Shown: one piece after another, positions 1 through 64,000 of the stretch | Layout of the letters: each line of letters opens with the position of its first letter | Position numbering within the stretch: the stretch's first letter is position 1 | Assembly: GCF_007994225.1 (NCBI RefSeq) | Contig: NZ_VLLL01000007.1 | Span: 365,686-429,685 of the forward strand | DNA length: 64,000 nt | DNA from: Stackebrandtia albiflava | GTDB taxonomy: Bacteria; Actinomycetota; Actinomycetes; Mycobacteriales; Micromonosporaceae | Reading direction: 5' to 3' | Made by a program: the position numbers and the translations under genes | Notes under the pieces: generated by a model | Told to the model about the DNA's origin: nothing | What the model saw: only the letters and a program-made list of their open reading frames with translations | The model's database searches: none

Positions 1-346
1 CCCGCTCGCCCCCGGCGCACTCGTCCTGGAGGTGGTGTTCACGCCGCCGCCCGGCCGCAAACTCGACGACAGCTTCGGGCCGCCGACCCGGTTGACCGTG
101 ACCTCCGACCCGCCCGAACTGCTCGCCGAAGGCGCCGGCGAAGGCACCGACCTGACCCGGCGGCTGCGCGTCGCCGACGGCGTCCCCTCCGGGGTGCTGC
201 AGGTGGTGGCGCAGGCGGCGAGCTGCGACATCGACGTACCCAACCCGGCGTGCCACCTCACCCGGCAGGACTGGGGGGTGCCGGTCACGGTCACGCGCGA
301 CGGCGAGGACCGGCTCACACTGATGCTGCACGGCCATGACGGCTGA
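1..346 (+). CDS. 3' end of a CDS that begins upstream of the window; unknown product
   Basis: Frame 2 is open from base 2 to the TGA at 344-346. Codon third positions are GC-rich. No motif recognised. Confidence 0.35.
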   Translation, partial: PLAPGALVLEVVFTPPPGRKLDDSFGPPTRLTVTSDPPELLAEGAGEGTDLTRRLRVADGVPSGVLQVVAQAASCDIDVPNPACHLTRQDWGVPVTVTRDGEDRLTLMLHGHDG

Positions 347-791
347 CCCGGTACCCGGCCGGGTCCAGCGGATCGCCGCGTACGCCCACGCCGAACGAGA
401 CGGCGCCGTCCTGCTGGTGCGGGTCGGCGGGACGCTGCCCGACGAGGCAGGGACGTGGATGCTGCCGGGTGGCGGCGTCGAACACGGCGAACACCCCGCA
501 CAGGCGGTCGTACGGGAGGTCGCGGAGGAGACCGGGCTCGACGTCACGGTCGAGGGACTGACGACCGTCGGTTCCGATCACCGGACGATCCCGTTCCCGT
601 CCGGGCCGGTCGACTTCCACTGTGTCTACTTCGTGTACCGGGTGAGGGTGACCGGCGGGACACTGCGCGACGAACCCGACGGCACGACGCGCTCACCGTC
701 GTGGCTGCCGATCGCGGCCATGGCTACGACACCGCTCCTGCCGAGCATGGCCGACACCATCCGGCGGCTCACCGGCCACACCGGTAAGTAG
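336..791 (+). CDS. NUDIX hydrolase
   Basis: Nudix box G-X5-E-X7-REVAEETG (GGGVEHGEHPAQAVVREVAEETGL). Length 151 aa. The ATG overlaps the upstream stop by 11 bp. Confidence 0.8.
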   Translation: MTADPVPGRVQRIAAYAHAERDGAVLLVRVGGTLPDEAGTWMLPGGGVEHGEHPAQAVVREVAEETGLDVTVEGLTTVGSDHRTIPFPSGPVDFHCVYFVYRVRVTGGTLRDEPDGTTRSPSWLPIAAMATTPLLPSMADTIRRLTGHTGK

Positions 792-1282
792 TCGAACGGC
801 AGGTCGTGCAGACTCAGCCCTTCCCGCCATCGACGCCCGGTCAGGTCGTTGACGAGGGTGACCTCCGTGAGGACGTCGAATCCGGCCTCGTGGGCGCAGT
901 GCATACCGGCGAGGTTCCGGGCGGCGGGGCGCAACGCCAGGTGACGCAGTCGACGGTTCCGGGCCTCCTCGGTCACCTGCGCCAGCAACCGCGAACCGAC
1001 CCCGGTGTCCCGCATCGACTCGGTGACCACCAGGGGACGCACCTCGCCGTGCCGGTCCTCGATGAGCAGGCCCGCGAACCCGACGACCACGTCGGCCTGT
1101 TCGGCGACCCACATGCCCGACAGGTTCAGACGGGTCAGGTACTCCTCGAAACCGGCGCCCGGGTCGTCACCACCGAGGCCGGGCTCGTCGTACAACCGGC
1201 CGTGGTCGGCCACCATCTCGATCCACAGGTCGCGACAGGCGGCGTGGTCCGCCGGACGGAAGCCACGAATCTCGACACTCAT
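626..1282 (-). CDS. GNAT family N-acetyltransferase
   Basis: GNAT fold motifs (VVGFAGLL, RDTGVGSRLLAQV, AGFDVL). The ORF has a C-terminal tail that overlaps the convergent NUDIX gene by 165 bp, so the true 3' extent is uncertain. Confidence 0.65.
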   Translation of the reverse strand: MSVEIRGFRPADHAACRDLWIEMVADHGRLYDEPGLGGDDPGAGFEEYLTRLNLSGMWVAEQADVVVGFAGLLIEDRHGEVRPLVVTESMRDTGVGSRLLAQVTEEARNRRLRHLALRPAARNLAGMHCAHEAGFDVLTEVTLVNDLTGRRWREGLSLHDLPFDYLPVWPVSRRMVSAMLGRSGVVAMAAIGSHDGERVVPSGSSRSVPPVTLTRYTK

Positions 1283-1468
1283 GTCCTCTTCTTACCCGCA
1301 ACGGCCCCTCCCGACCCCGGAAACCCGCAGAGCCGCCGCCCACGGCGCCGCGACGACGGCGGGGGACGTGCGTCGGGCGGGTACCGTACCCAGAGTCGGC
1401 CGCGGCGAACCGCACGCCACCGGACCAACGAGAACAGGCACGCACCCCATCGACGCTGGAGCAGCATC

Positions 1469-2449
1469 ATGACTCGTCCCGACCGTGAACCCGTCATCCT
1501 GCGAGGCATCAGCTCCCGCGCCTGGGAGCACCCCGCCGACCGGGGCGCCCTGGTGGCGCTGCGGGAACTGCGCGGCTTCGACATCGTGCTGCGTAAGCTC
1601 GCCAGCCTGGTGAAGGAACGCCAGATGCGGCTGGACTTCCTGGGCAGCGCCATCCGGGTGGACCGTCACCAGTACGCCGACGTGCACCGGCACTACCTCC
1701 AGGTCGCGGCGGTCCTCGACATCCCCGAACCGCCGGAGCTGTACGTCCACCGCAACCCCGACCTGGCCGGCGTCACCATGGGCATCGACAAACCGATCGT
1801 GTCGATCAGTTCCGGTGCCGTCCAGATGCTCGACGACCAGGAGCTGCGTTTCCTGCTCGGTCACGAACTCGGCCACGCCGCCAGCGGACACGCCCTGTAC
1901 CGGACGCTGTTCGTCTGGGTGCTGCGCCTGACCTCCAATCTGGCCTGGTTGCCGGTCGGTTCGGTCGGTCTTCGTGTGATCCTCGCCGCGCTCAGCGAAT
2001 GGCGTCGCAAGTCGGAACTGACCGCCGACCGCGCCGGCCTGCTCGCGGTGCAGAACCCCAACACCGCGATCCGGGTGCTGGCGCGGATCGCCGGAGGCGG
2101 CGACCTGTCCCAGATCGACATCGCGGCGTTCCTGGAGCAGGCCAAGGACTACGAGTCGGGCGGCGACCTGCGCGACAGCCTCCTGAAGCTGGCGATGCTG
2201 GAGAACCTGAGTCACGACGTCCCGGTGGAACGCGCCGCCGCGCTCCAACACTGGGTGTCCGAAGGGGAGTACCGCGACATCCTCGGCGGCGACTACCCCC
2301 GCCGGGACGACGACGACAACGTCAGCATCACCGACGAGGCGAAGGCCGCGGCACGCCACTACCGGGACGCGTTCAACCGTTCCGGTGACCCGCTGGTCGA
2401 CACGCTGCGCCGGTTCCGCGACAAGGTGACCCCCAACCGCTCCGAGTGA
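1469..2449 (+). CDS. M48 family zinc metallopeptidase (HtpX/Ste24-like)
   Basis: HEXXH zinc motif HELGHAASGH with hydrophobic segments and a downstream Glu. The in-frame ATG at 1469 was chosen; the 5' part of the 806-2449 ORF looks non-coding. Confidence 0.75.
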   Translation: MTRPDREPVILRGISSRAWEHPADRGALVALRELRGFDIVLRKLASLVKERQMRLDFLGSAIRVDRHQYADVHRHYLQVAAVLDIPEPPELYVHRNPDLAGVTMGIDKPIVSISSGAVQMLDDQELRFLLGHELGHAASGHALYRTLFVWVLRLTSNLAWLPVGSVGLRVILAALSEWRRKSELTADRAGLLAVQNPNTAIRVLARIAGGGDLSQIDIAAFLEQAKDYESGGDLRDSLLKLAMLENLSHDVPVERAAALQHWVSEGEYRDILGGDYPRRDDDDNVSITDEAKAAARHYRDAFNRSGDPLVDTLRRFRDKVTPNRSE

Positions 2450-2470
2450 CGCCCGCCGTACCGTTGCGGT

Positions 2471-3343
2471 GTGGACCTGGAATACCTGCGTGCCCACCCC
2501 GAACGGCTGCCGATGCTCATCGACCACCAACGGATCCGGTTCACACCGGTCCCGGGCGGATCGACCAGCGTCGCGCAACGGCTCACCTTGGACGACGGCA
2601 CCGACGTGTTCGCGAAACTCCACGAGACCGGCCCGGAAGGGCTGATCGACGCGGAACGACGCGGCCTCGACTGGCTCGCCGCCGCCGGTGCACCGGTCCC
2701 CCGGGTGTGGGCGTCCACACCGGAACTACTGGTCACCGACTGGATCCCGGAGGCGGCGCCCACCGCCGACAACGCCGCCGCGTTCGGCCGCGCGTTGGCC
2801 CGGCTGCACCGCTCCGGCGCCGACCGCTTCGGCGCGGACTGGCCCGGTTTCATCGGGCGGCTCCCGTTGGACAACTCGGGAGCCGAGACCGACTGGGCGG
2901 GCTGGTACGCGACGCGGCGGCTGCTGCCCTACCTGCGGATGTCACGTGACGCCGGAACCCTCGACGCGGCCGACACGGCCCTGGTGTCGGCGGCGATCGA
3001 CCGGTTGCCCGGGCACGCGGGCCGGTCCGACCCCACCGAACCGGTCGCCCGTATCCACGGTGACCTGTGGCCGGGCAACGTGTTGTGGTCGGCCGACCGG
3101 GCGTTCCTGATCGATCCGGCCGCCCAGGGCGGACACCGCGAGACCGACCTGGCGACCCTGGCGCTGTGGGGAGGCGCTCCCCGTCTCGCGGACATCCACG
3201 CCGGATACCGGGAGGTGTGGCCGCTCGCCGACGGATGGCGTGACCGGACCCCCGCGCACCAACTTCACCTGCTGCTGGTGCACACCGCCCTCTTCGGACG
3301 GGCGTACCGGGATGAGGTGCTGGCGGCGGCACGGAGCTGGTGA
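2471..3343 (+). CDS. fructosamine/ketosamine-3-kinase family protein (APH-like kinase fold)
   Basis: HGDLWPGN catalytic motif plus a DxxxxxD-like segment. Length 290 aa. Confidence 0.75.
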   Translation: MDLEYLRAHPERLPMLIDHQRIRFTPVPGGSTSVAQRLTLDDGTDVFAKLHETGPEGLIDAERRGLDWLAAAGAPVPRVWASTPELLVTDWIPEAAPTADNAAAFGRALARLHRSGADRFGADWPGFIGRLPLDNSGAETDWAGWYATRRLLPYLRMSRDAGTLDAADTALVSAAIDRLPGHAGRSDPTEPVARIHGDLWPGNVLWSADRAFLIDPAAQGGHRETDLATLALWGGAPRLADIHAGYREVWPLADGWRDRTPAHQLHLLLVHTALFGRAYRDEVLAAARSW

Positions 3344-3716
3344 CCGGCGCCGACCCCGCGACCGCCCGTGCCCGCACCGGTCCGAAACCGGCCAGGATCG
3401 GCGGCAACCCGCGCTCCACCTCCACCGTGACCAGGCCGTCCGATACCCGGCAGTCGGTGAGGCGCGCGAGGTTCGCGTCCGCGAGCCGGCCCGCGACGTC
3501 ACACGGATCGTCGCGGGTGGCTCCCAGCCGCATGGCAGCCGCCAGCGCCGCCGCGTCGGCCGCCCACTGTGCCTGGTGACGTGCCCGCACCGCCGCCGTC
3601 ACCGACAGCGCCACCGCTCCGGTGAGGACCAGCACCGCCGCCACCGCCAGCACCATCACGGTCGCGCTTCCGGCGTCACCGTCTCGGGCGTCGCCGCGCG
3701 CGGTCTCAACGGACAC
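2850..3716 (-). CDS. TadE-like (Rv3654c-like) pilus assembly protein. The conserved part is the N-terminal ~125 aa (3340-3716); the frame has no stop until 2850.
   Basis: N-terminal signal/TM (VMVLAVAAVLVLTGAVALSV) followed by a TadE-like region. It is co-linear with the Tad locus. The remainder of the ORF is Pro/Arg-rich and antisense to the kinase gene. Confidence 0.45.
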   Translation of the reverse strand: MSVETARGDARDGDAGSATVMVLAVAAVLVLTGAVALSVTAAVRARHQAQWAADAAALAAAMRLGATRDDPCDVAGRLADANLARLTDCRVSDGLVTVEVERGLPPILAGFGPVRARAVAGSAPVTSSVPPPAPHPGTPVRRGRCAPAAGEVGARGSGHAIRRRAATPPGIRRGCPRDGERLPTAPGSPGRSRGVRPGRPDRSGTPGRPTTTRCPATGHRGYGRPVRWGRTGPRARATGRSPPTPGPCRPRRGFRRHVTSAGRAAAAASRTSPPSRSRLPSCPTGAAR

Positions 3717-4065
3717 CGACGTCCTCCCGGGCGGCGGTCGCGTCGGCGCGCAACGGGACGCCGGGAAGCCACTCCGCCCACGGCCGCACCTCCACGGTCA
3801 CCACCGCCGTCACCGTGTCCGCCGTGGTGTCGATACGGACCCGGGCGCCCTCCGGGGCGCGGGACGCCCCCACGAGTGCCCCCGCCTCGCCCCTGGCCTC
3901 CGCCAACGCCGCCTCCCGCGCCGCGTCGACGCACCGGACCTGGGCGACGGCCGCGTACACTCCCCCGACGACCGCCGCCAACAGCAGCAGCACGGCGGGG
4001 AACGCCACCGCCAGCTCGGCCGTCGCGTGCCCGGCGTCGCCGCCGGGACGTCGTCGGCGGATCAT
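3706..4065 (-). CDS. TadE-like protein (Rv3655c-like)
   Basis: TadE N-terminal motif ATAELAVAFPAVLLLLAAVV. The ATG overlaps the stop of the Flp gene. Confidence 0.65.
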   Translation of the reverse strand: MIRRRRPGGDAGHATAELAVAFPAVLLLLAAVVGGVYAAVAQVRCVDAAREAALAEARGEAGALVGASRAPEGARVRIDTTADTVTAVVTVEVRPWAEWLPGVPLRADATAAREDVGVR

Positions 4066-4250
4066 TTCAACGCCTTCTCGACGATGCCCGTCAACGCGGC
4101 CGAGACCGTGTCGGACGTCAACACCTTCAACAGCAGGCCCGCGAACGCGACCGCGGCGATCGTGCCCACCGCGTACTCCGCGGTACTCATGCCCGCGTCG
4201 CCGCGCAACCTCCGCCGCCAACGTTCACCGATACACCTCAAAGTGGACAT
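4062..4250 (-). CDS. flp: Flp family type IVb pilin
   Basis: Flp prepilin signature G/MSTAEYAVGTIAAVAFAGLLL (prepilin-peptidase site G-xxxEY, then a hydrophobic helix). Length about 62 aa. Confidence 0.7.
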   Translation of the reverse strand: MSTLRCIGERWRRRLRGDAGMSTAEYAVGTIAAVAFAGLLLKVLTSDTVSAALTGIVEKALK

Positions 4251-4267
4251 GTACGACTCCTTTCGAG

Positions 4268-4930
4268 TCATGGAAGGGAAACGACGGATGCCATGAGTGA
4301 CATCACGATCGGAATGAGACCGGCCGCCACGAAGGCCGGCAGGAAACACAGGCACAACGGCAACACCAGCCACACTCCTGCCCGTTGTGCGCGTGCGGCG
4401 GTGGCGACCGCGTGTTCGGCGCGCAACCGTTCGGCGAGCCGGTGCATCCCCTCGGCGAGGGCCGCCCCGGACCAGCGGCTGCGTTCCACCGCCGCCGCGA
4501 ACCATTCGGCTCCGGGGATCTCCCGCAGTCCCGCCGCCGCGTCGGCCGCCGACTCGCCCCACAGCAGCGCCCGGCCGTACCGGGCCAGCAGGTCCGCCAG
4601 TTCACCGTCACCGGCGTTGCCGGCGGCGATCACGGCGTGCGGGAGCGGTGCGCCCGCCGACAGGCACGCCCCCGCCACGTCGAGCGCGGACGGCAGTTCG
4701 GCGGCCAGGCGGCGTCGCCGCGCGCGGCGACGCTCCTCACCGGTACGGGTGGTGGCGTACCTGGTGGCCGCCACGGTGGCCGCGCCCGCCACCACCCCCG
4801 CGACACCGCCGACCACCACCGCGACGGCGAGGCCGGTGGCGACCGTGACCGGCCACCCGTGAAGCAGCCGTCGCCGCGGTACGTCCGCCGCGGCCGGGGA
4901 CAGGGCGCGGAGCCGTCGGGTCGCCTTCAC
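4268..4930 (-). CDS. tadC: TadC-like type II secretion system F-domain membrane protein
   Basis: Transmembrane segments and T2SSF-like sequence. The GTG start overlaps the TadB stop as GTGA. Confidence 0.65.
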   Translation of the reverse strand: MKATRRLRALSPAAADVPRRRLLHGWPVTVATGLAVAVVVGGVAGVVAGAATVAATRYATTRTGEERRRARRRRLAAELPSALDVAGACLSAGAPLPHAVIAAGNAGDGELADLLARYGRALLWGESAADAAAGLREIPGAEWFAAAVERSRWSGAALAEGMHRLAERLRAEHAVATAARAQRAGVWLVLPLCLCFLPAFVAAGLIPIVMSLMASVVSLP

Positions 4931-5502
4931 GCCGCCACCGCCTCGTCCCGGGTGACCGCCAGGTGGATCCGGTGGCTCCACCACAACCCCACCACCTGGA
5001 GTGCCGCGGCGGCCGACAGGCACGCGGCCCCCACCGGTGTGGTGAACAGCAACGTCAAGGTGTCGGCGCCGACGAGCGCACCGAGGAGCGGACCGGCCAA
5101 CGGAAGCAACGCGAGCAGGACGACGGTGGCGCGGGTGCCCGCCGTGTGGGCGGCGAGGGCGGCACGGGCCGCCGCCGCCGATCGCAGTTCGACGGCGAGA
5201 CGGTCGAGCAGCTCCGCCGCGGGAGCGCCCGTCGTCTCCACCACACGTGCGATCCCACGGAGCCGCCGCGCGATCCCGCGGGTCGCCGGTTCACCGTCCA
5301 ACTCTATGGAAGCGGCGAGCGCCGCCATCTCCGCGGGAGGGCTCAGGCCGGCCCGGACGTCCGCCGCCAGCAGTTCAACACCGCGGTACGCCCGGTCGGT
5401 GAACCGTTCCGCGCGTTTCCGCCTACGGGCTCCCCGCGACACGACGACACCCGCGACCGCGTACCCCGCCGCGAGGACCGGCGCGACCGGACCCGCCCAC
5501 AT
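4927..5502 (-). CDS. tadB: TadB-like pilus assembly membrane protein
   Basis: Transmembrane segments, positioned between tadC and cpaF. The start shown (ATG overlapping the cpaF stop) is the first Met after the cpaF stop; an upstream GTG start is possible. Confidence 0.55.
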   Translation of the reverse strand: MWAGPVAPVLAAGYAVAGVVVSRGARRRKRAERFTDRAYRGVELLAADVRAGLSPPAEMAALAASIELDGEPATRGIARRLRGIARVVETTGAPAAELLDRLAVELRSAAAARAALAAHTAGTRATVVLLALLPLAGPLLGALVGADTLTLLFTTPVGAACLSAAAALQVVGLWWSHRIHLAVTRDEAVAA

Positions 5503-6806
5503 CACGGGGGCCGCCGCCAGCACCGCCGCGGCCGCCGCGGCGCGCACCGGGTGACGCTCCGCCCACGCCGCCACGGCCGCCGTTCTCCGCCGGTGGCCCG
5601 GCTCGGGTGTCGTGGACAGCCGGTCCAGCGGGCTACCGGTAAACACGACGGCTCCCACGGCCGCTCCTCCGCCGACAACAGTCTCGTGAGCCTGGGCCTG
5701 CCCGGTGTGGCACCGCCGGTGATCCGCCAGGCCGGACTCACCCTGATCCGGCCGTGATCCGGGTCGACCTCCAGCAGCGATATCTCCGACACCACCCGCC
5801 GGGCACCGATCCTGCGCATGTGGACGACCACCCGAAGCGCCGCCGCGATCAATGCGTACAGGCCGGGCCGTGACAGGCCGTGCGGCAGCGCCAACGCCGC
5901 CAACCGGGCGGGTACGTCGGCGGCCGTGTTGGCGTGGACCGTTCCGGCGCTCCCGTCGTGCCCGGTGTTGAGGGCCGCGAGGAGTTCGATGACCTCGGCG
6001 CCCCGGCACTCACCGACCACGATCCGGTCCGGACGCATCCGCAGCGCCTGCCGGACCAGCGACGCCAGGTTCACCTCACCGGCACCGTCCACGTTGGCCT
6101 GCCTGGTTCGCAGGCTCACCACCTGCGGGTGCCGTGGCGCGAGCTCCGGTGAATCCTCGACGACCACGATGCGTTCACCGTCCGGAACCGACTCCAGCAG
6201 GCTGCGCAACAGTGTGGTCTTGCCGCTGCCGGTACCGCCCGACACCAGGAACGGCAGACGCCTAGCCACGATACGAGCCACCCACTGCGCCGACTCCGGC
6301 GTGAACGTGCCGGCCTGGATCAGCCCCGCCATGTCGAACGCGACCGGTCGATGGGTCCGCAGGCTCAGGTACGGCCCCGCGACCGCCAGCGGAGGCAGGA
6401 CCGCGTGCAGCCGCGTCCCGTCCGGGAGCCGCACGTCCACGAACGGGTGCGCGTCGTCCAGGCGCCGCCCGGCCGCGGTCGCCAACCGCGCCGCCAACTC
6501 CCGCACCGAGGCGGCGTCGGGGAAACACACGTCGGTGGGTCGCAGCCCCTCGCCCGAGTCGGCCCACACCACGCCCGGGCCGTTCACCAGGACGTCCGTC
6601 ACGTCGGGCGTGTCGAGGAGCGGTTGCAACCGCCCGGCCCCGGTCAGGTCGTCGGTCAACCGGCCCGCGAGGCCCAGCAGGGCGGGACCCGTCACGGGGG
6701 CGCGCCCTGTCGCGTGCAGTGCCGCAGCCACGTCGCCACCGGACACGTCGTCTCGTGTATCCGAGAGCAGTTGGCGGCGCACCGCCTTCAACAACGCCGT
6801 GGTCAT
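5502..6806 (-). CDS. tadA: CpaF/TadA family pilus assembly ATPase
   Basis: Walker A GGTGSGKTT, Walker B IVVGE and a secretion-ATPase His box. The ATG overlaps the upstream ssd stop as ATGA. Confidence 0.9.
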   Translation of the reverse strand: MTTALLKAVRRQLLSDTRDDVSGGDVAAALHATGRAPVTGPALLGLAGRLTDDLTGAGRLQPLLDTPDVTDVLVNGPGVVWADSGEGLRPTDVCFPDAASVRELAARLATAAGRRLDDAHPFVDVRLPDGTRLHAVLPPLAVAGPYLSLRTHRPVAFDMAGLIQAGTFTPESAQWVARIVARRLPFLVSGGTGSGKTTLLRSLLESVPDGERIVVVEDSPELAPRHPQVVSLRTRQANVDGAGEVNLASLVRQALRMRPDRIVVGECRGAEVIELLAALNTGHDGSAGTVHANTAADVPARLAALALPHGLSRPGLYALIAAALRVVVHMRRIGARRVVSEISLLEVDPDHGRIRVSPAWRITGGATPGRPRLTRLLSAEERPWEPSCLPVARWTGCPRHPSRATGGERRPWRRGRSVTRCAPRRPRRCWRRPP

Positions 6807-7900
6807 CTCGGCGCTCCCGTACCGGCGGTGCGGTGATCCCCCGCCGCCGCCACCACGGCGGCGGCCACGACGGCGAGATCACCTCGCCGGAGTCTGGGCA
6901 GTGCCGCCCCCGACTCGACGGCCGCCGGTAGCTTCGGGTCGCTGCAGATGCGCCCGACTACGGGCACCCCCACGGTCTGCGCGATCTGGGCGACGGCGAG
7001 ACGTCGCGGATCCCGCACGACGAGGGCGGCGCGCTCGGCGGTGCCGGCGTGGGCGGCCAGTACGTGCGGTGCAGCCGCCACCGCGCGCACCTCCCCCGGC
7101 ACCACGACCACCAGGAGGTTCCCCGCGCCGGGGAGCCTAGGTGAACAGCCCGCCCCAGACCGGGGCAGGTCCAGCACCACGAGGTCGTGTCCGCGTCCTG
7201 CCGCGTCGATGACGGCGGCGAACTGGTCTCGACCGACCGGGCCACCGCCCCGTGTGTGCGACAACAGGGTCAGATCGCCTTCGCGGGGGAGGCTGTCCCG
7301 GAGCTTCACCGGGTCGAACGGTCCCGGCATGTTGGCCAGGTCGTGCCAGCGCAGGCCGCTGGACCGTTCCCAGCCCATCGCGAGGTCCAGGCCGGCGCCG
7401 TGTGGGTCGGCGTCGATGAGGATCGTTCTGCGGCGCTGCCGGGCGGCACGGATCGCGACGGCTGTCGCGAGTGTGCTGGCGCCCGCACCGCCACGCGCCC
7501 CGGACACCGAGATCACCGGTGCCCGGGGCCGCCGCGACGGCTGCGGCGCCAGGCGGGTCACCAGCCACGGCGCCGCCTCCGGCAGGCTTGCGACCTGATC
7601 GGCGCCCATCGTCAGCGCCATGGGCCACGCCCGGTCGTAGGGCATGCCAGGGCCGGTGAGCAGGACGACTCCGTCGCGTGGCGGGAACCGGGCGTCGGCG
7701 CAGGAGCGCACGGCGTCCTCACCGATGACGACGACCGACGCGGAGGACCAGAACCGGGCCGCCGTCTCGGCGTCGGGCACCGTCCACGCCGAGACGCCCG
7801 CGGCCGAGGCGAGCTCCGTGAGCCGGCCCGCGACGGCGGTGTCGGCGGTGATGAACAGCGGTCGCTGCTGAACCGCGGTGTCGAGCGGCGTGGTCCCCAT
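6803..7900 (-). CDS. ssd: Ssd/CpaE-like ParA-family ATPase (septum site-determining protein, Rv3660c-like)
   Basis: Deviant Walker A-like SVSGARGGAGASTLA. It is the first gene of the tad operon, matching the mycobacterial arrangement. Confidence 0.7.
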   Translation of the reverse strand: MGTTPLDTAVQQRPLFITADTAVAGRLTELASAAGVSAWTVPDAETAARFWSSASVVVIGEDAVRSCADARFPPRDGVVLLTGPGMPYDRAWPMALTMGADQVASLPEAAPWLVTRLAPQPSRRPRAPVISVSGARGGAGASTLATAVAIRAARQRRRTILIDADPHGAGLDLAMGWERSSGLRWHDLANMPGPFDPVKLRDSLPREGDLTLLSHTRGGGPVGRDQFAAVIDAAGRGHDLVVLDLPRSGAGCSPRLPGAGNLLVVVVPGEVRAVAAAPHVLAAHAGTAERAALVVRDPRRLAVAQIAQTVGVPVVGRICSDPKLPAAVESGAALPRLRRGDLAVVAAAVVAAAGDHRTAGTGAPR

Positions 7901-7982
7901 GGATGCTCCTCGAATGTGGAACGGCGTGATGCATCCACTGTCGATGGCGTGCCCGGCGATGACAAGCACGACGATCGTCGCC

Positions 7983-8045
7983 TGTGGATAACCGGCCGGT
8001 TGTGGATAACGCCGGGGTTTTCCACAACCTCGGGTTCGTCCACAG
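7983..8045. promoter_or_regulatory. Cluster of four DnaA-box-like 9-mers upstream of the tad operon
   Basis: TGTGGATAA at 7983-7991 and TTGTGGATAA at 8000-8009 are reverse complements of TTATCCACA. TTTTCCACA (8018-8026) and GTCCACA (8038-8044) lie in the opposite orientation. All are within 65 bp, about 80-140 bp upstream of the ssd start. Confidence 0.4.
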
Positions 8046-8156
8046 CCTCCCCGGGTCGCGGTTTGACTCGCCGTGAATGGCGTCCGATAGGCTCGAATCC
8101 GAAGGGGTGGAGGCCGGTGGCCCTGAAGTGGGGGACACGGTAAGGGGATGGCGGGG

Positions 8157-8430
8157 CATCACGACCGACCGGTCATCACGACCGACCGGTCATCACGGCC
8201 GACGGGTCATCACAGCCGGCAGGGCCTCACGGCCGGGTTCATCACGTCCCCGGCGAGGTGAGGGGCGGCAGCACGGCCCCCGTCATCCCGACCTGCGGGG
8301 CGGCGTCATTACACGGAGCCTCCGGGGCCGTCGTAGGACGGCGAACCCGGGGGCGTCATGGCCGGCGCGTGGATGCGGGACGTCATCATGGCTGGCGCGG
8401 GGACGACCGGGCGCGTCATCACCGCCCGGA
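8157..8430. repeat. Degenerate tandem array of a 17-bp unit (CATCACGRCCGRCSGGT, about 6 copies), followed by dispersed GCGTCAT(C) motifs. Non-coding.
   Basis: Copies start at 8157, 8174, 8191, 8208, 8225 and 8240. Further GTCATC motifs occur at 8281, 8304, 8355, 8381 and 8414. The only ORF here (8077-9288) is Arg-rich antisense noise. Confidence 0.55.
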
Positions 8431-8907
8431 TTGGATCAGCCGGTGTGGGTCAGGGTGTCCGGTGCGGTCCGGCGCCACACACCGTGTCGGTCAGTAGTCG
8501 CCTGCCGTGTCGGCGGCCCGCGTCGATCCGCACGCCGTCTCGGTCGGTTCACCGCCGACCCGGAGGCTCGCCAGGTGCCATGTCGTTCGAGTCCGGCCCG
8601 TACCTGCGAAAACACCTCCCGATCGGGCCGACCCACCGCAGGTGGCCCGCCATACCGGGTCGTCGTCTCGGCGGCTCACGTCGCCACGTCCGTCTCGGCG
8701 GCAAGCCACGGCCCGCGCGCGGTCACTCGGCGGTTCACAGGGGGTCTCGTCACCACGGCCACACCGGGCGGGGCGTCGTTCCTCGTCGTCCACACACCGA
8801 GCGCTCGCCCGGCCGCTCGCCGCCGCACCGGGTTCGATCCGACGTCCGGCGTCGGCACGCGCGGTGGATCCGACACGCCGGTGTTGTCGCCCGGGGGGGG
8901 CGGCCGG

Positions 8908-9249
8908 TCAGTTCTTGTCGCCCGCGTTGTCGCCCGAGATGGTGAAGGCCTGATGCAGGCCGGTGACGTGCAGCAGCCGGTCCAGGAACTCGGTCAGGTT
9001 GTCCAGGACGAGGACGCTTCGCGACCTCGTCGCGGCACGGTTCAGCACGACGAGCGTGCCGAGCCCCTGAGAGTCGCAGAAGGTCACCTGGGACATGTCG
9101 AGGACCACGCGCAGCGGCTGCGCCTCCAGCGCGTTCTCCACCGCCGCCGTCAGGCGCGGTGCGGTTCCGATATCGATCTCACCGGCCAGCGTCACGACCG
9201 CTCTATCCGATTCGTGACGCACCGAAATCTCCAAATCCGGGCGTCCCAC
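8908..9249 (-). CDS. STAS-domain anti-sigma factor antagonist
   Basis: SpoIIAA/RsbV-like sequence with a conserved phosphorylatable Ser context (DSQGLGTLV). Length 113 aa. Confidence 0.8.
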   Translation of the reverse strand: MGRPDLEISVRHESDRAVVTLAGEIDIGTAPRLTAAVENALEAQPLRVVLDMSQVTFCDSQGLGTLVVLNRAATRSRSVLVLDNLTEFLDRLLHVTGLHQAFTISGDNAGDKN

Positions 9250-9396
9250 ATCGCCAAGGGTAACCGAACTCCCCCGCCAACGATTTGACCGATCGGAAGG
9301 TTGCGTGAAAGTCGTGACACCCGGGGGTGCGCGACGGTCACCGCGGCCCGGTCGTAACGGGTCGGACGGGTTGCGGCGGGGTGGCGCGCCCGAGGG

Positions 9397-9957
9397 TCAC
9401 TCCACCGCCTGGGCCAGCACCTCCAGTGCCTTGGCGACGTTCTCCGGCGGCTGGTCGCTGTTGCCCTCCCGCAGGATGCGGGTCGCCTCGGCGGCGAGCC
9501 CGCGCAGCCTGTCCCGTTCCGCCACTATGGACGCCATCCGCGCCACCTCCGACTTGGTGCGCTCCTTCATGCTCCACAGGTCGACGAATATCGACACCTT
9601 GGCGCGGAGCGCCCACGGATCGAACGGTTTGGTGATGTAGTCGACGGCCCCGGCGGCGTACCCGCGGAACGCCATGTGGGAGTCCTTGTCGGCGGCGGTC
9701 AGGAAGATGATCGGGGTGTGCCGGGTGGCCTCCCGCTGTTTGATGCGTTGCGCCGTCTCGAAGCCGTCCATGCCGGGCATCTGGGCGTCGAGCAGGATGA
9801 CCGCGAACTCCTCGGTGAGGAGTTTCTTCAACGCCCCCTCCCCGGACGTGACCGCCACCGTGGACACCGGCATGCCCTGCATGATCGCCTCGAGGGCCAC
9901 CAGGTTCTCCCGCCGGTCGTCGACCAGCAGCACCCTCGCCTGGCGTGTCCCGCTCAT
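9397..9957 (-). CDS. single-domain response regulator (REC)
   Basis: VLLVDD...D...LLDAQMPGMDG...K motifs of a receiver domain. The ATG overlaps the kinase stop. Confidence 0.8.
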   Translation of the reverse strand: MSGTRQARVLLVDDRRENLVALEAIMQGMPVSTVAVTSGEGALKKLLTEEFAVILLDAQMPGMDGFETAQRIKQREATRHTPIIFLTAADKDSHMAFRGYAAGAVDYITKPFDPWALRAKVSIFVDLWSMKERTKSEVARMASIVAERDRLRGLAAEATRILREGNSDQPPENVAKALEVLAQAVE

Positions 9958-12900
9958 CCCGCGTCCTCCTGTCCGGCCGCGGCGTTGTCGCCGCCCGCGA
10001 TCCAATATGCCATCAGGTCGAGGAGCTCATCGAGGTCGACCGGCTTGGTGACATAGGACGAGGCGCCCGCGTCGAAGCTGGCGTCCCGGTCGGCGGGCAT
10101 CGCCTTCGCGGTCAGGAAGATCACCGGCAGGTCGGCGAACCTGGGGATGCGGCGGATCGCCCGGGTGGTCTCGTTGCCGTCCATGTCCGGCATCATCGCG
10201 TCCATCAGGACGATGTCGACGTCTTCGCGTTCGGTGAGGCGGGCGATGCCGTCGGCGCCGTTGTCGGCGTAGACGACGGTGATGCCGTGCATCTCCAGTG
10301 CGGCCGTCAACGCGAACACGTTCCGCACGTCGTCGTCGACGATCAGGACCGTGGAGCCCTCCAGTTCCGCCATGGCGGGGCGGTGGTCCTCGCTCGATCC
10401 GGAGCCGCCGCGCAGGATGGGGCGGTTCTGCCAGTCCCCGGAGTCGCCTTCGGCGGGTTCGGGCTCCGGCAGGGCCATCGGCAGGTCGCTGACGTTGAAC
10501 GGTTCGGCGGCGAGCCGGTCGGGGACGTACAGCGTGAAGGTGCTGCCCTCTCCCTCGCGGGTGTCGATGGTGACGGTGCCGCCGAGCAGTTCCGCGTACG
10601 ACTTGCTGATCGACAGGCCGAGCCCGGTGCCGCCGTACTTGCGGGCGGTGCCGCCGTCGGCCTGCTGGAACGGCTCGAAGATCAGCGTCAGCTTGTCGTC
10701 GGAGATGCCGATCCCGCTGTCGGTGACGGAGAACCCGTATACGCGTTCGGCGTTGTCGAGCGACGGGATGCCGAACATGACGTCCGAGGCGACCGTGTCG
10801 ACCCGCAGTGACACCGACCCACCGGAGTCGGTGAACTTGACGGCGTTCGACAGCAGGTTCCGCAGCACCTGCTGGAGTTTCTGTGAGTCGGTGACGAACG
10901 TCGCCGGGGTGCCCGGCGCGATCTCGACGCTGAAGTCGAGGCCCTTCTCCTCTGCCTGCGGCCGGAAGTTCTGTTCGGCGTGCCCGAACAGTTCCGCGAA
11001 CGACACCTCGTGCGGATCGACGTCCATCCGGCCCGCCTCGATCTTCGACAGGTCGAGGATGTCGTCGATGAGCGCCAGCAGGTCGGATCCGGCACTGTGG
11101 ATGGTCTTGGCGAAGTCGATCTGCTTGTCGGTGAGGTTGGCCTCGGTGTTCTCGGCGAGCAGCCGCGCCAGCAGCAGCAGCGAGTTCAGCGGCGTCCGCA
11201 GCTCGTGGCTGATGTTGGCCAGGAACTCGCTCTTGTAGCGGGACGCCTGCGCGAGCTGTTCGGCCTTCTCCTCGAGCCCGATGCGGGCGTTCTCGACGTC
11301 CCGGTTCTTGATCTCGATCTCGCGGTTCTGGGCGCCGAGCTGCCGGGCGGTCTCCTCCAGTTCGTCGTTGGCGCGTTGCAGCTCGTAGGAGCGTTCTCGG
11401 ATCTCGTCGGCCATCCGGCGGGACTCGGTGAGCAGCGCGTCCTGCCTGGCGTTGGCGGCGATGTTGTTCAACGCGGTGCCGATGTTGGTGCCGAGCCGTT
11501 CCAGGAAGGAGATGTGCAGCGGCGAGAACTTGTGGAACGACGCGAACTCGACGACGCCCAACGGCTCGCCCTCGAACTGGATGGGCATGATGACGACGTC
11601 GGCGGGCGTGGCCTCGCCCAGGCCCGAACGGATCGTGAGGTAGCCGTCGGGGATGTCGGTGACCCGGATGGTGTGGCGCGACGCCGCCGCCTGCCCGACG
11701 AGTCCCTCGCCGGGCGCGTACACGACCTCGGTGCCGGGTTGGGCGTAGCCGTACCAGCCGGTGAGGCTGAAGCGTTCGCTTCCGTCGCCCTTGGTCTCCT
11801 TGGTGAAGAAGGTGCCGGTCTGGGCTTCGACCAGCGGGGTCACCTCGTTCATGATCATGCGGCAGACCTCGCCGACCTCCCGCTGGCCCTGGAGGAGGCC
11901 GGACACCCGGGCGAGGTTGGAGTTCATCCAGTCGGCGTCGGCGTTCTTGGTGGTGGTCTCGCGCAGCGCCACGATCATCTGGTTGATGCTCTCGCGCAGT
12001 TCGGCGACCTCGCCGGCCGCTTCGACGTTGACCGACTGGGTGAGGTCGCCCTGCGCGACGGAGTCGGCGACCTGTGCGATCGACCGCAACTGGTTGGTGA
12101 GGGTGGTCGCCAGGCCGTTGACGTTGTCGGTGAGTGCCCGCCACGTGCCGGAGACGTCCTTGACCTCCGCCTGGCCGCCGAGGCGGCCCTCGGTGCCGAC
12201 CTCGCGGGCGACCCTGGTGACCTCACCGGCGAAGCTGGACAACTGGTCGACCATCGTGTTGACGGTGTTCTTCAGTTCCAGGATCTCGCCCTGCGCGTCG
12301 ACGGTGATCTTCTGGTTGAGGTCGCCCTGCTCCACGGCCTTGGTGACGGTGGCGATGTTGCGGACCTGCTCGGTGAGGTTCGACGCCATCGAGTTGACGT
12401 TGTCGGTGAGGTCCTTCCAGGTGCCGGAAACGCCCCGCACCTCCGCCTGACCGCCCAACTTCCCCTCGGTGCCGACCTCCCGGGCGACCCGGGTCACCTC
12501 GCCGGCGAAACTGGACAACTGGTCCACCATCGTGTTCATGGTGTTCTTCAACTGCAGGATCTCGCCCTGCGCGTCCACGGTGATGGTCTGGGACAGGTCG
12601 CCTTCGGCGACGGCGGTGGCGACGGTGGCGATGTTGCGGACCTGCTCGGTCAGGTTCGACGCCATCTGGTTGACGTTGTCCGTCAACTCCTTCCAGATGC
12701 CGGACGCCTCCCGGACGTTCGCCTGACCGCCCAGGCGGCCCTCGGTGCCGACCTCCCGGGCGACCCGGGTCACCTCGTCCGCGAACCGGGACAGCTGTTC
12801 CACCATGGTGTTCATGGTGTTCTTGAGTTCGTGGATCTCGCCCTGCGCGTCCACGGTGATCTTCTGCGACAGGTCGCCCAGCGCCACCGCGGTCGCGACG

Positions 12901-14348
12901 GCCGAGATGTTGCGGACCTGTTCGGTCAGGTTGAACGCCATGAGGTTGACGTTCTGGGTGAGGTCCTTCCAGATGCCGGAGACGCCGCTGACGTTGGCCT
13001 GACCGCCGAGGCGGCCCTGTGTGCCGACCTCCCGCGCCAACCGGTTGACCTCGTCACCGAAGCTGGACAACTGGTCGACCATCGTGTTGACGGTGTTCTT
13101 CAGCGCCGCGACCTCGCCCTGCGCGTCGACGGTGATCTTCTGCGACATGTCGCCCTGCGCGACGGCCTTCGTGACCGACGCGATGTTGCGGACCTGGTCG
13201 GTGAGGTTGCGGGCGAGCTGGTTGACGTTCTCGGTGAGGTCCCGCCACGTGCCGGACACCCCGTAGACCTGCGCCTGGCCGCCGAGGCGGCCCTCGGTGC
13301 CGACCTCGCGGGCGACCCGGGTCACCTCGCCGGCGAAGCTGGACAACTGGTCCACCATCGTGTTGACGGTGTTCTTCAACTCCAGGATCTCGCCCTGCGC
13401 GGCGACGGAGATCTTCTGCGACAGGTCGCCCTGCGCGACCGCGGTCGCGACCGTGGCGATGTTACGGACCTGCTCGGTCAGGTTCGACGCCATCGAGTTG
13501 ACGTTCTCGGTGAGGTCCTTCCAGGTGCCCGCGACACCCGGCACCTCGGCCTGGCCGCCGAGTTTGCCCTCGGTGCCGACCTCCCGGGCGACCCGGGTGA
13601 CCTCCCCCGCGAACACCTGGAGCGTGTTGGTGAGGGAGTTGATCGTGTCGGCGAGTTCGGCGACCTCCCCCTTGGCGTCGACGTCGACGGTCTGGTCGAG
13701 GTCACCGGCGGCGATCGCGTTGGTGACGCGGGCGATGGAGCGCACCTGGTTGGTCAGGTTCGACGCCATCGTGTTGACCGAGTCGGTGAGCGACCGCCAA
13801 CGGCCCGAGACGCCCTGGATGTCGGCCTGGCCGCCCAGTTTCCCGTCGACGCCCACCTCACGTGCCACTCGGGTCACCTCGTCCGCGAACGCGGCGAGCA
13901 GGTCGACCATGCGGTTGACCGTCTCGGCGATGCCGCGGAACTCCCCCCGCAGCGGCCGCCCCTCGATCTCCAGGTGGGCGCGTTGCGCCAGGTCGCCCTC
14001 GGCGACGGCGTTCAGGACGCGGGCGATCTCGGAGGTGGGCCGGACCACGTCGTCTACCAGGCCGTTGACCGCTTCGGCACCGGTGCGCCACGAACCGTCG
14101 AGGTGTTCCACGTCGAGCCGTTCGTTGAGCCTGCCCTCCCGGCCCACGACCCGGCTGATCAACTGGAGTTCACGGGTGTGCCGGTCGGAGCGTTCGGCGA
14201 GGCCGTTGAACCGGTCGGCCACCAGCCCCGCGACACCCTCCCCGCGCGGCAGCCGGACCGTGAAGTCGCCGGCCTCCAGCTTGCGAAGTCCTTCGGCAAG
14301 TGACTCCAGCAGGGTGTCGTCGGTGACGGCCACCTGGGTGCCTGTCAT
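9954..14348 (-). CDS. hybrid sensor histidine kinase with a poly-HAMP array, GAF, HisKA, HATPase_c and a C-terminal REC domain
   Basis: About 9 tandem ~92-aa HAMP-like units ([24 protein letters not shown]...[12 protein letters not shown]), GAF, an H-box [10 protein letters not shown]-boxes DSGIGI/GGTGLGL, and a receiver domain LIVDDD...DAMMPDMDG. Confidence 0.9.
11900..13900. repeat. Intragenic 276-bp tandem DNA repeats (about 7 copies) encoding the HAMP units
   Basis: Near-identical segments recur at 276-bp spacing. Plus-strand pseudo-ORFs starting [11 protein letters not shown] occur at 12469, 12745, 13021 and 13297. Confidence 0.85.
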
Positions 14349-14386
14349 GTCGTCCTCACAATTCGTCTCACCGGGGTCTCTTCGGC

Positions 14387-16471
14387 GTGATCACGGGATC
14401 ACCCGTCGTGTTTTCCGCCCTCCCCCGCATCCCGGCTTCACCGGTGCGGGAGACTCAGGTGGTGTCTGTTCGTGCACGTAAACAGCTTCGACTGCCGGCT
14501 GATCACCGGTCGCCCGCCGCGGCACGCGCCGTGGTGCGTGAAGTCCTCGCCGAAGTGGGCCTGACGGACCTGCTGGACGAGGCGCTTCTGCTCACCACCG
14601 AGCTGGCCACCAACGGCGTCGTTCACGCCGGTACGGATATCGACGTCAACGTCGTGGCCGATGACTCCGGGGTCACAGTAACCGTAACCGACTATCGGTC
14701 CGGTCCGATAGAGCCGACGACGTTGACACCACCCGACGAGATGGCCGAACACGGCCGGGGCCTGCTCCTGGTGGACCAGTTCGCGTCGTCGTGGGGCACC
14801 AGCCACGACGCGTCCGGCAAGGGCGTGTGGTTCCGCCTCGACCGGCACGGGAAGTCGGCGGGCACCGCCGAGCGTGGCGCGGAGGAGCCGCCCCCGGTGG
14901 CGTCGGCGGAGGTGTCGGAGGAGGACGTGGAGGCGACCGCCCGCGCCGCGGAGCGCGTGTCGTGGCTGATCCACGTCAACGACGAGTTGCGGCAACGCCT
15001 GACGTTGACGCAGCTGTTGTCGGAGATGCTGCTGCGGCTGTGCGAGGTCGTGGGCGCCGCCGGTGGCGTGGTGTGGCTCGACGGCGGGGACGGCCCGGTG
15101 GCACTGGCGAGGCAGGGCACCACGGGCACGGCGCCGCCGGTGCGGGTGCCGTTGCCGTTGACGCTGCCGGACTCCGGGCACCTGGAGGTGTTCCCGGACC
15201 GGCCCGCGCCACCGTACTGGTTGTCGCTGGCGGCGTTGTCGGCCGACCGGATGGGCCTGGCCATCGAGACCGACCGGATCGCGCACACCGACCGGCGGCG
15301 CCGGAACTGGCTGACGTTCCTGGCCGAGGCCGGTGAACTGTTGGCGCAGTCGCTGGACGTCGATCTGACGTTGGCGCTGATTCCGCAGATCATGGTGCCT
15401 CGGCTGGGTGAGTGGTCCGCGGTGCACGTCATCGACGAGTGGAACGAGCTGAAGCTCGCCGCGGTGCTGCACACCGACGAGTCGAAACTCCCCAGGTTGA
15501 AGCAGTTGCTGGGCGGTGCGGGAGCCGCCCGGTTGGCGGAGGCGCGGTCGGGTGGCGCGGTGGTCCCGTTGCCGCCTCCCCTGGAGGGCGTGGTGGTGCC
15601 GTTGACGGCGCGCGGCCAGGTGTTGGGGACGTTGACGGTGGGACGGCCCGTCGACCGTACGCACACGCCCGACGACATAACGATCCTGGAGGACGCGGCG
15701 CGGCGGGCGGCGTTGGCGATCGACAACGCCCGGATCCACTCCGACCGGCATCAGATCGCGCAGGCGTTCCAGCAGGCGTTGTTGCCGTCGGCGCTGCCGG
15801 TGGCCGAGGGCGTCGGGTTCGCCGCCGAGTACGTTCCGGCGTCGACGGGCACCGACGTCGGCGGGGACTTCTACGACGTCGTGGAGCTGTCCGGTGGCCG
15901 GTTCAGCGTGTCGGTGGGCGACGTGTGCGGCAAGGGCGCGCAGGCGGCGGCCGTGACGGGACTGGTCCGGGACGTGCTGCGCGTGATGGCGCGGGACGAG
16001 CGGCCGTTGCCCCGCACCCTGGAGTTGTTGAACCACACACTGCTGGAGCAGCCCGAGGAGGGACGGTACGCGACCCTGGCGACGGCGTTGGCGGAACCGG
16101 ACGGCGACGACCTCGCGGTGACGTTGTACCTGTCGGGCCACGAACGGCCGTTGCTGCTGCACGCCGACGGCCGGTGCGACTACGTGGGGAGCCTGGGAAC
16201 GGCGGTGGGCCTGCTGCCGAACCTGGCGGTGAACCCGGCGCGGCTGTCGCTGCGGCCCGGTGACGCCCTGGTGTTCTACACCGACGGGGTGACGGAGCGG
16301 CGGCACGGGAACCAGTTGTTCGGGCACTCGGGGATCTGCCGGGCGTTGCGTCCGCTCGGTGGCTATCCGGCGAAGGTGATCGCGACGAAGCTGCGCACCG
16401 AGGTGCTGAACTTCTCCGACGAGGACCCCCGCGACGACATGGCGATCCTGGTACTGGCCAACGAGACCTGA
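14387..16471 (+). CDS. RsbW-like HATPase (anti-sigma kinase) - GAF - PP2C/SpoIIE phosphatase fusion protein
   Basis: N-terminal RsbW-like [11 protein letters not shown]...HGRGLLLVD, a central GAF, and a C-terminal PP2C region ([18 protein letters not shown]). The start could also be the GTG at 14459, which is preceded by GGGAGA. Confidence 0.8.
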
Positions 16472-16473
16472 CG
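16432..16473. repeat. Left copy of a 42-bp direct repeat; it is the authentic 3' end of the PP2C gene
   Basis: CGACGACATGGCGATCCTGGTACTGGCCAACGAGACCTGACG, identical to 16967-17008. Confidence 0.9.
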
Positions 16474-16620
16474 ACTACGGAAGCATTTCGATTCGTTACT
16501 CGAATAGCATCGTCGCTATTGGATAACACCCGGCCGGCGGATAATTCTGCTGACGGTGTTCCGGAAGGCCCGGATGCGTGAGCGACGCGAGATCACGCGG
16601 GCACGCTGGGCCATGATCCG

Positions 16621-16944
16621 GTGCATGCGTGGTGGAGGAACAGGATGGCGACTGAGGAGAGTTGGCGTTCACTACGGAACCGACGCATGGCCGAACCGGG
16701 GGCGGCCGACGCTTATCGCGCAGCCGAGGTGGCATACGAACTGGGCGCGCAGGTTCATCGGCTCCGTATCGAGAATCGATGGACGCAGGAACAGCTCGCC
16801 GTCGCTGCCGGGATGACGCAATCGGCCGTGGCCAGGTTCGAGGCGGGGGCCGCGGTCCCGACGATCCCCGTTCTCGCCCGCCTTGCGAAGGCGTTGTCCA
16901 CCGAACTGTCGGTGTCCTTCGTGGACCGGCCCAAGGCGGGTTAG
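16621..16944 (+). CDS. XRE-family helix-turn-helix protein (HigA-like, orphan) lying between the 42-bp direct repeats
   Basis: HTH_3 signature WTQEQLAVAAGMTQSAVARFEAG. It is preceded by an unusually AT-rich 140-bp segment containing the inverted repeat AATAGC-N6-GCTATT. Confidence 0.65.
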   Translation: MHAWWRNRMATEESWRSLRNRRMAEPGAADAYRAAEVAYELGAQVHRLRIENRWTQEQLAVAAGMTQSAVARFEAGAAVPTIPVLARLAKALSTELSVSFVDRPKAG

Positions 16945-16966
16945 TCGACGTCTCGCGCGACCGCCA

Positions 16967-17008
16967 CGACGACATGGCGATCCTGGTACTGGCCAACGAG
17001 ACCTGACG
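16967..17008. repeat. Right copy of the 42-bp direct repeat
   Basis: Exact duplicate of 16432-16473, which encodes the C-terminus ...[12 protein letters not shown] of the PP2C gene. Confidence 0.9.
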
Positions 17009-17010
17009 GG

Positions 17011-17706
17011 TCACCGCCGGGACAGGTAGTGGCGGCGTAGTTCCGGGGTCAGTCTCTCGACGGCGTAGCGCAGTGTGACGCGGGGCAGGCCGGGGAAGCG
17101 GTCGAGGAAGTCGCGCAGCCGGGATTCGTCGACGCGGCCGATCTCCCGCAGCGCCACCCCCACCGACTTGTTCACCAGCTCCTCCGGGTCGTCGCGCAGC
17201 CGTTCCGCCAGTGCGAGGGGGTCGTCGAGGTCGCCCTGCCGGATGATCCAGAACGCGGCGGTGATCGCGGTGCGGCGTTCCCACCGGTCGGTGGATTCCG
17301 CGAGCCGGAACAACGGGTCACGTGGCTTGTCCAGCAGGTACCCGCCGACCACCCTGGGCGCCGCCCGGTCCACCAGGTCCCAGTTGTCGATCCGGTCGTG
17401 CCGCCGCAGGTAGAGCTCGTAGCACAGGCGCCTCTCCTCGTCCGTGACGCGGCGGCGGCGCACCTTGAAGTCGAGGACGGCGACCGCTCCGACGCGGGCC
17501 TCGTAGTACCGGCTCTCCAGTAGGCGTTCCACCTCGGCCGGCGGCATCGCGACGTGGCGTTTCGCGGTGTCGAAGACGTCTCTCATGCGCAGGCCCATGA
17601 ACAGCGTGTCCTCGCCGCCGTGGAAGTGCCGGGGTCTCTCGGCCCCGCCGTCCCGGCGTTCGTGCGTCGCCAGTTCCGTGATGAAGGCGTCTGCGGTGGT
17701 TTCCAC
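17011..17706 (-). CDS. DNA alkylation repair protein (AlkD/AlkC-like HEAT-repeat glycosylase family)
   Basis: DNA_alkylation-family sequence (YYEARVGAVAVL...RAAPRVVGGYL...NKSVGVALREIG). The GTG at 17706 was chosen; the longer ORF upstream overlaps ptrB. Confidence 0.6.
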   Translation of the reverse strand: METTADAFITELATHERRDGGAERPRHFHGGEDTLFMGLRMRDVFDTAKRHVAMPPAEVERLLESRYYEARVGAVAVLDFKVRRRRVTDEERRLCYELYLRRHDRIDNWDLVDRAAPRVVGGYLLDKPRDPLFRLAESTDRWERRTAITAAFWIIRQGDLDDPLALAERLRDDPEELVNKSVGVALREIGRVDESRLRDFLDRFPGLPRVTLRYAVERLTPELRRHYLSRR

Positions 17707-17844
17707 GGTGTCCTCGCTCGGTGTGGTGGGCGCTGGGAACCGAACGGTACGCGCCGGGTGGGACGACGGTGTGACGGCACACGGGGTGCGGGAGCCGTGC
17801 GGCGGGCACCGTCCGGTCACGACATTGGCGGGTAGCCTGACCGG

Positions 17845-19908
17845 ATGCAGAATCCACCGGTCGCGAAACGCGTCGACAGCCCCCGTACCCATCACGGCGA
17901 CACCGTGAACGACCCGTATGCCTGGCTCCGTGACTCCGACAACCCCGAGACGATCGCCCACCTCAAGGCGGAGAACGAGTACACCGAAGGACTCACCGGT
18001 CATCTGGCCGGGCTGCGCGGCGAGATATTCGACGAGATAAAGAACCGCACCCAGGAGACCGACCTGTCCGTGCCGTTCCGCAAGGGCGGGTGGTGGTACT
18101 ACACCCGGACCGTGGAGGGCCGGCAGTACGGCATCCACTGCCGGGTGAAGGCCGACGGCGACACGCCGCCGGAACTGGGTGACGGTTCGGCGTTGCCGGG
18201 CGAGGAGGTGTTGTTGGACGAGAACGCGCTCGCGGAGGGGCATGACTTCTTCTCGCTGGGCGTGTTCGACGTGTCATGCGACGGCAACCTGTTGGCCTAC
18301 GCCGTGGACTTCGCGGGGAACGAACGGTTCACCCTGAAGTTCAAGGACCTGGGCACCGGCGTCGACCTGCCGGACGTCATCGAGGGCGTCTTCTACGGTG
18401 GCGCGTGGAGCCGTTCGGGCGACTACTTCTTCTACGCCACGGTCGACGAGACGTGGCGGCCGGACAAGATCTGGCGGCACCGGCTCGGCGACACCGGTGA
18501 CGACCCGCTGGTCTACACCGAGACCGACGAACGCTTCTGGACCGGTATCGAGCTGTCCCGCAGTGAGGAGTACCTGTTCCTGGAGTCGCATTCGAAGGTG
18601 ACGTCGGAGATCCGGTTCCTGGCCGCCGGCGACCCGACCGGCGAGTTCACCGTGATGGGACCGGGCCGCCGCACCGGCATCGAGGTCAGCGTCGACCACC
18701 AGGGTGACCGGTTCATCGTGCTGCACAACGACGGCGCGGAAAACTTCGTGCTCGGTTGGACGCCGGTGGACGACACGACCCGGTTCCACACCCTCATCGA
18801 ACACCGCGACGACACCCGGCTGGAGGGCGCGGAGGCGTTCGCGGACCACATCGTGGTGCACCTGCGGTCGGAGGGACTGTCGGGGATCCGGATCCTCCCG
18901 AATGACGGCCCGGCGCGCGACATCCGGTTCGACGAGCCGGTGTACACGGCGCGCCCGACCACCAACCCCGAGTACCGGACGGGCATGCTGCGGCTGTCGT
19001 ACCAGTCGCTGGTGACACCGGACTCGGTGTACGACTACGACATCGCGACTGGGGAACTGTTGCTGCGCAAGCAGAAGCCCGTGCTCGGCGGTTACCGTCC
19101 CGAGGACTACCGGCAGCAGCGCGACTGGGCGACGGCCGCGGACGGCACCCGGATCCCGATCTCGATCGTGCACCGCGCGGACGTGACCCCGGACGGTACG
19201 GCGCCCTGCCTGCTGTACGGCTACGGCAGCTACGAGACCAGCATCGACCCGTACTTCTCGGCCGTGCGGCTGTCGCTTCTGGACCGTGGCGTGGTGTACG
19301 CGATCGCCCACGTGCGCGGTGGTGGCGAGATGGGCCGCCACTGGTACGAGAACGGCAAGATGCTGCACAAGAAGAACACGTTCACCGACTTCGTCGCCTG
19401 TGCCGAGCACATGGTGTCGGCGGGCTGGTCGGCTCCGGACGGGCTCGTCGCACGCGGCGGATCCGCCGGTGGCCTGCTGATGGGCGCGGTCACGAACCTG
19501 GCCCCGGACCGGTTCGCGGGCGTGTGCGCGGAGGTGCCGTTCGTGGACGCCCTCAACACGATCCTCGACCCGTCGCTGCCGTTGACGGTCATCGAATGGG
19601 ACGAGTGGGGCGACCCGCTGCACGACCCCGAGGTGTACCGGTACATGAAGTCGTACAGTCCGTACGAGAACGTCACCGCGACGGACTACCCGCCGATCCT
19701 GGCGGTCACCAGCCTCAACGACACGCGGGTGGGCTTCCACGAGCCCGCCAAGTGGGTCGCGAGGTTGCGGGCGGAGGCCACCGGCGGGCCGTTCCTGTTG
19801 AAGACGGAGATGGAGGCCGGGCACGGCGGCCGCTCCGGCAGGTACGACGCCTGGCACGAGGAGGCGTTCAACCTCGCCTGGATCCTGGACCGGATGGGCA
19901 AGGCGTAA
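17845..19908 (+). CDS. ptrB: oligopeptidase B (protease II), S9A prolyl oligopeptidase family
   Basis: S9A N-terminal beta-propeller plus a C-terminal alpha/beta hydrolase with GGSAGG nucleophile elbow. Length 687 aa. Confidence 0.85.
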   Translation: MQNPPVAKRVDSPRTHHGDTVNDPYAWLRDSDNPETIAHLKAENEYTEGLTGHLAGLRGEIFDEIKNRTQETDLSVPFRKGGWWYYTRTVEGRQYGIHCRVKADGDTPPELGDGSALPGEEVLLDENALAEGHDFFSLGVFDVSCDGNLLAYAVDFAGNERFTLKFKDLGTGVDLPDVIEGVFYGGAWSRSGDYFFYATVDETWRPDKIWRHRLGDTGDDPLVYTETDERFWTGIELSRSEEYLFLESHSKVTSEIRFLAAGDPTGEFTVMGPGRRTGIEVSVDHQGDRFIVLHNDGAENFVLGWTPVDDTTRFHTLIEHRDDTRLEGAEAFADHIVVHLRSEGLSGIRILPNDGPARDIRFDEPVYTARPTTNPEYRTGMLRLSYQSLVTPDSVYDYDIATGELLLRKQKPVLGGYRPEDYRQQRDWATAADGTRIPISIVHRADVTPDGTAPCLLYGYGSYETSIDPYFSAVRLSLLDRGVVYAIAHVRGGGEMGRHWYENGKMLHKKNTFTDFVACAEHMVSAGWSAPDGLVARGGSAGGLLMGAVTNLAPDRFAGVCAEVPFVDALNTILDPSLPLTVIEWDEWGDPLHDPEVYRYMKSYSPYENVTATDYPPILAVTSLNDTRVGFHEPAKWVARLRAEATGGPFLLKTEMEAGHGGRSGRYDAWHEEAFNLAWILDRMGKA

Positions 19909-19918
19909 CACCACGGTC

Positions 19919-19948
19919 GGCGGGCCACCGGTGATCCGGTGGCCCGCC
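19919..19948. terminator. Bidirectional intrinsic-terminator-like hairpin between convergent ptrB and tetR
   Basis: Perfect 13-bp stem GGCGGGCCACCGG / CCGGTGGCCCGCC with a 4-nt loop TGAT. Confidence 0.5.
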
Positions 19949-19955
19949 GTCGCGT

Positions 19956-20525
19956 TCAGGGGTGGGGCGCGGTCAGGTACCGCTGCACGGTCGGACCGAC
20001 CCACGCGACCAGTTCCCGTTTCGGCATGTCCACCACGGGTGGGAAACACAGCACGTATCGGCACAACGCGACGCCGAGGATCTGGCTCGCGGCCAGCGCG
20101 GCCCGTGACGCGGCCTCCGCCGGGTCGGTGTGCAGGGCGGCGATGACGGGGACCAACTGTCCTGCGAAGACCTCTCGCATCCGGTCGGCGGCGGCCGGGT
20201 CGGTGGCTCCCCGGCGCAGCAACGCCATGAGTGTGTCGTCGCCGTCCCAACGTTCCACGAAGTGCTCCACCAGGGCCGCGCCGACGCGCTCGGGCGGCAG
20301 CGCCGACAGGTCGGGAAGCCGCAGTTCGAACTCGGCGGCGGCGGCGAACAGTCGCTCCTTGTTTCCGAAGTACCGCATGACCATGGAGGGGTCGATCTCG
20401 GCGTCGGCGGCGATGCGGCGGATCGTCGTCCGGTCGTAGCCGTGTCGGGAGAAGTGATCGCGCGCCGTGGCGAGGATGCGGGCGCGGGTCTCGGCGGATC
20501 TGGGTCTCACCTGCTCGGACGTCAT
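19956..20525 (-). CDS. TetR/AcrR family transcriptional regulator
   Basis: TetR_N HTH ARDHFSRHGYDRTTIRRIAADAEIDPSMVMRYFGNKERLF. The ATG at 20525 was chosen. Confidence 0.8.
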   Translation of the reverse strand: MTSEQVRPRSAETRARILATARDHFSRHGYDRTTIRRIAADAEIDPSMVMRYFGNKERLFAAAAEFELRLPDLSALPPERVGAALVEHFVERWDGDDTLMALLRRGATDPAAADRMREVFAGQLVPVIAALHTDPAEAASRAALAASQILGVALCRYVLCFPPVVDMPKRELVAWVGPTVQRYLTAPHP

Positions 20526-20538
20526 GCCCACGAGTGTA

Positions 20539-30251: not shown

Positions 30252-30908
30252 ATGGGCGACCTGGTGGAGATCAGTTTCGGTTTCCCCACCGTCGTCTTCA
30301 GTTTCGCCTTCATCGTCGTCATACTCTTCTGGCTGGTCGCGCTGTGCGGCCTGGTCGGCAGCGACGTCCTCGACACCGAGACCGACACCGGCGGCTCCTC
30401 CGGCGGCATCACCGGACTGCTCCCGGTGACCCGGGCCTCCCGGTCGGTACCGGTGACGGTGGTGCTGTCGCTGTGGATCGCACTGGCCTGGTTCGGCTCG
30501 GTCGCGGCGACCGTCCTGTTGCGGCAGTGGGAGCCCGGCGGCACCGCCGGTGTGCTCCTGGGACTGCTGACACCGGTCTTCGCGGCGGTACTGGCCTGGG
30601 TCGCCACCACTCTGGTGGTGTGGCCGCTGGGCCGGTTCTACGGCGAGGCGCCCGCGGCGTCCCGGCACGACTTCGTCGGCAGGACCTGCCGGATCCGCAC
30701 CCAGACGGTGGGCGCGGACTTCGGTCAGGCCGAGATCACCTCCACCGACGGTTCCTCCGCGATCATCCCGGTCCGTACTCACGGCCGGGACGTCGGAGAA
30801 CTGAAGGCGGGAGACACCGCTCTCGTATACGAGTACGACCCACACGGGGAGTTCTTCCTGGTCGCGCCGTTCGATCTGGCGACCGGTCCCAATCCGCCCG
30901 TGCGCTGA
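30252..30908 (+). CDS. NfeD-family membrane protein
   Basis: N-terminal transmembrane helices and a C-terminal OB-fold-like segment. It lies immediately upstream of flotillin. Confidence 0.65.
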   Translation: MGDLVEISFGFPTVVFSFAFIVVILFWLVALCGLVGSDVLDTETDTGGSSGGITGLLPVTRASRSVPVTVVLSLWIALAWFGSVAATVLLRQWEPGGTAGVLLGLLTPVFAAVLAWVATTLVVWPLGRFYGEAPAASRHDFVGRTCRIRTQTVGADFGQAEITSTDGSSAIIPVRTHGRDVGELKAGDTALVYEYDPHGEFFLVAPFDLATGPNPPVR

Positions 30909-30962
30909 CACGCACCGTTCCGCCCCCGCCCCCATCCGCGTCACATCGGAGGTCCCATCTAG

Positions 30963-33038
30963 ATGGAAGCCATCACCGCGGGCTTCGGCCTGCTCATCGG
31001 CGTGGCACTGCTGATCCTGCTCGCCATCCTGCTCATCATCGTCCGCCTGTTCCGGAAAGTGGAACAGGGCAAGGCGCTCATCATCTCCAAGATGCGGCGC
31101 GTCGACGTCACGTTCACCAGTGCCGTGGTGCTGCCGGTGCTTCACCGCGCCGAGCTGATGGACATCTCCGTCAAGACGATCGACATCTCGCGCACCGGCC
31201 AGGAGGGCCTGATCTGCCGGGACAACATCCGCGCCGACATCCGCATCTCGTTCTTCGTCCGGGTCAACAAGACCAAGGAGGACGTCATCAAGGTGGCGCA
31301 GGCCATCGGTTCGGAGCGCGCCAGCAGCCGCGAGACGCTGCAGGAACTGTTCAACGCGAAGTTCTCCGAGGCGTTGAAGACGGTCGGCAAGCAGCTCGAC
31401 TTCGTCGACCTGTACACGCAGCGCGACCAGTTCCGCGACCAGATCATCCGTGTCATCGGCACCGACCTCAACGGTTACAGCCTCGAGGACGCCGCGATCG
31501 ACTACCTGGAGCAGACGCCGCTCGACAGTCTCGACCCGCAGAACATCCTCGACGCGCAGGGCATCCGCAAGATCACCGAGTTGACGGCGATCGAGGCGGT
31601 CCGCACCAACGACTACCGGCGCAACGAGGAGAAGGAGCTGACCCGGCAGAACGTCGAGGCCCGGGAGGCCATCCTCGAGCTGGAACGCCGCCAGGCCGAC
31701 GCCGAGATGAAGCAGCGCCGCGAGATCGAGACGGTCCGCGCCCGCGAGGAGGCCATGATCAACCGGGTCCGGGCGGAGGAGCGGCTGAAGGCGCAGGAGG
31801 CCGAGATCCGCACCGACGAGACCCTCGGCATCCAGCGCGAGAACCAGCAGCGTGAGATCGCGGTGGCCGAGAAGAACCGGGAACGGGTCCTGGCCATCGA
31901 GAGTGAACGCATCGAGAAGGACCGCCTGCTGGAGGTGGTGGGCAGGGAACGCGAGATCGAACTCGCCACCATCGCCAAGAACAAGGAGGTCGAGGGCGAG
32001 AAGCGCGACATCGCCGACGTGGTGCGGGAACGCATCGCCGTGGAGCGGACGGTGGCCGAGCAGGAGGAGGCCATCAAGCGGCTCCGCACCGTCGAGGAGG
32101 CCGAGCGGCTGCGGCAGGCGGCGATCATCGCCGCGGAGGCCGAGGCGCAGGAACGACTCGTCAAGGACATCAAGGCGGCCGAGGCCGCCGAGGCCGCCGC
32201 CAAGCACCGGGCCCGGGAGAACCTGACGCTGGCCGAGGGCCGGCAGCAGGCCGCGGAGCTGGAGGCGCAGGCCATGATCCGGCTCGCCGAGGGCAAGAAG
32301 GCCGACGAGGCCGCCGCCGGCCTGGCACACGCCGAGGTGATGGAGGCCGAGGCGGAGGCGCTGGAGAAGGCCGGTATCGCGGAGGCGAAGGCCGCCGAGG
32401 CGCGGGGCCGCGCGGAGGCGGAGGTCACCGAGGCGAAGGGTCGGGCCACCGCGCAGGCGACCGAGCTGACCGGTGTCGCCGAGGCGACGGCGCTGCGGGA
32501 GCGGCTGCGCGGCGAGGCCGACGGCCTCACCGAGAAGGCCGCCGCGATGGCGGCGCTGGACGCGGCGTCCCGGGAGCACGAGGAGTACCGGCTGCGGCTG
32601 GAGACCGAGAAGGACATCCGGTTGGCGCACGTCAACGCGCAGCGGGAGATCGCGCAGGCGCAGGCGAGCGTCCTCGCGACCGGGCTGGAGAAGGCCGACA
32701 TCTCGATCGTGGGTGGCGACGGCGCGTTCTTCGACCGGGTCACCGGCGCCGTCGGCATGGGCAAGGCCGTCGACGGTTTCGTGCAGGGGTCCGAGGTCGT
32801 CAACGGCCTGGCGGGTGCCTGGTTGAACGGTTCCCGCGAGTTCACCGACGACCTGACGGGCCTGCTGGCCGGGGTCGACAGCAACGACCTGAAGAACCTG
32901 TCGATCGCGGCGCTGTTGACGAGACTGATCGCGCAGGGCGGGCCGGACACGGCCAAACTCAACAGCCTGCTGGATTCGGCGCGGACCATCGGGGTCGCCG
33001 AGACCCCGTTGGCGGCGCTGGCCGCGAGTACGCGCTGA
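30963..33038 (+). CDS. flotillin (SPFH/band-7 domain, FloT-like)
   Basis: N-terminal transmembrane segment, an SPFH domain, then a long EA-rich coiled coil. Confidence 0.85.
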   Translation: MEAITAGFGLLIGVALLILLAILLIIVRLFRKVEQGKALIISKMRRVDVTFTSAVVLPVLHRAELMDISVKTIDISRTGQEGLICRDNIRADIRISFFVRVNKTKEDVIKVAQAIGSERASSRETLQELFNAKFSEALKTVGKQLDFVDLYTQRDQFRDQIIRVIGTDLNGYSLEDAAIDYLEQTPLDSLDPQNILDAQGIRKITELTAIEAVRTNDYRRNEEKELTRQNVEAREAILELERRQADAEMKQRREIETVRAREEAMINRVRAEERLKAQEAEIRTDETLGIQRENQQREIAVAEKNRERVLAIESERIEKDRLLEVVGREREIELATIAKNKEVEGEKRDIADVVRERIAVERTVAEQEEAIKRLRTVEEAERLRQAAIIAAEAEAQERLVKDIKAAEAAEAAAKHRARENLTLAEGRQQAAELEAQAMIRLAEGKKADEAAAGLAHAEVMEAEAEALEKAGIAEAKAAEARGRAEAEVTEAKGRATAQATELTGVAEATALRERLRGEADGLTEKAAAMAALDAASREHEEYRLRLETEKDIRLAHVNAQREIAQAQASVLATGLEKADISIVGGDGAFFDRVTGAVGMGKAVDGFVQGSEVVNGLAGAWLNGSREFTDDLTGLLAGVDSNDLKNLSIAALLTRLIAQGGPDTAKLNSLLDSARTIGVAETPLAALAASTR

Positions 33039-33044
33039 CACCAC

Positions 33045-33077
33045 CCGGGGCCGCCACTCCGCGTGTGGCGGCCCCGG
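33045..33077. terminator. Hairpin after flotillin
   Basis: 13-bp perfect stem CCGGGGCCGCCAC / GTGGCGGCCCCGG with a 7-nt loop, followed by TTCACCATT. Confidence 0.45.
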
Positions 33078-33120
33078 TTCACCATTCGACCGGTCCGTTT
33101 CGTGCCCGTGAGGATCACCG

Positions 33121-36100
33121 TTGAGCGAATTGGAAACCCCGAGCCCGAGTGCCGAACTGGACGCCGGGACGTACGAGGTGCTGCGCGATCGGTTGGCGCA
33201 GCACGCCGCCGAACTCGCCCGCCGCGCCGAGGCGTTGAACGACGAGCGGCTGAAGGTGTTCGGCGGCACCGAGATGCGCCTGTTGGGCACCGACCGGATC
33301 CGCACCGAGAACAACTGCGTCCCGCGTGACATCGTGCAGGTGGGTGGCCGGATGCTGTTCGGCTACAACGTGTTCATCGGGTTGAAGCCGCAGACCGACG
33401 TGTCGGACGTGTTCGCGTTGCACTCGTTCCGGCGGGACGGTGAGGCGTTCTCGTTCGCGCCCGCCGAGGACGACGCGCTGCTGGGTGACCCGGCGTTCCG
33501 GGCGGACTTCGCGGAGCTGTACCGGTATTACCGGCAGGCGCAGCTGCTCCAGTTGCGTCGGGTCGCGGGGCGGCTGTTGGCGGTGTTCCGGATCGGCGAG
33601 AAGATCGACGACATCCGGGTGCTGCGATGGGAGGTGACTCCGCCGGGTGACACGGTCGCGTACCTGGACTCACGGGGCGAACGCGATCACGTGTTCCCCG
33701 AACAGCACGACTTCGAGTGGACGCCGACGACCCGCGACGACCACATCGGCGGCCGGCATCCGCACATCTCGATCGAGGGCGAGGTCTTCGTCGAGTGCGT
33801 CGGCGGGACGTTGACCGTCAAGATCGAGGACAACACCTCCACCGGGGAGGGCATCTACTCCGAGCCGGTGACGGAGAAGTTGCAGAGTCTCGCCGACGCC
33901 GACGTGTCGTACGCCCGCATCGGTCCGCTGATCCTGTTGAAGATACTGCCGTACAACGAGACGGTGTGGCGGTACCTGGTGTTCAACACCCGCACCAAGA
34001 CCGTCACGCGCGCCGACGGTATCGGTGAGGCGTGCCGGAGCCTGCCGGAGGAGCAGGGGGTCATCTTCCCCGGCGGCTACTACCTGGCGACGGGTGTGCA
34101 CAAGACCTTCGACACCGACGTCACGGGCTTGGAGTTCGAGCGGGTCGTCCGCTCCCCCAACGGCGAGGACGTCCTGTACGTCTTCCACGCCCGTGAGGAC
34201 GGGCGGAGCCTGCTGTTGCCGTACAACGTGATCCGTAAGGAGATCAGCACTCCGCTGCCGTGCCACGGTTACTCGATCTTCGAGGACGGCACGATGGTGG
34301 CGTTCCGGGCGAGTTCGGAGGAGCCGACCCGGGTGCACCCGATGCAGGTGTGGCAGACGCCGTTCGTGTCGGACACCTACGCCGCGGCGCAGCCGGTGGG
34401 TGACAGTCCGATGGAGCGGTTGGGCAACGCCGACCTGGTGCGGGGTGTTTCGGACGCGTTGTCGGTGTCGCGGATGGTCGCGGACATGGCGCCGTCGGCG
34501 GAGGTGTTCGAGGCGCTGATCGCGGCCTGTACCCGCGCCTTCGACGCCTACCACTGGTTGTCGGACGCGGCGTTCGGCGGTCTGGACGAGCCGTTGGCGG
34601 CGGTCCGGGACACCGCGCAGGCGGTGTTGGAGGAGTACGAGACGGTCGCGGCGTTGCGGCAGCGTGCCGCCGACGCGTTGCGGGACGCGGGCCGCGACGT
34701 CACCGCGGTCATCCGGCGGTCGAGCGGGGAGGCGCCCAAGAGCGCCGACGCCTGGGTGACGCAGTTGGCGGAGCTCCGGGCCGCGCAGGGCCGCTTGGTG
34801 ACCCTGTCGGAGATGCGTTACATCGACGCGGCCGGTGTCGCGGCGTTGTCGGAGTCGGTGGTCGCGGAGTCGGCGTCGGCGGGGCGGCGCGCGGTCGCGT
34901 TCCTGGGTGGGGCCGAGGCCTTCACCGACTACCACCGGCAGATCGACGCGCTCGCCGAGGAGGCGGGCGGCCTGGAGTCGGTGGCGCAGGCGGCGCCGTT
35001 GACGGCCCGGTTGTCGGAGCAGAGCGACGGACTGGAGGTCCTCACCGAGGTCGTGTCCAGTCTGGACATCGACGACGTGACGGTGCGGACCGGCATCCTG
35101 GAACGCATCGCGGAGGTGCTCGCGGCGGTCAACCGGGCGAGGGCGATCCTCACCGCCAGGCGCCGGGAACTGCTCGACTCCGAGGGACGCGCGGAGTTCG
35201 CCGCCGAGTTCGCGCTGTTCGGGCAGGCCGTCACCGCGGGACTGGCGGCGGCCGACAGCCCCGAGGCGTGCGACGAGCAACTCGGCAAGCTGATGCTGCA
35301 ACTGGAGAACCTGGAGTCCCGGTTCAGCGAGTTCGACGACTTCCTCGCCCGGCTGGGAGACAAACGCACCGACGTCTACGAGGCGTTCGCGACGCGCAAA
35401 CAGGCGCTGTTGGACGAACGCGCCCGCCGCGGCGAACGGCTCACCACCTCCGCGGACCGGATCCTGACCAGCGTCGCGCGTCGGTGCGCCACATTGGAGT
35501 CCGTCGACGCGGTAAACACGTACTTCGCGACCGACCCGATGGTCGTGAAACTGCGCGGCATCGCAGAGGAACTGCGCGGGCTGGGCGACCAGGTGCGCGC
35601 CGAGGAACTGCTGGGCCGCATCAAGGCCGCCCGCCAGGAGGCGGGCCGGTCGCTGCGGGACCGGCAGGACCTGTACGACGGCGACACCATCACGCTGGGC
35701 GGCCACCGGCTCCCGGTCAACACGCAGCCGATGGAGCTGACGCTGGTCCCGGCGGGTGACCGGTTGGCGTTCTCGCTGTCGGGCACCGACTACCGGTCCG
35801 TGGTGGACGATCCGGCGTTCGACGACACCCGGGAGTTCTGGAACCAACTGGTGGTGTCGGAGACACCGGAGGTGTACCGCGCCGAACACCTGGCGACGGT
35901 GGTCCTCGCCGAGACCGACCGGGCGGTGCTGCGGCAGGCCGCACTGTCCGATGCGGACCTGTTGTCGCTGGTCCGTGACCACGCCGAACGCCGCTTCGAC
36001 GAGGGATACCAGCGGGGCGTCCACGATCACGACGCCGCCGCGATCCTGCGCGTCGTGCTGCGGCTGGAGGCCGGGGCCGGCCTGTTGCGCTACCCGCCGG

Positions 36101-38082
36101 CCGAACGCGCGGCGGCGGCCCTGTTCTGGGCGTACGGCACCGACGACGCGACCCGCCCGGTGTGGTCGGCGCGCAGCCGCTCACTGGCGGCGGCCCGCGC
36201 CGTGTTCGGGCGGGCCGCGGCGATGACGGAGTTGGCGGACGAACTGGCCGAGGCGATCTCCGCCTTCCACGTGTCGGCGGGCGTCCCGGTGGAGTTCGAC
36301 GCCGGTCTCGCAGGTGAGTACCTGTGCGAGGAACTCGCCGCCGACGAACCCGGTTTCGTCACGAGCGACACCGCCCGCGCGCTGTGGAAACGGTTCCACC
36401 GCAGGCTGGGGCGCGAAGGGGTCGCCGAGTTCCGGGGCCACCTCGCGGCGCTCCCCGACGACGTCGGCGGGCTCGCGACGCGCCGGGAACTGGTGGCCGC
36501 CTGGCTGGACGCGTTCGTGTCCGGTGAGGACGGTGACGGGCCGCCGATGGAACTGCCCGAGGCGGTGGCTCTGGAACTGTTGGGGGAACGGGTCGAGCGG
36601 TACGACTCCGCCGCGGAACTGACCGGGACGGTGGACGAACTGCTGGGCACCCATCCCCGCGTCTCGGGCCGGAGCCTGCCGGTGCGGCTGGACGAACTGT
36701 TGTCACGTACCCGGGTGTTCCGGCGAGACCGCGTCCCCCGGTTCCGCGAGTTCCTGCGGCGCCGCAACGCCCTGGTGGCCGCGGAGCGGGAACGGCTGCG
36801 GGTGGACGAGTTCCAGCCGAAGGTGATGAGCGCGTTCGTCCGGAACCGGCTGCTCGACGACGTGTACCTGCCGTTGATCGGCGCGAACCTCGCCAAGCAG
36901 ATGGGCGCGGCGGGCGACGCCAAACGCACCGACCAGTCCGGGATGCTGCTGTTGATCTCGCCTCCCGGCTACGGCAAGACCACGTTGATGGAGTACGTGG
37001 CGAGCCGGCTGGGCATGGTGTTCGTCAAGGTGAACGGCCCGTCCCTGGGTCACGAGGTCACCTCGCTGGACCCCGCCGACGCCCCGGACGCCACCGCGCG
37101 GCAGGAGGTCGAGAAGATCTCGTTCGCCCTGGAGGCCGGCAACAACGTCATGTTGTACCTGGACGACATCCAGCACACCAACCCGGAGCTGTTGCAGAAG
37201 TTCATCTCGCTGTGCGACGGGCAACGGCGGATGGAGGGCGTGTGGCGGGGCCGCACCCGCACCTACGACCTGCGGGGCAAGCGGTTCGCGGTCGTCATGG
37301 CGGGCAACCCGTACACCGAGTCGGGGAAGCGGTTCCGTATCCCGGACATGCTCGCCAACCGGGCCGACGTGTGGAACCTGGGTGACGTGCTGTCGGGCCG
37401 CGAGGAGGTGTTCGCGTCGAGCTACCTGGAGAACGCGTTGACCTCCAACCCGGTGCTGGCGCCGCTGGCGTCGCGGGAACGCGGCGACCTGGAGCTGCTG
37501 GTGAGGCTCGCCGGGCGGGACGCCACCGCGAACGCGGAGGCGTTGTCGTACGCGTATCCGGCGGCCGAGCTGGAGCAGATCCTTTCGGTGCTGCGGAAGC
37601 TGTTGCGGGTGCGGGACGTGGTGCTGCGCAACAACCAGGCGTACATCGCGTCGGCGGCGCAGGCCGACTCGTCCCGTACCGAGCCGCCGTTCGGCCTGCA
37701 GGGTTCCTACCGGAACATGAACAAGCTGGCGGAGCGGGTCGTCCCGGTCATGAACGACGCCGAGTTGGAGGCCGTCATCGACGACCACTACCTGGGCGAG
37801 GCGCAGACGCTCACCTCCGGCGCGGAGGCGAACCTGTTGAAGCTGGCGGAGTTGCGCGGCCGGTTGACGCCGGAGCAGGCGGACCGGTGGACGCAGGTGA
37901 AGGCGGCGTTCGTGCGTGAACAGGCGCTCGGCGGCGACGGGGAGGACCCGGCGTCGCGTGCGGTCGGTGCGCTGGGCCTGTTGGCGGACGCGATAGGCGG
38001 TGTCGAGGCGGCGATCGCCAAGGCCGCCGATCCACGTGCGACGGCCCGGGGTACGGCCGCCGTGTACGGCAGACCGTCGTGA
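33121..38082 (+). CDS. very large (1653 aa) protein with a C-terminal AAA+ (MoxR/AAA_5-like) ATPase domain; function unknown
   Basis: Walker A LISPPGYGKTT, Walker B VMLYLDD, and an arginine-finger region near residues 1270-1420. The N-terminal 1200 aa has no motif I recognise. TTG start with GAGGAT upstream. Confidence 0.7.
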   Translation: MSELETPSPSAELDAGTYEVLRDRLAQHAAELARRAEALNDERLKVFGGTEMRLLGTDRIRTENNCVPRDIVQVGGRMLFGYNVFIGLKPQTDVSDVFALHSFRRDGEAFSFAPAEDDALLGDPAFRADFAELYRYYRQAQLLQLRRVAGRLLAVFRIGEKIDDIRVLRWEVTPPGDTVAYLDSRGERDHVFPEQHDFEWTPTTRDDHIGGRHPHISIEGEVFVECVGGTLTVKIEDNTSTGEGIYSEPVTEKLQSLADADVSYARIGPLILLKILPYNETVWRYLVFNTRTKTVTRADGIGEACRSLPEEQGVIFPGGYYLATGVHKTFDTDVTGLEFERVVRSPNGEDVLYVFHAREDGRSLLLPYNVIRKEISTPLPCHGYSIFEDGTMVAFRASSEEPTRVHPMQVWQTPFVSDTYAAAQPVGDSPMERLGNADLVRGVSDALSVSRMVADMAPSAEVFEALIAACTRAFDAYHWLSDAAFGGLDEPLAAVRDTAQAVLEEYETVAALRQRAADALRDAGRDVTAVIRRSSGEAPKSADAWVTQLAELRAAQGRLVTLSEMRYIDAAGVAALSESVVAESASAGRRAVAFLGGAEAFTDYHRQIDALAEEAGGLESVAQAAPLTARLSEQSDGLEVLTEVVSSLDIDDVTVRTGILERIAEVLAAVNRARAILTARRRELLDSEGRAEFAAEFALFGQAVTAGLAAADSPEACDEQLGKLMLQLENLESRFSEFDDFLARLGDKRTDVYEAFATRKQALLDERARRGERLTTSADRILTSVARRCATLESVDAVNTYFATDPMVVKLRGIAEELRGLGDQVRAEELLGRIKAARQEAGRSLRDRQDLYDGDTITLGGHRLPVNTQPMELTLVPAGDRLAFSLSGTDYRSVVDDPAFDDTREFWNQLVVSETPEVYRAEHLATVVLAETDRAVLRQAALSDADLLSLVRDHAERRFDEGYQRGVHDHDAAAILRVVLRLEAGAGLLRYPPAERAAAALFWAYGTDDATRPVWSARSRSLAAARAVFGRAAAMTELADELAEAISAFHVSAGVPVEFDAGLAGEYLCEELAADEPGFVTSDTARALWKRFHRRLGREGVAEFRGHLAALPDDVGGLATRRELVAAWLDAFVSGEDGDGPPMELPEAVALELLGERVERYDSAAELTGTVDELLGTHPRVSGRSLPVRLDELLSRTRVFRRDRVPRFREFLRRRNALVAAERERLRVDEFQPKVMSAFVRNRLLDDVYLPLIGANLAKQMGAAGDAKRTDQSGMLLLISPPGYGKTTLMEYVASRLGMVFVKVNGPSLGHEVTSLDPADAPDATARQEVEKISFALEAGNNVMLYLDDIQHTNPELLQKFISLCDGQRRMEGVWRGRTRTYDLRGKRFAVVMAGNPYTESGKRFRIPDMLANRADVWNLGDVLSGREEVFASSYLENALTSNPVLAPLASRERGDLELLVRLAGRDATANAEALSYAYPAAELEQILSVLRKLLRVRDVVLRNNQAYIASAAQADSSRTEPPFGLQGSYRNMNKLAERVVPVMNDAELEAVIDDHYLGEAQTLTSGAEANLLKLAELRGRLTPEQADRWTQVKAAFVREQALGGDGEDPASRAVGALGLLADAIGGVEAAIAKAADPRATARGTAAVYGRPS

Positions 38083-38086
38083 CGGG

Positions 38087-38111
38087 CCGGGCCGGTGGTT
38101 CGCCGGCCCGG
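38087..38111. terminator. Hairpin between the convergent giant gene and 38119-38439
   Basis: CCGGGCCGG / CCGGCCCGG 9-bp stem with a 7-nt loop. Confidence 0.4.
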
Positions 38112-38118
38112 ACGGTTC

Positions 38119-38439
38119 TCAGATCCGTGGTCTCGGCGTCCTGCCGGTGCCGAGGCCCGGGTCGTCGTCGATGACCAGGTTGCTGTACTTGTCGGTGAGG
38201 GTGTCGTACTCGGTGCTGACGTCTCGCAGGTACTCCAGCATGTCGCCGAGCGTGTCGTGTTCGAGTGACGTGACCGGCACCTTGTCGTCGGCGAGGGTGT
38301 GGAAAAGTCCCTCACCGGCCATGGTGTACTCACCGCCGTCGATCACGGACTTGAATCCGAGTTCGTAGCGCTTGGGGATGCGCGATTTGAACGTCTCGAC
38401 GAACGACTTCGTGATCTCGTCGAACTCCCACTCTTCCAT
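38119..38439 (-). CDS. small acidic hypothetical protein (~106 aa)
   Basis: MEEWEFDEITKSFVETFKSRIPKRYELGF... with coding-like GC3 bias. Confidence 0.45.
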   Translation of the reverse strand: MEEWEFDEITKSFVETFKSRIPKRYELGFKSVIDGGEYTMAGEGLFHTLADDKVPVTSLEHDTLGDMLEYLRDVSTEYDTLTDKYSNLVIDDDPGLGTGRTPRPRI

Positions 38440-38688
38440 CTGGACGCCTCCTGGGGAACGGTCACCGCCGGATGCGATGACGTCGTCTGTCCTGTGACGC
38501 ACACGTGCGACACGGTCGGACCCGAGCGCGCCGGCATATCGACCTCAATGGATGGTGAGCTTCCGGATCGGCGGCGCGGGAACGGATTGCGGCCCACCAT
38601 ATCCATCGACGAACGGTGATGCCAACGGAGTGTCATTGATCGGACACCGATCGGCGCGAATGATGGGCCGTGATCGGTACGCTGTGGT

Positions 38689-39744
38689 GTGATCCTCGGA
38701 CTGCTCTTCGCCTCGGCCGCCGGCGCACTCGGCGGCGTGCTGCTGACGAACCTGGTCACCGGTGCGCCGGGCGGCCACGTCGAATGGTTCTGGACCACCG
38801 GGCTGATACTGCTGACCTGCCTCACCGCCGCACTGTGGCTGTCGGCGGGTTCCCTGACGCCGCCACCGCACCGGCTGCGGGCCGGCCTCGCGCGGGGACG
38901 CGGTGCCGTCGCCCGGGTCGTCACCGCCGCACCCGGAACCGAGGAGGAAGAGATCGCGGTCGTGGTGGCCCCCGACGACGGCCCGCCCTACCGGAGCACG
39001 GTGTCGCTGCGGGCCTTCGAGGAACCGCCGGAGACCGGTGACGTGATCGTCGTCGTCCGTGACCGCCCCGACCGTCCCCGGGCGTGGTGGCTGCGCGAAC
39101 CCGACGCCGCGTGGCGCGCGAAGGCCGAGGCCGCCCGCGACGCGGCACCCCACGACGCTCCTGAATGGACACCCCGGAGACGCCCCCGCACCGGGCAGGT
39201 GCTCGGCCAAGGGATCGTCGCCGTGCTCGCCGCCGCCGGGCTCATGTCGCTGCACGCGGAGGAGATCGGTTGGGGGCTGCGGAGTATCGCGGCCGGTGAG
39301 GACCTCAACGACATGACGTCCGGCCCCCGGCAGGCCGAGGCGGTCGCCGCCATCGCCGAGGCGGCGGGAACCACGTCGTTCACCGGGCTCCACCTGTACC
39401 AGGACGGCCGGGTCCTCGCGACCGTCGTCGTCCCGGGGGAGACGGTGGAACGGGAGTGGCAGTGGGATCGCGGCCGGGCGTTTGAGCGCGACGTCCCGGG
39501 TTCACCGGTGACGGCCGCACCGGGTGCCGCGTTCGAGGTGACGGACGTCGACTGGCACGGCATCGCGGCACTGCGTCTCACCGCGATCGACCTTCTCGGG
39601 CTCGACGACCCGGACGAGACCTGGCTGGCGGTGGAACGCCACCACATGCCGTCCGACTCCGGCGCCTCGCCGATCCTCGTCCGGTTCACCTTCGACCGGA
39701 CCGAACGGATCGAGTTCACCGTCGGCGGCGAGGTGTTCGAGTGA
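38689..39744 (+). CDS. hypothetical membrane protein (two N-terminal transmembrane segments)
   Basis: Hydrophobic N-terminus. No motif recognised. Confidence 0.5.
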   Translation: MILGLLFASAAGALGGVLLTNLVTGAPGGHVEWFWTTGLILLTCLTAALWLSAGSLTPPPHRLRAGLARGRGAVARVVTAAPGTEEEEIAVVVAPDDGPPYRSTVSLRAFEEPPETGDVIVVVRDRPDRPRAWWLREPDAAWRAKAEAARDAAPHDAPEWTPRRRPRTGQVLGQGIVAVLAAAGLMSLHAEEIGWGLRSIAAGEDLNDMTSGPRQAEAVAAIAEAAGTTSFTGLHLYQDGRVLATVVVPGETVEREWQWDRGRAFERDVPGSPVTAAPGAAFEVTDVDWHGIAALRLTAIDLLGLDDPDETWLAVERHHMPSDSGASPILVRFTFDRTERIEFTVGGEVFE

Positions 39745-39771
39745 CGCCGTGAACCGTCTCGGCGGCCGGGT

Positions 39772-40302
39772 TCAGGCGGTGCGGGCGTACAGGTCCCGGA
39801 CGAAGGCGATCTCGGCGGTGTGGTGTATCAGTTCGCGGTTCATCCACCACACGATGTCCAGCACCGGCAGGGTCGGGTCGAGGCCCCACGGGAAGGCGCA
39901 GCGCCCCACCACGTCGAGTTCGTCGTCGCGGAGCGCGGTGACCGCGTCCCGCCACTCCGCCCACGACTCGGTCAGCGCCGGTGCCGCCGACGCGGCGGTC
40001 TCGGGCCAGTCGAGGTCGTCGTAGGTCAACCGGCATTCGCCGACCGTGTAGGCGGCGCGGAGCTTCGCCATCCCGTACAGATGACCGGTCAACAGGATGA
40101 TGCTGCGGGTGCGCGGCGCGTCGTCGGGCACCGGGGCGGGCCGCAACCGGCCGTTCTCGCCCCGGACGACCGTGGCGGCGTCCGGTTCGGGCAGCCAGCG
40201 GTACTCGTCGTCGGTCATCCCGGCCATCCGCTCCAGCGCCATCGACAGCGAGATGTCGAGCTGCGCCATCAACGGCGCCAACCGTGGCACGACGTCGTTC
40301 AC
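39772..40302 (-). CDS. DinB/DUF664-family (four-helix-bundle metal-binding) protein
   Basis: LLTGHLYGMAKLRAAY...WWMNRELIHHTAEIAFVRDL, as in DinB_2. Confidence 0.6.
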   Translation of the reverse strand: MNDVVPRLAPLMAQLDISLSMALERMAGMTDDEYRWLPEPDAATVVRGENGRLRPAPVPDDAPRTRSIILLTGHLYGMAKLRAAYTVGECRLTYDDLDWPETAASAAPALTESWAEWRDAVTALRDDELDVVGRCAFPWGLDPTLPVLDIVWWMNRELIHHTAEIAFVRDLYARTA

Positions 40303-40595
40303 GTGTCTCTCCCGTCGGTAGGACGTACCGGTGCTCCGATGTACATCCTCCCCGACCCCTGTGACATCCGGATCACTACCGGTGGATTCTCATGCCGCCG
40401 CGCTACGTGGATCACTTCGACGGACCGACTCGTCGGTAACAGTCCGTACTTACGACGCATCTCGGCCAAGGGAATACGGGTGCCGTCGTCCTCGGACTTC
40501 GCGGCGTCATAGGCGGCGATGTCACCCGCCGTTTCGGGATCTTCCGGCTTCTCCGGACCGGTCGGCGTTGCGGCGGGCTTGTCGTTCTCCATCAC
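40299..40595 (-). CDS. small hypothetical protein (98 aa), translationally coupled (ATGA) to the DinB gene
   Basis: Acidic N-terminus ...AAYDAAKSEDDGTRIPLAEMRRKYGLL, reminiscent of small antitoxin-like/RHH C-termini. The assignment is weak. Confidence 0.35.
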   Translation of the reverse strand: MMENDKPAATPTGPEKPEDPETAGDIAAYDAAKSEDDGTRIPLAEMRRKYGLLPTSRSVEVIHVARRHENPPVVIRMSQGSGRMYIGAPVRPTDGRDT

Positions 40596-40718
40596 CGACG
40601 CGGTTCCACGGTCGTGTGGTGCTCAGCGGTCGAGTTCACCTTCCCGTTGAATCATACGGAATCACCACATATGGTACGTGTGGCACACCGTCGGCGCCGT
40701 GGTCGGGCGGTCTCGGGG

Positions 40719-41906
40719 TCAGGCCTTGGTGGTGGCGCGCTCGGGTGACAGGTGGCGCAGCCCGATCGGGGCGAGGAGGGCGGCGACGATCGCGAGGAGT
40801 GGGATGGTCCAGATCGCCGCCGGCAGGCCGAGCAGTTCCCCGAGCCCGCCGATCACCGCCGGGCCGAGCAGCCAACCGGTGTATCCGCCGTTGGAGACCA
40901 TCGCGATACCCGGACCGTCACCGGCGGCGCTGAACACCACCGGCACGATGACGGCGATGCCCAGGCCCAACAGGAACAGCCCGGCGATCACGGCGGCCTG
41001 CGCCACCGGCCCGGGGCCGGCGAGTTGCGCCACCACCAGGCTCGCCGACATGCCGAGTCCTCCGGTCAGCGCGGCGGTGAAGATGCTGCGGCTGCGGCCG
41101 ATCCGGTGCACCAACCGGTCGCCAGCGAGCCGTCCCAGGAACATCGCGACCGAGAACAGTCCGTATCCCCAGGCGGCGACCAGGGCCGACGCGCCCTGCG
41201 TGTCGGACAGGAACACGGCGCTCCAGTCGGCCGCCGCCCCCTCCGCCAACAGGGCCGCGAACGCCACGAGCGACAACAGGACGAGGGCCTTCTCGAACCG
41301 CCACCGCCGGGCGGGTCCCGCCGCGACCGCGACGGCGTCGGGGATGAAGGCGGGGAAGAACACCGCCACGGCCGCCAGGGCGACCAGGCCGAGCACGAGC
41401 AACTGGATCCACAACGGAACCTCGTACTGCGCGGCCACTCCACCGATGCCGGCTCCGGCGGCCGCCGCGAGGCTCCACGCGGCGTGGAACGAGCCCATGA
41501 TCGGCTTCGCCGTCGCGCGTTCCACCGTGGCCGCCTGGGAGTTCATGGCCACGTCGAAGGCGCCGACCAGCGCGCCCGCGAGCAGCAGGGCCGCCGCGAG
41601 TGTCCAGGCGTTCCCGGCTCCGAGTCCTATGAAGGTGAGCCCGAGGGTGTAGGCGACCGCGGTGACGCGGGTGACGGCGGCACTGCCGAACCGGGCACAG
41701 GCCGCGCCGGTCAGCGACATCGCGGCGATGGCTCCGGCCGGCGGTGCGAGCAGGATCAGGCCGAGGCCGCCCTCGGAGAGCCCGAGGTCGTCCTTGATCT
41801 GCGGGATGTGTGGCAGCCAGGAGGCGAACACGACGCCGTGGGCGATGAACGCGACGGTGACGGCCACTCGGGCGCGGGTGAGTCCGGGTCGGTGCGGTGT
41901 GGCCAT
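40719..41906 (-). CDS. MFS transporter
   Basis: About 12 predicted transmembrane segments and an MFS loop motif GRLAGDRLVHRIGRSR. Confidence 0.8.
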   Translation of the reverse strand: MATPHRPGLTRARVAVTVAFIAHGVVFASWLPHIPQIKDDLGLSEGGLGLILLAPPAGAIAAMSLTGAACARFGSAAVTRVTAVAYTLGLTFIGLGAGNAWTLAAALLLAGALVGAFDVAMNSQAATVERATAKPIMGSFHAAWSLAAAAGAGIGGVAAQYEVPLWIQLLVLGLVALAAVAVFFPAFIPDAVAVAAGPARRWRFEKALVLLSLVAFAALLAEGAAADWSAVFLSDTQGASALVAAWGYGLFSVAMFLGRLAGDRLVHRIGRSRSIFTAALTGGLGMSASLVVAQLAGPGPVAQAAVIAGLFLLGLGIAVIVPVVFSAAGDGPGIAMVSNGGYTGWLLGPAVIGGLGELLGLPAAIWTIPLLAIVAALLAPIGLRHLSPERATTKA

Positions 41907-41989
41907 GGTCGCATCTTGGACCAGTCGCACCCGGTTGGCAAGCGTTGTCGCCCAAGCCGTCCCGGCGCCGCGCCGACCACGCGTGCGGG

Positions 41990-42060
41990 TCACGTCCGCC
42001 CGGCGTGGGCGTACGCGGCGTCGATCGACCGATACCAGCCGGGGCCGTCACACACCGGGG
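41990..42060 (-). pseudogene. Fragment duplicating part of gene 44062-44682
   Basis: About 36 bp nearly identical to 44393-44428, encoding GWYRSIDAAYAHA. No complete ORF is present. Confidence 0.45.
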
Positions 42061-42083
42061 TGGGAACTCTCTTGGCGGCGGGT

Positions 42084-42890
42084 TCACGCCTCGTCGGGGC
42101 GGCGGTTGTATCGGTTGAGCGTCGCCTTGTTGGTCGAAGCGTCTCGAAAGACCAGTTCCCACGGGCCGGTGTTGACTTCCATCTCCTTGCCGAACCCGAC
42201 CCACTTACCGTGAATACGTCGGCCGGTGGGCTCGGCAAGCATCTGAACGGCACCGTGGTACCGCGCCCCACGGTAGTAACCGTCGGGAGCGGTCTGCTCG
42301 ACCCAGGTCCCGGTGACCACGTTGCCGTCGACGGTCAGGTCCATGGTCAGCGGAGAGTCGGACGAACCCGGAAGACTTCGCACGGTGAGCCGGTCACCGT
42401 GCTGCAACACCACCACATGGTGCACCCCGATGAAGGTGTCGTCGCGTCCGCTCGAGTAGTACTCGTACCGGCTCAGCCATACGCCGGAATGGTTCGTGCG
42501 GGTCGTCGTACGGCCGCTCGACCAAGCCTTCGCCTGCGGCGTCGCTTCGGCCGAGTTCGATGTGGCTTCCAGATCGTGTCCGCCATGCCCATCGGCCGAC
42601 AGGCGCGCTCTCGGCACCGGGACGGCGAATCCGAGCGAATCGATCGGCATCCCGGTGACGGATTCGAGTGCGCGGGCGTAGACAGGACGGGGAGTGGCGA
42701 TCGTCCCCGCCTCCCATCGCTGCACAAGCCGCTTGTTGGCGTCGTTGGGTACACCCGCTCGCACTCCAGCCTCGCGCAGGGCACGGGCGAAGTCGTCCTG
42801 GCTCATCAGCATTCCGAGACGCACCGCGCGAAGTGTCGCGTTCGGAGTGGTGTCCTGATACGTCATGTACACAACGATATCAGTCTTCAT
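42084..42890 (-). CDS. XRE-family HTH regulator with an uncharacterised C-terminal domain
   Basis: N-terminal HTH (LRAVRLGMLMSQDDFARAL...LVQRWEAG). The start may instead be 42866. Confidence 0.55.
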   Translation of the reverse strand: MKTDIVVYMTYQDTTPNATLRAVRLGMLMSQDDFARALREAGVRAGVPNDANKRLVQRWEAGTIATPRPVYARALESVTGMPIDSLGFAVPVPRARLSADGHGGHDLEATSNSAEATPQAKAWSSGRTTTRTNHSGVWLSRYEYYSSGRDDTFIGVHHVVVLQHGDRLTVRSLPGSSDSPLTMDLTVDGNVVTGTWVEQTAPDGYYRGARYHGAVQMLAEPTGRRIHGKWVGFGKEMEVNTGPWELVFRDASTNKATLNRYNRRPDEA

Positions 42891-43007
42891 GTCGCCGAAA
42901 TGACGCCTAATAGGTCACCGAAAAGACACCTCGAGTGTCGTCGCGGCTCCGGACCGCCCGGACACAGACTGTGGACGGTCACCCGGCTTCGACGTGAGGA
43001 GTTCTCC

Positions 43008-43187
43008 ATGAACACGTTGTTCGGCAGAAACGCCCCCACCCCGACACCGTGCTCGGCCAGCGCGGATATCGATGGCTCCTACAGACGACCATGCATGGCG
43101 TACATCCCATCACAACCCTCGATACCGGCGTACTCATATCGACAGACGACGGCTCATGGTGCCGAGCCGACAGCGCGCCCACAGTGA
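43008..43187 (+). CDS. possible small ORF (59 aa)
   Basis: GAGGAG-N6-ATG with ideal spacing, in a lower-GC patch. Codon bias is only moderate. Confidence 0.3.
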   Translation: MNTLFGRNAPTPTPCSASADIDGSYRRPCMAYIPSQPSIPAYSYRQTTAHGAEPTARPQ

Positions 43188-43239
43188 TCACTGGAATCCG
43201 GGGTACGGCCGTGACGCCCAGGGTGGTAGTGGTCGTTTT

Positions 43240-43599
43240 CTAGAGGGTCCACCCCCCATTTCGACTCGTTACGTCACCACCGGCTGATCCAGGTGGACCG
43301 GCGGAGCCCCACGGGTCGTCGTCCTCGTCGTCCTCGTCGTCTTCATCGTCGTGTTCCTCGAACGCATCGGTGAACGTCGAGTCCCACACCAACAGGCCCG
43401 GCGCGGACGTGTCCGCGCCGGGCGGCCAGTACTCCGAGATGCTGTCGGTAGCGCCTTTCCGGTGGTGTGGTGGAAACAGGCCGAGAGTGAAGGCGTATTC
43501 GGCGAGTTTGTGGCTGCCCAGTTCCTCATACCGTGACCGGAGTCGGGCGAGAAGGGTCGGATCGTCGGTGACGATCACGGGTGAATTCCCCTGGGTCAT
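43240..43599 (-). CDS. hypothetical protein with an acidic DE-rich tail
   Basis: ORF only. It overlaps the neighbouring ORF by 74 bp, so the boundaries are uncertain. Confidence 0.35.
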   Translation of the reverse strand: MTQGNSPVIVTDDPTLLARLRSRYEELGSHKLAEYAFTLGLFPPHHRKGATDSISEYWPPGADTSAPGLLVWDSTFTDAFEEHDDEDDEDDEDDDPWGSAGPPGSAGGDVTSRNGGWTL

Positions 43600-43999
43600 T
43601 CCTCGATGCTTTCAGCGAAACCGTTCGCGTGCGGACACTGTGACGCCGAACCGACACGGGGCCGCGAAACCTCGATCTTCGGACGGGCGGGCAGGTGGGG
43701 CGGGGGGCCGGGCGGTGGGCGCGGGTGATGAGGTCGGTGGCCTCGCGCAGGGCCGCGACGTAGGCGCGACCGTGCCGGCGGCGGGGCCGATCGGGTCGTC
43801 CCGGCACCAGGATCACCGAGAACTGCGACAGGAAGTCGACAGCCCACAGGTGTTTCGGGCAGCCGTGGTGGCCCCAGGGTCTCCCGCAGTCGGCGCAGAC
43901 CCGGCGGAGTCGGCGGCGGACGGGCCTGTGGGTTCTCCGGATACGGTTCGCCCACCGTATGTAGTCGACGTCTTGATGGGTTAGGCTCGTCTTCGACAT
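43526..43999 (-). CDS. hypothetical protein with a CxxC...HHGC zinc-ribbon-like motif
   Basis: RVCADCGRPWGHHGCPKHLW. The C-terminal third is probably not real. Confidence 0.35.
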   Translation of the reverse strand: MSKTSLTHQDVDYIRWANRIRRTHRPVRRRLRRVCADCGRPWGHHGCPKHLWAVDFLSQFSVILVPGRPDRPRRRHGRAYVAALREATDLITRAHRPAPRPTCPPVRRSRFRGPVSVRRHSVRTRTVSLKASRNDPGEFTRDRHRRSDPSRPTPVTV

Positions 44000-44061
44000 G
44001 GCAAGGGCTCCATTCCCTTGTGATGTGGCGGTCTACCGGTGGTGTCGGTCGGCCGCCTTTT

Positions 44062-44682
44062 CTATTGTGGACTCGGCGGCAGGTGTTCGCCGTCGTGGAA
44101 CGGCCGTCGCGCGCAGGGCGCGGTCGGGCAGTACAGCGTGATCGGGTTCAACGGGTCGTCGCCGGTGAACAGCAGCGCGGAACGCCTGGAGAGACCGGGC
44201 GTGGCCGGTTCCAGGTGGTGGGCCATCTCGATGGCGCGGATCCGCGCGTCGTTGGGTCCGTGAGCGAGGAACGGCAGCCCCACCAGCCAGGTTCCGACGT
44301 CGCCGTCGCGGGCCTCGTCGAGGGCGGCTGCCGATTCGGCCTCGGGTGGGCCGGGTTCCGGGTCGAGCCACACCAGCCATAGGTCGGTGCCCTCGGCGTG
44401 GGCGTACGCGGCGTCGATCGACCGGTACCAGCCGTACGGTTGACCGGCGATCAACAGGACGCAACTGCCGTCCGGGTTCTGCAGGCCCTGGTACTGCGGC
44501 CGGACCACCAGGTCGTCGACGTCCGGCCCGGCCGGGATCGCCTGGCACAGCGCGAACCGGCGCGGCCGGACTCGCCTGGCGACGGTGGCGAGCCGTGCCG
44601 CGACGGCCGGGTCGGGATGTTCGGGTGCCGGGCGGGTCGGCTCGCCGGCGGCGATCCGGTAACCGTGGGGCCGGAACTCCAT
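44062..44682 (-). CDS. hypothetical protein (206 aa)
   Basis: Good GC3 bias. Its internal segment is duplicated at 41990-42060. Confidence 0.45.
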   Translation of the reverse strand: MEFRPHGYRIAAGEPTRPAPEHPDPAVAARLATVARRVRPRRFALCQAIPAGPDVDDLVVRPQYQGLQNPDGSCVLLIAGQPYGWYRSIDAAYAHAEGTDLWLVWLDPEPGPPEAESAAALDEARDGDVGTWLVGLPFLAHGPNDARIRAIEMAHHLEPATPGLSRRSALLFTGDDPLNPITLYCPTAPCARRPFHDGEHLPPSPQ

Positions 44683-44928
44683 GGTGTCAACCTCTCTGGA
44701 CGTGTCCGGCCACCGCCGTGCGGTGTGGACGGTCGATGGGCGGGTGCGCCGGCGCCGAGGCGGACGTCACCGGGATCGGGGGATGCCCGGTGGGCGGAGT
44801 CCGCCGGAAGGACGGCGATCGCGACGCACCCGCCCCGATCCGGGAACGTCCGGTGCGACCAGGAGCACCGGTGCCGCCGTTCCCGTTCGCCCGCCGCCGT
44901 CGAGGACGCGGGCGGGTTCATGTCTCGG

Positions 44929-45090
44929 TCAGCCGGTCTCCGGCGGACGCGGTTCGGTGCCCCGGTCGCACGGCCAGTAACGGCCGTGGGTGAAGCACTC
45001 CAGTACGACTTCCCGGGTGGCTTCGGTGCGCCACTTGAACTTGCGGCATGCCTCCCCCGAGACATCCCTTGCCGGTTCCCGACGCGACAT
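44929..45090 (-). CDS. small 53-aa Cys-containing protein, below the ORF-track size cutoff
   Basis: MSRREPARDVSGEACRKFKWRTEATREVVLECFTHGRYWPCDRGTEPRPPETG. About 80% GC3, and a strong SD AAGGAGGTGG lies 11 nt upstream of the ATG. Confidence 0.45.
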   Translation of the reverse strand: MSRREPARDVSGEACRKFKWRTEATREVVLECFTHGRYWPCDRGTEPRPPETG

Positions 45091-45277
45091 CCCCACCGGA
45101 ACCACCTCCTTGCTCAGCGCGACGACGCGCGAGTCCCCTTGCGATCTGTGAGGTACCGACTACATGTTGCCATAGATTCTCGCGCGACACAAGTTGTGGG
45201 AGTGGCTAAATCGCGGCGAGTCGCCATCTTCTAAACTGAGTGGCGTTTCGATTACCGAAGCCGTTGGGGGCGAAGTC

Positions 45278-46144
45278 ATGACCGACACCATGGGGCCTAC
45301 GCTGCGGGCACGCTGGCTGGGCAGCAAGATGAAGGAACTCCGCAAGGCACGGAAGCTGAAACTCGCGCAGGTGGGCGACCTGTTGAAGCGGCACCAGGGA
45401 ACCGTCAGCCGCTTCGAATCCGGTGAGTACCCCATCCCCAGCAACGAACTGCTGCAAATGCTGGACCTGTACGGCGTCTCGGACATCGGCCAGCGATCCG
45501 ACCTTCTACAACTCTCCGAAGACGTCGCGCAACGCGGCTGGTGGGACGGCTACCGGCCGTTCATCAACAACAACTTCGCCGACTTCGTGTGGCTGGAGAA
45601 CAACGCCCATGCCGTTAGCTTTCTCGGGCTCACGTCGATTTCGGGTCTACTTCAGACGACGGACTATGCCACCGCGCTTATCAGCAACGGTCCACAGCGC
45701 CACGACGAGTTCGAGATGAAACGACTCCTGGAAGCACGTCTGGTACGGAAACAGCTTCTCGAAAGGCCGGAATCGCCCTCATTTCGATTTTTGCTCCATG
45801 AAGCTCTACTGCATCAGCAGGTGGGGAGCCCGGAGGTTACAGCTGGGCAGCTAAGAAACTTGTTGAGCCTTTCGGCGTATCCCCGCGTGGAGTTGAAGGT
45901 CCTGCCACTTACCGCCTGGAGGCACACCGCCGCCGGGATGGCAACCGAGTACACGGTCTTCGAACTACGAGAGCCGTTCCCAACGGTTGTTGGAGTTGAC
46001 ACCTCAGCGGGCGCAATCTACAAGGAAGCACCCGACATACACTCGTTTACCAACACGTTCAATTCGCTCTGGCAAGACGACGCCCTCAGCGAATCCAACA
46101 GCATGACATGCATAGAGACGCTCATAAGGGAAATATCACCGTGA
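45278..46144 (+). CDS. Scr1-family regulator: N-terminal XRE HTH plus C-terminal DUF5753
   Basis: HTH (LAQVGDLLKRHQGTVSRFESGE) plus a DUF5753-like C-terminus. A partner DUF397 gene lies downstream. GGGGG lies before the ATG. Confidence 0.8.
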   Translation: MTDTMGPTLRARWLGSKMKELRKARKLKLAQVGDLLKRHQGTVSRFESGEYPIPSNELLQMLDLYGVSDIGQRSDLLQLSEDVAQRGWWDGYRPFINNNFADFVWLENNAHAVSFLGLTSISGLLQTTDYATALISNGPQRHDEFEMKRLLEARLVRKQLLERPESPSFRFLLHEALLHQQVGSPEVTAGQLRNLLSLSAYPRVELKVLPLTAWRHTAAGMATEYTVFELREPFPTVVGVDTSAGAIYKEAPDIHSFTNTFNSLWQDDALSESNSMTCIETLIREISP

Positions 46145-46431
46145 CCAGGCGTAGCAATCCGCTTCCCACCGCAAGATGGCGAAAGAGCACCCGTAGTAAC
46201 GGAACAGGCAACGGCAACTGTGTCGAGGTGGCCTGCCTCCACGACGCCGCGTGGCGCAAGAGCACGCACAGCAACGGCAACGGCGGTTCTGCCTGCCTGG
46301 AGGTCGCGCCGGTGGCCGCCGCGATCGCACTGCGTGACTCGAAACTGGCCACCACCGGCGACTTCCCGCACCTGATCGTGCCCGTCACCGAATGGGCAGG
46401 GCTGCTCGCCGCCGTCGAGTCCGACCGGTAG
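46141..46431 (+). CDS. DUF397 domain protein (tandem DUF397 repeats)
   Basis: WRKSTRSNGTGNGNCVEVA and WRKSTHSNGNGGSACLEVA. The GTG overlaps the upstream stop as GTGA. Confidence 0.8.
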   Translation: MTRRSNPLPTARWRKSTRSNGTGNGNCVEVACLHDAAWRKSTHSNGNGGSACLEVAPVAAAIALRDSKLATTGDFPHLIVPVTEWAGLLAAVESDR

Positions 46432-46629
46432 CCCGGCACCCACCTGAGCGCCCTCATTTCGCGGCTTGGTTGGCCGTACGACGATCGACATGCCTCGAAT
46501 AGGCCCTGATGTCCGGTTTTCGGCCGTCGTATGACCAACCAAGGCAGCATTTTGCCCAACCAAGCCGAGTGGGGTCGGGTGCGCCGTGCCTCAGCACGGT
46601 ATCGGCGAACCGACCGCGAGGGAGGGCCG

Positions 46630-46944
46630 TCACCGTGCGGGCGTCTCCGGTCGTTGGTGACCGCATTCGAGTACGACGCCGTCGGGGTCGGTCACGTGCG
46701 CCCGGACACCGTTGCAGTGCACCTGGATCCCGCGCCCGTGATGCGACACCTCGAACGGCTCGTCTCCGTGCGTCGTTCCGCTCCACGGAGATTCGGCGTC
46801 GGTGGAGCCGACCGTCCACACCAGCGCCGTCTCCCCCGGGTGCAACCAGTGGTCGCTCCCCCACGGTTCCACGCTCAGCTCGAGCGGCTCTTCGGCGTCG
46901 TTGTGCACCCGCAGCCGGGCGACCGGGGGTTCGCCCGGCATACG
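46630..46944 (-). CDS. small hypothetical protein (104 aa)
   Basis: The coding-like portion is only the 3' end of a long ORF. MPGEPPVARLRVHNDAEEPLELSVEPWG... Confidence 0.4.
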   Translation of the reverse strand, partial: RMPGEPPVARLRVHNDAEEPLELSVEPWGSDHWLHPGETALVWTVGSTDAESPWSGTTHGDEPFEVSHHGRGIQVHCNGVRAHVTDPDGVVLECGHQRPETPAR

Positions 46945-46958
46945 GGTCGCCAGATCGG

Positions 46959-47555
46959 TCACCGGGTGGACGACCGGTGCAGGGTGGGCCGGTAGACGAG
47001 TTCCTGCGTGCGGCCGTCGAGTGTCCGGGTCTCCAGCAGTTCCAGGTCGAAGTCGTCGGCGCCGCGGAAGATCGGATCGCTCCCCGACCGACCGGTGATC
47101 ACCGGGAAGATCGTCACCTGAACGCGGTCGACCAGGCCGGCCGCCAGCAGCGCACGATTCATCGACAGGCTGCCGTGTGAGCGCAACGGCACCTCCGACT
47201 CCTCCTTGAGCCGGGCGACCACCTCGACGGCGTCCCCTCTCACGATGGTCGCGTCCGGCCATCCGAGCGTATCGTCGAGGCTGTTCGAGATCACGGTGGT
47301 CGGCAGGTTCCTGAACCGCTGCACCCAGGGGTCCCGGGTCTCCGGGAGCCCCCCGTCCGGCCCCAGCATCTCCGCGAACTGCCGGAACGAGGTGGCACCG
47401 AGCACCAGCCGCTGATCCTCCCTGTACTGGTCGAGGCGGTGCTCCAACAGCTCCGGCCCCTGCTTGCCCCAGTAGCCGCCCCAGTCGCCCTTCTCGTTGT
47501 ACGAACCGAACCCGTCGACGCTGGTGAAGATGTCGAAGGTGTACGTCGCGGTCAT
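46959..47555 (-). CDS. dihydrofolate reductase family protein (RibD C-terminal domain/YwjB-like)
   Basis: FTSVDGF...GKQGPEL...VLGATSF...TIFPVITGRSG. The RBS AGGAGGGGAA lies before the ATG at 47555. Confidence 0.7.
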   Translation of the reverse strand: MTATYTFDIFTSVDGFGSYNEKGDWGGYWGKQGPELLEHRLDQYREDQRLVLGATSFRQFAEMLGPDGGLPETRDPWVQRFRNLPTTVISNSLDDTLGWPDATIVRGDAVEVVARLKEESEVPLRSHGSLSMNRALLAAGLVDRVQVTIFPVITGRSGSDPIFRGADDFDLELLETRTLDGRTQELVYRPTLHRSSTR

Positions 47556-47587
47556 GGTGTTCCCCTCCTGAGCCGAACGCGGCGATG

Positions 47588-48319
47588 TCACGCTCCATCG
47601 TGCACCACTCCACCCCCGCGCGGGGTGGACGACGCCGACACGGGGCAGGGCTCTCCGCGCGACCGAACGCCCCCACCCGCCGCGGGTAACTCCGAATGCC
47701 GGTGGCGCGGCACGGGTGCGTCCGAGTGCCGCCATCCCCTCGTGGTCATGCGGGTGCCGATGAAACCGCGCAGGCCGGCGGCGGCCCGCCTACCGGCGGA
47801 GTGCGGGGAGGACTCCGCGACGGCGGCGATCGCCGCCAGGACCGGGTCGGGCTGTCTACCGGCCAGGCTCGCGGCGCCGACCTGCCTGGCCCGCCGCGAC
47901 GTGTGCACGATGAGCACCCGGATCCGCTGCCCGTCGTTTCCGGTGGCCGACAGCACGTGTTGGTCGACCGGTACCAGGGCGGCGCCACGCAGGTATTCGA
48001 ATTCGAGGTCCGGCGTGTGCAACGGCAGTGACGCGATCCGGCCGTCGGCGAATCCGATGGAGATCCGGTCGGCGGTCAACAACTCCCAGCGTCGTCGGGG
48101 CCCACCGTCCCGCCGTGCGGCCTTGACCTCCTTGACGCCGTACCGGAGTCCCGCCGCGATCGCGAGCAGCAGCACCACCGCCGACGCCACGGCGAGCCAG
48201 ACGGGCAGACCGTTCTCCTCCACCAGGATGAACGGGACGACCGGCATCGGGCATCCGAGTACGAGGACGAGGATGCCGACGAGGTATCCCCGCACCCTGG
48301 ACGTGTGGTGGGCTCCCAT
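47588..48319 (-). CDS. membrane protein with two transmembrane helices plus a bacterial-PH-like domain (copy 2 of a tandem pair)
   Basis: A transmembrane hairpin, then RRWELLTADRISIGFADGRIASLPLH. Paralogous to 48330-49050. Confidence 0.5.
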   Translation of the reverse strand: MGAHHTSRVRGYLVGILVLVLGCPMPVVPFILVEENGLPVWLAVASAVVLLLAIAAGLRYGVKEVKAARRDGGPRRRWELLTADRISIGFADGRIASLPLHTPDLEFEYLRGAALVPVDQHVLSATGNDGQRIRVLIVHTSRRARQVGAASLAGRQPDPVLAAIAAVAESSPHSAGRRAAAGLRGFIGTRMTTRGWRHSDAPVPRHRHSELPAAGGGVRSRGEPCPVSASSTPRGGGVVHDGA

Positions 48320-48329
48320 CACTTCGGCG

Positions 48330-49050
48330 AGGTAGGTCAGGTACACGCCGTCATCCTGACGCGTAACGGCACGGAACCCGCACGAGTGCCGGGAGAGATC
48401 ACGTGCCGTCGACGGGAACCGGGTCAGGCGTGTTCCCAGCCGTTCGTGGTCACCCGGGTACCGATGAACCCGCGGAGGGCGGTGGCGGTCTGTCGCCCGG
48501 TGGGATGGGGGGGAACCGGCGGCCACGTTCGCGATCGCCGCCAGGACGTGGTCGGGTTGCCGAACCGGCGTCGTCATGTATCCCGACAGGGGGTTCCACC
48601 GTGGTGTGTTCACCGTCAGGACCTTCGCCGGCGTCCCCTCGTGATCGGTCGCGGCCAGTACGTACTGGTCGACCGGCATCCGGCCACCCGACAGATACTC
48701 ACACTGAGGTCGGCCGCGTGCAACGGCAACGACCGCACGGTGCCGTCGGCGAAGCCGATCTCGATGCGGTCGGCGTGCAGCCGTTCCCACTGCCGCGTCG
48801 GCTCGACGGCGCGCTTGGCGGCGTTCATCTTCTGGACGCCGTGCCAGGTCGCCGCCACGATCACCGACAGCAGCACCAGATTCACCAGTATGACCGCCCA
48901 GACCGGACGGACCTCCTCGGAGATCATGTAGAGCGGTATCGCGGGACCGAAGAGGAACCCGAGCATGAGAGGCATGAGAACGTATGACATCGCCTTCTCC
49001 CGGCGTTGGTGGTTCTCGTCGATCAGCGGACCCAGGTGAATGAGATACAT
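48330..49050 (-). pseudogene. Copy 1 of the tandem membrane-protein pair; it is frameshifted relative to copy 2
   Basis: The N-terminus (48616-49050) is in one frame and the homologous C-terminus continues in the frame of ORF 47588-49093. A 1-bp deletion lies near 48700 when aligned to copy 2. Confidence 0.45.
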
Positions 49051-49159
49051 CCCGTGATGGTCGTCTCACGACGCACGGAAACCGCACGGGCACGCGCGGG
49101 TTGGCCGTGCGACGGGCGAACCTCCGCCGTCCGGATCCACAGGCCGTCCATCATTCACA

Positions 49160-49187
49160 TTGACGGCCATGGATGGCTCGATATCAT
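49160..49187 (+). promoter_or_regulatory. Candidate sigma70-type promoter for the peptide operon
   Basis: TTGACG-N16-TATCAT, 50 bp upstream of the ATG at 49237. Confidence 0.35.
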
Positions 49188-49236
49188 GTGCGACAGCGGC
49201 GCGCCTGCGCCGCATCGTCACGCAAGGGGTATGTGA

Positions 49237-49437
49237 ATGAAGCGCATCAACCGGATCGCGGACAAAGCACTGTCCAAACTGGTCGGCAAGTCGACCGCCA
49301 AGGCGTCCTGCGTCCCCTACTGGGAGTACTACTGCTCCTTCAACCCGGCCGTCTGCACCGGCGGCCACGCCAGATACCGCCGGTACATCACGGTCGACTG
49401 CACCGCCTGCTGCACCCAACACGTCGGCTGCTGCTGA
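49237..49437 (+). CDS. Cys-rich small peptide A (66 aa): conserved leader plus 8-Cys core; candidate RiPP/disulfide-rich precursor
   Basis: MKRINRIADKALSKLVGKSTAKA | SCVPYWEYYCSFNPAVCTGGHARYRRYITVDCTACCTQHVGCC. Strong GC3 bias. The RBS AAGGGG lies upstream. Confidence 0.7.
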   Translation: MKRINRIADKALSKLVGKSTAKASCVPYWEYYCSFNPAVCTGGHARYRRYITVDCTACCTQHVGCC

Positions 49438-49564
49438 CACGACGCACGACCCCGCACGCCGCCCTACCGGCGTGCCCCCACGACCCCCGGCAACGTCGCA
49501 CGCCGCCCTACCGGCGTGCTTCATCGCGACCCGCCCCCTGCAACGCATCACCCCGGGAGACACC

Positions 49565-49774
49565 ATGACACTCGTCAACCGCATCCACCGCGTCGCCGAC
49601 AAGGCCCTGTCGAAACTGGTCGGCGAATCGACCGCCAAGGCCGCGTGCGCACCGTACTGGCACTACTACTGCTCGTACAACCCGGCGATCTGCTCGGGCG
49701 GACACGTCCGGTACCGCAAGTACATCATGGGCACCTGCGACACCTGCTGCGTCGAATACGTCGGCTGCTGCTGA
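49565..49774 (+). CDS. Cys-rich small peptide B (69 aa), paralog of A
   Basis: MTLVNRIHRVADKALSKLVGESTAKA | ACAPYWHYYCSYNPAICSGGHVRYRKYIMGTCDTCCVEYVGCC. GGGAGA lies before the ATG. Confidence 0.7.
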   Translation: MTLVNRIHRVADKALSKLVGESTAKAACAPYWHYYCSYNPAICSGGHVRYRKYIMGTCDTCCVEYVGCC

Positions 49775-49910
49775 CCCGCGCCCACGGAGAGGGCCGCGAC
49801 CGCCGACCGTCACCGGGCGCGGACCCACAGCTCAACCCCATTGACGCGCACTTATTCCTCGATATGATCCCCCGGTGGTGCCGCCCTGCACCACTTCCGT
49901 CTATTCGAGG

Positions 49911-50117
49911 ATGGTCACTTTGAGTCTCATCAACCGCATCGCCGACAAGACGCTGTCCAAGCTGGTGGGAGAGGCCACGGCCAAGGCCGCCTGCTCGCCG
50001 TACTGGCAGACCTACTGCGTGCGCTCCGGCGTGTGCGCCAGCGGACACGCCAAGTACCGCCGGTACGTCAACGTCCACTGCGACACCTGCTGCCGCGAGT
50101 ACGTCGGCTGCTGCTGA
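49911..50117 (+). CDS. Cys-rich small peptide C (about 66-68 aa), paralog of A and B
   Basis: (MVT)LSLINRIADKTLSKLVGEATAKA | ACSPYWQTYCVRSGVCASGHAKYRRYVNVHCDTCCREYVGCC. The start is the ATG at 49911 or the TTG at 49920. Confidence 0.65.
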   Translation: MVTLSLINRIADKTLSKLVGEATAKAACSPYWQTYCVRSGVCASGHAKYRRYVNVHCDTCCREYVGCC

Positions 50118-50219
50118 CGAACGACCGCCGGGAGCGCCGCCACCACGGCCTCCCGGCCCTCGGGCACACCCGGCGCGCGACCGGAAGCCCACCGTGACGG
50201 GCCCGCCACCGGCACGGCG

Positions 50220-51125
50220 ATGTCGCATCGATGTGCCACTATCGTCGCCATGGCTCCCCCTCCGGCCGCGACGGCCGACGCAGACCTGGTGTGGCGCGAG
50301 GCCACCGACAAGTACCAGATAGCCCTCGACGGCGCGACCCTCGTATGCCGTAACGACAAGGGCAAACGCCTCAAATCGGTTCCCAAGGCGGTCCGCGACG
50401 GCGCCGTGGCGGAGGAACTGCTCGCGGTCCGCGACTTCCTGGAACGACACGAACGGCACTGTCACGCCACCGTCGAATCCTGGATGCTGGGCGCCCTCCC
50501 CATACCGGTGCCGCTGCTCCTGGAGATCTGGCCGGACCCCGCGTGGCGTCAGGCACTGGCCGACCTGGCGGTCGCGGAGGAACCGGGCGGCGAGCCCGGC
50601 CTGCTGCGGCAGATCGACGACGACGGCAGGATCGGTGTCGTCAACCTCGACGCCGAGACCGAGTGGATCGACGCCGAGCGCCTCTACATCCCGCATCCGG
50701 TGCTGCTTCCCGACCTGGACGACGTACGTGACTTCGCCGTGGAACTGGGTGTCTCTCAGCGGGTCCCGCAACTGGTCCGGGAGGTGTTCACCAAACCCGA
50801 CACCGTCGAGGGCAACAGCCTCGGACGGTACGGCGGCGGGGTCTTCGACGAGCTCCGCCAGGCCAAGGGCCGGGCGATCAAGTTCGGCTTCGGTGTCCGA
50901 GGCGGCTACGCCACCACCCACGCCACCGACGGCGGCACCGAACTCCAGGCGCGCTACTGGCTGGGCGACGACGGTCCCGACTACGAGGCGTACACCGGGG
51001 ACCTGCTGTGGGTGGACGACGACGAGCGTCCCGTCCCGTTGACCGACGTCGGACCGATCGCCTGGTCCGAGGGAGTGCGCATGGCCGAACTGATCTACGC
51101 CGGAAGGAAGACCGATGACGAGTGA
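50220..51125 (+). CDS. hypothetical protein (301 aa), coupled to the downstream giant gene
   Basis: Good GC3 bias. Its stop overlaps the next ATG (ATGACGAGTGA). No motif recognised. Confidence 0.55.
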   Translation: MSHRCATIVAMAPPPAATADADLVWREATDKYQIALDGATLVCRNDKGKRLKSVPKAVRDGAVAEELLAVRDFLERHERHCHATVESWMLGALPIPVPLLLEIWPDPAWRQALADLAVAEEPGGEPGLLRQIDDDGRIGVVNLDAETEWIDAERLYIPHPVLLPDLDDVRDFAVELGVSQRVPQLVREVFTKPDTVEGNSLGRYGGGVFDELRQAKGRAIKFGFGVRGGYATTHATDGGTELQARYWLGDDGPDYEAYTGDLLWVDDDERPVPLTDVGPIAWSEGVRMAELIYAGRKTDDE

Positions 51126-54100
51126 CGCCCTGCTGCGCGCCGGGTTGGCACCGTTGGACGCCCCCGACGGCATGCCCCTCCGCGCCCGCACCTACTCGCA
51201 CCCGGCGCTCGGCACGCGCCCGGTCGTCCGCCTCGCCGGCGACCAGGTCGCCGAGGCCGAGGACCGCACCCTGGAGTTCCTCGGCTTCACCGAACCGCGT
51301 ATCTCGGAACCGTTGGGACGCATCGTCGCCGGAGGCTCCGGATACCCCGCCTGGGCGTTGATCAACGATCCCGACAACGGCAGGTTGGCCCTGTCGGTCG
51401 TCCCCGACATGGAACGCGCCGCACGCAAGGCCGTGGCCTCGCCGCTGGACGCGCAGGCCGGATTCACGCAGATCGCGGCGAAACTGCCACAGACGCACCT
51501 TCCCTCCTTCTGGGAGCAGGCGGGCCGGGCGTTCCTCGACGCCGACCGCGCCCACTTCGCGGGCCAGATGTTCGGACGCGCCCGCGAGGTCGAACGCGTC
51601 CACGCGCTGCCAGTCGACGAGAACCTCCGCCGCGCGGTGTTCCTGGAGTTCGCGCTCGCCGGCGCCCTGTCGGTCAAGGCGCTCACCGAATACCTGAACG
51701 AGCTGACCAGCCGGTACGACCCCGACACCGCCGCCGACTCCTTCGAGTCGCTGACCCTGGGCAGGATCCGGGGCGGGCTGTCGCCCTGGGCCGACCTGCC
51801 CAAGCAGTGGCGGCGGCTCACCAAGTCCGCCGGGCGGGACTCGACCGCGGAGGAACGGCGACTGCTCGCGGAACTGCTCGACGCCGCCCCGATGCGGTCG
51901 GCGCCGGTGAAGTTCTGGCAACAGTGCCGGGCGTCGCTGGTGGCGCTGGGGCGTTCCGAGCCACGACACGCGCGCAGCCTGCTGTTCCTGTTCCCGCAGA
52001 CCAACGGACGCCAGGACGCCACCGCCGGGTTCTTCGAGTGGTGGCTGGACCTGCTCGACGACGCGGGCGCGTTGCGACTGCTCGCGGAGTCCGACGCCCC
52101 GGTGGAGTGGATGAACCGGGCGGTCGCGGAGCTGAAGGTCTCCGACCGCAGGCAGAGCGCCCCGCAGCGGCTGATCGACCTCGTGAAGGAGTTGGCGCCC
52201 CGGTTGACGGGCCTCGACCTGGGCTCCGAGCAGCGTCGGTACAACCCGCGGATCAACATGGACCTGCTCAGCGTGTGCCTGACGTCGGGCGTCGCGATCA
52301 AGGAACCCGACGCGAAGGCCCACCTGGGGCCGGGGGACTGGTACGCGTCGGCCAACACCGAGATCGACCCGATAGCGGCCGACCCGAGGTTCCGGCCCAT
52401 GCTGTACAGGGCGCTCGACCGGTTGGCCGGTCACGCCGAGGCGATACGCCACCCGAAGCTGCGGCCCGTCATCGAGGACTGGATCACCTCGCGGGCGGAA
52501 CGCACCGTGGACTGCGGCCTACTCGACCTCGACGCCGTGTTGCCGCTGTTCACGCACGTCGAACTCGAGTCCTTCCCCAAGGCGGACCGCGCGTTGATCG
52601 ACATCGACGTCGCCGAGACCCTGGCGCGTTCGCTGCGGGCGGGCCTGCCGGGCGAGCTGGGTTGGGCGGCCTTCGACGAGGCGGTGTCCGAACTGGACGG
52701 TCGGATCCGGATGACCGCGAGCTGGCCGATCCTGACCGTCTACAGTACCGAGAAGGCGATCGCGATCGGTCCGCAGGGCCGGATCGCCGAACACGAACTG
52801 CGATTCGCGGGCAAGCCGAGCCGGATCATCGTGACGTACTCCGACGACGCCTTCATGGTCGTGTGGAACGTCAGTTACAGCACCAACCACTTCTACTGGA
52901 GTCACGACCCCGCCCGGGTGGAGGAACTGAAGACCTCCTGGATCGGGGACCGCAGCGAGGACCAGGGCTACCACCTGCTGAACCCGCAGGGCAGGCTGCT
53001 CAGTCGCGGCGAGGTACTGCACCGCGGACAGGACACGCTGGAGGCGCAACGCTGGAAGGGCCTCACCGACGGCGAGACGTTCTGGTCGGCGGCGAACCAC
53101 TCGTGGGACGTCCACGAGATCGACCCCGCCACCGGTGAACTCGGACGGGTGTCGTTCCCGTCGTTCTTCGACGACGCGGAACGTCCGGCGGGTCACAAAT
53201 GGAGCATCACCTACAGCTCCCTCGTGGCGCTACCGGGCGGGATACCCGGGTCACCCTTGGGCAGTCGTGGGGACCTGATGGGGTTCCGTGTGTCCACGGG
53301 AGACGACGGGCACGCCATCACCGGCGTCGACGGCCGGCACGCCACGCTGCCGACCGGGCACTCGATACCGTGGGCGCTCATCGACATCCCCGGGGTCGAC
53401 TCACCCAGGATGCTCACCGGGACCGGCAGGAACCGGCTGGTGGACCCCCAGGGGCGGGCGCACTCGACGATCGGGATCGGCGGCAGGGAGGCGCCACCGA
53501 AGGCGTTCTGGCACTTCATGACGCCACGCGACCCGGAGTCGTCGAAGATCCTGCGGGACATCGACCGCGAGACGGCGTGGCGGCTCATCAAAGCCGCACA
53601 CGAGGACATCGAGACACGACGCGACGAGTCGGAGGACCGGAAACCGGCCCGGCTGGAGACCGAACTGTCCGAGGTGGGCATCACGCACGAGCGGATCCGC
53701 GACCACGTCGCCGCCGTGGTGCGCGAGGCCACCAGGATGGCGCGGAACCGCGAACTGATGCTGAAGCCCGAGAACGCACCCACGAAGTGGACACCGTCCA
53801 TCGACCGTCAGGGACTGTCCACCGGACTCTCCGGGCTCCGTCAGGGTGACAACGTGTACAACGACAACACCGCCGAGGTGTTCGAGGCACAGATCGGATT
53901 CCTGGCCGGCACCATCGGTTCCGACGACGCCGCGAAACACGCCTGGCAGAGATACGGCGACTGGACCGACCTGTTGGGCAGGTTCGCGGCCCTGGCGGTG
54001 CGCGCGGTCAGCCCCGCGTTCGACGAGTCGGCGCGGAACGCCCTGCGCCGGATGCTCACACTGGCGGCGGAGAGTCCCATCACCTCGGGCGACGTGAGGA

Positions 54101-55611
54101 TCGGCGCGATGACGTCAGGGGAGCACGTCGGCGTGCGGAACGCCGACGGTGCGCTGATCACGACGACGACGATCCGCGTCGACGGTGTCACCCACTACGT
54201 CTTCCTCGAGGTCGGCCGACCGGAACGGCCCGCCGTGTCCAACGAGTTGCGCGCCGTCACGACCGGTTGGGGTGCCTCCGCCAGGATCAAGGAGTTCCTG
54301 GCGGCCGTCGAGCGGCAACCGGTCGTGGAGGTCGATCCCGCGGCGGTGGCACTGCTGTCGGAACGGACCGGCATGAGCTCCGGGGCGGCGACGCTGCTCC
54401 TGACGGGGCTTCCCCGCGTCACCGTTTACGAGACGCACTTCCTGGACGCGGACACCCGGAAACGGCTCGGCCTGACGTCGGCGGCGGCGCAGTCCGGACG
54501 CGCCACCGTACGGAGACTGCGACAGGACGACGCCCTGGACTTCTACGAGGAGGTGTTGGGCGACGACCCGACGATCCTGTGGGACCAGCCCCGGTTCGCG
54601 GCGGGACTCGCGGAGGCGTGGGTGAAGCGGCACGGTCGTTCCGTCCCACTCTCCGAGGAGACCCGGGCCCAGGCCGACAAGATCGGGCTGTCCCACGGCG
54701 CCGACTCCGTACTGCGGTTCTTCACCGACGGCGACCGCGCGTTCTGTGACAAGAGCGGACTGCTCTCCCCGAGGGAACTGAACGACGTCCAACAGGCGGC
54801 GTGCTGGGCGTACGCGTCACTCCCGGAGGGCGACCCCGTGCGCGACGGGATCCCGCGCGCCCTGGCGGCCGCCCACGCGGACGTCGCCGACGAGTCGCAA
54901 CTGTTCGGGATCGGATACCTCGACGTGCCGGACGACCTGTTGAGCGAGGACGAGCGGCACATCGCGCAGTTGGGCCGCACCGCCTACGACGGTGGACTCG
55001 TCGTCGCCGAACAGCGGGGACGACGCCAGTCGAGGACGTACTTCCGGCCCGCCCGGTTGACCGACGACTCCGCCGGGACGGCGTTGCGCGCCATCGACTA
55101 CACCGGCGTCGTCCGGCTGGTCGACTGGTTCCGCAGCCCGGACGCGGCGGACATCGCGGCCCGGATCGGGAAGATCCCGGCGGGCCGGTACGAAGCCGAC
55201 CCGCGTGCCTCGGTACCGCACCTGGTGGCGGAGGCACGCGACGACCTCGGCCTGTCCGAGGAGGCCGCGACCCTCTACCTGCAACTGCTGGCCCTGCCCG
55301 AACCCACCGACCGCAACGTCCGCACCTGGAACGGGTGGACCCCGGCACGGCACAAGAAGGCGATCGCCGAGTTGCTGGAGAAGGAACTGGTCGTCGCCGC
55401 CAAACGGTCCCGTGCCGGGCGTGGCGTGTTCCTCCCCGGCGGCTGGCAGGACCTCAAGGCGCCCGCCAAGCCGCGTGAGACCTGGAAGGAGCCGCTCTAC
55501 CCGGCGCCGCCGACCAGCTACTACGCCTCGTCGCCGCTGGTGAACCGGCCGTTGACGGAACTGTTCACCCAGGCGTGGCGGCGTCACACCTCGGGAGAGG
55601 GACCCCGGTGA
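51115..55611 (+). CDS. giant hypothetical protein (1498 aa), paralog 1
   Basis: Uninterrupted ORF, collinear similarity to 55608-60167 along the full length. No catalytic motif recognised. Confidence 0.7.
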   Translation: MTSDALLRAGLAPLDAPDGMPLRARTYSHPALGTRPVVRLAGDQVAEAEDRTLEFLGFTEPRISEPLGRIVAGGSGYPAWALINDPDNGRLALSVVPDMERAARKAVASPLDAQAGFTQIAAKLPQTHLPSFWEQAGRAFLDADRAHFAGQMFGRAREVERVHALPVDENLRRAVFLEFALAGALSVKALTEYLNELTSRYDPDTAADSFESLTLGRIRGGLSPWADLPKQWRRLTKSAGRDSTAEERRLLAELLDAAPMRSAPVKFWQQCRASLVALGRSEPRHARSLLFLFPQTNGRQDATAGFFEWWLDLLDDAGALRLLAESDAPVEWMNRAVAELKVSDRRQSAPQRLIDLVKELAPRLTGLDLGSEQRRYNPRINMDLLSVCLTSGVAIKEPDAKAHLGPGDWYASANTEIDPIAADPRFRPMLYRALDRLAGHAEAIRHPKLRPVIEDWITSRAERTVDCGLLDLDAVLPLFTHVELESFPKADRALIDIDVAETLARSLRAGLPGELGWAAFDEAVSELDGRIRMTASWPILTVYSTEKAIAIGPQGRIAEHELRFAGKPSRIIVTYSDDAFMVVWNVSYSTNHFYWSHDPARVEELKTSWIGDRSEDQGYHLLNPQGRLLSRGEVLHRGQDTLEAQRWKGLTDGETFWSAANHSWDVHEIDPATGELGRVSFPSFFDDAERPAGHKWSITYSSLVALPGGIPGSPLGSRGDLMGFRVSTGDDGHAITGVDGRHATLPTGHSIPWALIDIPGVDSPRMLTGTGRNRLVDPQGRAHSTIGIGGREAPPKAFWHFMTPRDPESSKILRDIDRETAWRLIKAAHEDIETRRDESEDRKPARLETELSEVGITHERIRDHVAAVVREATRMARNRELMLKPENAPTKWTPSIDRQGLSTGLSGLRQGDNVYNDNTAEVFEAQIGFLAGTIGSDDAAKHAWQRYGDWTDLLGRFAALAVRAVSPAFDESARNALRRMLTLAAESPITSGDVRIGAMTSGEHVGVRNADGALITTTTIRVDGVTHYVFLEVGRPERPAVSNELRAVTTGWGASARIKEFLAAVERQPVVEVDPAAVALLSERTGMSSGAATLLLTGLPRVTVYETHFLDADTRKRLGLTSAAAQSGRATVRRLRQDDALDFYEEVLGDDPTILWDQPRFAAGLAEAWVKRHGRSVPLSEETRAQADKIGLSHGADSVLRFFTDGDRAFCDKSGLLSPRELNDVQQAACWAYASLPEGDPVRDGIPRALAAAHADVADESQLFGIGYLDVPDDLLSEDERHIAQLGRTAYDGGLVVAEQRGRRQSRTYFRPARLTDDSAGTALRAIDYTGVVRLVDWFRSPDAADIAARIGKIPAGRYEADPRASVPHLVAEARDDLGLSEEAATLYLQLLALPEPTDRNVRTWNGWTPARHKKAIAELLEKELVVAAKRSRAGRGVFLPGGWQDLKAPAKPRETWKEPLYPAPPTSYYASSPLVNRPLTELFTQAWRRHTSGEGPR

Positions 55612-58600
55612 GTGCGGCCCGGACGGACGCCCCGGACACCGGCGACGCGCTGCTGCGCGCCGGGATGGCACCGGTGGACTCCGAGGAGGGGGAGCCGGTC
55701 CGCGCCCGCGGCTACCGGCACCCCGCACTGGGTGGCCGCCCAGTCGTCCGGCTGGTCGCGGAACGGTTGGGTGAGGCCGAGGACCGCACCCTCGGCTTCC
55801 TGGGCTTCACCGCGCCGACCGTCTCGCCGCCGGTGGCGCGCGGCGTCACCGGCGGCGTCGGATACCCCGCGTGGGCGCTGATCAACGACCCCGCCAACGG
55901 GAGACTCGCGCTGTCGGTCATCCCCGATATGGAGTTCGCGGCCCGCAAGGCCGTCGCCTCACCGAGCACCGCCCACCTGACACTGCTGGACGTCGCCGAC
56001 CGGCTTCCCGCCGGGCACCTCCCCGCATTCTGGGAGGAGGCGGGGAGGATCTTCCTGCGCGCCGACCGCTCCCACTACACGGTGCAGTACTTCGGGAAGG
56101 CCAGGGAGGCGGAGCGGCGGCACGCGCTACCGGTAGACGAGGCGACCCTGCAGGCCGTGTACCTGGAGTTCGCGCTGGCGGGCGCGCTGTCGGTGAAGGC
56201 GTTGACCGAGTACCTCGACGAGCTGTCGCGGCGTTACGCGCCGGACGAGGCGCTGGCGAAGTTCGAGTCGCTGGCGTTCGGCCGGATCAGGGCGGGGCTG
56301 GCGCCGTGGTCGACGATGCACGCGCAGTGGCGGCGACTCGTCAAGGCGACCGGACGCGACGCGGACGCCGAGGCACGGCGGCTGCTCACCGAACTGTTCG
56401 ACGCCCCGGCGTTGCGGTACGCGCCGGTGAAGTTCTGGGAGGTGTTCCGGCCCGCGCTGGTGGCGCTCGGTCGTTCCGACGAGCGGCACGCCCGGACGAT
56501 CCTGCACCTGTTCCCGAGGTACTCCGACAACGACCGGGACGCGCACACGTTCACCACGTGGTGGCTGGAACTGTTGGACGAGATCGGGGCGTTCCGGCTG
56601 TTGGACGATCCGGGGCACGCCCGCTCCTGGCTCCACCGGATGATCGGTCAGCTCAAGGTGTCGGACCGCCGGGACAGCGCACCGCCCCGGCTGCTGGCGC
56701 TCGTGGAGGAGCTGGCTCCCCGGCTCACCGGAGTGGACCTGTCCGCCGGAACCGACTGGTACGTCAACCGCGTCAACATCGACCTGTTGAGCACCTTCCT
56801 GAGGCTGGGTGTTCCGGTCGCCGACCCGGTGAAGAACGCCAGGCTGGACGTGACCGACTGGATCGCGACCGCCCGGACCGATCTGGCCCCGGTGGTGACC
56901 GACCCGCGTTTCCGGGAACTGTTGTACACCGAACTGGACAGGCTGGCGGTCGGTCCCGAGACGTTGCGGCACCGCCGGTTGCGTCCGGTGGTGGGCGGCT
57001 GGCTGGTCGATCGCGCCACCCGCGCCGAGGGCGGCGGGCTGCTCGATCTGGAAGCCTCCATGAAGTTGTTCGAGCACATCTCGTTGGACGAGCAACCGGA
57101 GGCGCGGCGGGCGCTGGCCGACATGGATCCGGTGGAACGGCTGCGCCGGTCGCTGCGCGCGGGAACACCCGCCGAGCTCGGCTGGCCGGCGTTCGACGAA
57201 GCCGTGTCCGAACTGGGCGGCCGGGTGGAGATGATCCCGAGCTGGCCGATCCTGACCGTCTACAACGGAGTGAAGGCGATCGCCGTCGGTCCGGAGGGCA
57301 GGGTGGCCGAGCACGCGCTGCAGACGTCGGCCGGACCGGACCGGACCGTCGTCGCCTACGCCGACGGCGCGTTCATCGTCGCGTGGAAGGCCGGCCGGGA
57401 GTACCACCACTACTGGAGCCACGACCCGTCCCGGGTCGCGCCGCTGGCGAACTCCTGGCTCTCCACGCACATCCAGGGCATGGGGTTCACCCCGCTCACC
57501 TCGGACGGCACCCGCCTCACCGAGGGCACCGCGCTGCGCCGGGGCGACGACCGGATCAACGACAACGACGACGTCCTCAGCGACGGGGAACGCTTCTGGA
57601 TCGGGCAGTGGGAGTCCGGAAGCGTCCGCTTCCGGGAGGTGGACCCGCAGACCGGCAAGGTCGGTGGTCACTCGACTCCCGCGTTCTTCGACGACGCGGC
57701 CCTACCCGACGGGCACTGGTGGCTGGTCCACGTGAACTCGCTGGCGGCGCTCCCCGAGGCCGTCGCCGCGGAATCGCCACTGGGACACGACGGCGGGCTG
57801 GTGGGGTTCCGGGCGTCCGCGAACGGGAAGACCACCGTGATCACCGGCGTCGACGGCCGCACCGCGACACTCCCGTCCGACCGGGACTCGCCGTGGGGAC
57901 TGCTCGACATCCCCGGCCACGACACCCCCAGGATCATGACCGGCACCGGTTTCGTGAACCTGATCGGCCCCGACGGTGCCCTGCACTGGGCGGTGGCCAC
58001 CGGCACCGCGACCACCCCGCCGGCCGCCTTCTGGCACTTCACGTCCCCGCGCGACCCCGAGGGGTCGAAGGCACTACGGGACGTCGACACGCCGACGGTG
58101 GAACGACTCGTCACCGCCCTCACCGAGGACAGGGCGGCCGTGGACTCCGGCGCGGAACCGAAGGGCACCACCGCCCGGACGGACGCCGTACTCACCGACA
58201 TCGGCATCCGGCATCCGGTGCTGCGGGAGGCCGTCACCGACATGACCCGGCGCGCGGTGGGACTGCGGGACCAACGCGAACGGCTGCTGTCGGCCGGGCG
58301 GTCGACGGTGGGCCGGCCCCCGGCGATCGACCGAACCGGTCTCGCCGAGGGACTGTCGGGCCTGGTCACCTCCGGCCGGCCCGCCCAGTACGACCGGACG
58401 GCCGACCAGCTCACGGCACAACTGGACTTCCTCGCCGAGCGGATCGACGGCCCCACCACGCTGGCCGCGCTGCGTTACCACTCCACCGACTGGACGCCGC
58501 TGCTCGGCAACCTGGCCGCCCTGGCGGTCCGCGCGGTGAGCGTCGCCTACGACGACACGGTCCGCGACACGCTGCGACGGCTGCTGGGACTACTCGCCGA

Positions 58601-60167
58601 CGGTCCGGCGACCACGGGGGTCCTGCGGCGCGGAACGATGGTCACCGGCGGCGCCGTCGCGCACCGCGACCCGGGTGGCGCCCTGGTCACCGTCGACTCC
58701 GTGTACCGGGACGGCCAGCGGCATCACCGGTTCATCGAACTGGGTGACCCGCGACGCCCCGCCACCGCCACCGCCGTCCACACCGTCCCGGTCGGGTGGG
58801 GTTCACCCGACCGGATCGCGGAGTTCCTCGCGGCGGCGGAGCGTCGGCCCGTGGTGCCGCCGGATCCGAAGGCGGTCGCGATCCTCTCGGAGCGGACCGG
58901 TCTCAACGGGTCCGCCGCGCTCCTGCTGCTGACGGGACTGCCCGGCATCGAGGTGTACGAGTCGGACTTCCTGGGCCCGGAGGGGCGGGAACGGTTGGGC
59001 CTGAAGACGACCACCGCCAAGGCGGGCCGGATGGCCTTCGACGGGATGACCCGCGGCGACCGGCTCGCACTGTACGAGGCCGCGCTCGGTGAGGACGCGA
59101 CGGTCCTGTGGGACCCGCCCCGGTTCGCCGCACGGCTCGCGGACGCCTGGGTCGCCCGGTACGGCCGCCGCATTCCACTGTCCGAAGAGGTCATCCTGGC
59201 CGCCGACCGGCTGGAGCTCCACAACGGCACCGAGTCGGTGTTGAGGTACCTGACGGAAGTGGGGCGGGAGCCCGACGCCGAGGCGCCGGCGGCCGCCCCT
59301 CCGTTGGGCGACGCGGACGGCCTGTTGACCGTCATGGAACTCCTGGACCTGCGACGGGTGGTCAGCTGGGCGTACACCGCGCTGCCGGAGGGCGATCCGG
59401 TCCGGGACGGCGTTCCGCGCGTACGGGAGGCGGTCCTCGCCTCGCTCGCCGACGATCGTCCACTATGGGATATCGGCGGTCACTCGGCGGCACGGTTCCC
59501 CCGGGAACTGCTGGGCGACGAACCGTACTGGGACCAGGCCCTCGGCCGGAAGGTCCACGACGGCGGCCTGTTCGTCGCCGTCGAGGAACAGGACTGGTTC
59601 CGCGTGTACTTCCGGCCCGCCCGTCTCACCGACGACGCGGCCGGCGCCACCCTGCGGGCCCTGGACGACATGCACTACACGACCCTCATCGACTGGTGGC
59701 GGGGACCGGACCCGGTGGCGCTCGCCGCCCGGATAGGCTCCCTCCCGCCCGGTCGGTACGAATGCGACCCACGGGCGTCGGTGCCGGAACTGGTGGACGA
59801 GGTGCGATCCACTCTGGACCTCTCCGAGGACGCCGCGACCCTGTACCTGCAACTGCTCACCCTGCTCGACCCCACCGACCGGCACGTCCGCACCTGGAAC
59901 GACTGGACGCCCGCCCGGCACAAGAAGGCGGTCGCCGCACTGCTGGAAGCGGAACTCGTCGTCGCCGCCAAACGGTCCCGTGCCGGGCGCGACGTCTTCC
60001 TACCCGGCGGCTGGGGCACCGCGAAGGCACCCGAGGTGCCGTCCGAGACATGGAAGGATCCGATGTACCCGGTGTTCGACTCGATACCACGTTCGGTGAC
60101 CCGGCCGCTGCCGGAACTGTTCGCGCACGCATGGCGGCGTCACACCTCGGGGGAGGGACCACGATGA
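55608..60167 (+). CDS. giant hypothetical protein (about 1520 aa), paralog 2
   Basis: The GTG overlaps the paralog-1 stop as GTGA. N-terminus SAARTDAPDTGDALLRAGMAPVD aligns to MTSDALLRAGLAPLD; the two are about 50-60% identical by eye. Confidence 0.7.
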   Translation: MSAARTDAPDTGDALLRAGMAPVDSEEGEPVRARGYRHPALGGRPVVRLVAERLGEAEDRTLGFLGFTAPTVSPPVARGVTGGVGYPAWALINDPANGRLALSVIPDMEFAARKAVASPSTAHLTLLDVADRLPAGHLPAFWEEAGRIFLRADRSHYTVQYFGKAREAERRHALPVDEATLQAVYLEFALAGALSVKALTEYLDELSRRYAPDEALAKFESLAFGRIRAGLAPWSTMHAQWRRLVKATGRDADAEARRLLTELFDAPALRYAPVKFWEVFRPALVALGRSDERHARTILHLFPRYSDNDRDAHTFTTWWLELLDEIGAFRLLDDPGHARSWLHRMIGQLKVSDRRDSAPPRLLALVEELAPRLTGVDLSAGTDWYVNRVNIDLLSTFLRLGVPVADPVKNARLDVTDWIATARTDLAPVVTDPRFRELLYTELDRLAVGPETLRHRRLRPVVGGWLVDRATRAEGGGLLDLEASMKLFEHISLDEQPEARRALADMDPVERLRRSLRAGTPAELGWPAFDEAVSELGGRVEMIPSWPILTVYNGVKAIAVGPEGRVAEHALQTSAGPDRTVVAYADGAFIVAWKAGREYHHYWSHDPSRVAPLANSWLSTHIQGMGFTPLTSDGTRLTEGTALRRGDDRINDNDDVLSDGERFWIGQWESGSVRFREVDPQTGKVGGHSTPAFFDDAALPDGHWWLVHVNSLAALPEAVAAESPLGHDGGLVGFRASANGKTTVITGVDGRTATLPSDRDSPWGLLDIPGHDTPRIMTGTGFVNLIGPDGALHWAVATGTATTPPAAFWHFTSPRDPEGSKALRDVDTPTVERLVTALTEDRAAVDSGAEPKGTTARTDAVLTDIGIRHPVLREAVTDMTRRAVGLRDQRERLLSAGRSTVGRPPAIDRTGLAEGLSGLVTSGRPAQYDRTADQLTAQLDFLAERIDGPTTLAALRYHSTDWTPLLGNLAALAVRAVSVAYDDTVRDTLRRLLGLLADGPATTGVLRRGTMVTGGAVAHRDPGGALVTVDSVYRDGQRHHRFIELGDPRRPATATAVHTVPVGWGSPDRIAEFLAAAERRPVVPPDPKAVAILSERTGLNGSAALLLLTGLPGIEVYESDFLGPEGRERLGLKTTTAKAGRMAFDGMTRGDRLALYEAALGEDATVLWDPPRFAARLADAWVARYGRRIPLSEEVILAADRLELHNGTESVLRYLTEVGREPDAEAPAAAPPLGDADGLLTVMELLDLRRVVSWAYTALPEGDPVRDGVPRVREAVLASLADDRPLWDIGGHSAARFPRELLGDEPYWDQALGRKVHDGGLFVAVEEQDWFRVYFRPARLTDDAAGATLRALDDMHYTTLIDWWRGPDPVALAARIGSLPPGRYECDPRASVPELVDEVRSTLDLSEDAATLYLQLLTLLDPTDRHVRTWNDWTPARHKKAVAALLEAELVVAAKRSRAGRDVFLPGGWGTAKAPEVPSETWKDPMYPVFDSIPRSVTRPLPELFAHAWRRHTSGEGPR

Positions 60168-61234
60168 ACCGTCAGGTCGAACCCGCGGAGGTGAGGTACG
60201 CCGCCGAACTGGCGCTGCTCGCCGAGGAGAGCGGCCCGCGTCCACCCGGATGGCGCCTGACCCCCTCGGCCGTCGTCACGTTCATCATGGGCGACGGAGG
60301 CCGGATCAGCGGCAAGTTCCTCGGCGACCGCGCCCTGGTGGAACGCGCCGTCATCACACTGGCGGGCCGCCGCGGCCTGCTGCTGGTGGGGGAACCGGGT
60401 ACCGCGAAGTCGATGCTGTCGGAGCTGTTGACGGCCGCGATCAGCGGCGACAGCTCCCGCACCGTGCAGGGCAGCGCGGGCACCCACGAGGAGCAGTTGC
60501 GGTACGGCTGGAACTACCAGCTCCTGTTGGCGAAGGGACCGTCGGCGGAGGCACTGGTGCCCTCGCCGATCCTGTCGGCCATGCGCGCCGGGGCGGTCGC
60601 CCGGATCGAGGAGGTGACCCGCTGCCTCCCCGAGGTGCAGGACGCCCTGGTGTCGGTGCTGTCGGAACGCCACATGTCGGTCCCCGAGCTGGGTGAGACC
60701 GAGTACGCCGTCGACGGCTTCAACGTGATCGCCACCGCCAACCTGCGCGACCGGGGCGTCAACGAGATGAGCGCCGCCCTGAAGCGCCGGTTCAACTTCG
60801 AGGTCATCGAACCCATCGGGTCGCTGGAGGCCGAGACCGCCCTGGTGAAGCGGGAGGCGATGCGCACCATCACGGGCGGCAACGCACCGGCCGAAGTGGA
60901 CGACGCGGTGGTCGAGGCGCTGGTGACGGTGTTCCGCGACCTGCGGCAGGGCCGCACGGTCGAGGGCTGGCCGGTGGAACGGACCACCGCCGTCCTCAGC
61001 ACCGCCGAGGCGGTCGCGGTCGCCGGTTCGCTGGGCCTCCAGTCGGCGTACTTCTCCGTCGGCGACCCGGTGTCGCTACTGCCGGGGCACCTGCTCGGCG
61101 TCGCCAGGAAGGACGATCCCGCCGACCAGGCCAAACTCGTCGGGTACTGGGATTCCACGATCCGGCGTCGGGCCGAGGGCGGCGCCCGGTTGTGGAAACG
61201 GCTCTACGAGCTCCGGCACGTCGTCGGCGAGTGA
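60164..61234 (+). CDS. MoxR-like AAA+ ATPase (CbbQ/NirQ/NorQ/GvpN-type)
   Basis: Walker A GEPGTAKS, Walker B/sensor ARIEEV...VIATANL, and ALKRRF. The ATG overlaps the upstream stop as ATGA. Confidence 0.85.
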   Translation: MNRQVEPAEVRYAAELALLAEESGPRPPGWRLTPSAVVTFIMGDGGRISGKFLGDRALVERAVITLAGRRGLLLVGEPGTAKSMLSELLTAAISGDSSRTVQGSAGTHEEQLRYGWNYQLLLAKGPSAEALVPSPILSAMRAGAVARIEEVTRCLPEVQDALVSVLSERHMSVPELGETEYAVDGFNVIATANLRDRGVNEMSAALKRRFNFEVIEPIGSLEAETALVKREAMRTITGGNAPAEVDDAVVEALVTVFRDLRQGRTVEGWPVERTTAVLSTAEAVAVAGSLGLQSAYFSVGDPVSLLPGHLLGVARKDDPADQAKLVGYWDSTIRRRAEGGARLWKRLYELRHVVGE

Positions 61235-64000
61235 CCGTGACCGATCCCTCCCAAGCCGTGGAACGGCTCGTCACCAGCAGTGCGCCCTTCCTGATCGGGG
61301 TCCGGCACCACTCGGCGGCGCTGGCGGTGGCGGTGCCGGAGCTGCTGAACGCCGCCGCCCCCGACGCCGTGCTCGTCGAGCTGCCGGTGGAGCTGCAGGA
61401 GTGGCTTCCGTGGCTCGCCCACCCGGAGACGACGACGCCGGTCGCGCTGGCGATCGCCCGGCCGGACGGCGCCCGGCTCGGCTTCTACCCGTTCGCGGAC
61501 TTCTCCCCCGAGTTGGCCGCGTTGCGGTGGGCCGCCGCCAACGGCGTCCCCGCCCACGCGATCGACGTCACCGTCGACCGGAACGACGACTCGCCGCGGC
61601 GCGGTGTCGGTGACCTGCTCCGCAGGCACGCCGGGACCGACACCTTGGAGGCCGCCTGGGACCGGCTCGTCGAGACCCCCTCGTACGGCGCCGATCCCGA
61701 ACGGGTGCGCCGCGCCGCGCTCGCCTACGGCTGGGCGGTCCGCGCCGACGCCGACCCGGTGAGCGACGCCGACCTGGTCCGCGAGACGCACATGCGCCAC
61801 CGGTTGCGTGAGGTCGGCGCGGCGCGTCCCGCCGTGGTGGTCGGCGCGTTCCACGCCGCCGCCTTCGTCGAACCCGCGCCCGAGATGCCGTTGCCGGCGG
61901 CACGCGAGGACGTGGTGACATCCCTGATCCCGTACAACTTCGCGCTGCTGGACTCCCGGTCGGGCTACCCGGCGGGAGTGCGGGACCCCGGTTGGCATCA
62001 GGAGGTCGTGCTGTCGAAGGGGCGGCCGGAGGCGTTGGACGACGCGGTGGCGCTCCTGGCGGCCCGGGTGTGCGCGCGGCTGCGGGCCGACGGCCACGTC
62101 GCGGGCACCCCGGACGCCGTCGCCGTCTACACGATGGCCCGGGAGCTGGCGAGCCTGCGCGGCCTGCCCGCGCCGGGCCGGGCGGAACTGGTGGAGGGAC
62201 TGCAGTCCGCGCTGGCGCAGGGGGAACCCCTGGGCCGGGCGCGCGCGGTCGCCAAGGCCGCCGAACAGGTCCTGGTCGGGGAGCGGCGCGGCCGGATCGC
62301 GGGGGAGGCGCCCCGTTCCGGGCTGGTCGCGCACGTGGCGGACCTGCGCAAGGAGTTGCGGCTTCCGGTGCGCGACAGGGCATTCCGGCTCGACCCGTTC
62401 CGGTCGCCGCTCGACCGCCGCCGGCACGTGGCGATGTTCCGGATGCGTGCCGCCGGCATCGACTACGCCCAACCCGGCGAGATGACCGGCGTCGCCGGCG
62501 CGGAGTCCGTCACCAAGACCTGGGAGGCACACTGGACACCCGCCAGTGACGCCACGGTGGAACTGGCGGGCGTCTACGGCCCCGACCTCGCCACCGCCGC
62601 CGAGGGACGGCTCACCTGGCGGCTCCGCCGGGGCACCTCCGTCACCGAGATACTCGACGAGGCCGCCGAGGCGGGCCTACCGGAGTTGACGGCACGACTG
62701 ATCGCGGAGATCGGTGACACGTTCCCCGCCACGGCGGGCCTGGTCGAGCTGCTGGACGCGTACCGGCAGGTCCACCGCATCCGGTCCGGGGGCGTGCCGG
62801 GCATCCCGACGCCGCCGGCGAACGCCGACCGGACCGCCACGCGCCTCATGACCACGGCCGTGTCCGGTGTGGACGGCTACGCCGGCGCGGACTCCCCCGT
62901 CGAACTCGCCGCGCTGCGGGACCTGATCGGACTCGCCGACGACACGCACCGGGAATCACTGGTGTGGCAACTGGAACGGATGACCGACACCGCCGGACCC
63001 GCCGCGCAGGGCGCGATCGCCGCCGCACTGGTGCGGCTGTCCGCCCGGGACTCCGACTGGCTCACCGGCCGGATCACCGGCTGGGTGGACGCCGGCGGCC
63101 CCACCCTGGGCGACCGGTTGCGCGGTGTGCTCGTGATGGCGGGGCCGATGCTGGAGGCGTCCTCGGAGTCGCTGACCGGGCTGACCGAACGGATCGGCGC
63201 CTGGTCGCCGGAACGTTTCCTCGACCGGCTTCCCGCGCTCCGCAAGGGATTCGACACGCTGTCCACGGCCGCGCGCGACCGGCTGCTCGCGACCCTGGAA
63301 CTCGACGCGATACCGGACACGACGGATGACCCGGCGGACCTCGCCCGCTGGGAGGCCGCCGACCGCGCCGGGTACGCCGCCGTGGCCGCCATGCTCCCGG
63401 CCCCGGCCGAGACCCCCGACGCACCGGCCGCACCGGCCACCGCCGGTGCCATGTCACCCGAGACGGCGCACCGCTGGCGTCTCATCCTCGGACGGCAGGC
63501 GGAGAAGCTGCCCGTCGAGCAGCGCAGGCTCGCCCGGGCGCTCGACGAACTGTACGGCCGCGGACACGGCGAGGGCTCCGCCGGAGGCGGGCTCGAGGCA
63601 CCGTATCCGTCGGCGAGGGAGTGGGCCGAGGACCTGACCGAACTGTTCGGCGAACGGGTGCGCGAGGAGGTGCTCGGCGCCGCCGCCGCGCGCGGCCGGA
63701 ACGACGTGGTGTCTGAACTGGACCCGGAACGGGTCGAGCCCTCGGTGGACCTGCTGCAGAACGTGTTGTCGCTGGCGGGCGCGCTTCCGGAGTCGAGGCT
63801 CGCCGTGCTGCGGCCCATCGTCGCGCGGATCGTCGACCAGCTCGTCAAGGCGCTGGCGACCCGGATGCGCCCGGCCCTGACCGGGTTGACGGTGCCGCGA
63901 CCGACGTTCCGTCCCACCGGCCGGCTCGACCTGTCCGGAACGCTGCGCCGCAATCTTCACACCGCCCGGATGCGGGACGACGTACTGGAACTGGCCGTGG
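61231..64000 (+). CDS. large protein with a C-terminal CoxE-like VWA module; 3'-truncated by the window end
   Basis: Frame 1 is open from the GTG at 61231 to the window end. This ORF is absent from the ORF track, I think because it has no stop. The C-terminal region VLRPIVARIVDQLVKALATRMRPALTGLTVPRPTFRPTGRLDLSGTLRRNLHTARMRDDVLELAV is the hallmark lead-in of CoxE-type VWA proteins, which partner with MoxR ATPases. Confidence 0.7.
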   Translation, partial: MTVTDPSQAVERLVTSSAPFLIGVRHHSAALAVAVPELLNAAAPDAVLVELPVELQEWLPWLAHPETTTPVALAIARPDGARLGFYPFADFSPELAALRWAAANGVPAHAIDVTVDRNDDSPRRGVGDLLRRHAGTDTLEAAWDRLVETPSYGADPERVRRAALAYGWAVRADADPVSDADLVRETHMRHRLREVGAARPAVVVGAFHAAAFVEPAPEMPLPAAREDVVTSLIPYNFALLDSRSGYPAGVRDPGWHQEVVLSKGRPEALDDAVALLAARVCARLRADGHVAGTPDAVAVYTMARELASLRGLPAPGRAELVEGLQSALAQGEPLGRARAVAKAAEQVLVGERRGRIAGEAPRSGLVAHVADLRKELRLPVRDRAFRLDPFRSPLDRRRHVAMFRMRAAGIDYAQPGEMTGVAGAESVTKTWEAHWTPASDATVELAGVYGPDLATAAEGRLTWRLRRGTSVTEILDEAAEAGLPELTARLIAEIGDTFPATAGLVELLDAYRQVHRIRSGGVPGIPTPPANADRTATRLMTTAVSGVDGYAGADSPVELAALRDLIGLADDTHRESLVWQLERMTDTAGPAAQGAIAAALVRLSARDSDWLTGRITGWVDAGGPTLGDRLRGVLVMAGPMLEASSESLTGLTERIGAWSPERFLDRLPALRKGFDTLSTAARDRLLATLELDAIPDTTDDPADLARWEAADRAGYAAVAAMLPAPAETPDAPAAPATAGAMSPETAHRWRLILGRQAEKLPVEQRRLARALDELYGRGHGEGSAGGGLEAPYPSAREWAEDLTELFGERVREEVLGAAAARGRNDVVSELDPERVEPSVDLLQNVLSLAGALPESRLAVLRPIVARIVDQLVKALATRMRPALTGLTVPRPTFRPTGRLDLSGTLRRNLHTARMRDDVLELAV

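Follow-up and report, generated by a model that had tools for sequence, protein, structure and literature searches.

How did a 493-bp segment come to lie between two perfect copies of the 3′-terminal 42 bp of a PP2C-type phosphatase gene in Stackebrandtia albiflava? The arrangement is found in a stretch of 64,000 nucleotides of contig NZ_VLLL01000007.1 (positions 365,686 to 429,685), hereafter the window. An earlier note on this DNA had read it as an att-site or target duplication left by a tiny integrative element or a toxin-antitoxin (TA) remnant, or as a duplication-mediated insertion. We analyzed the repeat and its host flanks, the content of the insert, the family to which this content belongs and the orthologous loci in relatives, and weighed the routes by which the arrangement could have arisen. 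The coordinates of all features are collected in Table 1.

The repeat and its host flanks

The 42-mer, CGACGACATGGCGATCCTGGTACTGGCCAACGAGACCTGACG, is present in exactly two copies in the 64-kb window, and a search allowing up to three mismatches yielded no further copy there. A 42/42 repeat was obtained in none of 100 shuffles (chance expectation 0). The repeat search stretches the match to 48/50, starting from 16424 and 16959; beyond the 42-mer, the similarity of the left flanks is not significant, with 295 of 5000 shuffles reaching the end-anchored alignment score, and the right flanks of the two copies have nothing in common. Thus, the repeat measures about 42 bp and has sharp edges. An extension into a diverged PP2C-like piece (“SRDRHDD”) upstream of copy 2 was considered and rejected, because that similarity is not significant either.

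It is very improbable that the repeat stems from an assembly or sequencing error or from chance similarity. We found no evidence in favor of such an artefact; in addition to the result of the shuffles, a sequencing read is longer than 42 bp, and over 6.3 kb, both 42-mers included, the deposited S. albiflava assembly BAABIJ010000003.1 does not differ from the window. Furthermore, the HTH gene of the insert is annotated beside the PP2C gene in two separately deposited S. albiflava assemblies, which agree on the gene order. The perfect repeats described in the earlier note are therefore genuine, and the assembly artefact that it had considered as a refutation does not explain them. Insertion sequences and transposons are likewise bordered by direct repeats, but their target-site duplications typically measure 2-14 bp and reach 19-26 bp in the case of IS1630 (PMC2853133), so that 42 bp is too long for such a duplication, as had been suspected. 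An IS or MITE was rejected on this ground and also because no transposase was detected and none of the 25 longest of 51 inverted-repeat pairs joins the insert ends as terminal inverted repeats.

The PP2C ORF codes for 694 aa (the database annotation starts at 14462 and yields 669 aa) and matches the Pfam domains SpoIIE (1.8e-37), HATPase_c_2 (6.9e-10), and GAF (3.5e-8). Its stop codon is TGA (16469-16471), and repeat copy 1 comprises the last 39 nt and 3 nt past the stop. The native C-terminus agrees with that of relatives, and synteny with a divergently oriented HAMP kinase gene is conserved among the PP2C orthologs. On the other side of the insert, the convergent DNA-alkylation-repair gene (ALK) has a native-like GC3 of 0.905. 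Before the insertion, its stop codon was located 5 nt from that of the PP2C gene, and thanks to the 42-bp duplication neither the reading frame of PP2C nor ALK was disrupted. No obvious effect of the locus on the host genes is apparent. Neighbors scanned against Pfam correspond to the SpoIIE phosphatase, a DNA_alkylation protein, and a peptidase S9, whereas the adjacent HAMP kinase gene was recognized from the table of called genes, the orthologous loci, and the annotation of relatives, not from Pfam. Neither an integrase nor a transposase was detected in the insert or in the four ORFs scanned against Pfam, all of them ordinary genes; two ORFs beyond the peptidase gene (19956-20684 and 20467-21780) were read by eye only.

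Table 1 Features of the locus (positions in the window)
Feature	Coordinates	Strand	Description	Basis or remark
PP2C-type (RsbU-like) phosphatase gene	14387..16471	+	HATPase_c_2 / GAF / SpoIIE, host	Pfam, orthologs
Direct repeat copy 1	16432..16473	+	42 bp	last 13 PP2C codons including the stop, then CG
Left spacer	16474..16502	+	29 nt, AT-rich	not conserved in the TA family
Predicted operator palindrome	16503..16520	+	inverted repeat AATAGC-ATCGTC-GCTATT	conserved in the TA family
Toxin gene remnant	16517..16648	+	Gp49/PF05973 (HigB-like), codons about 69-105, YWITPGRRIILLTVFRKARMRERREITRARWAMIRCM	tblastn
Antitoxin gene	16645..16944	+	XRE family (HTH_31/HTH_3), intact, 99 aa	Pfam and homologs
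Right spacer	16945..16966	+	22 nt	similarity to PP2C sequence upstream of copy 1 not significant
Direct repeat copy 2	16967..17008	+	42 bp, non-coding	stop codon of the convergent gene 2 nt further on
DNA-alkylation-repair gene (ALK)	17011..17706	-	PF08713, right host flank, convergent	Pfam 2e-42

The content of the insert

Judging from its sequence, the insert is a degenerate higBA-type TA cassette, in which the operator palindrome, the toxin remnant, and the antitoxin gene leave room for nothing but the two spacers. The TA remnant was one of the possibilities raised at the outset, and it is borne out here, the orphan HTH gene being the antitoxin of a decayed module of which both a toxin remnant and the family palindrome were identified. 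The antitoxin matches PF13560 (3e-14) and PF01381 (3e-12); its NCBIfam score is under every cut-off. The HTH ORF is real, but its length, given in the earlier note as 107 aa, is likely to be 99 aa, since a start at ATG 16645 rather than GTG 16621 fits the family length and one database annotation. This ATG is preceded by GGAGGA at 16634-16639. Among the 709 homologs of the antitoxin, the best 120 are 57-67% identical over the full length; the protein aligns end to end with 23 homologs and has kept all 32 invariant columns. The homologs sit downstream of Gp49 toxins, and these partners belong to PF05973 and measure 104-121 aa.

An intact cognate toxin gene is absent upstream of the antitoxin in the window. 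What is left of it was found by tblastn with the toxin of family locus L081 from Micromonospora, which is identical at 27 of 37 positions to the translation of 16517-16627 (E 2e-14). The remnant has no start codon, and the position of the old stop now reads TGG (16646-16648). Codons 1-68 are deleted and 37 codons are left, with the palindrome fused directly to toxin codon 70; the toxin N-terminus is complete in 52 family loci. The nearest solved relative of the family toxin is HigB 6AF3, and NCBIfam gave no match for the toxin.

The conserved form of this palindrome in the family is ATAGC-N6-GCTAT, which normally overlaps the toxin start codon, and among 57 intact family cassettes, 49 have the pattern [AT]AGC..GCT[AT] directly where the toxin gene begins. 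There, the palindrome ends 1 nt into the toxin ATG, which in the window has become ATT. The stretch ATAGCATCGTCGCTAT at 16504-16519 is identical in two other family loci (L117 and L086), and conservation does not extend upstream of the palindrome when the 57 family loci are compared. Thus, the palindrome is the putative operator/promoter of the TA family. It contains a -10-like TAGCAT (16505-16510), which may act as the -10 element, and in intact cassettes the transcript may be leaderless. The inverted repeat pointed out previously is accordingly present, but it is not the terminus of an element; this possibility and that of a terminator were rejected in view of its position at the toxin start in the family. 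No terminator-like or sigma-70 consensus site was found in 16300-17200, and the DNA fold is not unusual (z -1.2). The same interval gave no Rfam match to a structured RNA at E<=1. A 114-aa ORF (16662-17006) that ends in copy 2 has no Pfam match and overlaps the antitoxin gene out of frame, and was dismissed as spurious.

The GC content is 0.52-0.60 in 16450-16600 versus 0.70-0.75 around it, and falls to 0.47 in 16474-16516; the AT-rich segment described earlier is hence real, but AT-rich only in relative terms. GC3 amounts to 0.76 in the antitoxin gene and 0.67 in the toxin remnant versus 0.90-0.94 in the neighboring genes, which marks the cassette as foreign.

Orthologous loci and the cassette family

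The insert and a second full or near-full copy of the PP2C 3′ end are absent from all 47 orthologous PP2C loci. An exact-repeat scan covered 45 of them; the other two (L204 and L205) were compared by BLAST, which gave nothing beyond a 35-bp match of 83%. No downstream HTH match was detected at the 47 loci within the sequence retrieved. The ortholog of Ca. S. excrementipullorum, 87% identical at the amino acid level, has no insert and a single-copy PP2C 3′ end; the nearest comparison genome is thus that of another species, and because its downstream gene is different, only the left flank aligns, and the comparison offers no strict empty site. The slot between the PP2C and oligopeptidase genes is variable: the two genes are adjacent in Salinispora, and other fillers are present in L084, L204, and L205. 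ALK is missing from this slot in every relative examined, and neither the PP2C-TA nor the PP2C-ALK adjacency is found in any of them. The comparison with related genomes recommended in the earlier note therefore returned 47 loci without the insert, and the same arrangement with diverged repeats, which would have spoken for an ancient, non-mobile structure, was not among them. What lies between the repeats is an insertion, as had been proposed; it is specific to this lineage and foreign in composition.

No relative of the cassette family is encoded on 72,556 plasmids or in 50,697 phage records, and IMG/VR contains only distant relatives, with at most 53% identity over part of the protein; a phage or plasmid vehicle was rejected on these grounds. 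Searches of viral contigs in IMG/VR for the repeat itself, with a 33-base exact and a degenerate 39-base pattern, gave no match. Three isolate genomes have the intact cassette as a solitary unit surrounded by housekeeping genes, and no gene for mobility lies within 8 kb of it. Long flanking repeats are enriched in the TA family, being observed at 3 of 62 evaluable loci, a count that takes in the window itself and the related L091 and L126, which share one site, versus 1 of 1753 control positions, with a HAMP-repeat kinase gene left out of the control. L126 is flanked by a tRNA-Leu gene on one side and by a 23-bp repetition of its 3′ end on the other, and L091 by two 31/32 copies of the tRNA-Leu core of L126. 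The arm that follows the second repeat of L091 is homologous to the left arm of L126, and the arrangement of the two looks like tandem accretion. At L145, 49/52 repeats surround a 5.1-kb islet that carries the TA module near one end and no integrase.

Possible routes of entry and decay

The account that fits best, and which we favor with moderate confidence, is that a bare TA cassette entered by what has been called “insertion with long target duplication” and subsequently lost its toxin. This designation names a pattern, not a process. The repeat, the anatomy of the cassette, the deletion junction in the toxin gene, the foreign composition, and the absence from relatives are observed directly; from these, we infer the order of events and the mechanism of insertion. 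A horizontally acquired higBA-type cassette, composed of a Gp49/HigB-like toxin gene, an XRE antitoxin gene, and its own palindromic operator/promoter, would have been inserted at the junction of the convergent PP2C and ALK genes, so that the terminal 42 bp of the PP2C gene came to flank it left and right. As the cassette has no recombinase of its own, integration would have relied on host functions. Two ways are plausible: the fragment could have been captured by end joining after the ends of a staggered double-strand break had been filled in, or a small circle bearing the 42 bp could have entered through a Campbell-type crossover. Subsequently, a deletion between short TAT microhomologies would have fused the operator to toxin codon 70, removing the start codon and codons 1-68 and thereby killing the toxin while the promoter/operator and the antitoxin were kept. 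Recombination between the 42-bp repeats could now remove what remains of the cassette. Of the readings put forward earlier, the target duplication or duplication-mediated insertion is the one that agrees best with these data, as a pattern rather than as a particular mechanism.

In the main rival explanation, which we consider rather unlikely, an element with a tyrosine integrase (an AICE, a prophage, or a genomic islet) integrated site-specifically through an attP that contained the PP2C 3′ end, and the 42-mers represent its attL and attR; internal deletions would then have reduced it to an integrase-less remnant resembling a cis-mobilizable element (CIME), with the TA module the last to go because of addiction. 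TA modules are indeed typical last survivors in CIMEs and decayed genomic islets, a direct repeat of a gene 3′ end that includes the stop codon, as here, is the classical footprint of an integrase, and 42 bp of identity is a typical size for actinobacterial att cores. AT-rich DNA directly follows copy 1, the same TA family is found between tRNA-Leu 3′-end copies at L126 and L091, and the L145 islet offers a further repeat-flanked case. The duplicated tRNA-Leu 3′ ends bear the signature of integrase att sites and speak against the bare insertion that we favor. Against the att explanation, no integrase is encoded in the insert or in the four adjacent genes scanned, L145 lacks one as well, the family is absent from the plasmid and phage collections, the repeat patterns are absent from IMG/VR, and neither occupancy nor a footprint was seen at any of the 47 orthologous loci. 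Moreover, only 29 + 22 nt of non-cassette DNA are left, so that the deletions would have had to stop right at both edges of the cassette without any accompanying change in the repeat or decay of the toxin remnant. The tiny integrative element with att sites envisaged in the earlier note finds no support in these results, as no integrase in the insert or the genes scanned, no att site at the PP2C 3′ end in relatives, and no viral match to the 33-base and 39-base repeat patterns came to light.

A different order of events, in which the TA cassette was there first, downstream of the PP2C gene, and copy 2 arrived later together with ALK on a PP2C-ALK fragment from a close relative, is improbable. 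Such homology-facilitated illegitimate recombination would have been anchored at one end in the peptidase gene and would have had its other end 42 bp inside the donor PP2C gene. It would agree with the variability of the PP2C-to-oligopeptidase slot, with the absence of ALK from this slot in relatives, and with the native-like GC3 of ALK, as expected of a donor from the same species. Yet it requires a donor identical over 42 bp as well as an illegitimate end that happens to recreate the exact gene end, and it leaves the flanking repeats at other family cassettes unexplained; neither PP2C-TA nor PP2C-ALK adjacency is seen in any relative.

The closest precedent for the bare insertion that we favor is the insertion with long target duplication of restriction-modification (RM) modules (Nobusato et al. 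2000, Gene 259:99; Furuta, Abe & Kobayashi 2010, PMC2853133). RM modules without mobility genes are inserted with target duplications of 30-400 bp, which in many cases extend across the start or stop codon of an adjacent gene (PMC2853133), an example being a 46-bp repeat in H. influenzae that overlaps HI0105 at its 3′ end (PMC2853133). Furuta et al. (2010) define such insertions by a module of <20 kb without mobility genes, a repeat of >30 bp that is not dispersed, and an empty site with both flanks aligned; the 493-bp insert likewise has no mobility genes and its 42-bp repeat exceeds 30 bp. The locus also resembles RM insertions in being an addiction module of deviant GC content flanked by repeats that are single-copy in relatives. 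In contrast to them, its comparison genome belongs to another species, the right flank is not conserved, and the cargo is a type II TA cassette with a toxin of an RNase family rather than a DNA-cutting enzyme, so that the idea of DNA breakage put forward for RM modules is not transferable to the window. With CIMEs and decayed islets, the locus shares a short segment without recombination genes between repeats of a target-gene 3′ end; it differs in that the 47 loci and IMG/VR yielded neither a cognate integrase nor an autonomous sister element or attP, the PP2C target shows no sign of a recurrent att site, and non-cassette DNA amounts to ~50 nt. Compared with HigBA-type modules, the toxin-first order, the 99-aa XRE antitoxin, and the palindromic putative operator at the promoter are alike, whereas the toxin is cut to 37 codons by one clean deletion from the operator to codon 70. 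We know of no characterized member of the actinobacterial Gp49/XRE subfamily.

Loss of a toxin with retention of its antitoxin is widely reported. We predict that the orphan antitoxin in the window is autoregulated, presuming that both the protein and its promoter are functional; its presence may be neutral, or it may serve as an anti-addiction factor, a role proposed for antitoxins (PMC2654758). Taken alone, this is a decayed TA islet of an ordinary kind. To our knowledge, the entry of chromosomal TA cassettes into genomes is poorly documented; most of them stand alone in intergenic DNA and their insertion is traceless. Here, by contrast, a young footprint appears to have been kept: the 42-bp duplication is still perfect, the codon usage is uncorrected, and the toxin was knocked out in a single step that spared the operator and the antitoxin. 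One insertion and one decay step can hence be followed at base resolution. Together with its few repeat-flanked relatives, the locus suggests that TA cassettes share the long-target-duplication pattern of RM modules. A broader and more doubtful proposal is that Gp49/XRE TA cassettes are insertion units in their own right, which enter at gene ends with target duplications of 23 to over 100 bp and without a recombinase of their own. If true, the route described for RM modules would extend to TA modules with a toxin that is no DNA-cutting enzyme, and a general host-driven integration pathway for addiction modules would come into view.

The direct repeat and its setting

The 42-mer CGACGACATGGCGATCCTGGTACTGGCCAACGAGACCTGACG is present in two copies bracketing a 493-bp insert, with no third copy in the window even when 3 mismatches are allowed and no such pair in 100 shuffles, confirming the perfect repeats described in the earlier note. 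A repeat search lengthens the pair to 48/50. The repeat is essentially 42 bp long with sharp edges, because 295 of 5000 shuffles reach the score of the end-anchored alignment of the left flanks (40 nt per copy), and no similarity links the right flanks. Copy 1 corresponds to the 3′ end of a 694-aa ORF with HATPase_c_2, GAF and SpoIIE/PP2C domains, directly after which GC content drops to 0.52–0.60 (surroundings, 0.70–0.75). An assembly artefact, against which the earlier note had cautioned, was rejected and is extremely improbable, because the HTH gene is annotated beside the phosphatase gene in both deposited S. albiflava assemblies and over 6.3 kb, both 42-mers included, the sequence of the retrievable assembly does not differ from that of the window.

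Features of the window and of related toxin–antitoxin (TA) cassettes
Feature	Coordinates	Strand	Description
Histidine kinase gene	9954-14348	-	1464-aa hybrid kinase, long HAMP-repeat array
Phosphatase gene	14387-16471	+	divergent from kinase gene
Repeat copy 1	16432-16473
Slot	16471-17845		between phosphatase and oligopeptidase B genes
Palindrome	16503-16520
Toxin match	16517-16627		residues 69-105
Antitoxin (HTH) gene	16645-16944	+
Repeat copy 2	16967-17008
Alkylation-repair gene	17011-17706	-
Lowest-GC kilobase of window	45194-46431		GC 0.60; HTH_31/DUF5753 regulator gene, then gene with two DUF397 domains
L126 cassette	2-85, 1188-1210		tRNA-Leu(GAG) gene, 23-bp copy of its 3′ end
L091 cassette	366-397, 1753-1784		L126's core at 31/32
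L150 cassette	1-116, 991-1106		repeats of at least 116 bp (lower bound, 1.1-kb contig), 94% identical, spanning part of the 3′ half of an ORF
L145 cassette	654-705, 5748-5799		49/52 repeats, 5.1-kb islet
L123	4923-5300		antitoxin without upstream toxin, another orphan
L130	4205-5300		~350 bp proline- and serine-rich repetitive sequence between toxin and antitoxin

Content of the insert

The HTH gene most likely starts at ATG 16645, five nucleotides 3′ of GGAGGA, giving a protein of 99 aa. Its homologues, of which there are hundreds in actinomycetes (57–67% identical, mostly 99 aa), lie in all genome contexts examined directly 3′ of a gene for a 104–121-aa PF05973 (Gp49) protein, often overlapping it by 4 bp. 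Because of this position, and because the nearest solved relative of the Gp49 protein is the HigB toxin 6AF3 (E 4e-6), the HTH protein is, to judge from sequence, a higBA-type antitoxin; none of the 32 residues invariant in the family has been lost.

Beyond a partial tblastn match to a Micromonospora toxin query (27/37 identical), no toxin gene was found in the window. The inverted repeat reported in the earlier note proved to be the family palindrome, ATAGC-N6-GCTAT, which overlaps the toxin ATG by a single base in 49 of 57 intact cassettes; two of these cassettes contain the window's exact ATAGCATCGTCGCTAT. Here, the palindrome continues directly as TGG ATA ACA, that is, as toxin codons 70 onward. 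A palindrome located at the toxin start in relatives but joined to codon 70 in the window points to a single deletion, from the TAT at the start codon to the TAT of Tyr69, which removed the start codon and codons 1–68 and spared the operator. The insert comprises 29 nt of AT-rich DNA, the toxin-dead TA cassette and 22 nt.

In the toxin start regions of relatives' loci L081–L165, the palindrome, in the form TATAGCAT-N3-4-GCTAT, ends at the toxin ATG in nearly all Gp49/XRE cassettes, and nothing is conserved farther 5′. The embedded TAGCAT, ~7 nt 5′ of the ATG, looks like a −10 promoter element of an operon with a leaderless transcript, set inside that operon's own operator.

Origin of the insertion

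The insertion with target duplication proposed in the earlier note is borne out by foreign GC3 (0.76 in the antitoxin gene and 0.67 in the toxin remnant versus 0.90–0.94 in the surrounding kinase, phosphatase, alkylation-repair and peptidase genes) and by the comparison with orthologous loci which that note had advised. In the sequence retrieved, none of 47 orthologous phosphatase loci, from Micromonosporaceae, Pseudonocardiaceae, Phytomonospora, four Stackebrandtia-like genomes and others, recognized by the conserved divergent HAMP-array kinase, contains the HTH gene or a second full or near-full phosphatase 3′ end. In the closest orthologue, from Ca. S. excrementipullorum (87% aa), the protein ends in DEDPRDDIAILVVANEKD and a convergent amidohydrolase gene follows after 13 bp. 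The ancestral neighbour of the phosphatase gene is the oligopeptidase gene, and what fills the slot between them differs from lineage to lineage. Without the insert and one repeat, the S. albiflava locus would read phosphatase stop, 5 nt, alkylation-repair stop; that copy 2 was instead imported along with the alkylation-repair gene is improbable.

The TA remnant suggested in the earlier note stands, with the HTH gene as antitoxin and toxin residues 69–105 left, but the integrative element offered beside it found no support: no recombinase gene lies in the insert or among the four adjacent genes examined, and none of the inverted-repeat pairs listed is terminal. Antitoxin relatives are absent from 72,556 plasmids and 50,697 phage records, and the only ones in IMG/VR are distant; neither the 33-base exact nor the 39-base degenerate pattern of the 42-bp repeat turned up there. 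The intact cassette of three isolate genomes consists of its two genes alone, set amid housekeeping genes, with neither mobility genes within 8 kb nor flanking repeats. A decayed integrase-type element, leaving a remnant like a cis-mobilizable element (CIME), is a possible but rather doubtful source; we lean towards insertion of a bare cassette with long target duplication. Under the name 'insertion with long target duplication', Kobayashi's group described this pattern in restriction-modification modules, with repeats >30 bp, often across the start or stop of a flanking gene, and without mobility genes (PMC2853133).

Of 62 family loci whose flanking sequence was long enough to score, 3 carry exact repeats of 20 bp or more on either side (the present locus counted, L150 and L145 left out), compared to 1 of 1753 control positions in comparable DNA. 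The present locus, L150, where the toxin is likewise truncated (to residues 77–109), and L145, an integrase-free islet that encodes Fic and a CWB2 cell-wall-binding protein and has the TA module near one end, resemble the restriction-modification pattern, whereas the tRNA cases differ. These, L126 and L091, are metagenomic, integrase-less 1.1–1.4-kb islets with duplicated tRNA-Leu(GAG) 3′ ends at their borders, which look like integrase att sites; DNA beyond the second repeat of L091 is homologous to the left arm of L126, suggesting tandem accretion of elements at tRNA-Leu.

Neighbourhood and present function

The kinase–phosphatase pair is kept across Glycomycetales, Micromonosporales and Pseudonocardiales, followed by a response regulator and a STAS protein in relatives where that side was seen, and looks like a partner-switching signalling cluster. 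The slot, compared with loci L010, L084, L204, L205 and L002, is missing in Salinispora, where phosphatase and oligopeptidase B genes are adjacent; it spans ~0.8 kb without called genes in L204 and ~1.5 kb in Micromonospora, and holds a 323-aa ORF in L205, an amidohydrolase gene in L084, and the alkylation-repair gene and TA remnant in S. albiflava. Elsewhere in the window, the HTH_31/DUF5753 and DUF397 paralogous pair is of a kind common in actinomycetes.

Because the repeat is perfect, codon usage unameliorated and the toxin remnant undecayed, insertion and toxin loss appear to be recent. The toxin is dead; the antitoxin gene, 3′ of its operator, is intact with its own Shine-Dalgarno sequence, and its product is presumably an autorepressed orphan antitoxin. 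Orphan antitoxins are common. This one may be neutral or protective against related incoming toxins (anti-addiction; PMC2654758), and the 42-bp repeats allow precise loss of the insert through homologous recombination.

Follow-up and report, generated by a model that had tools for sequence, protein, structure and literature searches.

The region at the downstream end of the 64,000-nucleotide window (the whole stretch of Stackebrandtia albiflava DNA that was analysed; coordinates are positions in it) consists of two separate units that adjoin each other and is not one system. Unit A runs from 50220 to about 2.3 kb past the window end. It is an ATPase-driven cassette, widespread and uncharacterised, and is kin to the E. 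coli yehL-yehQ genes. Unit B (49237-50117) contains three peptide genes. We consider it quite probable that the whole is best explained as a Yeh-type MoxR operon with independent peptide genes lying beside it by chance. The preliminary description had proposed an undescribed system. The cassette is indeed uncharacterised and includes giant proteins of no described family, but it is widespread, and the Yeh type is already known as genes.

Organisation of the locus

Eight co-directional genes were seen on the + strand in the open reading frame (ORF) reading of the window, as the preliminary description had claimed, and all four stop/start overlaps that it reported were present in the sequence. 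The translational coupling that it extended to all eight genes was found for five of them (DUF4132, giant 1, giant 2, MoxR and the last ORF), whereas the peptide genes are spaced apart, with spacers of 127 and 136 nt between them and of about 102-132 nt up to the DUF4132 gene.

The gene order of unit A is DUF4132, giant 1, giant 2, YehL-type MoxR, DUF5682-VWA_CoxE fusion and YehQ-like SWIM. The first gene of the operon (50220..51125, + strand) encodes a stand-alone DUF4132 protein of 301 aa, or 291 aa from the ATG at 50250 in the NCBI annotation. The preliminary description had suggested a search for DUF4132, and the 301-aa protein matched this domain (Pfam PF13569, E 2.6e-20). The ATG of giant 1 at 51115 overlaps the DUF4132 stop codon (51123-51125), the overlap being 11 nt. 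Giant 1 (51115..55611, + strand, 1498 aa) is joined by a GTGA at 55608-55611 to giant 2 (55608..60167, + strand, 1519 aa), which in turn is joined by an ATGA at 60164-60167 to the gene of a YehL-subfamily MoxR AAA+ ATPase (60164..61234, + strand, 356 aa). A GTGA at 61231-61234 links the MoxR gene to a gene encoding a fusion of DUF5682 (YehM-like) and a CoxE-type VWA domain (YehP-like). This last ORF (61231..64000, + strand) encodes 1100 aa in full and continues for about 540 nt beyond the window. In the source contig, the 564-aa YehQ-like SWIM gene (L001:14432-16126) begins after a 55-nt gap downstream of it, outside the window. No transmembrane segment was predicted in any operon protein, and all of them are soluble.

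The cysteine-rich peptide genes

The three peptide genes lie on the + strand. Gene 1 (49237..49437, 66 aa) is outside the operon and encodes a leader-like N-terminus ending in AKA, followed by an 8-Cys core ending in GCC. Gene 2 (49565..49774, 69 aa) is its paralogue, and gene 3 (49911..50117) encodes 68 aa from an ATG or 65 aa from the TTG at 49920 that NCBI annotates. The preliminary description of three paralogous 8-cysteine peptides was borne out: they are 65-69 aa long and mutually 62-68% identical, with all 8 Cys invariant. Their ORFs are of the coding type (GC3 0.85-0.91, with 0.91 for gene 1), and searches of Pfam, NCBIfam and PADLOC with the peptides gave zero matches. The family was found in Glycomycetaceae only and shows a conserved N-terminal leader of about 25 residues ending in AxA, a hypervariable Cys-rich core and a conserved GCC terminus.

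Two promoter-like sites, both by consensus match only, were found on the + strand in 48900-51300, against 0.1 expected from shuffles. TTGACG-16-TATCAT (49160..49187) lies about 50 nt upstream of gene 1, and TTGACG-16-TATGAT (49841..49868) lies upstream of gene 3. A G+C-rich hairpin sits after every peptide stop codon, including a long one directly 3' of gene 2, whose downstream spacer gave a z of -3.4, and one of 12 bp directly 3' of gene 3. At 49453..49519 (+ strand), two copies of the perfect 23-nt repeat CGCACGCCGCCCTACCGGCGTGC each fold into an 8-bp G+C hairpin. The hairpins of this repeat resemble terminators without a U-tract.

If all eight genes formed one system, the peptides would be substrates or products matured or exported by the giants and the MoxR/VWA module. 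The genes are adjacent and co-directional, the consensus scan of 48900-51300 recognised no promoter in the spacer that leads from peptide gene 3 to the DUF4132 gene, no U-tract terminator was found, and a conserved leader followed by a variable Cys-rich core recalls RiPP precursors. However, the peptide-family HMM had no match in the 81 other giant-bearing loci (best E 0.08), the sister species S. soli included. Peptide homologues elsewhere (in S. albiflava itself, Phytomonospora, Actinorhabdospora and metagenomes) adjoin unrelated genes, the peptide genes have promoter-like sites and hairpins of their own, and no operon protein is exporter-like or has a membrane segment. We therefore regard a single system as very improbable, and the neighbourhood analysis largely rules it out. 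The preliminary description had itself named the absence of the peptide genes from orthologous loci as a sign of incidental adjacency. This absence was found, so its idea of peptide maturation or export is left without a basis. The peptide genes are probably transcribed separately; they belong to a Glycomycetaceae-restricted family and adjoin unit A by chance. In the S. albiflava genome, there may be read-through from the peptide promoters into the operon.

Compared with RiPP precursors and small secreted Cys-rich peptides, the peptide genes share the leader ending in AxA, the hypervariable Cys-rich core, the tandem multiple copies and the conserved GCC terminus of the family. Unlike them, no conserved modifying enzyme, protease or transporter was found near the peptide homologues, the leader is amphipathic and neither a Sec nor a Tat signal, and no precursor family of Pfam or NCBIfam was matched. 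On one metagenomic contig, an S26 peptidase, a redoxin and an ABC protein adjoin a peptide gene.

The conserved cassette and its possible role

Aligned along their full length, the giants share 53% identity, as expected of the two paralogues of about 1500 aa in the preliminary description, which also noted that they belong to no recognisable family. Pfam, NCBIfam, PADLOC and PDB sequence searches with the giants matched no family, and among more than 647 homologues none has a Pfam domain. They are not an oddity of S. albiflava, but members of a large widespread family that is nearly always inside a Yeh-type cassette. The structure models that had been proposed as a check were confident (pLDDT 88.9 and 90.1). 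The domain order modelled for giant 1 is a small alpha/beta N-domain, TPR-like helices, a beta-propeller-like domain, a helical and beta region and a C-terminal winged helix. The N-half of the giants matched TPR-like proteins and also WD40-type propellers at a Foldseek probability of about 1, with low TM-scores (about 0.3) for the propeller assignment. In the models, the giants combine TPR-like helices with a beta-propeller-like domain and a winged helix. Giant 2 is a tandem duplicate of giant 1. The two share 53% identity within S. albiflava vs 40-43% to S. soli, and Luedemannella carries an independent giant pair (68% identical); the tandem duplication is lineage-specific.

The MoxR protein contains an AAA_5 domain (Pfam, E 5e-38), which upholds its first assignment, with the Walker A motif GEPGTAKS and an 'EE' Walker B. 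The Walker A and 'EE' Walker B motifs of the YehL-type ATPase are invariant, as is its arginine finger. The CoxE-VWA assignment of the last ORF held for the full protein of the source contig (VWA_CoxE, E 4e-49), but the ORF in the window is chiefly DUF5682 (E 6.5e-141) and contains only the first 50 or so VWA_CoxE residues (E 0.034). The MIDAS motif DVSGS is at residue 943, beyond the window. Judged by sequence, the ATPase and MIDAS motifs are intact. The SWIM domain, also proposed for checking, was found in the 564-aa protein downstream of the window; its motif CxCx5CxH is present in 60/60 homologues at the same position as in YehQ.

The loci surveyed for the cassette come from Actinomycetota, Myxococcales and one Selenomonadaceae genome. 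A DUF4132 homologue is immediately upstream of the giant in 74/77 loci, and no other conserved upstream gene was found in them. MoxR, DUF5682/VWA and SWIM genes follow the giant in 58/62 loci. The whole order DUF4132-giant-MoxR-DUF5682/VWA-SWIM is kept in 58 of the 62 complete loci. The neighbourhood proposed earlier is therefore conserved for the giant/MoxR/VWA set, but not for the peptides (0 of 81 other giant-bearing loci).

We propose that the YehL ring, with the MIDAS-bearing VWA protein as its adaptor, would form a remodelling motor powered by ATP, like those of CbbQ/CbbO, NorQ/NorD, RavA/ViaA and Midasin. Its client would be a complex in the cytoplasm that contains the giant together with the DUF4132 and SWIM proteins. 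In this complex the giant is a likely sensor or scaffold: a ligand would be bound by its repeat and propeller domains, and nucleic acid would be contacted by its winged helix. A hydrolase activity of the TraB/Tiki kind may be added by the DUF5682 N-domain, whose comparisons with TraB/Tiki all fell below threshold (E 0.05 in hhalign, E 0.15 in Pfam and E 1.1 in the PDB profile search). Our best guess by analogy is that the MoxR-VWA motor remodels a nucleic-acid-associated sensor complex, and its likely role lies in responding to stress or sensing conflict, and less in core metabolism. The mechanism is drawn by analogy because no functional test of any Yeh-type protein was found in the literature searched.

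A dedicated anti-phage or anti-invader immunity, as in the MoxR-vWA ternary systems, in which the giant would sense the invader and either the winged helix or the DUF5682 N-domain would supply the output, is possible but rather unlikely. MoxR, vWA and a large beta-propeller protein share one operon, as in PMC7159879 and the Esr pathway (PMC13622651). The cassette is patchily distributed and centred on filamentous or social bacteria (Streptomyces, Micromonospora, Myxococcales), its context differs between sister species, with no synteny between S. albiflava and S. soli outside it, and it adjoins IS elements on megaplasmids. The putative sensor has been duplicated repeatedly in separate lineages, and orphan DUF4132-giant pairs occur. 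In a study of transcriptional silencing by Hha/YdgT and H-NS/StpA (PMC3686432), yehL and yehM occur together. On the other hand, PADLOC gave zero matches for any protein of the region, no effector, nuclease or toxin domain was recognised in the operon proteins, and no effector is fused to the vWA C-terminus. The ATPase scored 20.3 bits with the bpMoxR model, under the 27-bit cut-off, no hypervariable region was seen in the giants, the rest of the 64-kb window is ordinary chromosome, and PMC7159879 does not mention YehL, SWIM or DUF4132.

We think it improbable that the cassette is a housekeeping maturation chaperone, in which YehL and VWA insert a metal or cofactor or assemble an enzyme complex on the giants as scaffolds, as CoxD/CoxE, NorQ/NorD and CbbQ/CbbO do. 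In its favour, the VWA domain is CoxE-type (E 4e-49), the ATPase falls in the AAA_5/CbbQ-NorQ-like class, and maturation roles are favoured in the MoxR literature (PMC3893208). However, no candidate client enzyme conserved beside the cassette was found, the conserved partners are winged-helix, SWIM and DUF4132 proteins instead of metalloenzyme subunits, and the cassette is missing from most genomes and irregularly duplicated or orphaned.

There is similarly little probability in a DNA-damage or DNA-transaction module under SOS-like control, in which the DUF4132, SWIM and winged-helix proteins act on DNA. In D. radiodurans, DdrO depletion strongly derepressed a DUF4132 gene (DRA0166) and a WGR gene, and the giants, which have a winged helix, are labelled 'DNA-binding protein' by PGAP and UniRef. 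Winged helices, however, mediate protein-protein contacts too, and no nuclease, helicase or recombinase domain was found in the operon proteins. No actinobacterial SOS box or RecA-NDp promoter was found near the operon start; the sole SOS-box match nearby has 3 mismatches, and the frequency of matches was only modestly above chance window-wide.

Comparison with known systems

The preliminary description had noted a loose resemblance to the enterobacterial yeh neighbourhood, and this is true homology. In BLASTP with E. coli K-12, MoxR is 48% identical to YehL over the full length (E 1e-101), and the fusion protein matches YehP (38.5% identity, E 5e-67) and YehM (E 3e-18). E. coli YehM is itself DUF5682, and YehI carries DUF4132. 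On sequence similarity, four operon components are homologous to Yeh proteins, and unit A represents the enterobacterial yehI / yehL-yehM-yehP-yehQ cluster in its actinobacterial form. Both have an orthologous-grade ATPase, DUF5682, a CoxE-type VWA with a DxSGS MIDAS (DQSGS in YehP, DVSGS here), an N-terminal SWIM CxCx5CxH protein and a DUF4132 protein encoded upstream, in the order ATPase, DUF5682, VWA, SWIM, with stop/start overlaps. Unlike E. coli, S. albiflava has YehM and YehP fused in one 1100-aa protein, a stand-alone 300-aa DUF4132 protein instead of the C-terminal domain of a 1210-aa YehI/MolR-type protein, and neither WGR (YehF/MolR) nor a YehK gene. A 1,500-aa giant, duplicated in S. 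albiflava, stands between DUF4132 and the ATPase. In profile-profile comparison, the giants showed no relation to YehI, and they are unrelated to MolR too; actinobacteria may therefore have another client than E. coli.

In Actinomycetota, MoxR-vWA pairs that lie downstream of beta-propeller sensors act in threat sensing (PMC13622651; PMC7159879), which supports the motor analogy. Kaur et al. 2020 described MoxR-vWA-centric ternary conflict systems, including a beta-propeller-containing class (PMC7159879), and Esr is a threat-sensing pathway of Actinomycetales (PMC13622651). The cassette shares with them MoxR, vWA and a large beta-propeller-like protein in one operon and the phyletic bias to filamentous or social bacteria. 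It differs in its YehL-type ATPase, below the bpMoxR cut-off, in its C-terminal vWA with no fused effector, in the absence of VMAP, iSTAND, FtsH, kinase and FHA components, in having the propeller within a cytoplasmic protein with a terminal winged helix, and in SWIM and DUF4132 partners, which are undescribed there.

Midasin/Rea1, CbbQ/CbbO, NorQ/NorD, CoxD/CoxE and RavA/ViaA likewise combine an AAA_5-class ATPase with a client-gripping MIDAS VWA domain. The solved sequences closest to the ATPase are Midasin AAA domains (E 2e-8), and from this pairing we draw the analogy of a motor that works like theirs. The MoxR literature backs the analogy with chaperone-like roles that involve VWA partners (PMC3893208). 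Their ribosome-assembly, Rubisco, NO-reductase and CO-dehydrogenase clients are not near the cassette, whose set of giant, DUF4132, SWIM and DUF5682 partners is unique to the Yeh type.

Gene organisation and the Cys-rich peptides

The window has a G+C content of about 70%, and every real gene within 49160-64000 lies on the + strand. The DUF4132 gene (301 aa, 50220-51125) is followed by the genes of two paralogous giant proteins of 1498 aa (giant 1, 51115-55611) and 1519 aa (giant 2, 55608-60167), a 356-aa MoxR-type ATPase gene (60164-61234) and a DUF5682-VWA ORF, which begins at 61231 and continues beyond the window end; the full protein has 1100 aa on the source contig, the longer sequence that holds the window. 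An exact protein match identifies this contig as BAABIJ010000003.1 of GCA_039542685.1. The gene of a 564-aa SWIM protein comes next on that contig, outside the window. Three Cys-rich peptide genes lie upstream (49237-49437, 49565-49774, and 49911-50117). The preliminary description took the peptide genes and the five genes after them as one translationally coupled operon, and this observation was only partly borne out. The four stop/start overlaps are exactly as described, but they join only the last five window genes, from DUF4132 to DUF5682-VWA, while the peptide genes are free-standing, spaced 127-136 nt apart, with promoter-like sites and hairpins of their own. Sigma-70-like sites precede peptide 1 (49160-49187) and peptide 3 (49841-49868), two being found against 0.1 expected. 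A G+C-rich hairpin follows every peptide stop codon, and a perfect 23-nt hairpin is present in two copies downstream of peptide 1. The Rfam search of 48800-51300 gave no match reaching threshold. Both giants end in SGEGPR (55590-55611 and 60145-60167). The GEG codons of this conserved C-terminal tail give GGGAG(A/G)GGGA, a Shine-Dalgarno-like sequence for the gene that follows, and the tail thereby doubles as a ribosome-binding site.

The three paralogous peptides that had been described before the operon are present. They are 62-68% identical, and all eight cysteines are invariant. First-level searching of 5.8 billion proteins returned only 6 matches, namely the three peptides of this locus and three metagenomic proteins, and an exhaustive profile search added about 15 further members. 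Family members have 57-74 aa; their amphipathic leader (MKLIxRINxxADKALSKLVGxSTAxA) is conserved, and the Cys-rich core after it is variable, with GCC at its end. All named members belong to the Glycomycetaceae (Stackebrandtia, Phytomonospora, and Actinorhabdospora), and two more paralogues are encoded elsewhere in the S. albiflava genome. The peptides matched no precursor-family HMM in Pfam or NCBIfam. They are similar to RiPP precursors or to disulfide-rich peptides that are exported, but have neither a conserved partner enzyme nor a Sec-type signal. Together they make up a small, undescribed family of leader-plus-core peptides that is restricted to the Glycomycetaceae.

Co-occurrence of the peptide genes with the giant, MoxR and VWA genes in other genomes had been proposed as a check, and they do not co-occur. 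The peptide-family HMM recovered the three window copies at E ~1e-30, and its best hit in six-frame translations of 81 other giant-bearing loci had an E-value of 0.08; tblastn gave no match there either. A crude scan of the giant loci for Cys-rich ORFs gave no information, since high-G+C DNA yields Cys- and Arg-rich translations in the wrong frames too. The five other peptide neighbourhoods have no common partner gene, and the cassette is in none of them; the neighbours include ilvD with a GGDEF-EAL gene, an ASCH gene, and acetyltransferase genes. Since the peptide neighbourhoods share nothing and the other 81 giant loci have no peptides, the peptide genes stand beside the cassette incidentally and are not part of the system, an outcome that the preliminary description had listed as refuting its reading. 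The neighbourhoods, the HMM result, and the separate promoter-like sites and hairpins led us to reject an eight-gene system of peptides plus machine. With that picture gone, the locus is less exceptional than was thought, and it is still a worthwhile target. The only peptide neighbourhood that hints at processing or export is on a metagenome contig (L087, SRR21547720_95331, 1018-4785), where a family gene lies between a 617-aa ABC-ATPase gene and a divergent block encoding a signal peptidase S26, an AhpC/redoxin protein, and a 104-aa protein.

Other genes of the window were also recorded. Just upstream of peptide gene 1 and divergent from it are two small paralogous membrane-protein ORFs of 132 and 144 aa (47856-49050, - strand), with the common motif IGFADG..SLPLH..DL and a weak, MFS-like match as their sole Pfam signal. 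A regulator with HTH_31 and DUF5753 domains is encoded at 45194-46144 (+), followed by a 107-aa ORF (46108-46431). Regulators of this type commonly occur together with DUF397 small proteins. A second large ATPase pair, likewise uncharacterised, lies at 30963-38082 (+), about 12 kb before the operon region: a 691-aa protein without a Pfam match, then one of 1653 aa in which Pfam recognises DUF3686 (E 1e-218, 'ATPase involved in DNA repair'), DUF7902 and, at the C-terminus, AAA/AAA_5. Signalling genes of an ordinary kind seem to occupy 9954-16471, where a hybrid histidine kinase of 1464 aa (eight HAMP plus GAF, HisKA, HATPase, and REC) is encoded divergently from a SpoIIE-phosphatase/anti-sigma-kinase-like protein.

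Homology to the E. coli yeh genes

The E. coli K-12 yeh locus was fetched, and its proteins were compared directly with those of the operon by BLASTP. In Pfam, the 301-aa protein is DUF4132 (E 2.6e-20) and the 356-aa ATPase is AAA_5 (E 5e-38). The ORF directly downstream of the ATPase gene, the last in the window, is DUF5682 (PF18934, E 6.5e-141), and the full 1100-aa protein from the source contig carries a C-terminal VWA_CoxE domain (E 4e-49) that is mostly outside the window. Along all of its 356 aa, the ATPase has 48% identity to YehL (E 1e-101), and both proteins carry the Walker A motif, the arginine finger, and a Walker B with 'EE'. YehP matches the C-terminal third of the 1100-aa protein with 38.5% identity (E 5e-67), the DVSGS MIDAS there aligning with DQSGS of YehP. 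The N-terminus of the 1100-aa protein matches YehM (E 3e-18), which is itself a DUF5682 protein (PF18934, E 1.8e-55).

The 564-aa protein gave no significant BLASTP match to YehQ and no Pfam domain above threshold, the SWIM match being sub-threshold (E 0.02, 14.9 bits against a cut-off of 19.6). Its SWIM motif CxCx5CxH (GCSCLLSPRCLH) is kept in 60 of 60 homologues; it reads CSCLLSPRCLH at residue 67, and its counterpart in YehQ is the first of the SWIM motifs there, CSCGANGMCRH at 69. The likeness to the yeh neighbourhood, at first noted loosely from gene sizes, is thus true homology, given the BLASTP matches to YehL, YehM and YehP, the Pfam assignments of DUF5682 and DUF4132, and the SWIM motif at the YehQ position. 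DUF4132 spans residues 954-1138 of YehI. A large YehI/MolR-type protein (~1200 aa) with a C-terminal DUF4132 is not present at the locus, and no WGR domain was found. YehL is one of seven MoxR subfamilies. The literature searched assigns no function or client to this subfamily, and it yielded no papers on DUF5682, on DUF4132 together with MoxR, or characterising yehL to yehQ.

The giant family and the spread of the cassette

The giants were said to be of no recognisable family, and this still holds for sequence searches of Pfam, NCBIfam, PADLOC and PDB, none of which gave a match. BLASTP showed no relation of the giants to YehI/MolR, and neither did hhalign, whether run on a single sequence or on a YehI profile of 12 members. 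The giants are not orphans. They belong to a large family outside the domain databases: over 647 homologues, 1,500-1,700 aa long, were retrieved, and not one has a Pfam domain. Most are from Actinomycetota, and Myxococcales are represented too. AlphaFold2 models of giant 1, built from 40-sequence alignments, were confident for residues 1-830 (pLDDT 88.9, pTM 0.78) and 801-1498 (pLDDT 90.1, pTM 0.85). In Foldseek, the N-half matched seven-bladed WD40 propellers over about 300 columns with a high probability, though the TM-score was low. The models showed no recognisable enzymatic fold. Conservation peaks in the N-terminal 250 residues and in a C-terminal winged-helix region. No membrane segments were predicted in any operon protein.

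The genome scan found at least 543 giant-bearing loci, and the window proteins were mapped onto 79 fetched loci. In 74 of 77 loci the giant was directly preceded by the DUF4132 gene, and the MoxR, DUF5682/VWA and SWIM genes were downstream on the same strand in 58 of 62, including assemblies of Myxococcales, Acidimicrobiales, and Selenomonadaceae. No conserved gene lies upstream of the cassette, as no gene recurs there in more than six loci, and the cassette flanks of S. albiflava and S. soli show no synteny. The mapping therefore gives a five-gene cassette, usually with one giant, as the unit. The S. albiflava giants are 53% identical to each other over their full length, compared with 40-43% to either S. 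soli homologue, and Luedemannella has its own giant pair (68% identical); the duplications are thus independent and lineage-specific. An Acidobacteriota contig carries only the DUF4132-giant pair. Orphan pairs with no MoxR, DUF5682 or SWIM gene downstream were also seen in Stackebrandtia soli (L094, 9096-14452) and at the fetched loci L018, L027, L033, L036, L040, and L081, which suggests that the pair is a sub-module able to stand alone or act in trans. Several Streptomyces loci match only residues ~1-1170 of the giant family.

Overall, this distribution shows the YehL/YehM/YehP/YehQ core as an ancient and mobile cassette, common to Proteobacteria and Actinomycetota and found also in Myxococcales and one Selenomonadaceae genome. 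Two partners are constant in the actinobacterial form, the stand-alone DUF4132 protein and the 1,500-1,700-aa family absent from domain databases, and they provide a concrete candidate client for the YehL-VWA motor.

Possible function and comparison with known systems

The ATPase keeps the Walker A motif GEPGTAKS, the subfamily-typical 'EE' Walker B, and the arginine finger, and the VWA domain keeps its MIDAS motif. The nearest solved sequences to the ATPase are Midasin AAA domains. Midasin combines an AAA ring with a MIDAS domain and pulls factors off a large complex. MoxR-VWA pairs are seen as chaperone-like remodelling machines (PMC3893208). A threat-sensing pathway has been described for Actinomycetota in which such a pair is placed downstream of beta-propeller sensors (PMC13622651), as earlier work had predicted (PMC7159879). 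We infer a motor-client mechanism, in which a YehL ring and the DUF5682-VWA adaptor would remodel or activate a cytoplasmic complex that the giant forms with the DUF4132 and SWIM proteins. Sensing or scaffolding would fall to the giant, which would contact nucleic acid through its winged helix. The DUF5682 N-domain has the invariant residues G23xxH26, E50, R184-E185, and G205xxH208, resembling the TraB/PrgY/Tiki pattern of paired GxxH motifs with conserved Glu/Arg. Three comparisons point towards this superfamily, all of them sub-threshold (hhalign with YbaP, E 0.05; Pfam TraB, E 0.15; PDB profile 'TraB family protein', E 1.1), and we regard membership as a lead, not a finding.

A role in defence was also considered. 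The cassette might be a cytoplasmic MoxR-vWA system of a new class that serves immunity or threat sensing, with E. coli yehI/yehLMPQ as a related form. The giant would detect an invader through TPR-like and propeller domains, the ATPase-VWA motor would switch it on, and the winged helix would act on nucleic acid, possibly with a TraB/Tiki-like protease step. If this were true, long-standing E. coli y-genes and a Pfam-less family in hundreds of species would gain a function. We consider this reading rather unlikely. PADLOC-DB v2 gave no matches at E <= 0.01 for all eight proteins, and Pfam, NCBIfam and PADLOC showed no effector domain in the operon proteins. The MoxR-vWA-beta-propeller ternary conflict systems (PMC7159879) have a third component with a beta-propeller, for which the giant is a candidate. 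They also have a bpMoxR-type ATPase and variable effector domains fused or linked to the vWA component, whereas here the ATPase scores 20.3 bits against the bpMoxR model PF20030, under the cut-off of 27, and no effector is fused to the vWA, which ends at residue 1093 of 1100. The same work, the main survey of these systems, makes no mention of YehL, SWIM or DUF4132. For a link to DNA damage, the only pointer is published work on DUF4132 and WGR genes of Deinococcus and on molR of E. coli (PMC8533742); near the operon, neither an SOS box nor a RecA-NDp promoter was found.

The cassette is a tractable five-gene unit and offers a way into the E. coli yeh genes. Both these genes and the YehL subfamily are already known, though uncharacterised, and on sequence comparison the locus is best filed as a form of that kind. 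Compared with the E. coli cluster, YehM and YehP are separate there and fused here in one 1100-aa protein, DUF4132 is inside YehI there and a separate small protein here, and the large giant family stands here where YehI/MolR does there. The locus has a Yeh core with a fused YehM-YehP, a stand-alone DUF4132 protein, and an undescribed giant family replacing YehI/MolR.

What the first reader, a model, noticed from the sequence alone, without database searches (positions are those of the whole stretch)
49237..50117. Three tandem paralogous 8-cysteine small proteins with a conserved amphipathic leader
All three share the leader (M)xxINRIADKxLSKLVGxxTAKA and the core C-x-PYW-x-YC-x5-6-C-x-GH-x-YRxY-x3-C-x-CC-x-YVGCC. 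They have no signal peptide, strong coding bias and their own RBSs. This architecture (a leader plus a Cys/aromatic-rich core in tandem copies) is typical of RiPP precursors or disulfide-rich bacteriocins. No radical-SAM, LanB/LanM or other known maturase is nearby, which suggests either an unrecognised maturation route (perhaps the giant proteins) or a non-RiPP role such as metal binding.
Basis: seen in the sequence. Interest (0 to 1): 0.75.

Follow-up and report, generated by a model that had tools for sequence, protein, structure and literature searches.

The report
Orphan precursors of secreted disulfide-rich peptides
Three neighbouring small genes in Stackebrandtia albiflava are real and most likely encode precursors of secreted peptides held together by four disulfide bonds, and their probable export, cutting and folding machinery (a four-gene cassette common in actinomycetes but never studied experimentally) lies elsewhere in the genome.

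Summary
Three tandem paralogous genes (49237-49437, 49565-49774, 49920-50117, + strand) encode 66, 69 and 65 aa proteins. Each has a Cys-free amphipathic leader ending in AxA and an 8-Cys, aromatic-rich core.

They are coding: GC3 is 0.91-0.95 and dN/dS is 0.38-0.50 (leader 0.15-0.19, core 0.5-0.9).

They match no Pfam or NCBIfam family. They do belong to a family of 57-83 aa actinomycete peptides with the same leader and variable cores. All 44 members compiled have an even Cys count (6, 8 or 10).

In seven loci from other actinomycetes, such a peptide gene sits beside part or all of a conserved cassette:
- MauE, a DsbB-like disulfide generator with a CxC motif
- a MauD/ResA-like membrane-anchored thioredoxin with CxxC
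- an ABC exporter without a peptidase domain
- an S26 signal-peptidase-like protease

The window lacks this cassette. S. albiflava carries it on another contig, next to a fourth peptide with the same leader.

Best reading: the three genes are precursors served in trans, that is exported, cut after AxA and oxidised to about 4.8-4.9 kDa peptides. The giant neighbouring proteins and a metal-binding role are not supported.

decRiPPter (2020) flagged the cassette type computationally. The peptides' biological activity is unknown.

The parts
49160..49187 (+). Promoter-like site for copy 1 (TTGACG, 16 nt, TATCAT)
   Evidence: 10 of 12 matches; 2 sites found in the region against 0.1 expected in shuffles. 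The TTGACG...GATAnnAT arrangement recurs upstream of homologs in other organisms.
49196..49213 (+). Small GC-rich inverted repeat (GCGGCGC/GCGCCGC) in the 5' untranslated region of copy 1
   Evidence: A GGCGC...GCGCC hairpin occupies the same place in 7 homologous upstream regions, but only 1 pair shows a compensatory change. Its role is unknown (mRNA 5' hairpin or operator).
49224..49229 (+). Ribosome-binding site of copy 1 (AAGGGG)
   Evidence: Read from the sequence; 7 nt before the ATG.
49237..49305 (+). Copy 1 leader: MKRINRIADKALSKLVGKSTAKA (23 aa, no Cys, ends AxA)
   Evidence: The leader-only HMM gives E=1.4e-12. AlphaFold predicts a helix at residues 4-17 with low confidence.
49306..49437 (+). 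Copy 1 core, 43 aa, 8 Cys, plus stop codon. Predicted mature peptide 4876.972 Da (monoisotopic, 4 disulfides).
   Evidence: AlphaFold gives core pLDDT above 90 and three beta strands.
49453..49519 (+). Two identical 23-nt direct repeats (49453-49475 and 49497-49519) between copies 1 and 2. Each forms an 8-bp GC hairpin.
   Evidence: z = -2.2. Possibly terminator or attenuator hairpins without a T-run. No promoter is predicted for copy 2.
49555..49559 (+). Ribosome-binding site of copy 2 (GGGAG)
   Evidence: Read from the sequence; 5 nt before the ATG at 49565.
49565..49642 (+). Copy 2 leader: MTLVNRIHRVADKALSKLVGESTAKA (26 aa)
   Evidence: leader-only HMM E=1.1e-12.
49643..49774 (+). Copy 2 core, 43 aa, 8 Cys, plus stop codon. 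Predicted mature peptide 4899.948 Da with 4 disulfides.
49776..49822 (+). GC-rich hairpin after copy 2
   Evidence: -28 kcal/mol, z = -1.8. Terminator-like but without a T-run.
49841..49868 (+). Promoter-like site for copy 3 (TTGACG, 16 nt, TATGAT)
   Evidence: 10 of 12 matches.
49874..49895 (+). Inverted repeat in the 5' untranslated region of copy 3 (GGTGGTGC/GCACCACT)
   Evidence: It carries the one compensatory change relative to the GGCGC/GCGCC version.
49907..49911 (+). Ribosome-binding site of copy 3 (GAGGA)
   Evidence: Read from the sequence; 8 nt before the TTG at 49920.
49920..49988 (+). Copy 3 leader: (M)SLINRIADKTLSKLVGEATAKA (23 aa, TTG start)
   Evidence: NCBI annotates 65 aa; leader-only HMM E=4.8e-11.
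49989..50117 (+). Copy 3 core, 42 aa, 8 Cys, plus stop codon. Predicted mature peptide 4787.968 Da with 4 disulfides.
50122..50162 (+). GC-rich hairpin after copy 3

Best explanation
The three genes encode precursors of small secreted peptides cross-linked by disulfide bonds. Each precursor has a 23-26 residue, Cys-free, amphipathic N-terminal leader that is not a Sec signal. The leader ends in Ala-x-Ala, one residue before the first Cys. The core is 42-43 residues with 8 Cys.

Proposed pathway (inferred from gene association, not shown experimentally):
1. The leader directs the precursor to a dedicated homodimeric ABC exporter that has no peptidase domain.
2. A membrane-anchored S26 (signal-peptidase-I-like) protease removes the leader after AxA.
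3. A membrane-anchored MauD/ResA-like thioredoxin (CxxC) introduces or shuffles four disulfides. It is re-oxidised by the membrane protein MauE (CxC), a DsbB-like enzyme.

These four genes are not in the window. In S. albiflava they form one cassette on another contig, next to a fourth precursor with the same leader. The three window genes are therefore extra substrates served in trans.

The products would be 4.79-4.90 kDa, aromatic-rich, neutral to slightly basic peptides with a three-stranded beta-sheet core.

Their biological activity is not established. The conserved leader, fast-evolving core, tandem amplification and patchy distribution fit a bacteriocin-like or other competition peptide best. 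That last step is a guess, at about 35% confidence.
For: Shown:
- The genes are real and under purifying selection, strongest on the leader (dN/dS: leader 0.15-0.19, core 0.5-0.9).
- A profile search of 1.84 billion proteins finds 27 cluster representatives at E<=0.001. All but two are small peptides (57-83 aa) with the same leader and variable Cys-rich cores.
- 44 of 44 compiled members have an even Cys count (6, 8 or 10) and none has Cys in the leader. AxA lies 0-2 residues before the first Cys in 42 of 44.
- One relative (P0007) loses one Cys of the CC pair and gains one elsewhere, keeping 8.
- The peptide gene lies beside Trx, ABC and S26 genes, plus MauE on every contig long enough to show it:
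  - L006, metagenome; its peptide is 72% identical to copy 2. This 4.8-kb contig shows the thioredoxin, ABC and S26 genes but no MauE.
  - Microbispora hainanensis.
  - Asanoa hainanensis.
  - Actinoplanes hulinensis.
  - Streptomyces cyanogenus and Nocardiopsis dassonvillei.
- The ABC proteins of these cassettes are 45-48% identical across genera.
- S. albiflava has the full cassette on contig BAABIJ010000005.1, with a 58-aa, 8-Cys peptide immediately upstream. The leader-only HMM matches that peptide at E=2.3e-7.
- Ca. Stackebrandtia excrementipullorum has the cassette with no adjacent precursor and an orphan precursor on another contig.
- Catalytic motifs are intact: CxC in every MauE, CxxC in every thioredoxin, and SM.P/KR/GD..S.DS in every S26. 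The S. albiflava S26 scores 48.8 bits on TIGR02227, cutoff 47.
- The ABC protein is a 622-aa MsbA/HlyB-type half transporter. Its alignments give no room for a C39 peptidase domain.
- The leaders lack a hydrophobic core.
- AlphaFold with 22 sequences gives core pLDDT of about 90-93 with three beta strands.

From papers:
- MauE homologs can replace DsbB in E. coli, and CxC is their active site (bioRxiv 10.64898/2026.03.05.709764).
- decRiPPter listed 'MauE' candidate RiPP families in Streptomyces with precursors of at least 8 Cys. The leaders listed there (e.g. LSSRLLGLFVPKVEAAASAQAC) match this pattern (PMC7794033).
Against: - No cassette gene lies in the 64-kb window (tblastn). The link rests on leader similarity and on co-occurrence in two Stackebrandtia genomes.
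- No experiment shows that the ABC protein exports these peptides, that the S26 protease cuts at AxA, or that the Cys are oxidised.
- The ABC protein also resembles CydDC-type thiol exporters (E about 1e-49). It could set the redox balance rather than carry the peptide.
- The topology of the thioredoxin is uncertain. Its transmembrane segment is followed by RRLR and has no N-terminal positive charges, which by the positive-inside rule could place the domain in the cytoplasm.
- No immunity gene is recognisable, and no antimicrobial activity is known.
- In Stackebrandtia the cassette sits in a conserved housekeeping neighbourhood (gatB...ilvD/ilvBNC). That could point to a physiological role rather than competition.
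Confidence: 0.65

Rival explanations
1. True RiPPs. Besides leader removal and disulfides, the cores carry further covalent modifications, such as thioethers, C-terminal aminovinyl-cysteine from the terminal CC, or aromatic cross-links. The enzymes would be encoded elsewhere or not yet recognised.
For: - The leader/core architecture is present.
- The C-terminal CC recalls epidermin-type lantibiotics (own knowledge).
- decRiPPter ranked the cassette type as a candidate RiPP class (PMC7794033).
- In Actinoplanes hulinensis, a ThiF-like gene and an unknown 399-aa gene follow the peptide gene.
Against: - No radical-SAM, LanB/C/M, YcaO, P450, flavoprotein decarboxylase or MNIO gene occurs in the window or in any of the cassettes examined.
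- Ser and Thr are not conserved in the core.
- The strictly even Cys count is what disulfides predict.
- The ThiF-like neighbour is not conserved elsewhere.
Confidence: 0.12
2. The peptides are made and secreted independently of the MauE-Trx-ABC-S26 cassette, by another exporter or an atypical Sec route. The shared leader then reflects common ancestry only.
For: - The genes are at least tens of kb from the cassette, on a different contig.
- Other orphan loci have unrelated ABC or MFS transporters within 10 kb (L001 and L011).
Against: - The leader is the most constrained part of the genes.
- The leader matches the cassette-linked peptide of the same genome.
- The leader has no hydrophobic core for Sec.
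- The neighbouring transporters are not conserved between loci.
- In Ca. S. excrementipullorum the cassette has no precursor of its own within 10 kb, and the genome encodes an orphan one.
Confidence: 0.1
3. Cytoplasmic metal-binding or redox-buffering small proteins (metallothionein-like or iron-sulfur). The N-terminal amphipathic helix would be a membrane- or partner-binding element that is never cleaved.
For: - Eight Cys and one invariant His lie in about 40 residues, with CC and CxxCC motifs.
- There is no Sec signal.
Against: - An even Cys count in 44 of 44 members, despite changes in number and position, is not required for metal sites.
- The cores vary greatly in Cys spacing.
- The aromatic-rich composition is unusual for metallothioneins (own knowledge).
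- A conserved AxA lies just before the first Cys.
- The family is repeatedly adjacent to an exporter, a leader-type peptidase and a disulfide-forming pair.
- There is no Pfam, NCBIfam or PDB sequence match to any metal-binding family.
Confidence: 0.06
4. Decaying or silent gene copies: duplicated relics of a cassette-linked precursor that are no longer expressed or used.
For: - They are detached from the cassette.
- A related metagenomic locus carries a second copy with an in-frame TAA at the conserved Trp codon (L007, L008, L009).
Against: - All three reading frames are intact.
- dN/dS is below 1, and the leader is at 0.15-0.19.
- GC3 is 0.91-0.95.
- Promoters and ribosome-binding sites are good.
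- The upstream promoter and hairpin layout is conserved across species.
Confidence: 0.05

Closest known systems
decRiPPter 'MauE' candidate RiPP families in Streptomyces (Kloosterman et al. 2020, PMC7794033)
   Same: The kind of leader is the same: (L)xxRL(V/L)P/G...AxA just before the first Cys. The precursors are Cys-rich (at least 8 Cys) and associated with MauE, in one family also MauD. I found the same operon, precursor-MauE-Trx-ABC-S26, in S. cyanogenus and N. dassonvillei.
   Different: Those families are computational candidates only, with no product or mechanism. Their precursors are encoded in cis. Here three tandem paralogs are detached from the cassette. The core is a distinct subfamily (PYW...GHxxYRRY...CxxCC...VGCC) restricted, as far as found, to Stackebrandtia and a few metagenomic relatives.
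Class II (unmodified, disulfide-containing) bacteriocins such as pediocin PA-1, with the PedD ABC exporter and the PedC thioredoxin-like accessory protein (own knowledge)
   Same: A ribosomal peptide with an N-terminal leader that is not a Sec signal, a dedicated ABC exporter, and a dedicated thiol-disulfide oxidoreductase for correct disulfide pairing.
   Different: The leader here ends in AxA, not Gly-Gly. The ABC exporter has no C39 peptidase domain. Cleavage is assigned to a separate S26 protease. A MauE disulfide generator is part of the cassette. The hosts are high-GC actinomycetes.
Lantibiotic NisT/NisP division of labour (own knowledge)
   Same: An ABC exporter without a protease domain exports the leader-bearing precursor, and a separate membrane-anchored extracellular protease removes the leader.
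   Different: NisP is a subtilisin-like protease, not S26. Nisin carries lanthionine rings made by NisB and NisC, and no such enzymes are present here.
MauE/MauD maturation of the methylamine dehydrogenase small subunit (six disulfides), and MauE as a DsbB substitute (bioRxiv 10.64898/2026.03.05.709764)
   Same: The pairing is the same: a MauE membrane protein with a CxC motif and a membrane-anchored CxxC thioredoxin acting on a small Cys-dense substrate.
   Different: No other mau genes are present. The substrate is a 42-43-aa peptide rather than an enzyme subunit, and there is no tryptophan tryptophylquinone cofactor. The thioredoxin scores far below the MauD cutoff (32.6 against 188.6 bits).
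NiSOD propeptide removal by SodX, an S26 peptidase (own knowledge)
   Same: An S26-family peptidase removes a short N-terminal propeptide that is not a Sec signal, directly before a Cys-containing mature N-terminus. The S. albiflava S26 hits the SodX model TIGR02754 at E=3e-10 (below cutoff).
   Different: SodX acts on a cytoplasmic enzyme. The resemblance I recall between the SodN propeptide and this leader was not tested here.
QhpC, the gamma subunit of quinohemoprotein amine dehydrogenase (own knowledge, not tested)
   Same: A small Cys-rich polypeptide with a leader that is not a Sec signal, exported by a dedicated ABC transporter (QhpF) after leader-dependent processing.
   Different: QhpC needs a radical-SAM enzyme (QhpD) for thioether cross-links and a subtilisin-like protease (QhpE). 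Neither is present here.

Membership tests
Actinomycete leader-bearing Cys-rich peptide family linked to MauE-Trx-ABC-S26 cassettes (decRiPPter 'MauE' candidates) | Conserved Cys-free N-terminal leader with the D-x-x-L-x-(K/R)-L-V-(G/P) motif, ending in AxA 0-2 residues before the first Cys | tested here: met
   Alignments. AxA position. Leader-only HMM gives E=1e-11 to 1e-12 for the three genes and 2.3e-7 for the cassette-linked peptide of the same genome. The decRiPPter precursors show the same pattern (by eye).
Actinomycete leader-bearing Cys-rich peptide family linked to MauE-Trx-ABC-S26 cassettes (decRiPPter 'MauE' candidates) | Short core (about 32-48 aa) with an even number (6, 8 or 10) of Cys | tested here: met
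   8 Cys in each of the three cores. 44 of 44 family members have an even count.
Actinomycete leader-bearing Cys-rich peptide family linked to MauE-Trx-ABC-S26 cassettes (decRiPPter 'MauE' candidates) | Gene adjacent to MauE, thioredoxin-fold, ABC exporter and S26 peptidase genes | tested here: not met
   No cassette gene is in the window (tblastn; gene list). Adjacency holds for the closest metagenomic relative (L006; MauE not on that short contig) and for more distant members. The cassette exists in the same genome on another contig. Membership here is by sequence and in trans, not by adjacency.
Actinomycete leader-bearing Cys-rich peptide family linked to MauE-Trx-ABC-S26 cassettes (decRiPPter 'MauE' candidates) | Export, leader cleavage and disulfide formation actually depend on the cassette | not testable with these tools
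   Needs genetics and mass spectrometry.
RiPPs in the strict sense (lanthipeptides, sactipeptides/ranthipeptides, thiopeptides, bufferins and others) | A class-defining modifying enzyme (LanB/C/M/KC/L, radical SAM, YcaO, MNIO/DUF692, P450, HFCD decarboxylase) encoded with the precursor | tested here: not met
   None appears among the Pfam assignments of the window neighbours or of any cassette locus.
Double-glycine-leader bacteriocins (class II, C39-ABC exported) | Leader ending in GG, GA or GS, and an ABC exporter with an N-terminal C39 peptidase domain | tested here: not met
   The leaders end in AKA. The associated ABC proteins are 611-640 aa. Their MsbA and HlyB alignments start at residues 93 and 156, and no C39 hit appears.
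Sec-dependent secreted proteins | Signal peptide with a hydrophobic core of about 7-15 residues before the AxA site | tested here: not met
   The longest purely hydrophobic run is 3 residues and the maximum Kyte-Doolittle mean over 9 residues is 0.42-0.54. No SignalP-type predictor was available.
Bacterial metallothioneins or Cys-rich metal-binding proteins | Sequence or profile match to a metal-binding family, and a cytoplasmic location without processing | tested here: not met
   No Pfam, NCBIfam or PDB sequence match. Location is not testable here. The family context argues for export.
Known disulfide-rich mini-protein folds (defensins, knottins, hevein-like and others) | Structural similarity of the core to a solved member | tested here: not met

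The most novel reading that the evidence does not exclude
The leader and the MauE-Trx-ABC-S26 cassette together define an uncharacterised, dedicated secretion and oxidative-folding pathway of Actinomycetota that does not use Sec. It would combine leader-guided ABC export, an S26 peptidase acting as a private leader peptidase, and a private MauE/MauD-like disulfide relay. It would serve several fast-evolving mini-proteins encoded both beside the cassette and far from it. The Stackebrandtia peptides would then represent a new four-disulfide beta-sheet fold with an unknown, possibly antimicrobial or antifungal, activity.
Probability: 0.45. Interest if true: 0.75.

Novelty: new variant of a known kind. 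Interest (0 to 1): 0.6.

Why it matters
If the model holds, many actinomycetes have a compact private route for making disulfide-rich secreted peptides, distinct from Sec/DsbA-type folding and from classical bacteriocin export. ABC orthologs at 50-68% identity occur in Streptomyces, Nocardiopsis, Nonomuraea, Micromonospora and other genera.

Three things would follow:
- MauE homologs in actinomycetes would gain a physiological substrate class.
- S26 peptidases would be shown to act as dedicated leader peptidases.
- A family of stable, roughly 4-5 kDa, hypervariable mini-proteins would open up for activity screening and as scaffolds.

The Stackebrandtia case also shows that precursors can lie far from their machinery. 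Genome-mining tools that rely on adjacency would miss them. A leader HMM would find them.

Tried and rejected
- Pfam and NCBIfam scans of the three peptides gave no hit even at E<=1. A PDB sequence profile search gave nothing meaningful (best E 1.4).
- Rfam found nothing for the intergenic regions.
- I tested whether neighbours are conserved next to homologs. An all-against-all BLAST of six-frame ORFs from the window and seven loci showed only the peptides shared, plus generic ABC ATPase similarity. Direct comparison of the downstream DUF4132 protein with downstream proteins in L001 and L005 showed no similarity. The 'giant proteins as maturases' idea was therefore dropped.
- PADLOC and NCBIfam found nothing for the DUF4132 protein or the giant proteins.
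- The first AlphaFold run, with 6 close sequences, was uninformative (pLDDT 56, all-helical). A 22-sequence alignment gave a confident core.
- Fold searches against the PDB found no relative. The AlphaFold-database library was not available.
- The first attempt at search for related loci failed because no block was conserved enough. The second found only one GTDB species, Ca. S. excrementipullorum.
- The conserved 5' UTR hairpin showed only one compensatory pair, so I make no RNA-structure claim.
- My first dN/dS run used start coordinates off by one for copies 2 and 3 and was redone.
- Literature searches for an experimental study of the cassette found only decRiPPter and the 2026 MauE preprint. 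A search on SodX and SodN gave nothing usable.
- Disulfide connectivity could not be derived.
Full report
**1. The observation**

The window is 70% G+C. Exact protein matches identify it as Stackebrandtia albiflava, an actinomycete of the Glycomycetales; NCBI names the products LX16_4238 and LX16_4239.

Three tandem ORFs lie on the + strand:
- 49237-49437 (ATG, 66 aa)
- 49565-49774 (ATG, 69 aa)
- 49920-50117 (TTG, 65 aa)

They are 63-70% identical, and 35 columns are invariant, including all eight Cys. GC content at codon position 3 is 0.91-0.95, against 0.45-0.51 at position 1. dN/dS between the paralogs is 0.38-0.50. Each gene has a Shine-Dalgarno-like sequence.

Copies 1 and 3 are preceded by strong sigma-70-like promoters: TTGACG, 16 nt, then TATCAT or TATGAT. 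Two such sites were found where shuffles give 0.1. Copy 2 has no predicted promoter. It follows two identical 23-nt hairpin repeats. GC-rich hairpins follow each gene.

These are real genes.

**2. What the proteins look like**

The first 23-26 residues are Cys-free, strongly amphipathic and charged. They have no hydrophobic core, so they are not Sec signal peptides. They end in Ala-Lys-Ala, one residue before the first Cys.

The remaining 42-43 residues hold 8 Cys, 6-8 aromatic residues and an invariant Gly-His. Among the three paralogs the leader is much more constrained (dN/dS 0.15-0.19) than the core (0.5-0.9).

**3. Relatives**

No Pfam, NCBIfam or PDB sequence match exists.

A search of 5.8 billion proteins found only four other close homologs, all from metagenomes. 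A scan of one genome for each of 185,579 species found one, in Candidatus Stackebrandtia excrementipullorum.

A full HMMER profile search of 1.84 billion cluster representatives widened this to 27 representatives at E<=0.001. All but two (a frameshifted ORF call and an unrelated 654-aa repeat protein) are 57-83 aa. They share the leader M(K/R)L(I/V)..(I/V)N..AD(K/R)xL.(K/R)LVG...AxA and have variable Cys-rich cores, most ending in GCC. A second indexed search added members from Microbispora, Asanoa and Actinoplanes.

I compiled 44 members, including three Streptomyces sequences from the literature. Every one has an even number of Cys (6, 8 or 10). None has Cys in the leader. AxA lies 0-2 residues before the first Cys in 42 of 44. 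One relative swaps the position of a Cys and keeps eight.

Even counts maintained through gains and losses are what fully disulfide-bonded secreted peptides predict. Metal sites or lanthionines would not require them.

**4. Genomic context: the key result**

Around the closest homologs the neighbours differ, and nothing in the window recurs elsewhere. This rules out the giant downstream proteins as conserved partners.

A four-gene cassette does recur beside family members. It is present in L006 (metagenome, peptide 72% identical to copy 2; this 4.8-kb contig shows three of the four genes and no MauE), Microbispora hainanensis, Asanoa hainanensis and Actinoplanes hulinensis. Its genes are:
- a membrane-anchored thioredoxin-fold protein of about 175 aa
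- an ABC exporter of about 615 aa
- an S26 peptidase of about 150 aa
- a MauE-family membrane protein of about 170 aa

The ABC proteins are 45-48% identical across these genera.

The window contains none of these genes. Searching with the L006 ABC protein shows that S. albiflava has an ortholog (68% identity), as does Ca. S. excrementipullorum.

In S. albiflava the ortholog lies on another contig (BAABIJ010000005.1; the trio is on BAABIJ010000003.1). There it sits in the order: 58-aa peptide, MauE, thioredoxin, ABC, S26.

That 58-aa peptide is MKHLNRIGDAMLARLVPTTEAAAA|PCPCSSRCCFKYDSRLWCWTDGTGCAIVSCSTSC. It has 8 Cys and the same leader. A leader-only HMM matches it at E=2.3e-7. In the window, that HMM matches only the three genes.

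In Ca. S. excrementipullorum the cassette has no adjacent precursor, and the genome's one family member is an orphan on another contig. The same operon, precursor first, is present in Streptomyces cyanogenus and Nocardiopsis dassonvillei. ABC orthologs at 50-60% identity are common across actinomycete genera.

**5. The cassette proteins**

- Every MauE homolog has the CxC motif (CAC or CRC).
- Every thioredoxin-fold protein has an N-terminal membrane segment and CxxC.
- Every S26 protein has the Ser (SM.P) and Lys (KR) motifs and the GD..S.DS box of signal peptidase I.

NCBIfam gives these matches for the S. albiflava proteins:
- The S26 protein passes the signal peptidase I model (48.8 bits, cutoff 47). 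It hits the NiSOD maturation protease model at E=3e-10.
- The thioredoxin hits ResA and MauD weakly.
- The ABC protein looks like MsbA/HlyB-type half transporters and has no C39 peptidase domain.

A 2026 preprint shows that MauE homologs replace DsbB in E. coli and that CxC is the active site (10.64898/2026.03.05.709764).

**6. Mechanism**

Inferred steps:
1. The leader targets the precursor to the ABC exporter.
2. The S26 protease cuts after AxA.
3. The thioredoxin, re-oxidised by MauE, forms or shuffles four disulfides.

The expected products are 4876.972, 4899.948 and 4787.968 Da.

What is shown is the sequence family, the parity rule, the gene association and the intact motifs. What is inferred is who exports, who cuts and who oxidises, and that the three detached genes use the cassette in trans.

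Caveats:
- The ABC protein also resembles CydDC thiol exporters.
- The topology of the thioredoxin is ambiguous by the positive-inside rule.

**7. Function of the mature peptides**

This is unknown. A conserved leader, fast-evolving core, tandem copies and patchy distribution resemble bacteriocins and other secreted toxins. The aromatic-rich surface could bind cell-wall polymers.

No immunity gene is evident. In Stackebrandtia the cassette lies in a conserved housekeeping region. I put about 35% on an antimicrobial or competition role.

**8. Comparison with what is known**

The nearest prior description is computational. decRiPPter listed three 'MauE' candidate RiPP families in Streptomyces, with precursors of at least 8 Cys (PMC7794033). 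The precursors in its S2 table have the same leader pattern. I found no experimental study.

Functionally the system works like disulfide-containing class II bacteriocins (leader, ABC exporter, thioredoxin-like helper). It also resembles NisT/NisP, where the exporter and the leader protease are separate. Its parts differ, however: an AxA leader, an S26 peptidase and a MauE/MauD-like pair.

It fails the defining tests for several classes (membership table):
- strict RiPP classes, because no modifying enzyme is present
- double-glycine bacteriocins
- Sec substrates
- metallothioneins

**9. Verdict**

The finding is real and moderately interesting. The three genes are detached members of an uncharacterised but widespread actinomycete family of leader-bearing, disulfide-rich peptides, and their likely machinery is encoded in trans.

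The giant-protein and metal-binding ideas are not supported.

- Novelty: a new variant of a known kind (leader-directed, ABC-exported, disulfide-stabilised ribosomal peptides).
- Interest: 0.6.

Noticed in passing
window 50220-61234 (+): Immediately downstream lie four genes: a DUF4132 protein (301 aa), two giant tandem paralogs (1498 and 1530 aa, 53% identical), and an AAA-type (MoxR/GvpN-like) ATPase. The giants have no Pfam, NCBIfam or PADLOC match. The module is unrelated to the peptides by conservation, and its function is unknown.
   Followed up: partly
window 47588-49050 (- strand): Two paralogous membrane proteins with two predicted transmembrane segments and no Pfam family are transcribed divergently from copy 1. 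The copy nearest the peptides (called as 144 aa, 48616-49050) matches its paralog in three pieces across two reading frames (about 49023-48700, 48700-48503 and 48510-48451). It therefore appears disrupted by two frameshifts. No homolog occurs at other peptide loci.
   Followed up: partly
window 49453-49519: A perfect 23-nt direct repeat (CGCACGCCGCCCTACCGGCGTGC, 44 nt apart) lies between copies 1 and 2. Each copy forms an 8-bp hairpin. The role is unclear: attenuator, terminator or duplication scar.
   Followed up: partly
window 49160-49236 and 49841-49919; L001, L006, L007, L011 upstream regions: The upstream regions of family genes from different organisms share a layout: ATTGACG, 16-17 nt, TCGATAnnAT, a short GGCGC/GCGCC inverted repeat, then AGGA. 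This suggests common regulation. Only one compensatory base-pair change was seen, so an RNA hairpin and a protein operator cannot be told apart.
   Followed up: partly
L007 988-1201 (also L008, L009): A second tandem family copy in a metagenomic relative has an in-frame TAA exactly where the conserved Trp codon should be (…CSPF*ETYC…). It appears in three independent assemblies. It is probably a pseudogene.
   Followed up: no
L012 (Microbispora hainanensis) 6409-12159: This locus holds two precursor genes with related leaders. It also has duplicated thioredoxin and S26 genes, one S26 being split into two ORFs, plus one MauE and one ABC gene. The cassette has been partly duplicated and is partly decaying.
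   Followed up: no
L017 (S. albiflava) 7111-12523 and L019 (Ca. S. excrementipullorum): The cassette lies in a syntenic housekeeping region (gatA/gatB ... ilvD, ilvB/N/C) in both Stackebrandtia species. It is preceded by a BNR/sortilin-like protein and a ThiS/MoaD-like small protein. In Ca. S. excrementipullorum the S26 protein carries a long Lys/Ala-rich C-terminal tail (286 aa).
   Followed up: no
P0018 (139 aa; same DNA region as L011 9363-9569): One database entry for the Ca. S. excrementipullorum gene is a 139-aa ORF. It starts with the correct leader and then runs off-frame. This is most likely a frameshifted assembly or gene call, not a real longer protein.
   Followed up: no

Follow-up and report, generated by a model that had tools for sequence, protein, structure and literature searches.

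Giant proteins of about 1,500 residues, A and B, are encoded side by side by two full-length, diverged paralogs in the 64,000-nucleotide stretch of Stackebrandtia albiflava DNA analysed here (the window). Their genes belong to a translationally coupled operon in which a small DUF4132 protein, giant A, giant B, an AAA_5 ATPase, a DUF5682+vWA fusion and a SWIM-like protein follow one another (Table 1). We infer, with a probability of roughly one half, that A and B are functional sensor or adaptor subunits, either alternative or hetero-oligomerising, of one MoxR-vWA motor.

Table 1. Genes of the operon and domains modelled in giant A
Feature	Position	Strand	Details
Small DUF4132 protein	50220..51125	+	301 aa from ATG 50220; annotated as 291 aa from 50250; Pfam PF13569, E = 2.6e-20
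Giant paralog A (LX16_4242, P0001)	51115..55611	+	ATG start; 1498 aa; ORF without internal stops
A residues 1-75, small N-terminal beta-beta-alpha-beta domain (predicted)	51115..51339	+	Family-invariant R25, Y27, R35, D50, G57
A residues 79-530, all-helical TPR-like solenoid (predicted)	51349..52704	+	Predicted structure
A residues 532-790, all-beta WD40-like propeller (predicted)	52708..53484	+	Model of residues 1-835; Foldseek
Giant paralog B (LX16_4243, P0002)	55608..60167	+	GTG in GTGA overlap; 1519 aa
AAA_5 (MoxR-like) ATPase	60164..61234	+	356 aa; Pfam PF07728, E = 5.4e-38
DUF5682 protein with C-terminal vWA_CoxE	61231..64000, runs past window end	+	PF18934, E = 6.5e-141; 1100 aa in full
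SWIM-like protein	Beyond window, after DUF5682+vWA gene		564 aa; last operon gene

Intactness and divergence of the two giants

BLASTP aligned A and B from end to end with 807/1519 identical positions (53%; about 54%), 66% positives, 2% gaps and E = 0, which bears out the claim, made earlier from the sequence alone, of two full-length collinear paralogs. The frame of B is open from 55575 or 55608 to 60167 on the forward strand without internal stops. The GTG at 55608 shares the tetranucleotide GTGA with the TGA of A at 55609-55611, as had been proposed, and translation from this GTG yields 1519 aa, matching the deposited LX16_4243 in length. The motifs quoted as common to the pair, DRTLEFLGFTEP/DRTLGFLGFTAP, GYPAWALINDP and WTPARHKKA..AAKRSRAGR, were all recovered in the translations. 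The composition of A and B is of coding type, with a GC3 of 0.90. We found no disabling mutation in either copy and no match, at the level of sequence, to a repetitive structural family.

A and B are mutually closest (54%), and the copies of S. soli fall outside them as outgroups (41-43%); the duplication is therefore lineage-specific, and the description of the pair as an intact, coupled tandem duplication holds. A tandem duplication taken alone is an ordinary evolutionary event. The identity at 4-fold sites was 0.53, compared with 0.41 expected at random, and 54% protein identity together with near-saturated synonymous sites indicates that the duplication is old. Because the GC3 bias leaves synonymous sites nearly saturated, the dN/dS values (0.59 by NG86 and 0.65 by LWL85) can be read only as below 1 and carry no further information.

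Constraint on both copies is supported by sequence comparison with other members of the family. Among 18 members from single-giant loci, 132 columns reach at least 90% conservation; A keeps the conserved residue at 125 of them and B at 123 (about 94%). Lineage-specific changes number 140 in A and 131 in B (p = 0.58), which corresponds to equal rates. Divergence between the paralogs tracks the variable regions of the family (Spearman 0.78-0.84), with the first 300 and the last 150 residues remaining conserved.

Predicted domain organisation

The AlphaFold models of A (residues 1-835, pLDDT 89.6 and pTM 0.80; residues 801-1498, pLDDT 90.4 and pTM 0.86) are of high confidence and predict a helical solenoid, a WD40-like propeller, helical and small beta modules, and a C-terminal winged helix; this ~1,500-aa family now has a model-based domain map. 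The best Foldseek match was VPS15, which combines a helical solenoid with WD40. The propeller region matched those of WDR5, Atg18 and Vps18 (E 4e-4 to 5e-3, probability about 1, TM about 0.3); these scores are weak, and the TPR-like and WD40-like assignments hold at the level of predicted structure only. Residues 1-300 form the best-conserved stretch of the family, and the propeller holds one of the stretches in which A and B diverge most (601-650, 31% identity). The modelled C-terminus has the winged-helix fold with a basic recognition helix and wing, from which nucleic-acid binding is predicted. The name "DNA-binding protein" carried by giants in RefSeq and UniRef is an automatic annotation.

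The absence of a catalytic signature, first judged by eye, is borne out by the searches with both giants: Pfam, NCBIfam and PADLOC gave no matches, and structure searches with the models returned scaffold-type folds and no catalytic one. The only hit of a PDB sequence-profile search was an RNA polymerase at E = 0.14, which we take as chance. No membrane segment was seen when the giant sequences were read by eye.

The operon and related MoxR-vWA systems

The sequence-only reading also stated that no ATPase was present, which holds for the giants themselves but leaves out an AAA_5 ATPase whose gene overlaps the stop codon of B. It had overlooked the operon on both sides of the pair, where the DUF4132 gene lies over the start of A and the AAA_5 gene over the stop of B. 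The first of these overlaps measures 11 nt, the ATG of the AAA_5 gene overlaps the TGA of B (ATGA), and the AAA_5 and DUF5682 genes overlap in the same manner as A and B (GTGA). The vWA_CoxE domain (PF05762) is located on the C-terminus of the DUF5682 protein, beyond the window (full operon, L001).

The ATPase has the P-loop GEPGTAKS and a Walker B ending in ...IEE where DE is usual; both motifs are kept in homologs, including that of the classical Agrobacterium system, and the P-loop and sensor motifs are conserved. The MIDAS of the vWA domain, DVSGS…GGGT…SDFEEG, is intact and aligns with the Agrobacterium vWA protein, which stands alone. Judged by these motifs, the motor (AAA_5 plus vWA) looks competent. 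The product of the last gene matches the SWIM model PF04434 weakly (E = 0.11) and gave no significant BLASTP match to the Agrobacterium SWIM protein; its SWIM-like C.CLL.P.C.H motif is kept in four loci, and its position in the operon is the same. None of the five operon proteins matched PADLOC-DB 2.0 (E <= 0.01). The operon contains no effector domain or gene, and no enzyme client (CO dehydrogenase, Rubisco or NO reductase) lies in or near it. Three upstream genes for Cys-rich peptides were considered as members of the system and rejected, since a tblastn examination of the other 84 loci did not find them there.

In gene content and sequence motifs, the S. albiflava operon is a variant of the uncharacterised yehLMPQ/molR-type cluster of E. 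coli. We take the products of yehL-yehM-yehP-yehQ / molR (yehH-yehI) to be an AAA_5 ATPase, a DUF5682 protein, a vWA_CoxE protein, a SWIM zinc finger protein and a WGR+DUF4132 protein, and we made the comparison with the annotated cluster on the Agrobacterium vitis plasmid pAvCG78a. The two AAA_5 proteins are about 50% identical and share the unusual GEPGTAKS P-loop and the ...EE of Walker B. Both systems place the AAA_5 gene next to the DUF5682 gene, have a vWA_CoxE domain with an intact MIDAS, and may share a SWIM-type CxC…CxH protein, which here lies at the operon end and has the weak Pfam match given above. The DUF4132 domain is also shared, but here it is carried by a protein of 291-301 aa and not by the large one. 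The WGR+DUF4132 protein of 1,200-1,400 aa is replaced by a DUF4132 protein of ~290 aa and a giant of ~1,500 aa that has no WGR domain. Further differences are the fusion of DUF5682 with vWA and the gene order. The large component of the yeh/molR type is likewise found in paralog pairs, adjacent in RLZZ618_464/465 and as two copies in Pigmentiphaga aceris.

We also considered whether the giant is a divergent MolR-like WGR-DUF4132 protein from which DUF4132 was split off, and rejected this origin on an hhalign probability of 0.2-0.3%, that is, no detectable homology at the sequence level. The S. albiflava locus represents a second architecture of the yeh/molR machine, common in actinomycetes, with its large component drawn from a different family. 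The cluster type is widespread, E. coli included, and our literature search found no functional study of DUF5682, DUF4132, yehLMPQ, or the combination of WGR, SWIM, MoxR and vWA. The only leads that it gave are the description of molR as a member of the LexA regulon and the strong upregulation of Deinococcus DUF4132 and WGR genes upon DdrO depletion (PMC8533742). A link of the present operon to LexA/SOS was rejected: no actinobacterial box (TCGAAC-N4-GTTCGA, up to 2 mismatches) occurs from 42.6 to 61.8 kb.

In the ternary logic of MoxR-vWA systems, the vWA protein captures a peptide, the ATPase remodels, and a third component senses (PMC7159879). The operon has the same constituents, namely a MoxR-type AAA+ ATPase, a vWA protein and a large third component. 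Experiments support a MoxR-vWA pathway in Actinobacteria whose sensor protein bears a propeller (bioRxiv 10.64898/2026.09.08.750141). The comparison bears above all on the beta-propeller class (Kaur, Burroughs, Iyer, Aravind 2020, eLife), whose third component combines TPR with propeller regions; conventional effectors are absent, and its MoxR P-loops follow the pattern GXXXTAKS (PMC7159879). In the giant, a TPR-like solenoid and a propeller-like domain are present by predicted structure only; GEPGTAKS fits the P-loop form, and the S. albiflava operon lacks an effector as well. A further resemblance lies in the taxa with the giant operon, mostly actinomycetes and Myxococcales. These groups include many multicellular or mycelial forms. 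In contrast, that class carries a propeller (~4-bladed) on the vWA protein itself, and its third component has a variable N-terminus and a membrane segment (PMC7159879), whereas here DUF5682 is the fusion partner of the vWA, the sequence of the fused protein has no recorded propeller, and the N-terminus of the giant is its best-conserved region. The AAA_5 protein scored 20.3 bits (E = 3e-4) against bpMoxR PF20030, under the 27-bit cut-off, and PMC7159879 makes no mention of SWIM, WGR, DUF4132 or YehL.

The pairing of an AAA_5 ATPase with a MIDAS-bearing vWA_CoxE-type domain is shared with CoxD-CoxE, CbbQ-CbbO, NorQ-NorD, RavA-ViaA and Midasin. For the characterised pairs, the expected mechanism is that the MIDAS grips a peptide of the partner, followed by ATP-driven remodelling (PMC7159879). 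Unlike CoxD-CoxE, CbbQ-CbbO and NorQ-NorD, the S. albiflava system has the giants, the DUF4132 protein and the SWIM-like protein in place of an enzyme client.

Multiplication of the giant and the role of the pair

The giant family comprises 606 representatives at 50% identity, and the gene order of the operon recurs in Actinomycetota, Myxococcales, Acidobacteriota and Acidimicrobiales. A single giant is present in 75/79 species loci, and a DUF4132 homolog lies immediately 5' of the giant in 76/79. Where the flank was sufficient, AAA_5 adjoins in 63/71 loci; the remaining 8/71 have the DUF4132+giant pair with no motor beside it, which leaves room for the pair to act independently. A natural DUF4132+giant fusion protein (P0246, 2031 aa) predicts direct contact between the two. 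The distribution of the operon is patchy, the flanking genes vary by genome, and it is also found on Streptomyces megaplasmids and beside transposase genes. A phage origin was rejected after tblastn against 50,697 phage records gave no match.

Multiplication of the giant, to 2-4 copies, took place independently in at least six lineages. The copies are 54% identical in S. albiflava, 69% in Luedemannella helvata, about 60% in Actinocorallia (3-4 copies), 40% in a Myxococcales MAG, 56% on a metagenome scaffold and 51% in Nocardiopsis halotolerans; S. soli has its giants at two loci, and both S. soli and N. halotolerans have unlinked extra DUF4132+giant pairs. The Luedemannella copies are 80-98% identical over their first 300 residues and about 60% over the remainder. 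The ATPase, vWA and SWIM genes are single in every multi-giant locus where they are visible. That the giant was multiplied and the motor genes were not implicates the giant as the part that bears specificity, and its repeated, independent multiplication suggests a variable component responsible for target recognition. Natural sets of two to four paralogs are available in S. albiflava, Luedemannella and Actinocorallia.

The machine that we propose would consist of five parts, the small DUF4132 protein, the giant, the AAA_5 ATPase, the DUF5682+vWA protein and the SWIM-like protein, with the giant as a non-enzymatic scaffold and the variable third component of the MoxR(AAA_5)-vWA system. Its conserved N-terminal ~300 residues may bind the small DUF4132 protein, the motor, or both; the modelled winged helix at its conserved C-terminus may contact nucleic acid; and the fast-evolving middle, with the propeller and small beta modules, would recognise a ligand or partner. 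In line with other MoxR-vWA pairs, the vWA MIDAS would capture a peptide of the giant complex, and that complex would be remodelled or switched by the AAA_5 ring at the expense of ATP. By duplication, one motor would have gained two alternative recognition subunits and a wider recognition range. If the ancestral giant formed homo-oligomers, A and B may in addition assemble with each other into a heteromer. The EE in Walker B, the absence of an effector domain and the loci with no adjacent motor weigh against this model.

Between hetero-oligomerisation and distinct specificities, the two outcomes first suggested by the retention of such large paralogs, the comparative data lean towards alternative subunits, because a single giant is usual, Actinocorallia has 3-4 copies, motorless pairs exist and the motor genes are unduplicated. 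We consider it unlikely that A and B form an obligate heteromer, derived from a homo-oligomeric ancestor, in which both copies are needed for one and the same function. The GTGA coupling favours equal amounts of A and B, one DUF4132 partner gene serves two giants, the two copies evolve symmetrically with conserved sites kept in both, and the N-terminal conservation in Luedemannella looks as if the copies fitted one shared partner. However, the usual locus does with one giant, and three and four copies as well as the unlinked extra pairs of S. soli and N. halotolerans do not fit a fixed 1:1 heteromer.

It is also doubtful that the giants and the small DUF4132 protein are clients, that is, a structural or nucleoid-associated assembly matured or disassembled by a MoxR-vWA chaperone in the way that CbbQ-CbbO acts on Rubisco and RavA-ViaA on its targets, with the duplication providing two client isoforms. 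Characterised MoxR-vWA pairs mostly mature or remodel specific client complexes (PMC7159879), and the scaffold modules of the giants, which have no enzymatic fold, and the absence of an effector gene would suit this role. Recurrent lineage-specific multiplication with fast divergence limited to the middle modules is, however, more typical of recognition components, and the patchy, megaplasmid- and transposase-associated distribution with differing flanks also argues against clients. Neutral redundancy, with a chance tandem duplicate kept for dosage or being lost, is very unlikely: although sequence comparison reveals no functional difference between A and B and their divergence mirrors the variability of the family, an old duplication has left both 4.5-kb ORFs intact, with about 94% of the conserved columns kept and equal rates of change, and at least five other lineages reached this outcome independently.

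As a speculative extension of the proposal that A and B are sensor or adaptor subunits, to which we give little credence at present, the giant could be the nucleic-acid- or invader-sensing third component of an undescribed MoxR-vWA class devoted to surveillance or conflict (DUF4132, giant, AAA_5, DUF5682-vWA and SWIM). Such a class would run parallel to the yeh/molR cluster and to the ternary systems that Kaur et al. described. In that case, diversifying recognition would underlie the repeated, lineage-specific multiplication and divergence of the giant (2-4 copies, with some unlinked pairs), and several giant sensors would feed one ATP-driven switch.

The paralogous pair and its operon

The window has a high GC content (~70%), and the products of its tandem giant genes A and B match the Stackebrandtia albiflava proteins LX16_4242 and LX16_4243 exactly; both are annotated as hypothetical. 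A sequence-only reading had described them as a full-length, collinear pair, and this was confirmed by the two intact reading frames and by BLASTP, which aligned A and B end to end with 807 of 1519 positions identical (53%), 66% positives and 2% gaps. All motifs cited in that reading were recovered, as was the GTGA overlap between the GTG of B at 55608 and the stop codon TGA of A. The GC3 of 0.90 in both genes is a coding-type codon composition. The proposal that the pair forms a hetero-oligomer or has distinct specificities is reasonable but incomplete, as it overlooked the surrounding genes: the pair is part of a tightly coupled operon, inside which our searches found no promoter-like or terminator-like sites. 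On the full contig, the DUF5682 protein is complete (1100 aa) and carries a C-terminal vWA_CoxE domain with an intact MIDAS motif (DVSGS…GGGT…SDFEEG). The next gene encodes a 564-aa protein with a conserved SWIM-like C.CLL.P.C.H motif and a Pfam SWIM match of just E = 0.11.

Coordinates of features in the window and of segments in the model of giant A
Feature	Position	Strand	Size	Remarks
Hybrid histidine kinase	9954-14348	-	1463 aa	~8 HAMP domains, then GAF, HisKA, HATPase_c, receiver
691-aa protein	30963..33038	+	691 aa	no Pfam hit
1653-aa protein	33121..38082	+	1653 aa	DUF3686 ('ATPase involved in DNA repair', E = 1e-218), DUF7902, C-terminal AAA_5/AAA
HTH_31+DUF5753 regulator	45194..46144			DUF397 gene next
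RibD_C protein	46959..47735			in low-GC stretch
MFS fragment	48616..49050			in low-GC stretch
Cys-rich peptide genes (three)	49237..49437, 49565..49774, 49920..50117	+	65-69 aa	tandem paralogs
Small DUF4132 protein	50220..51125	+	291-301 aa	PF13569, E = 2.6e-20; overlaps start of A
Giant A	51115..55611	+	1498 aa	no internal stops
Giant B (ORF)	55575..60167	+	1519 aa	no internal stops; product from GTG at 55608
AAA_5 (MoxR-like) ATPase	60164..61234	+	356 aa	E = 5.4e-38; start in ATGA overlap with stop of B
DUF5682 protein	after AAA_5, past window end	+		E = 6.5e-141; GTGA overlap with AAA_5
Small beta-beta-alpha-beta domain	A residues 1-75			model
All-helical solenoid	A residues 79-530			model
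All-beta domain	A residues 532-790			model; helical region next
First small beta unit	A residues ~994-1048			model
Helical region	A residues 1055-1257			model
Second small beta unit	A residues ~1264-1310			model
Winged helix	A residues ~1365-1455			model; closes last helical region

Scanning a single genome for each species gave at least 574 loci, 79 of which were examined. The canonical order, obtained by tblastn with five or six S. albiflava proteins, is small DUF4132 protein, giant, AAA_5, DUF5682-vWA and SWIM-like protein. The DUF4132 gene lies directly upstream of the giant in 76 of the 79 loci, and AAA_5 adjoins the giant in 63 of the 71 with sufficient flank; in 8 of these 71 the DUF4132-giant pair stands without a nearby motor (AAA_5 and DUF5682-vWA). 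The hosts are mostly Actinomycetota, with Myxococcales, Acidobacteriota, Acidimicrobiales and one Selenomonadaceae MAG. Genes flanking the operon vary from genome to genome, and the operon also occurs on Streptomyces linear megaplasmids and close to transposase genes. No phage match was found by tblastn among 50,697 phage records.

Predicted structure and conservation of the giant

Homologs of A form at least 647 clusters at 90% identity, nearly all of 1,500-1,700 aa, named 'hypothetical' or 'DNA-binding protein' and containing no Pfam domain. Residues 1-535 of A, used as query in an exhaustive phmmer search, returned 606 representatives at 50% identity, 363 of them at E <= 1e-30. The best 150 matches aligned at or near the N-terminus, mostly in proteins of 1,500-1,700 aa; the shorter ones may be fragments.

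AlphaFold2 models built on 46-sequence alignments reached a pLDDT of 89.6 and pTM of 0.80 for residues 1-835 of A, and 90.4 and 0.86 for residues 801-1498. In Foldseek, the all-beta domain resembled the WD40-type propellers WDR5, Atg18 and Vps18 (E ~4e-4, probability ~1, TM ~0.3), and the top match overall was VPS15, which combines a helical solenoid with WD40. Structure searches found no enzyme-like fold in the models, in agreement with the earlier impression that the giants lack a catalytic signature. Conservation is strongest in the N-terminal ~300 and C-terminal ~150 residues; the latter hold invariant arginines, which the model appears to place in the wing of the winged helix.

In a subfamily from six Streptomyces loci (L020, L028, L033, L036, L040 and L079) the match to the giant ends at residue ~1170-1220, leaving the winged-helix part unmatched, and the AAA_5/DUF5682 module does not adjoin the giant gene. 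A plasmid hit (H26) is limited to residues 948-1497. Because of these partial matches, the giant seems to be built of separable N- and C-terminal modules. Among the phmmer hits, a metagenome protein of 2031 aa (P0246) joins DUF4132 (residues 38-222) and a full giant (from ~355) in a single ORF. This fusion may hint at contact between the two proteins, of the Rosetta-stone type, or may be a gene-calling artefact.

Duplication of the giant and related MoxR-vWA systems

Neighbour-joining groups A with B as sisters (54% identity), with both S. soli copies (41-43%) and Nonomuraea (41-42%) outside; the duplication is therefore lineage-specific. Identity at four-fold degenerate sites was 0.53, against 0.41 expected from composition, which indicates that the duplication is old. 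For the same reason, the dN/dS of ~0.6 is unreliable. Constraint acts on both copies, and their evolution is symmetric. The counts in the Tajima relative-rate test were 140 for A and 131 for B (p = 0.58), and of 132 columns with >=90% conservation among 18 members from loci with one giant, 125 are retained in A and 123 in B. Divergence between A and B follows the variable regions of the family (Spearman 0.84): the N- and C-terminal modules differ least, and the peaks are at residues 601-650 (in the propeller), 851-950 and 1001-1050.

A single giant per locus is the norm (75 of 79), but the giant has been multiplied independently in other lineages. Luedemannella helvata (L030, 10001-19482) has two giants before AAA_5, 69% identical overall. 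Their first ~300 residues are 80-98% identical (98% over 151-300), against ~60% elsewhere, a pattern suggestive of gene conversion, or of a very strong constraint common to both copies, in the N-terminal module, the proposed docking site. Actinocorallia libanotica has three copies and Actinocorallia sp. B10E7 four; a Myxococcales MAG has two DUF4132-giant pairs in divergent orientation. Two copies that are 56% identical lie on a metagenome scaffold, Nocardiopsis halotolerans carries two pairs split over two contigs, and S. soli has one complete operon and one unlinked pair. No motor gene was duplicated in the multi-giant loci where motor genes are visible.

An annotated Agrobacterium vitis plasmid cluster, which we take to be of the E. 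coli yehLMPQ/molR type, encodes AAA, DUF5682, WGR+DUF4132 (1330 aa), vWA and SWIM proteins. Its ATPase is ~50% identical to that of S. albiflava, and both have GEPGTAKS as an unusual P-loop and EE in Walker B. The giant has no detectable homology to the WGR-DUF4132 protein, however (hhalign probability 0.3% against one sequence, 0.2% profile against profile). The S. albiflava operon therefore represents a distinct architecture, in which the large protein is another one, DUF4132 is separate and small, and DUF5682 and vWA are fused. Paralog pairs are also found for the classical WGR-DUF4132 component: RLZZ618_464/465 are adjacent locus tags, and the Pigmentiphaga aceris genome has two copies. 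The searched literature offered just two leads: the molR gene has been described as a LexA regulon member, and DdrO depletion in Deinococcus strongly upregulates DUF4132 and WGR genes (PMC8533742); no LexA box was found near the giant operon, between 42.6 and 61.8 kb.

The MIDAS site of the vWA protein in characterised MoxR-vWA pairs captures a partner peptide, which the ATPase then remodels, and for 'ternary' systems Kaur et al. propose that a large third component acts as a sensor coupled to a switch (PMC7159879). In the beta-propeller class of these systems, the third component contains TPR and propeller regions, the P-loop is GXXXTAKS and conventional effectors are lacking (PMC7159879). 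Recent experiments in Actinobacteria support a MoxR-vWA pathway whose sensor protein bears a propeller (bioRxiv 10.64898/2026.09.08.750141). Membership of the giant operon in the beta-propeller class of Kaur et al. is not established: the S. albiflava vWA has DUF5682, and not a propeller, as its fusion partner, the ATPase scores under the cut-off of the bpMoxR model, and the N-terminus of the giant is conserved, not variable.

The giants are scaffold proteins, without an enzyme-like fold in the models and genetically tied to a MoxR-vWA motor. By analogy with the systems above, the conserved N-terminus of each would dock the small DUF4132 protein, the motor or both, the winged helix would bind nucleic acid, and the variable middle modules would recognise a ligand or partner. 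Duplication would then supply one motor with two alternative, possibly co-assembling, recognition subunits. Among three rival explanations, the most plausible is that A and B form an obligate heteromer, followed by the giants being clients of the chaperone; neutral redundancy of the two copies is the least plausible. A tandem duplication as such is an ordinary event. More noteworthy is which gene was doubled, namely the one for the family-specific large subunit of a widespread and wholly uncharacterised five-gene MoxR-vWA system. The giant-type variant is undescribed in the literature searched, where we found no functional work on it or on the classical cluster.

Other features of the window

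A second giant-containing system, unrelated to the A/B operon, occupies 30963-38082 on the forward strand. Repeated high-GC3 ORFs opposite the kinase gene (11428-13266) are read as its shadow. Just upstream of the giant operon, at ~42000-50000, GC falls to 0.65-0.68 and ORFs are short or fragmentary, giving the appearance of a region that has either degraded or been acquired recently.

The three Cys-rich peptides, 59-68% identical to one another, have in common an N-terminus resembling a leader (INRIADKxLSKLVGxxTAKA) and a core that contains 7-8 Cys and has VGCC at its end; they have no Pfam or NCBIfam match. Their genes are absent from the other 84 giant-homolog loci examined, which places them outside the giant system. 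Sigma-70-like promoter matches (10/12 positions) lie at 49160, ahead of the first gene, and at 49841, ahead of the third. The peptides could be RiPP precursors or secreted peptides.
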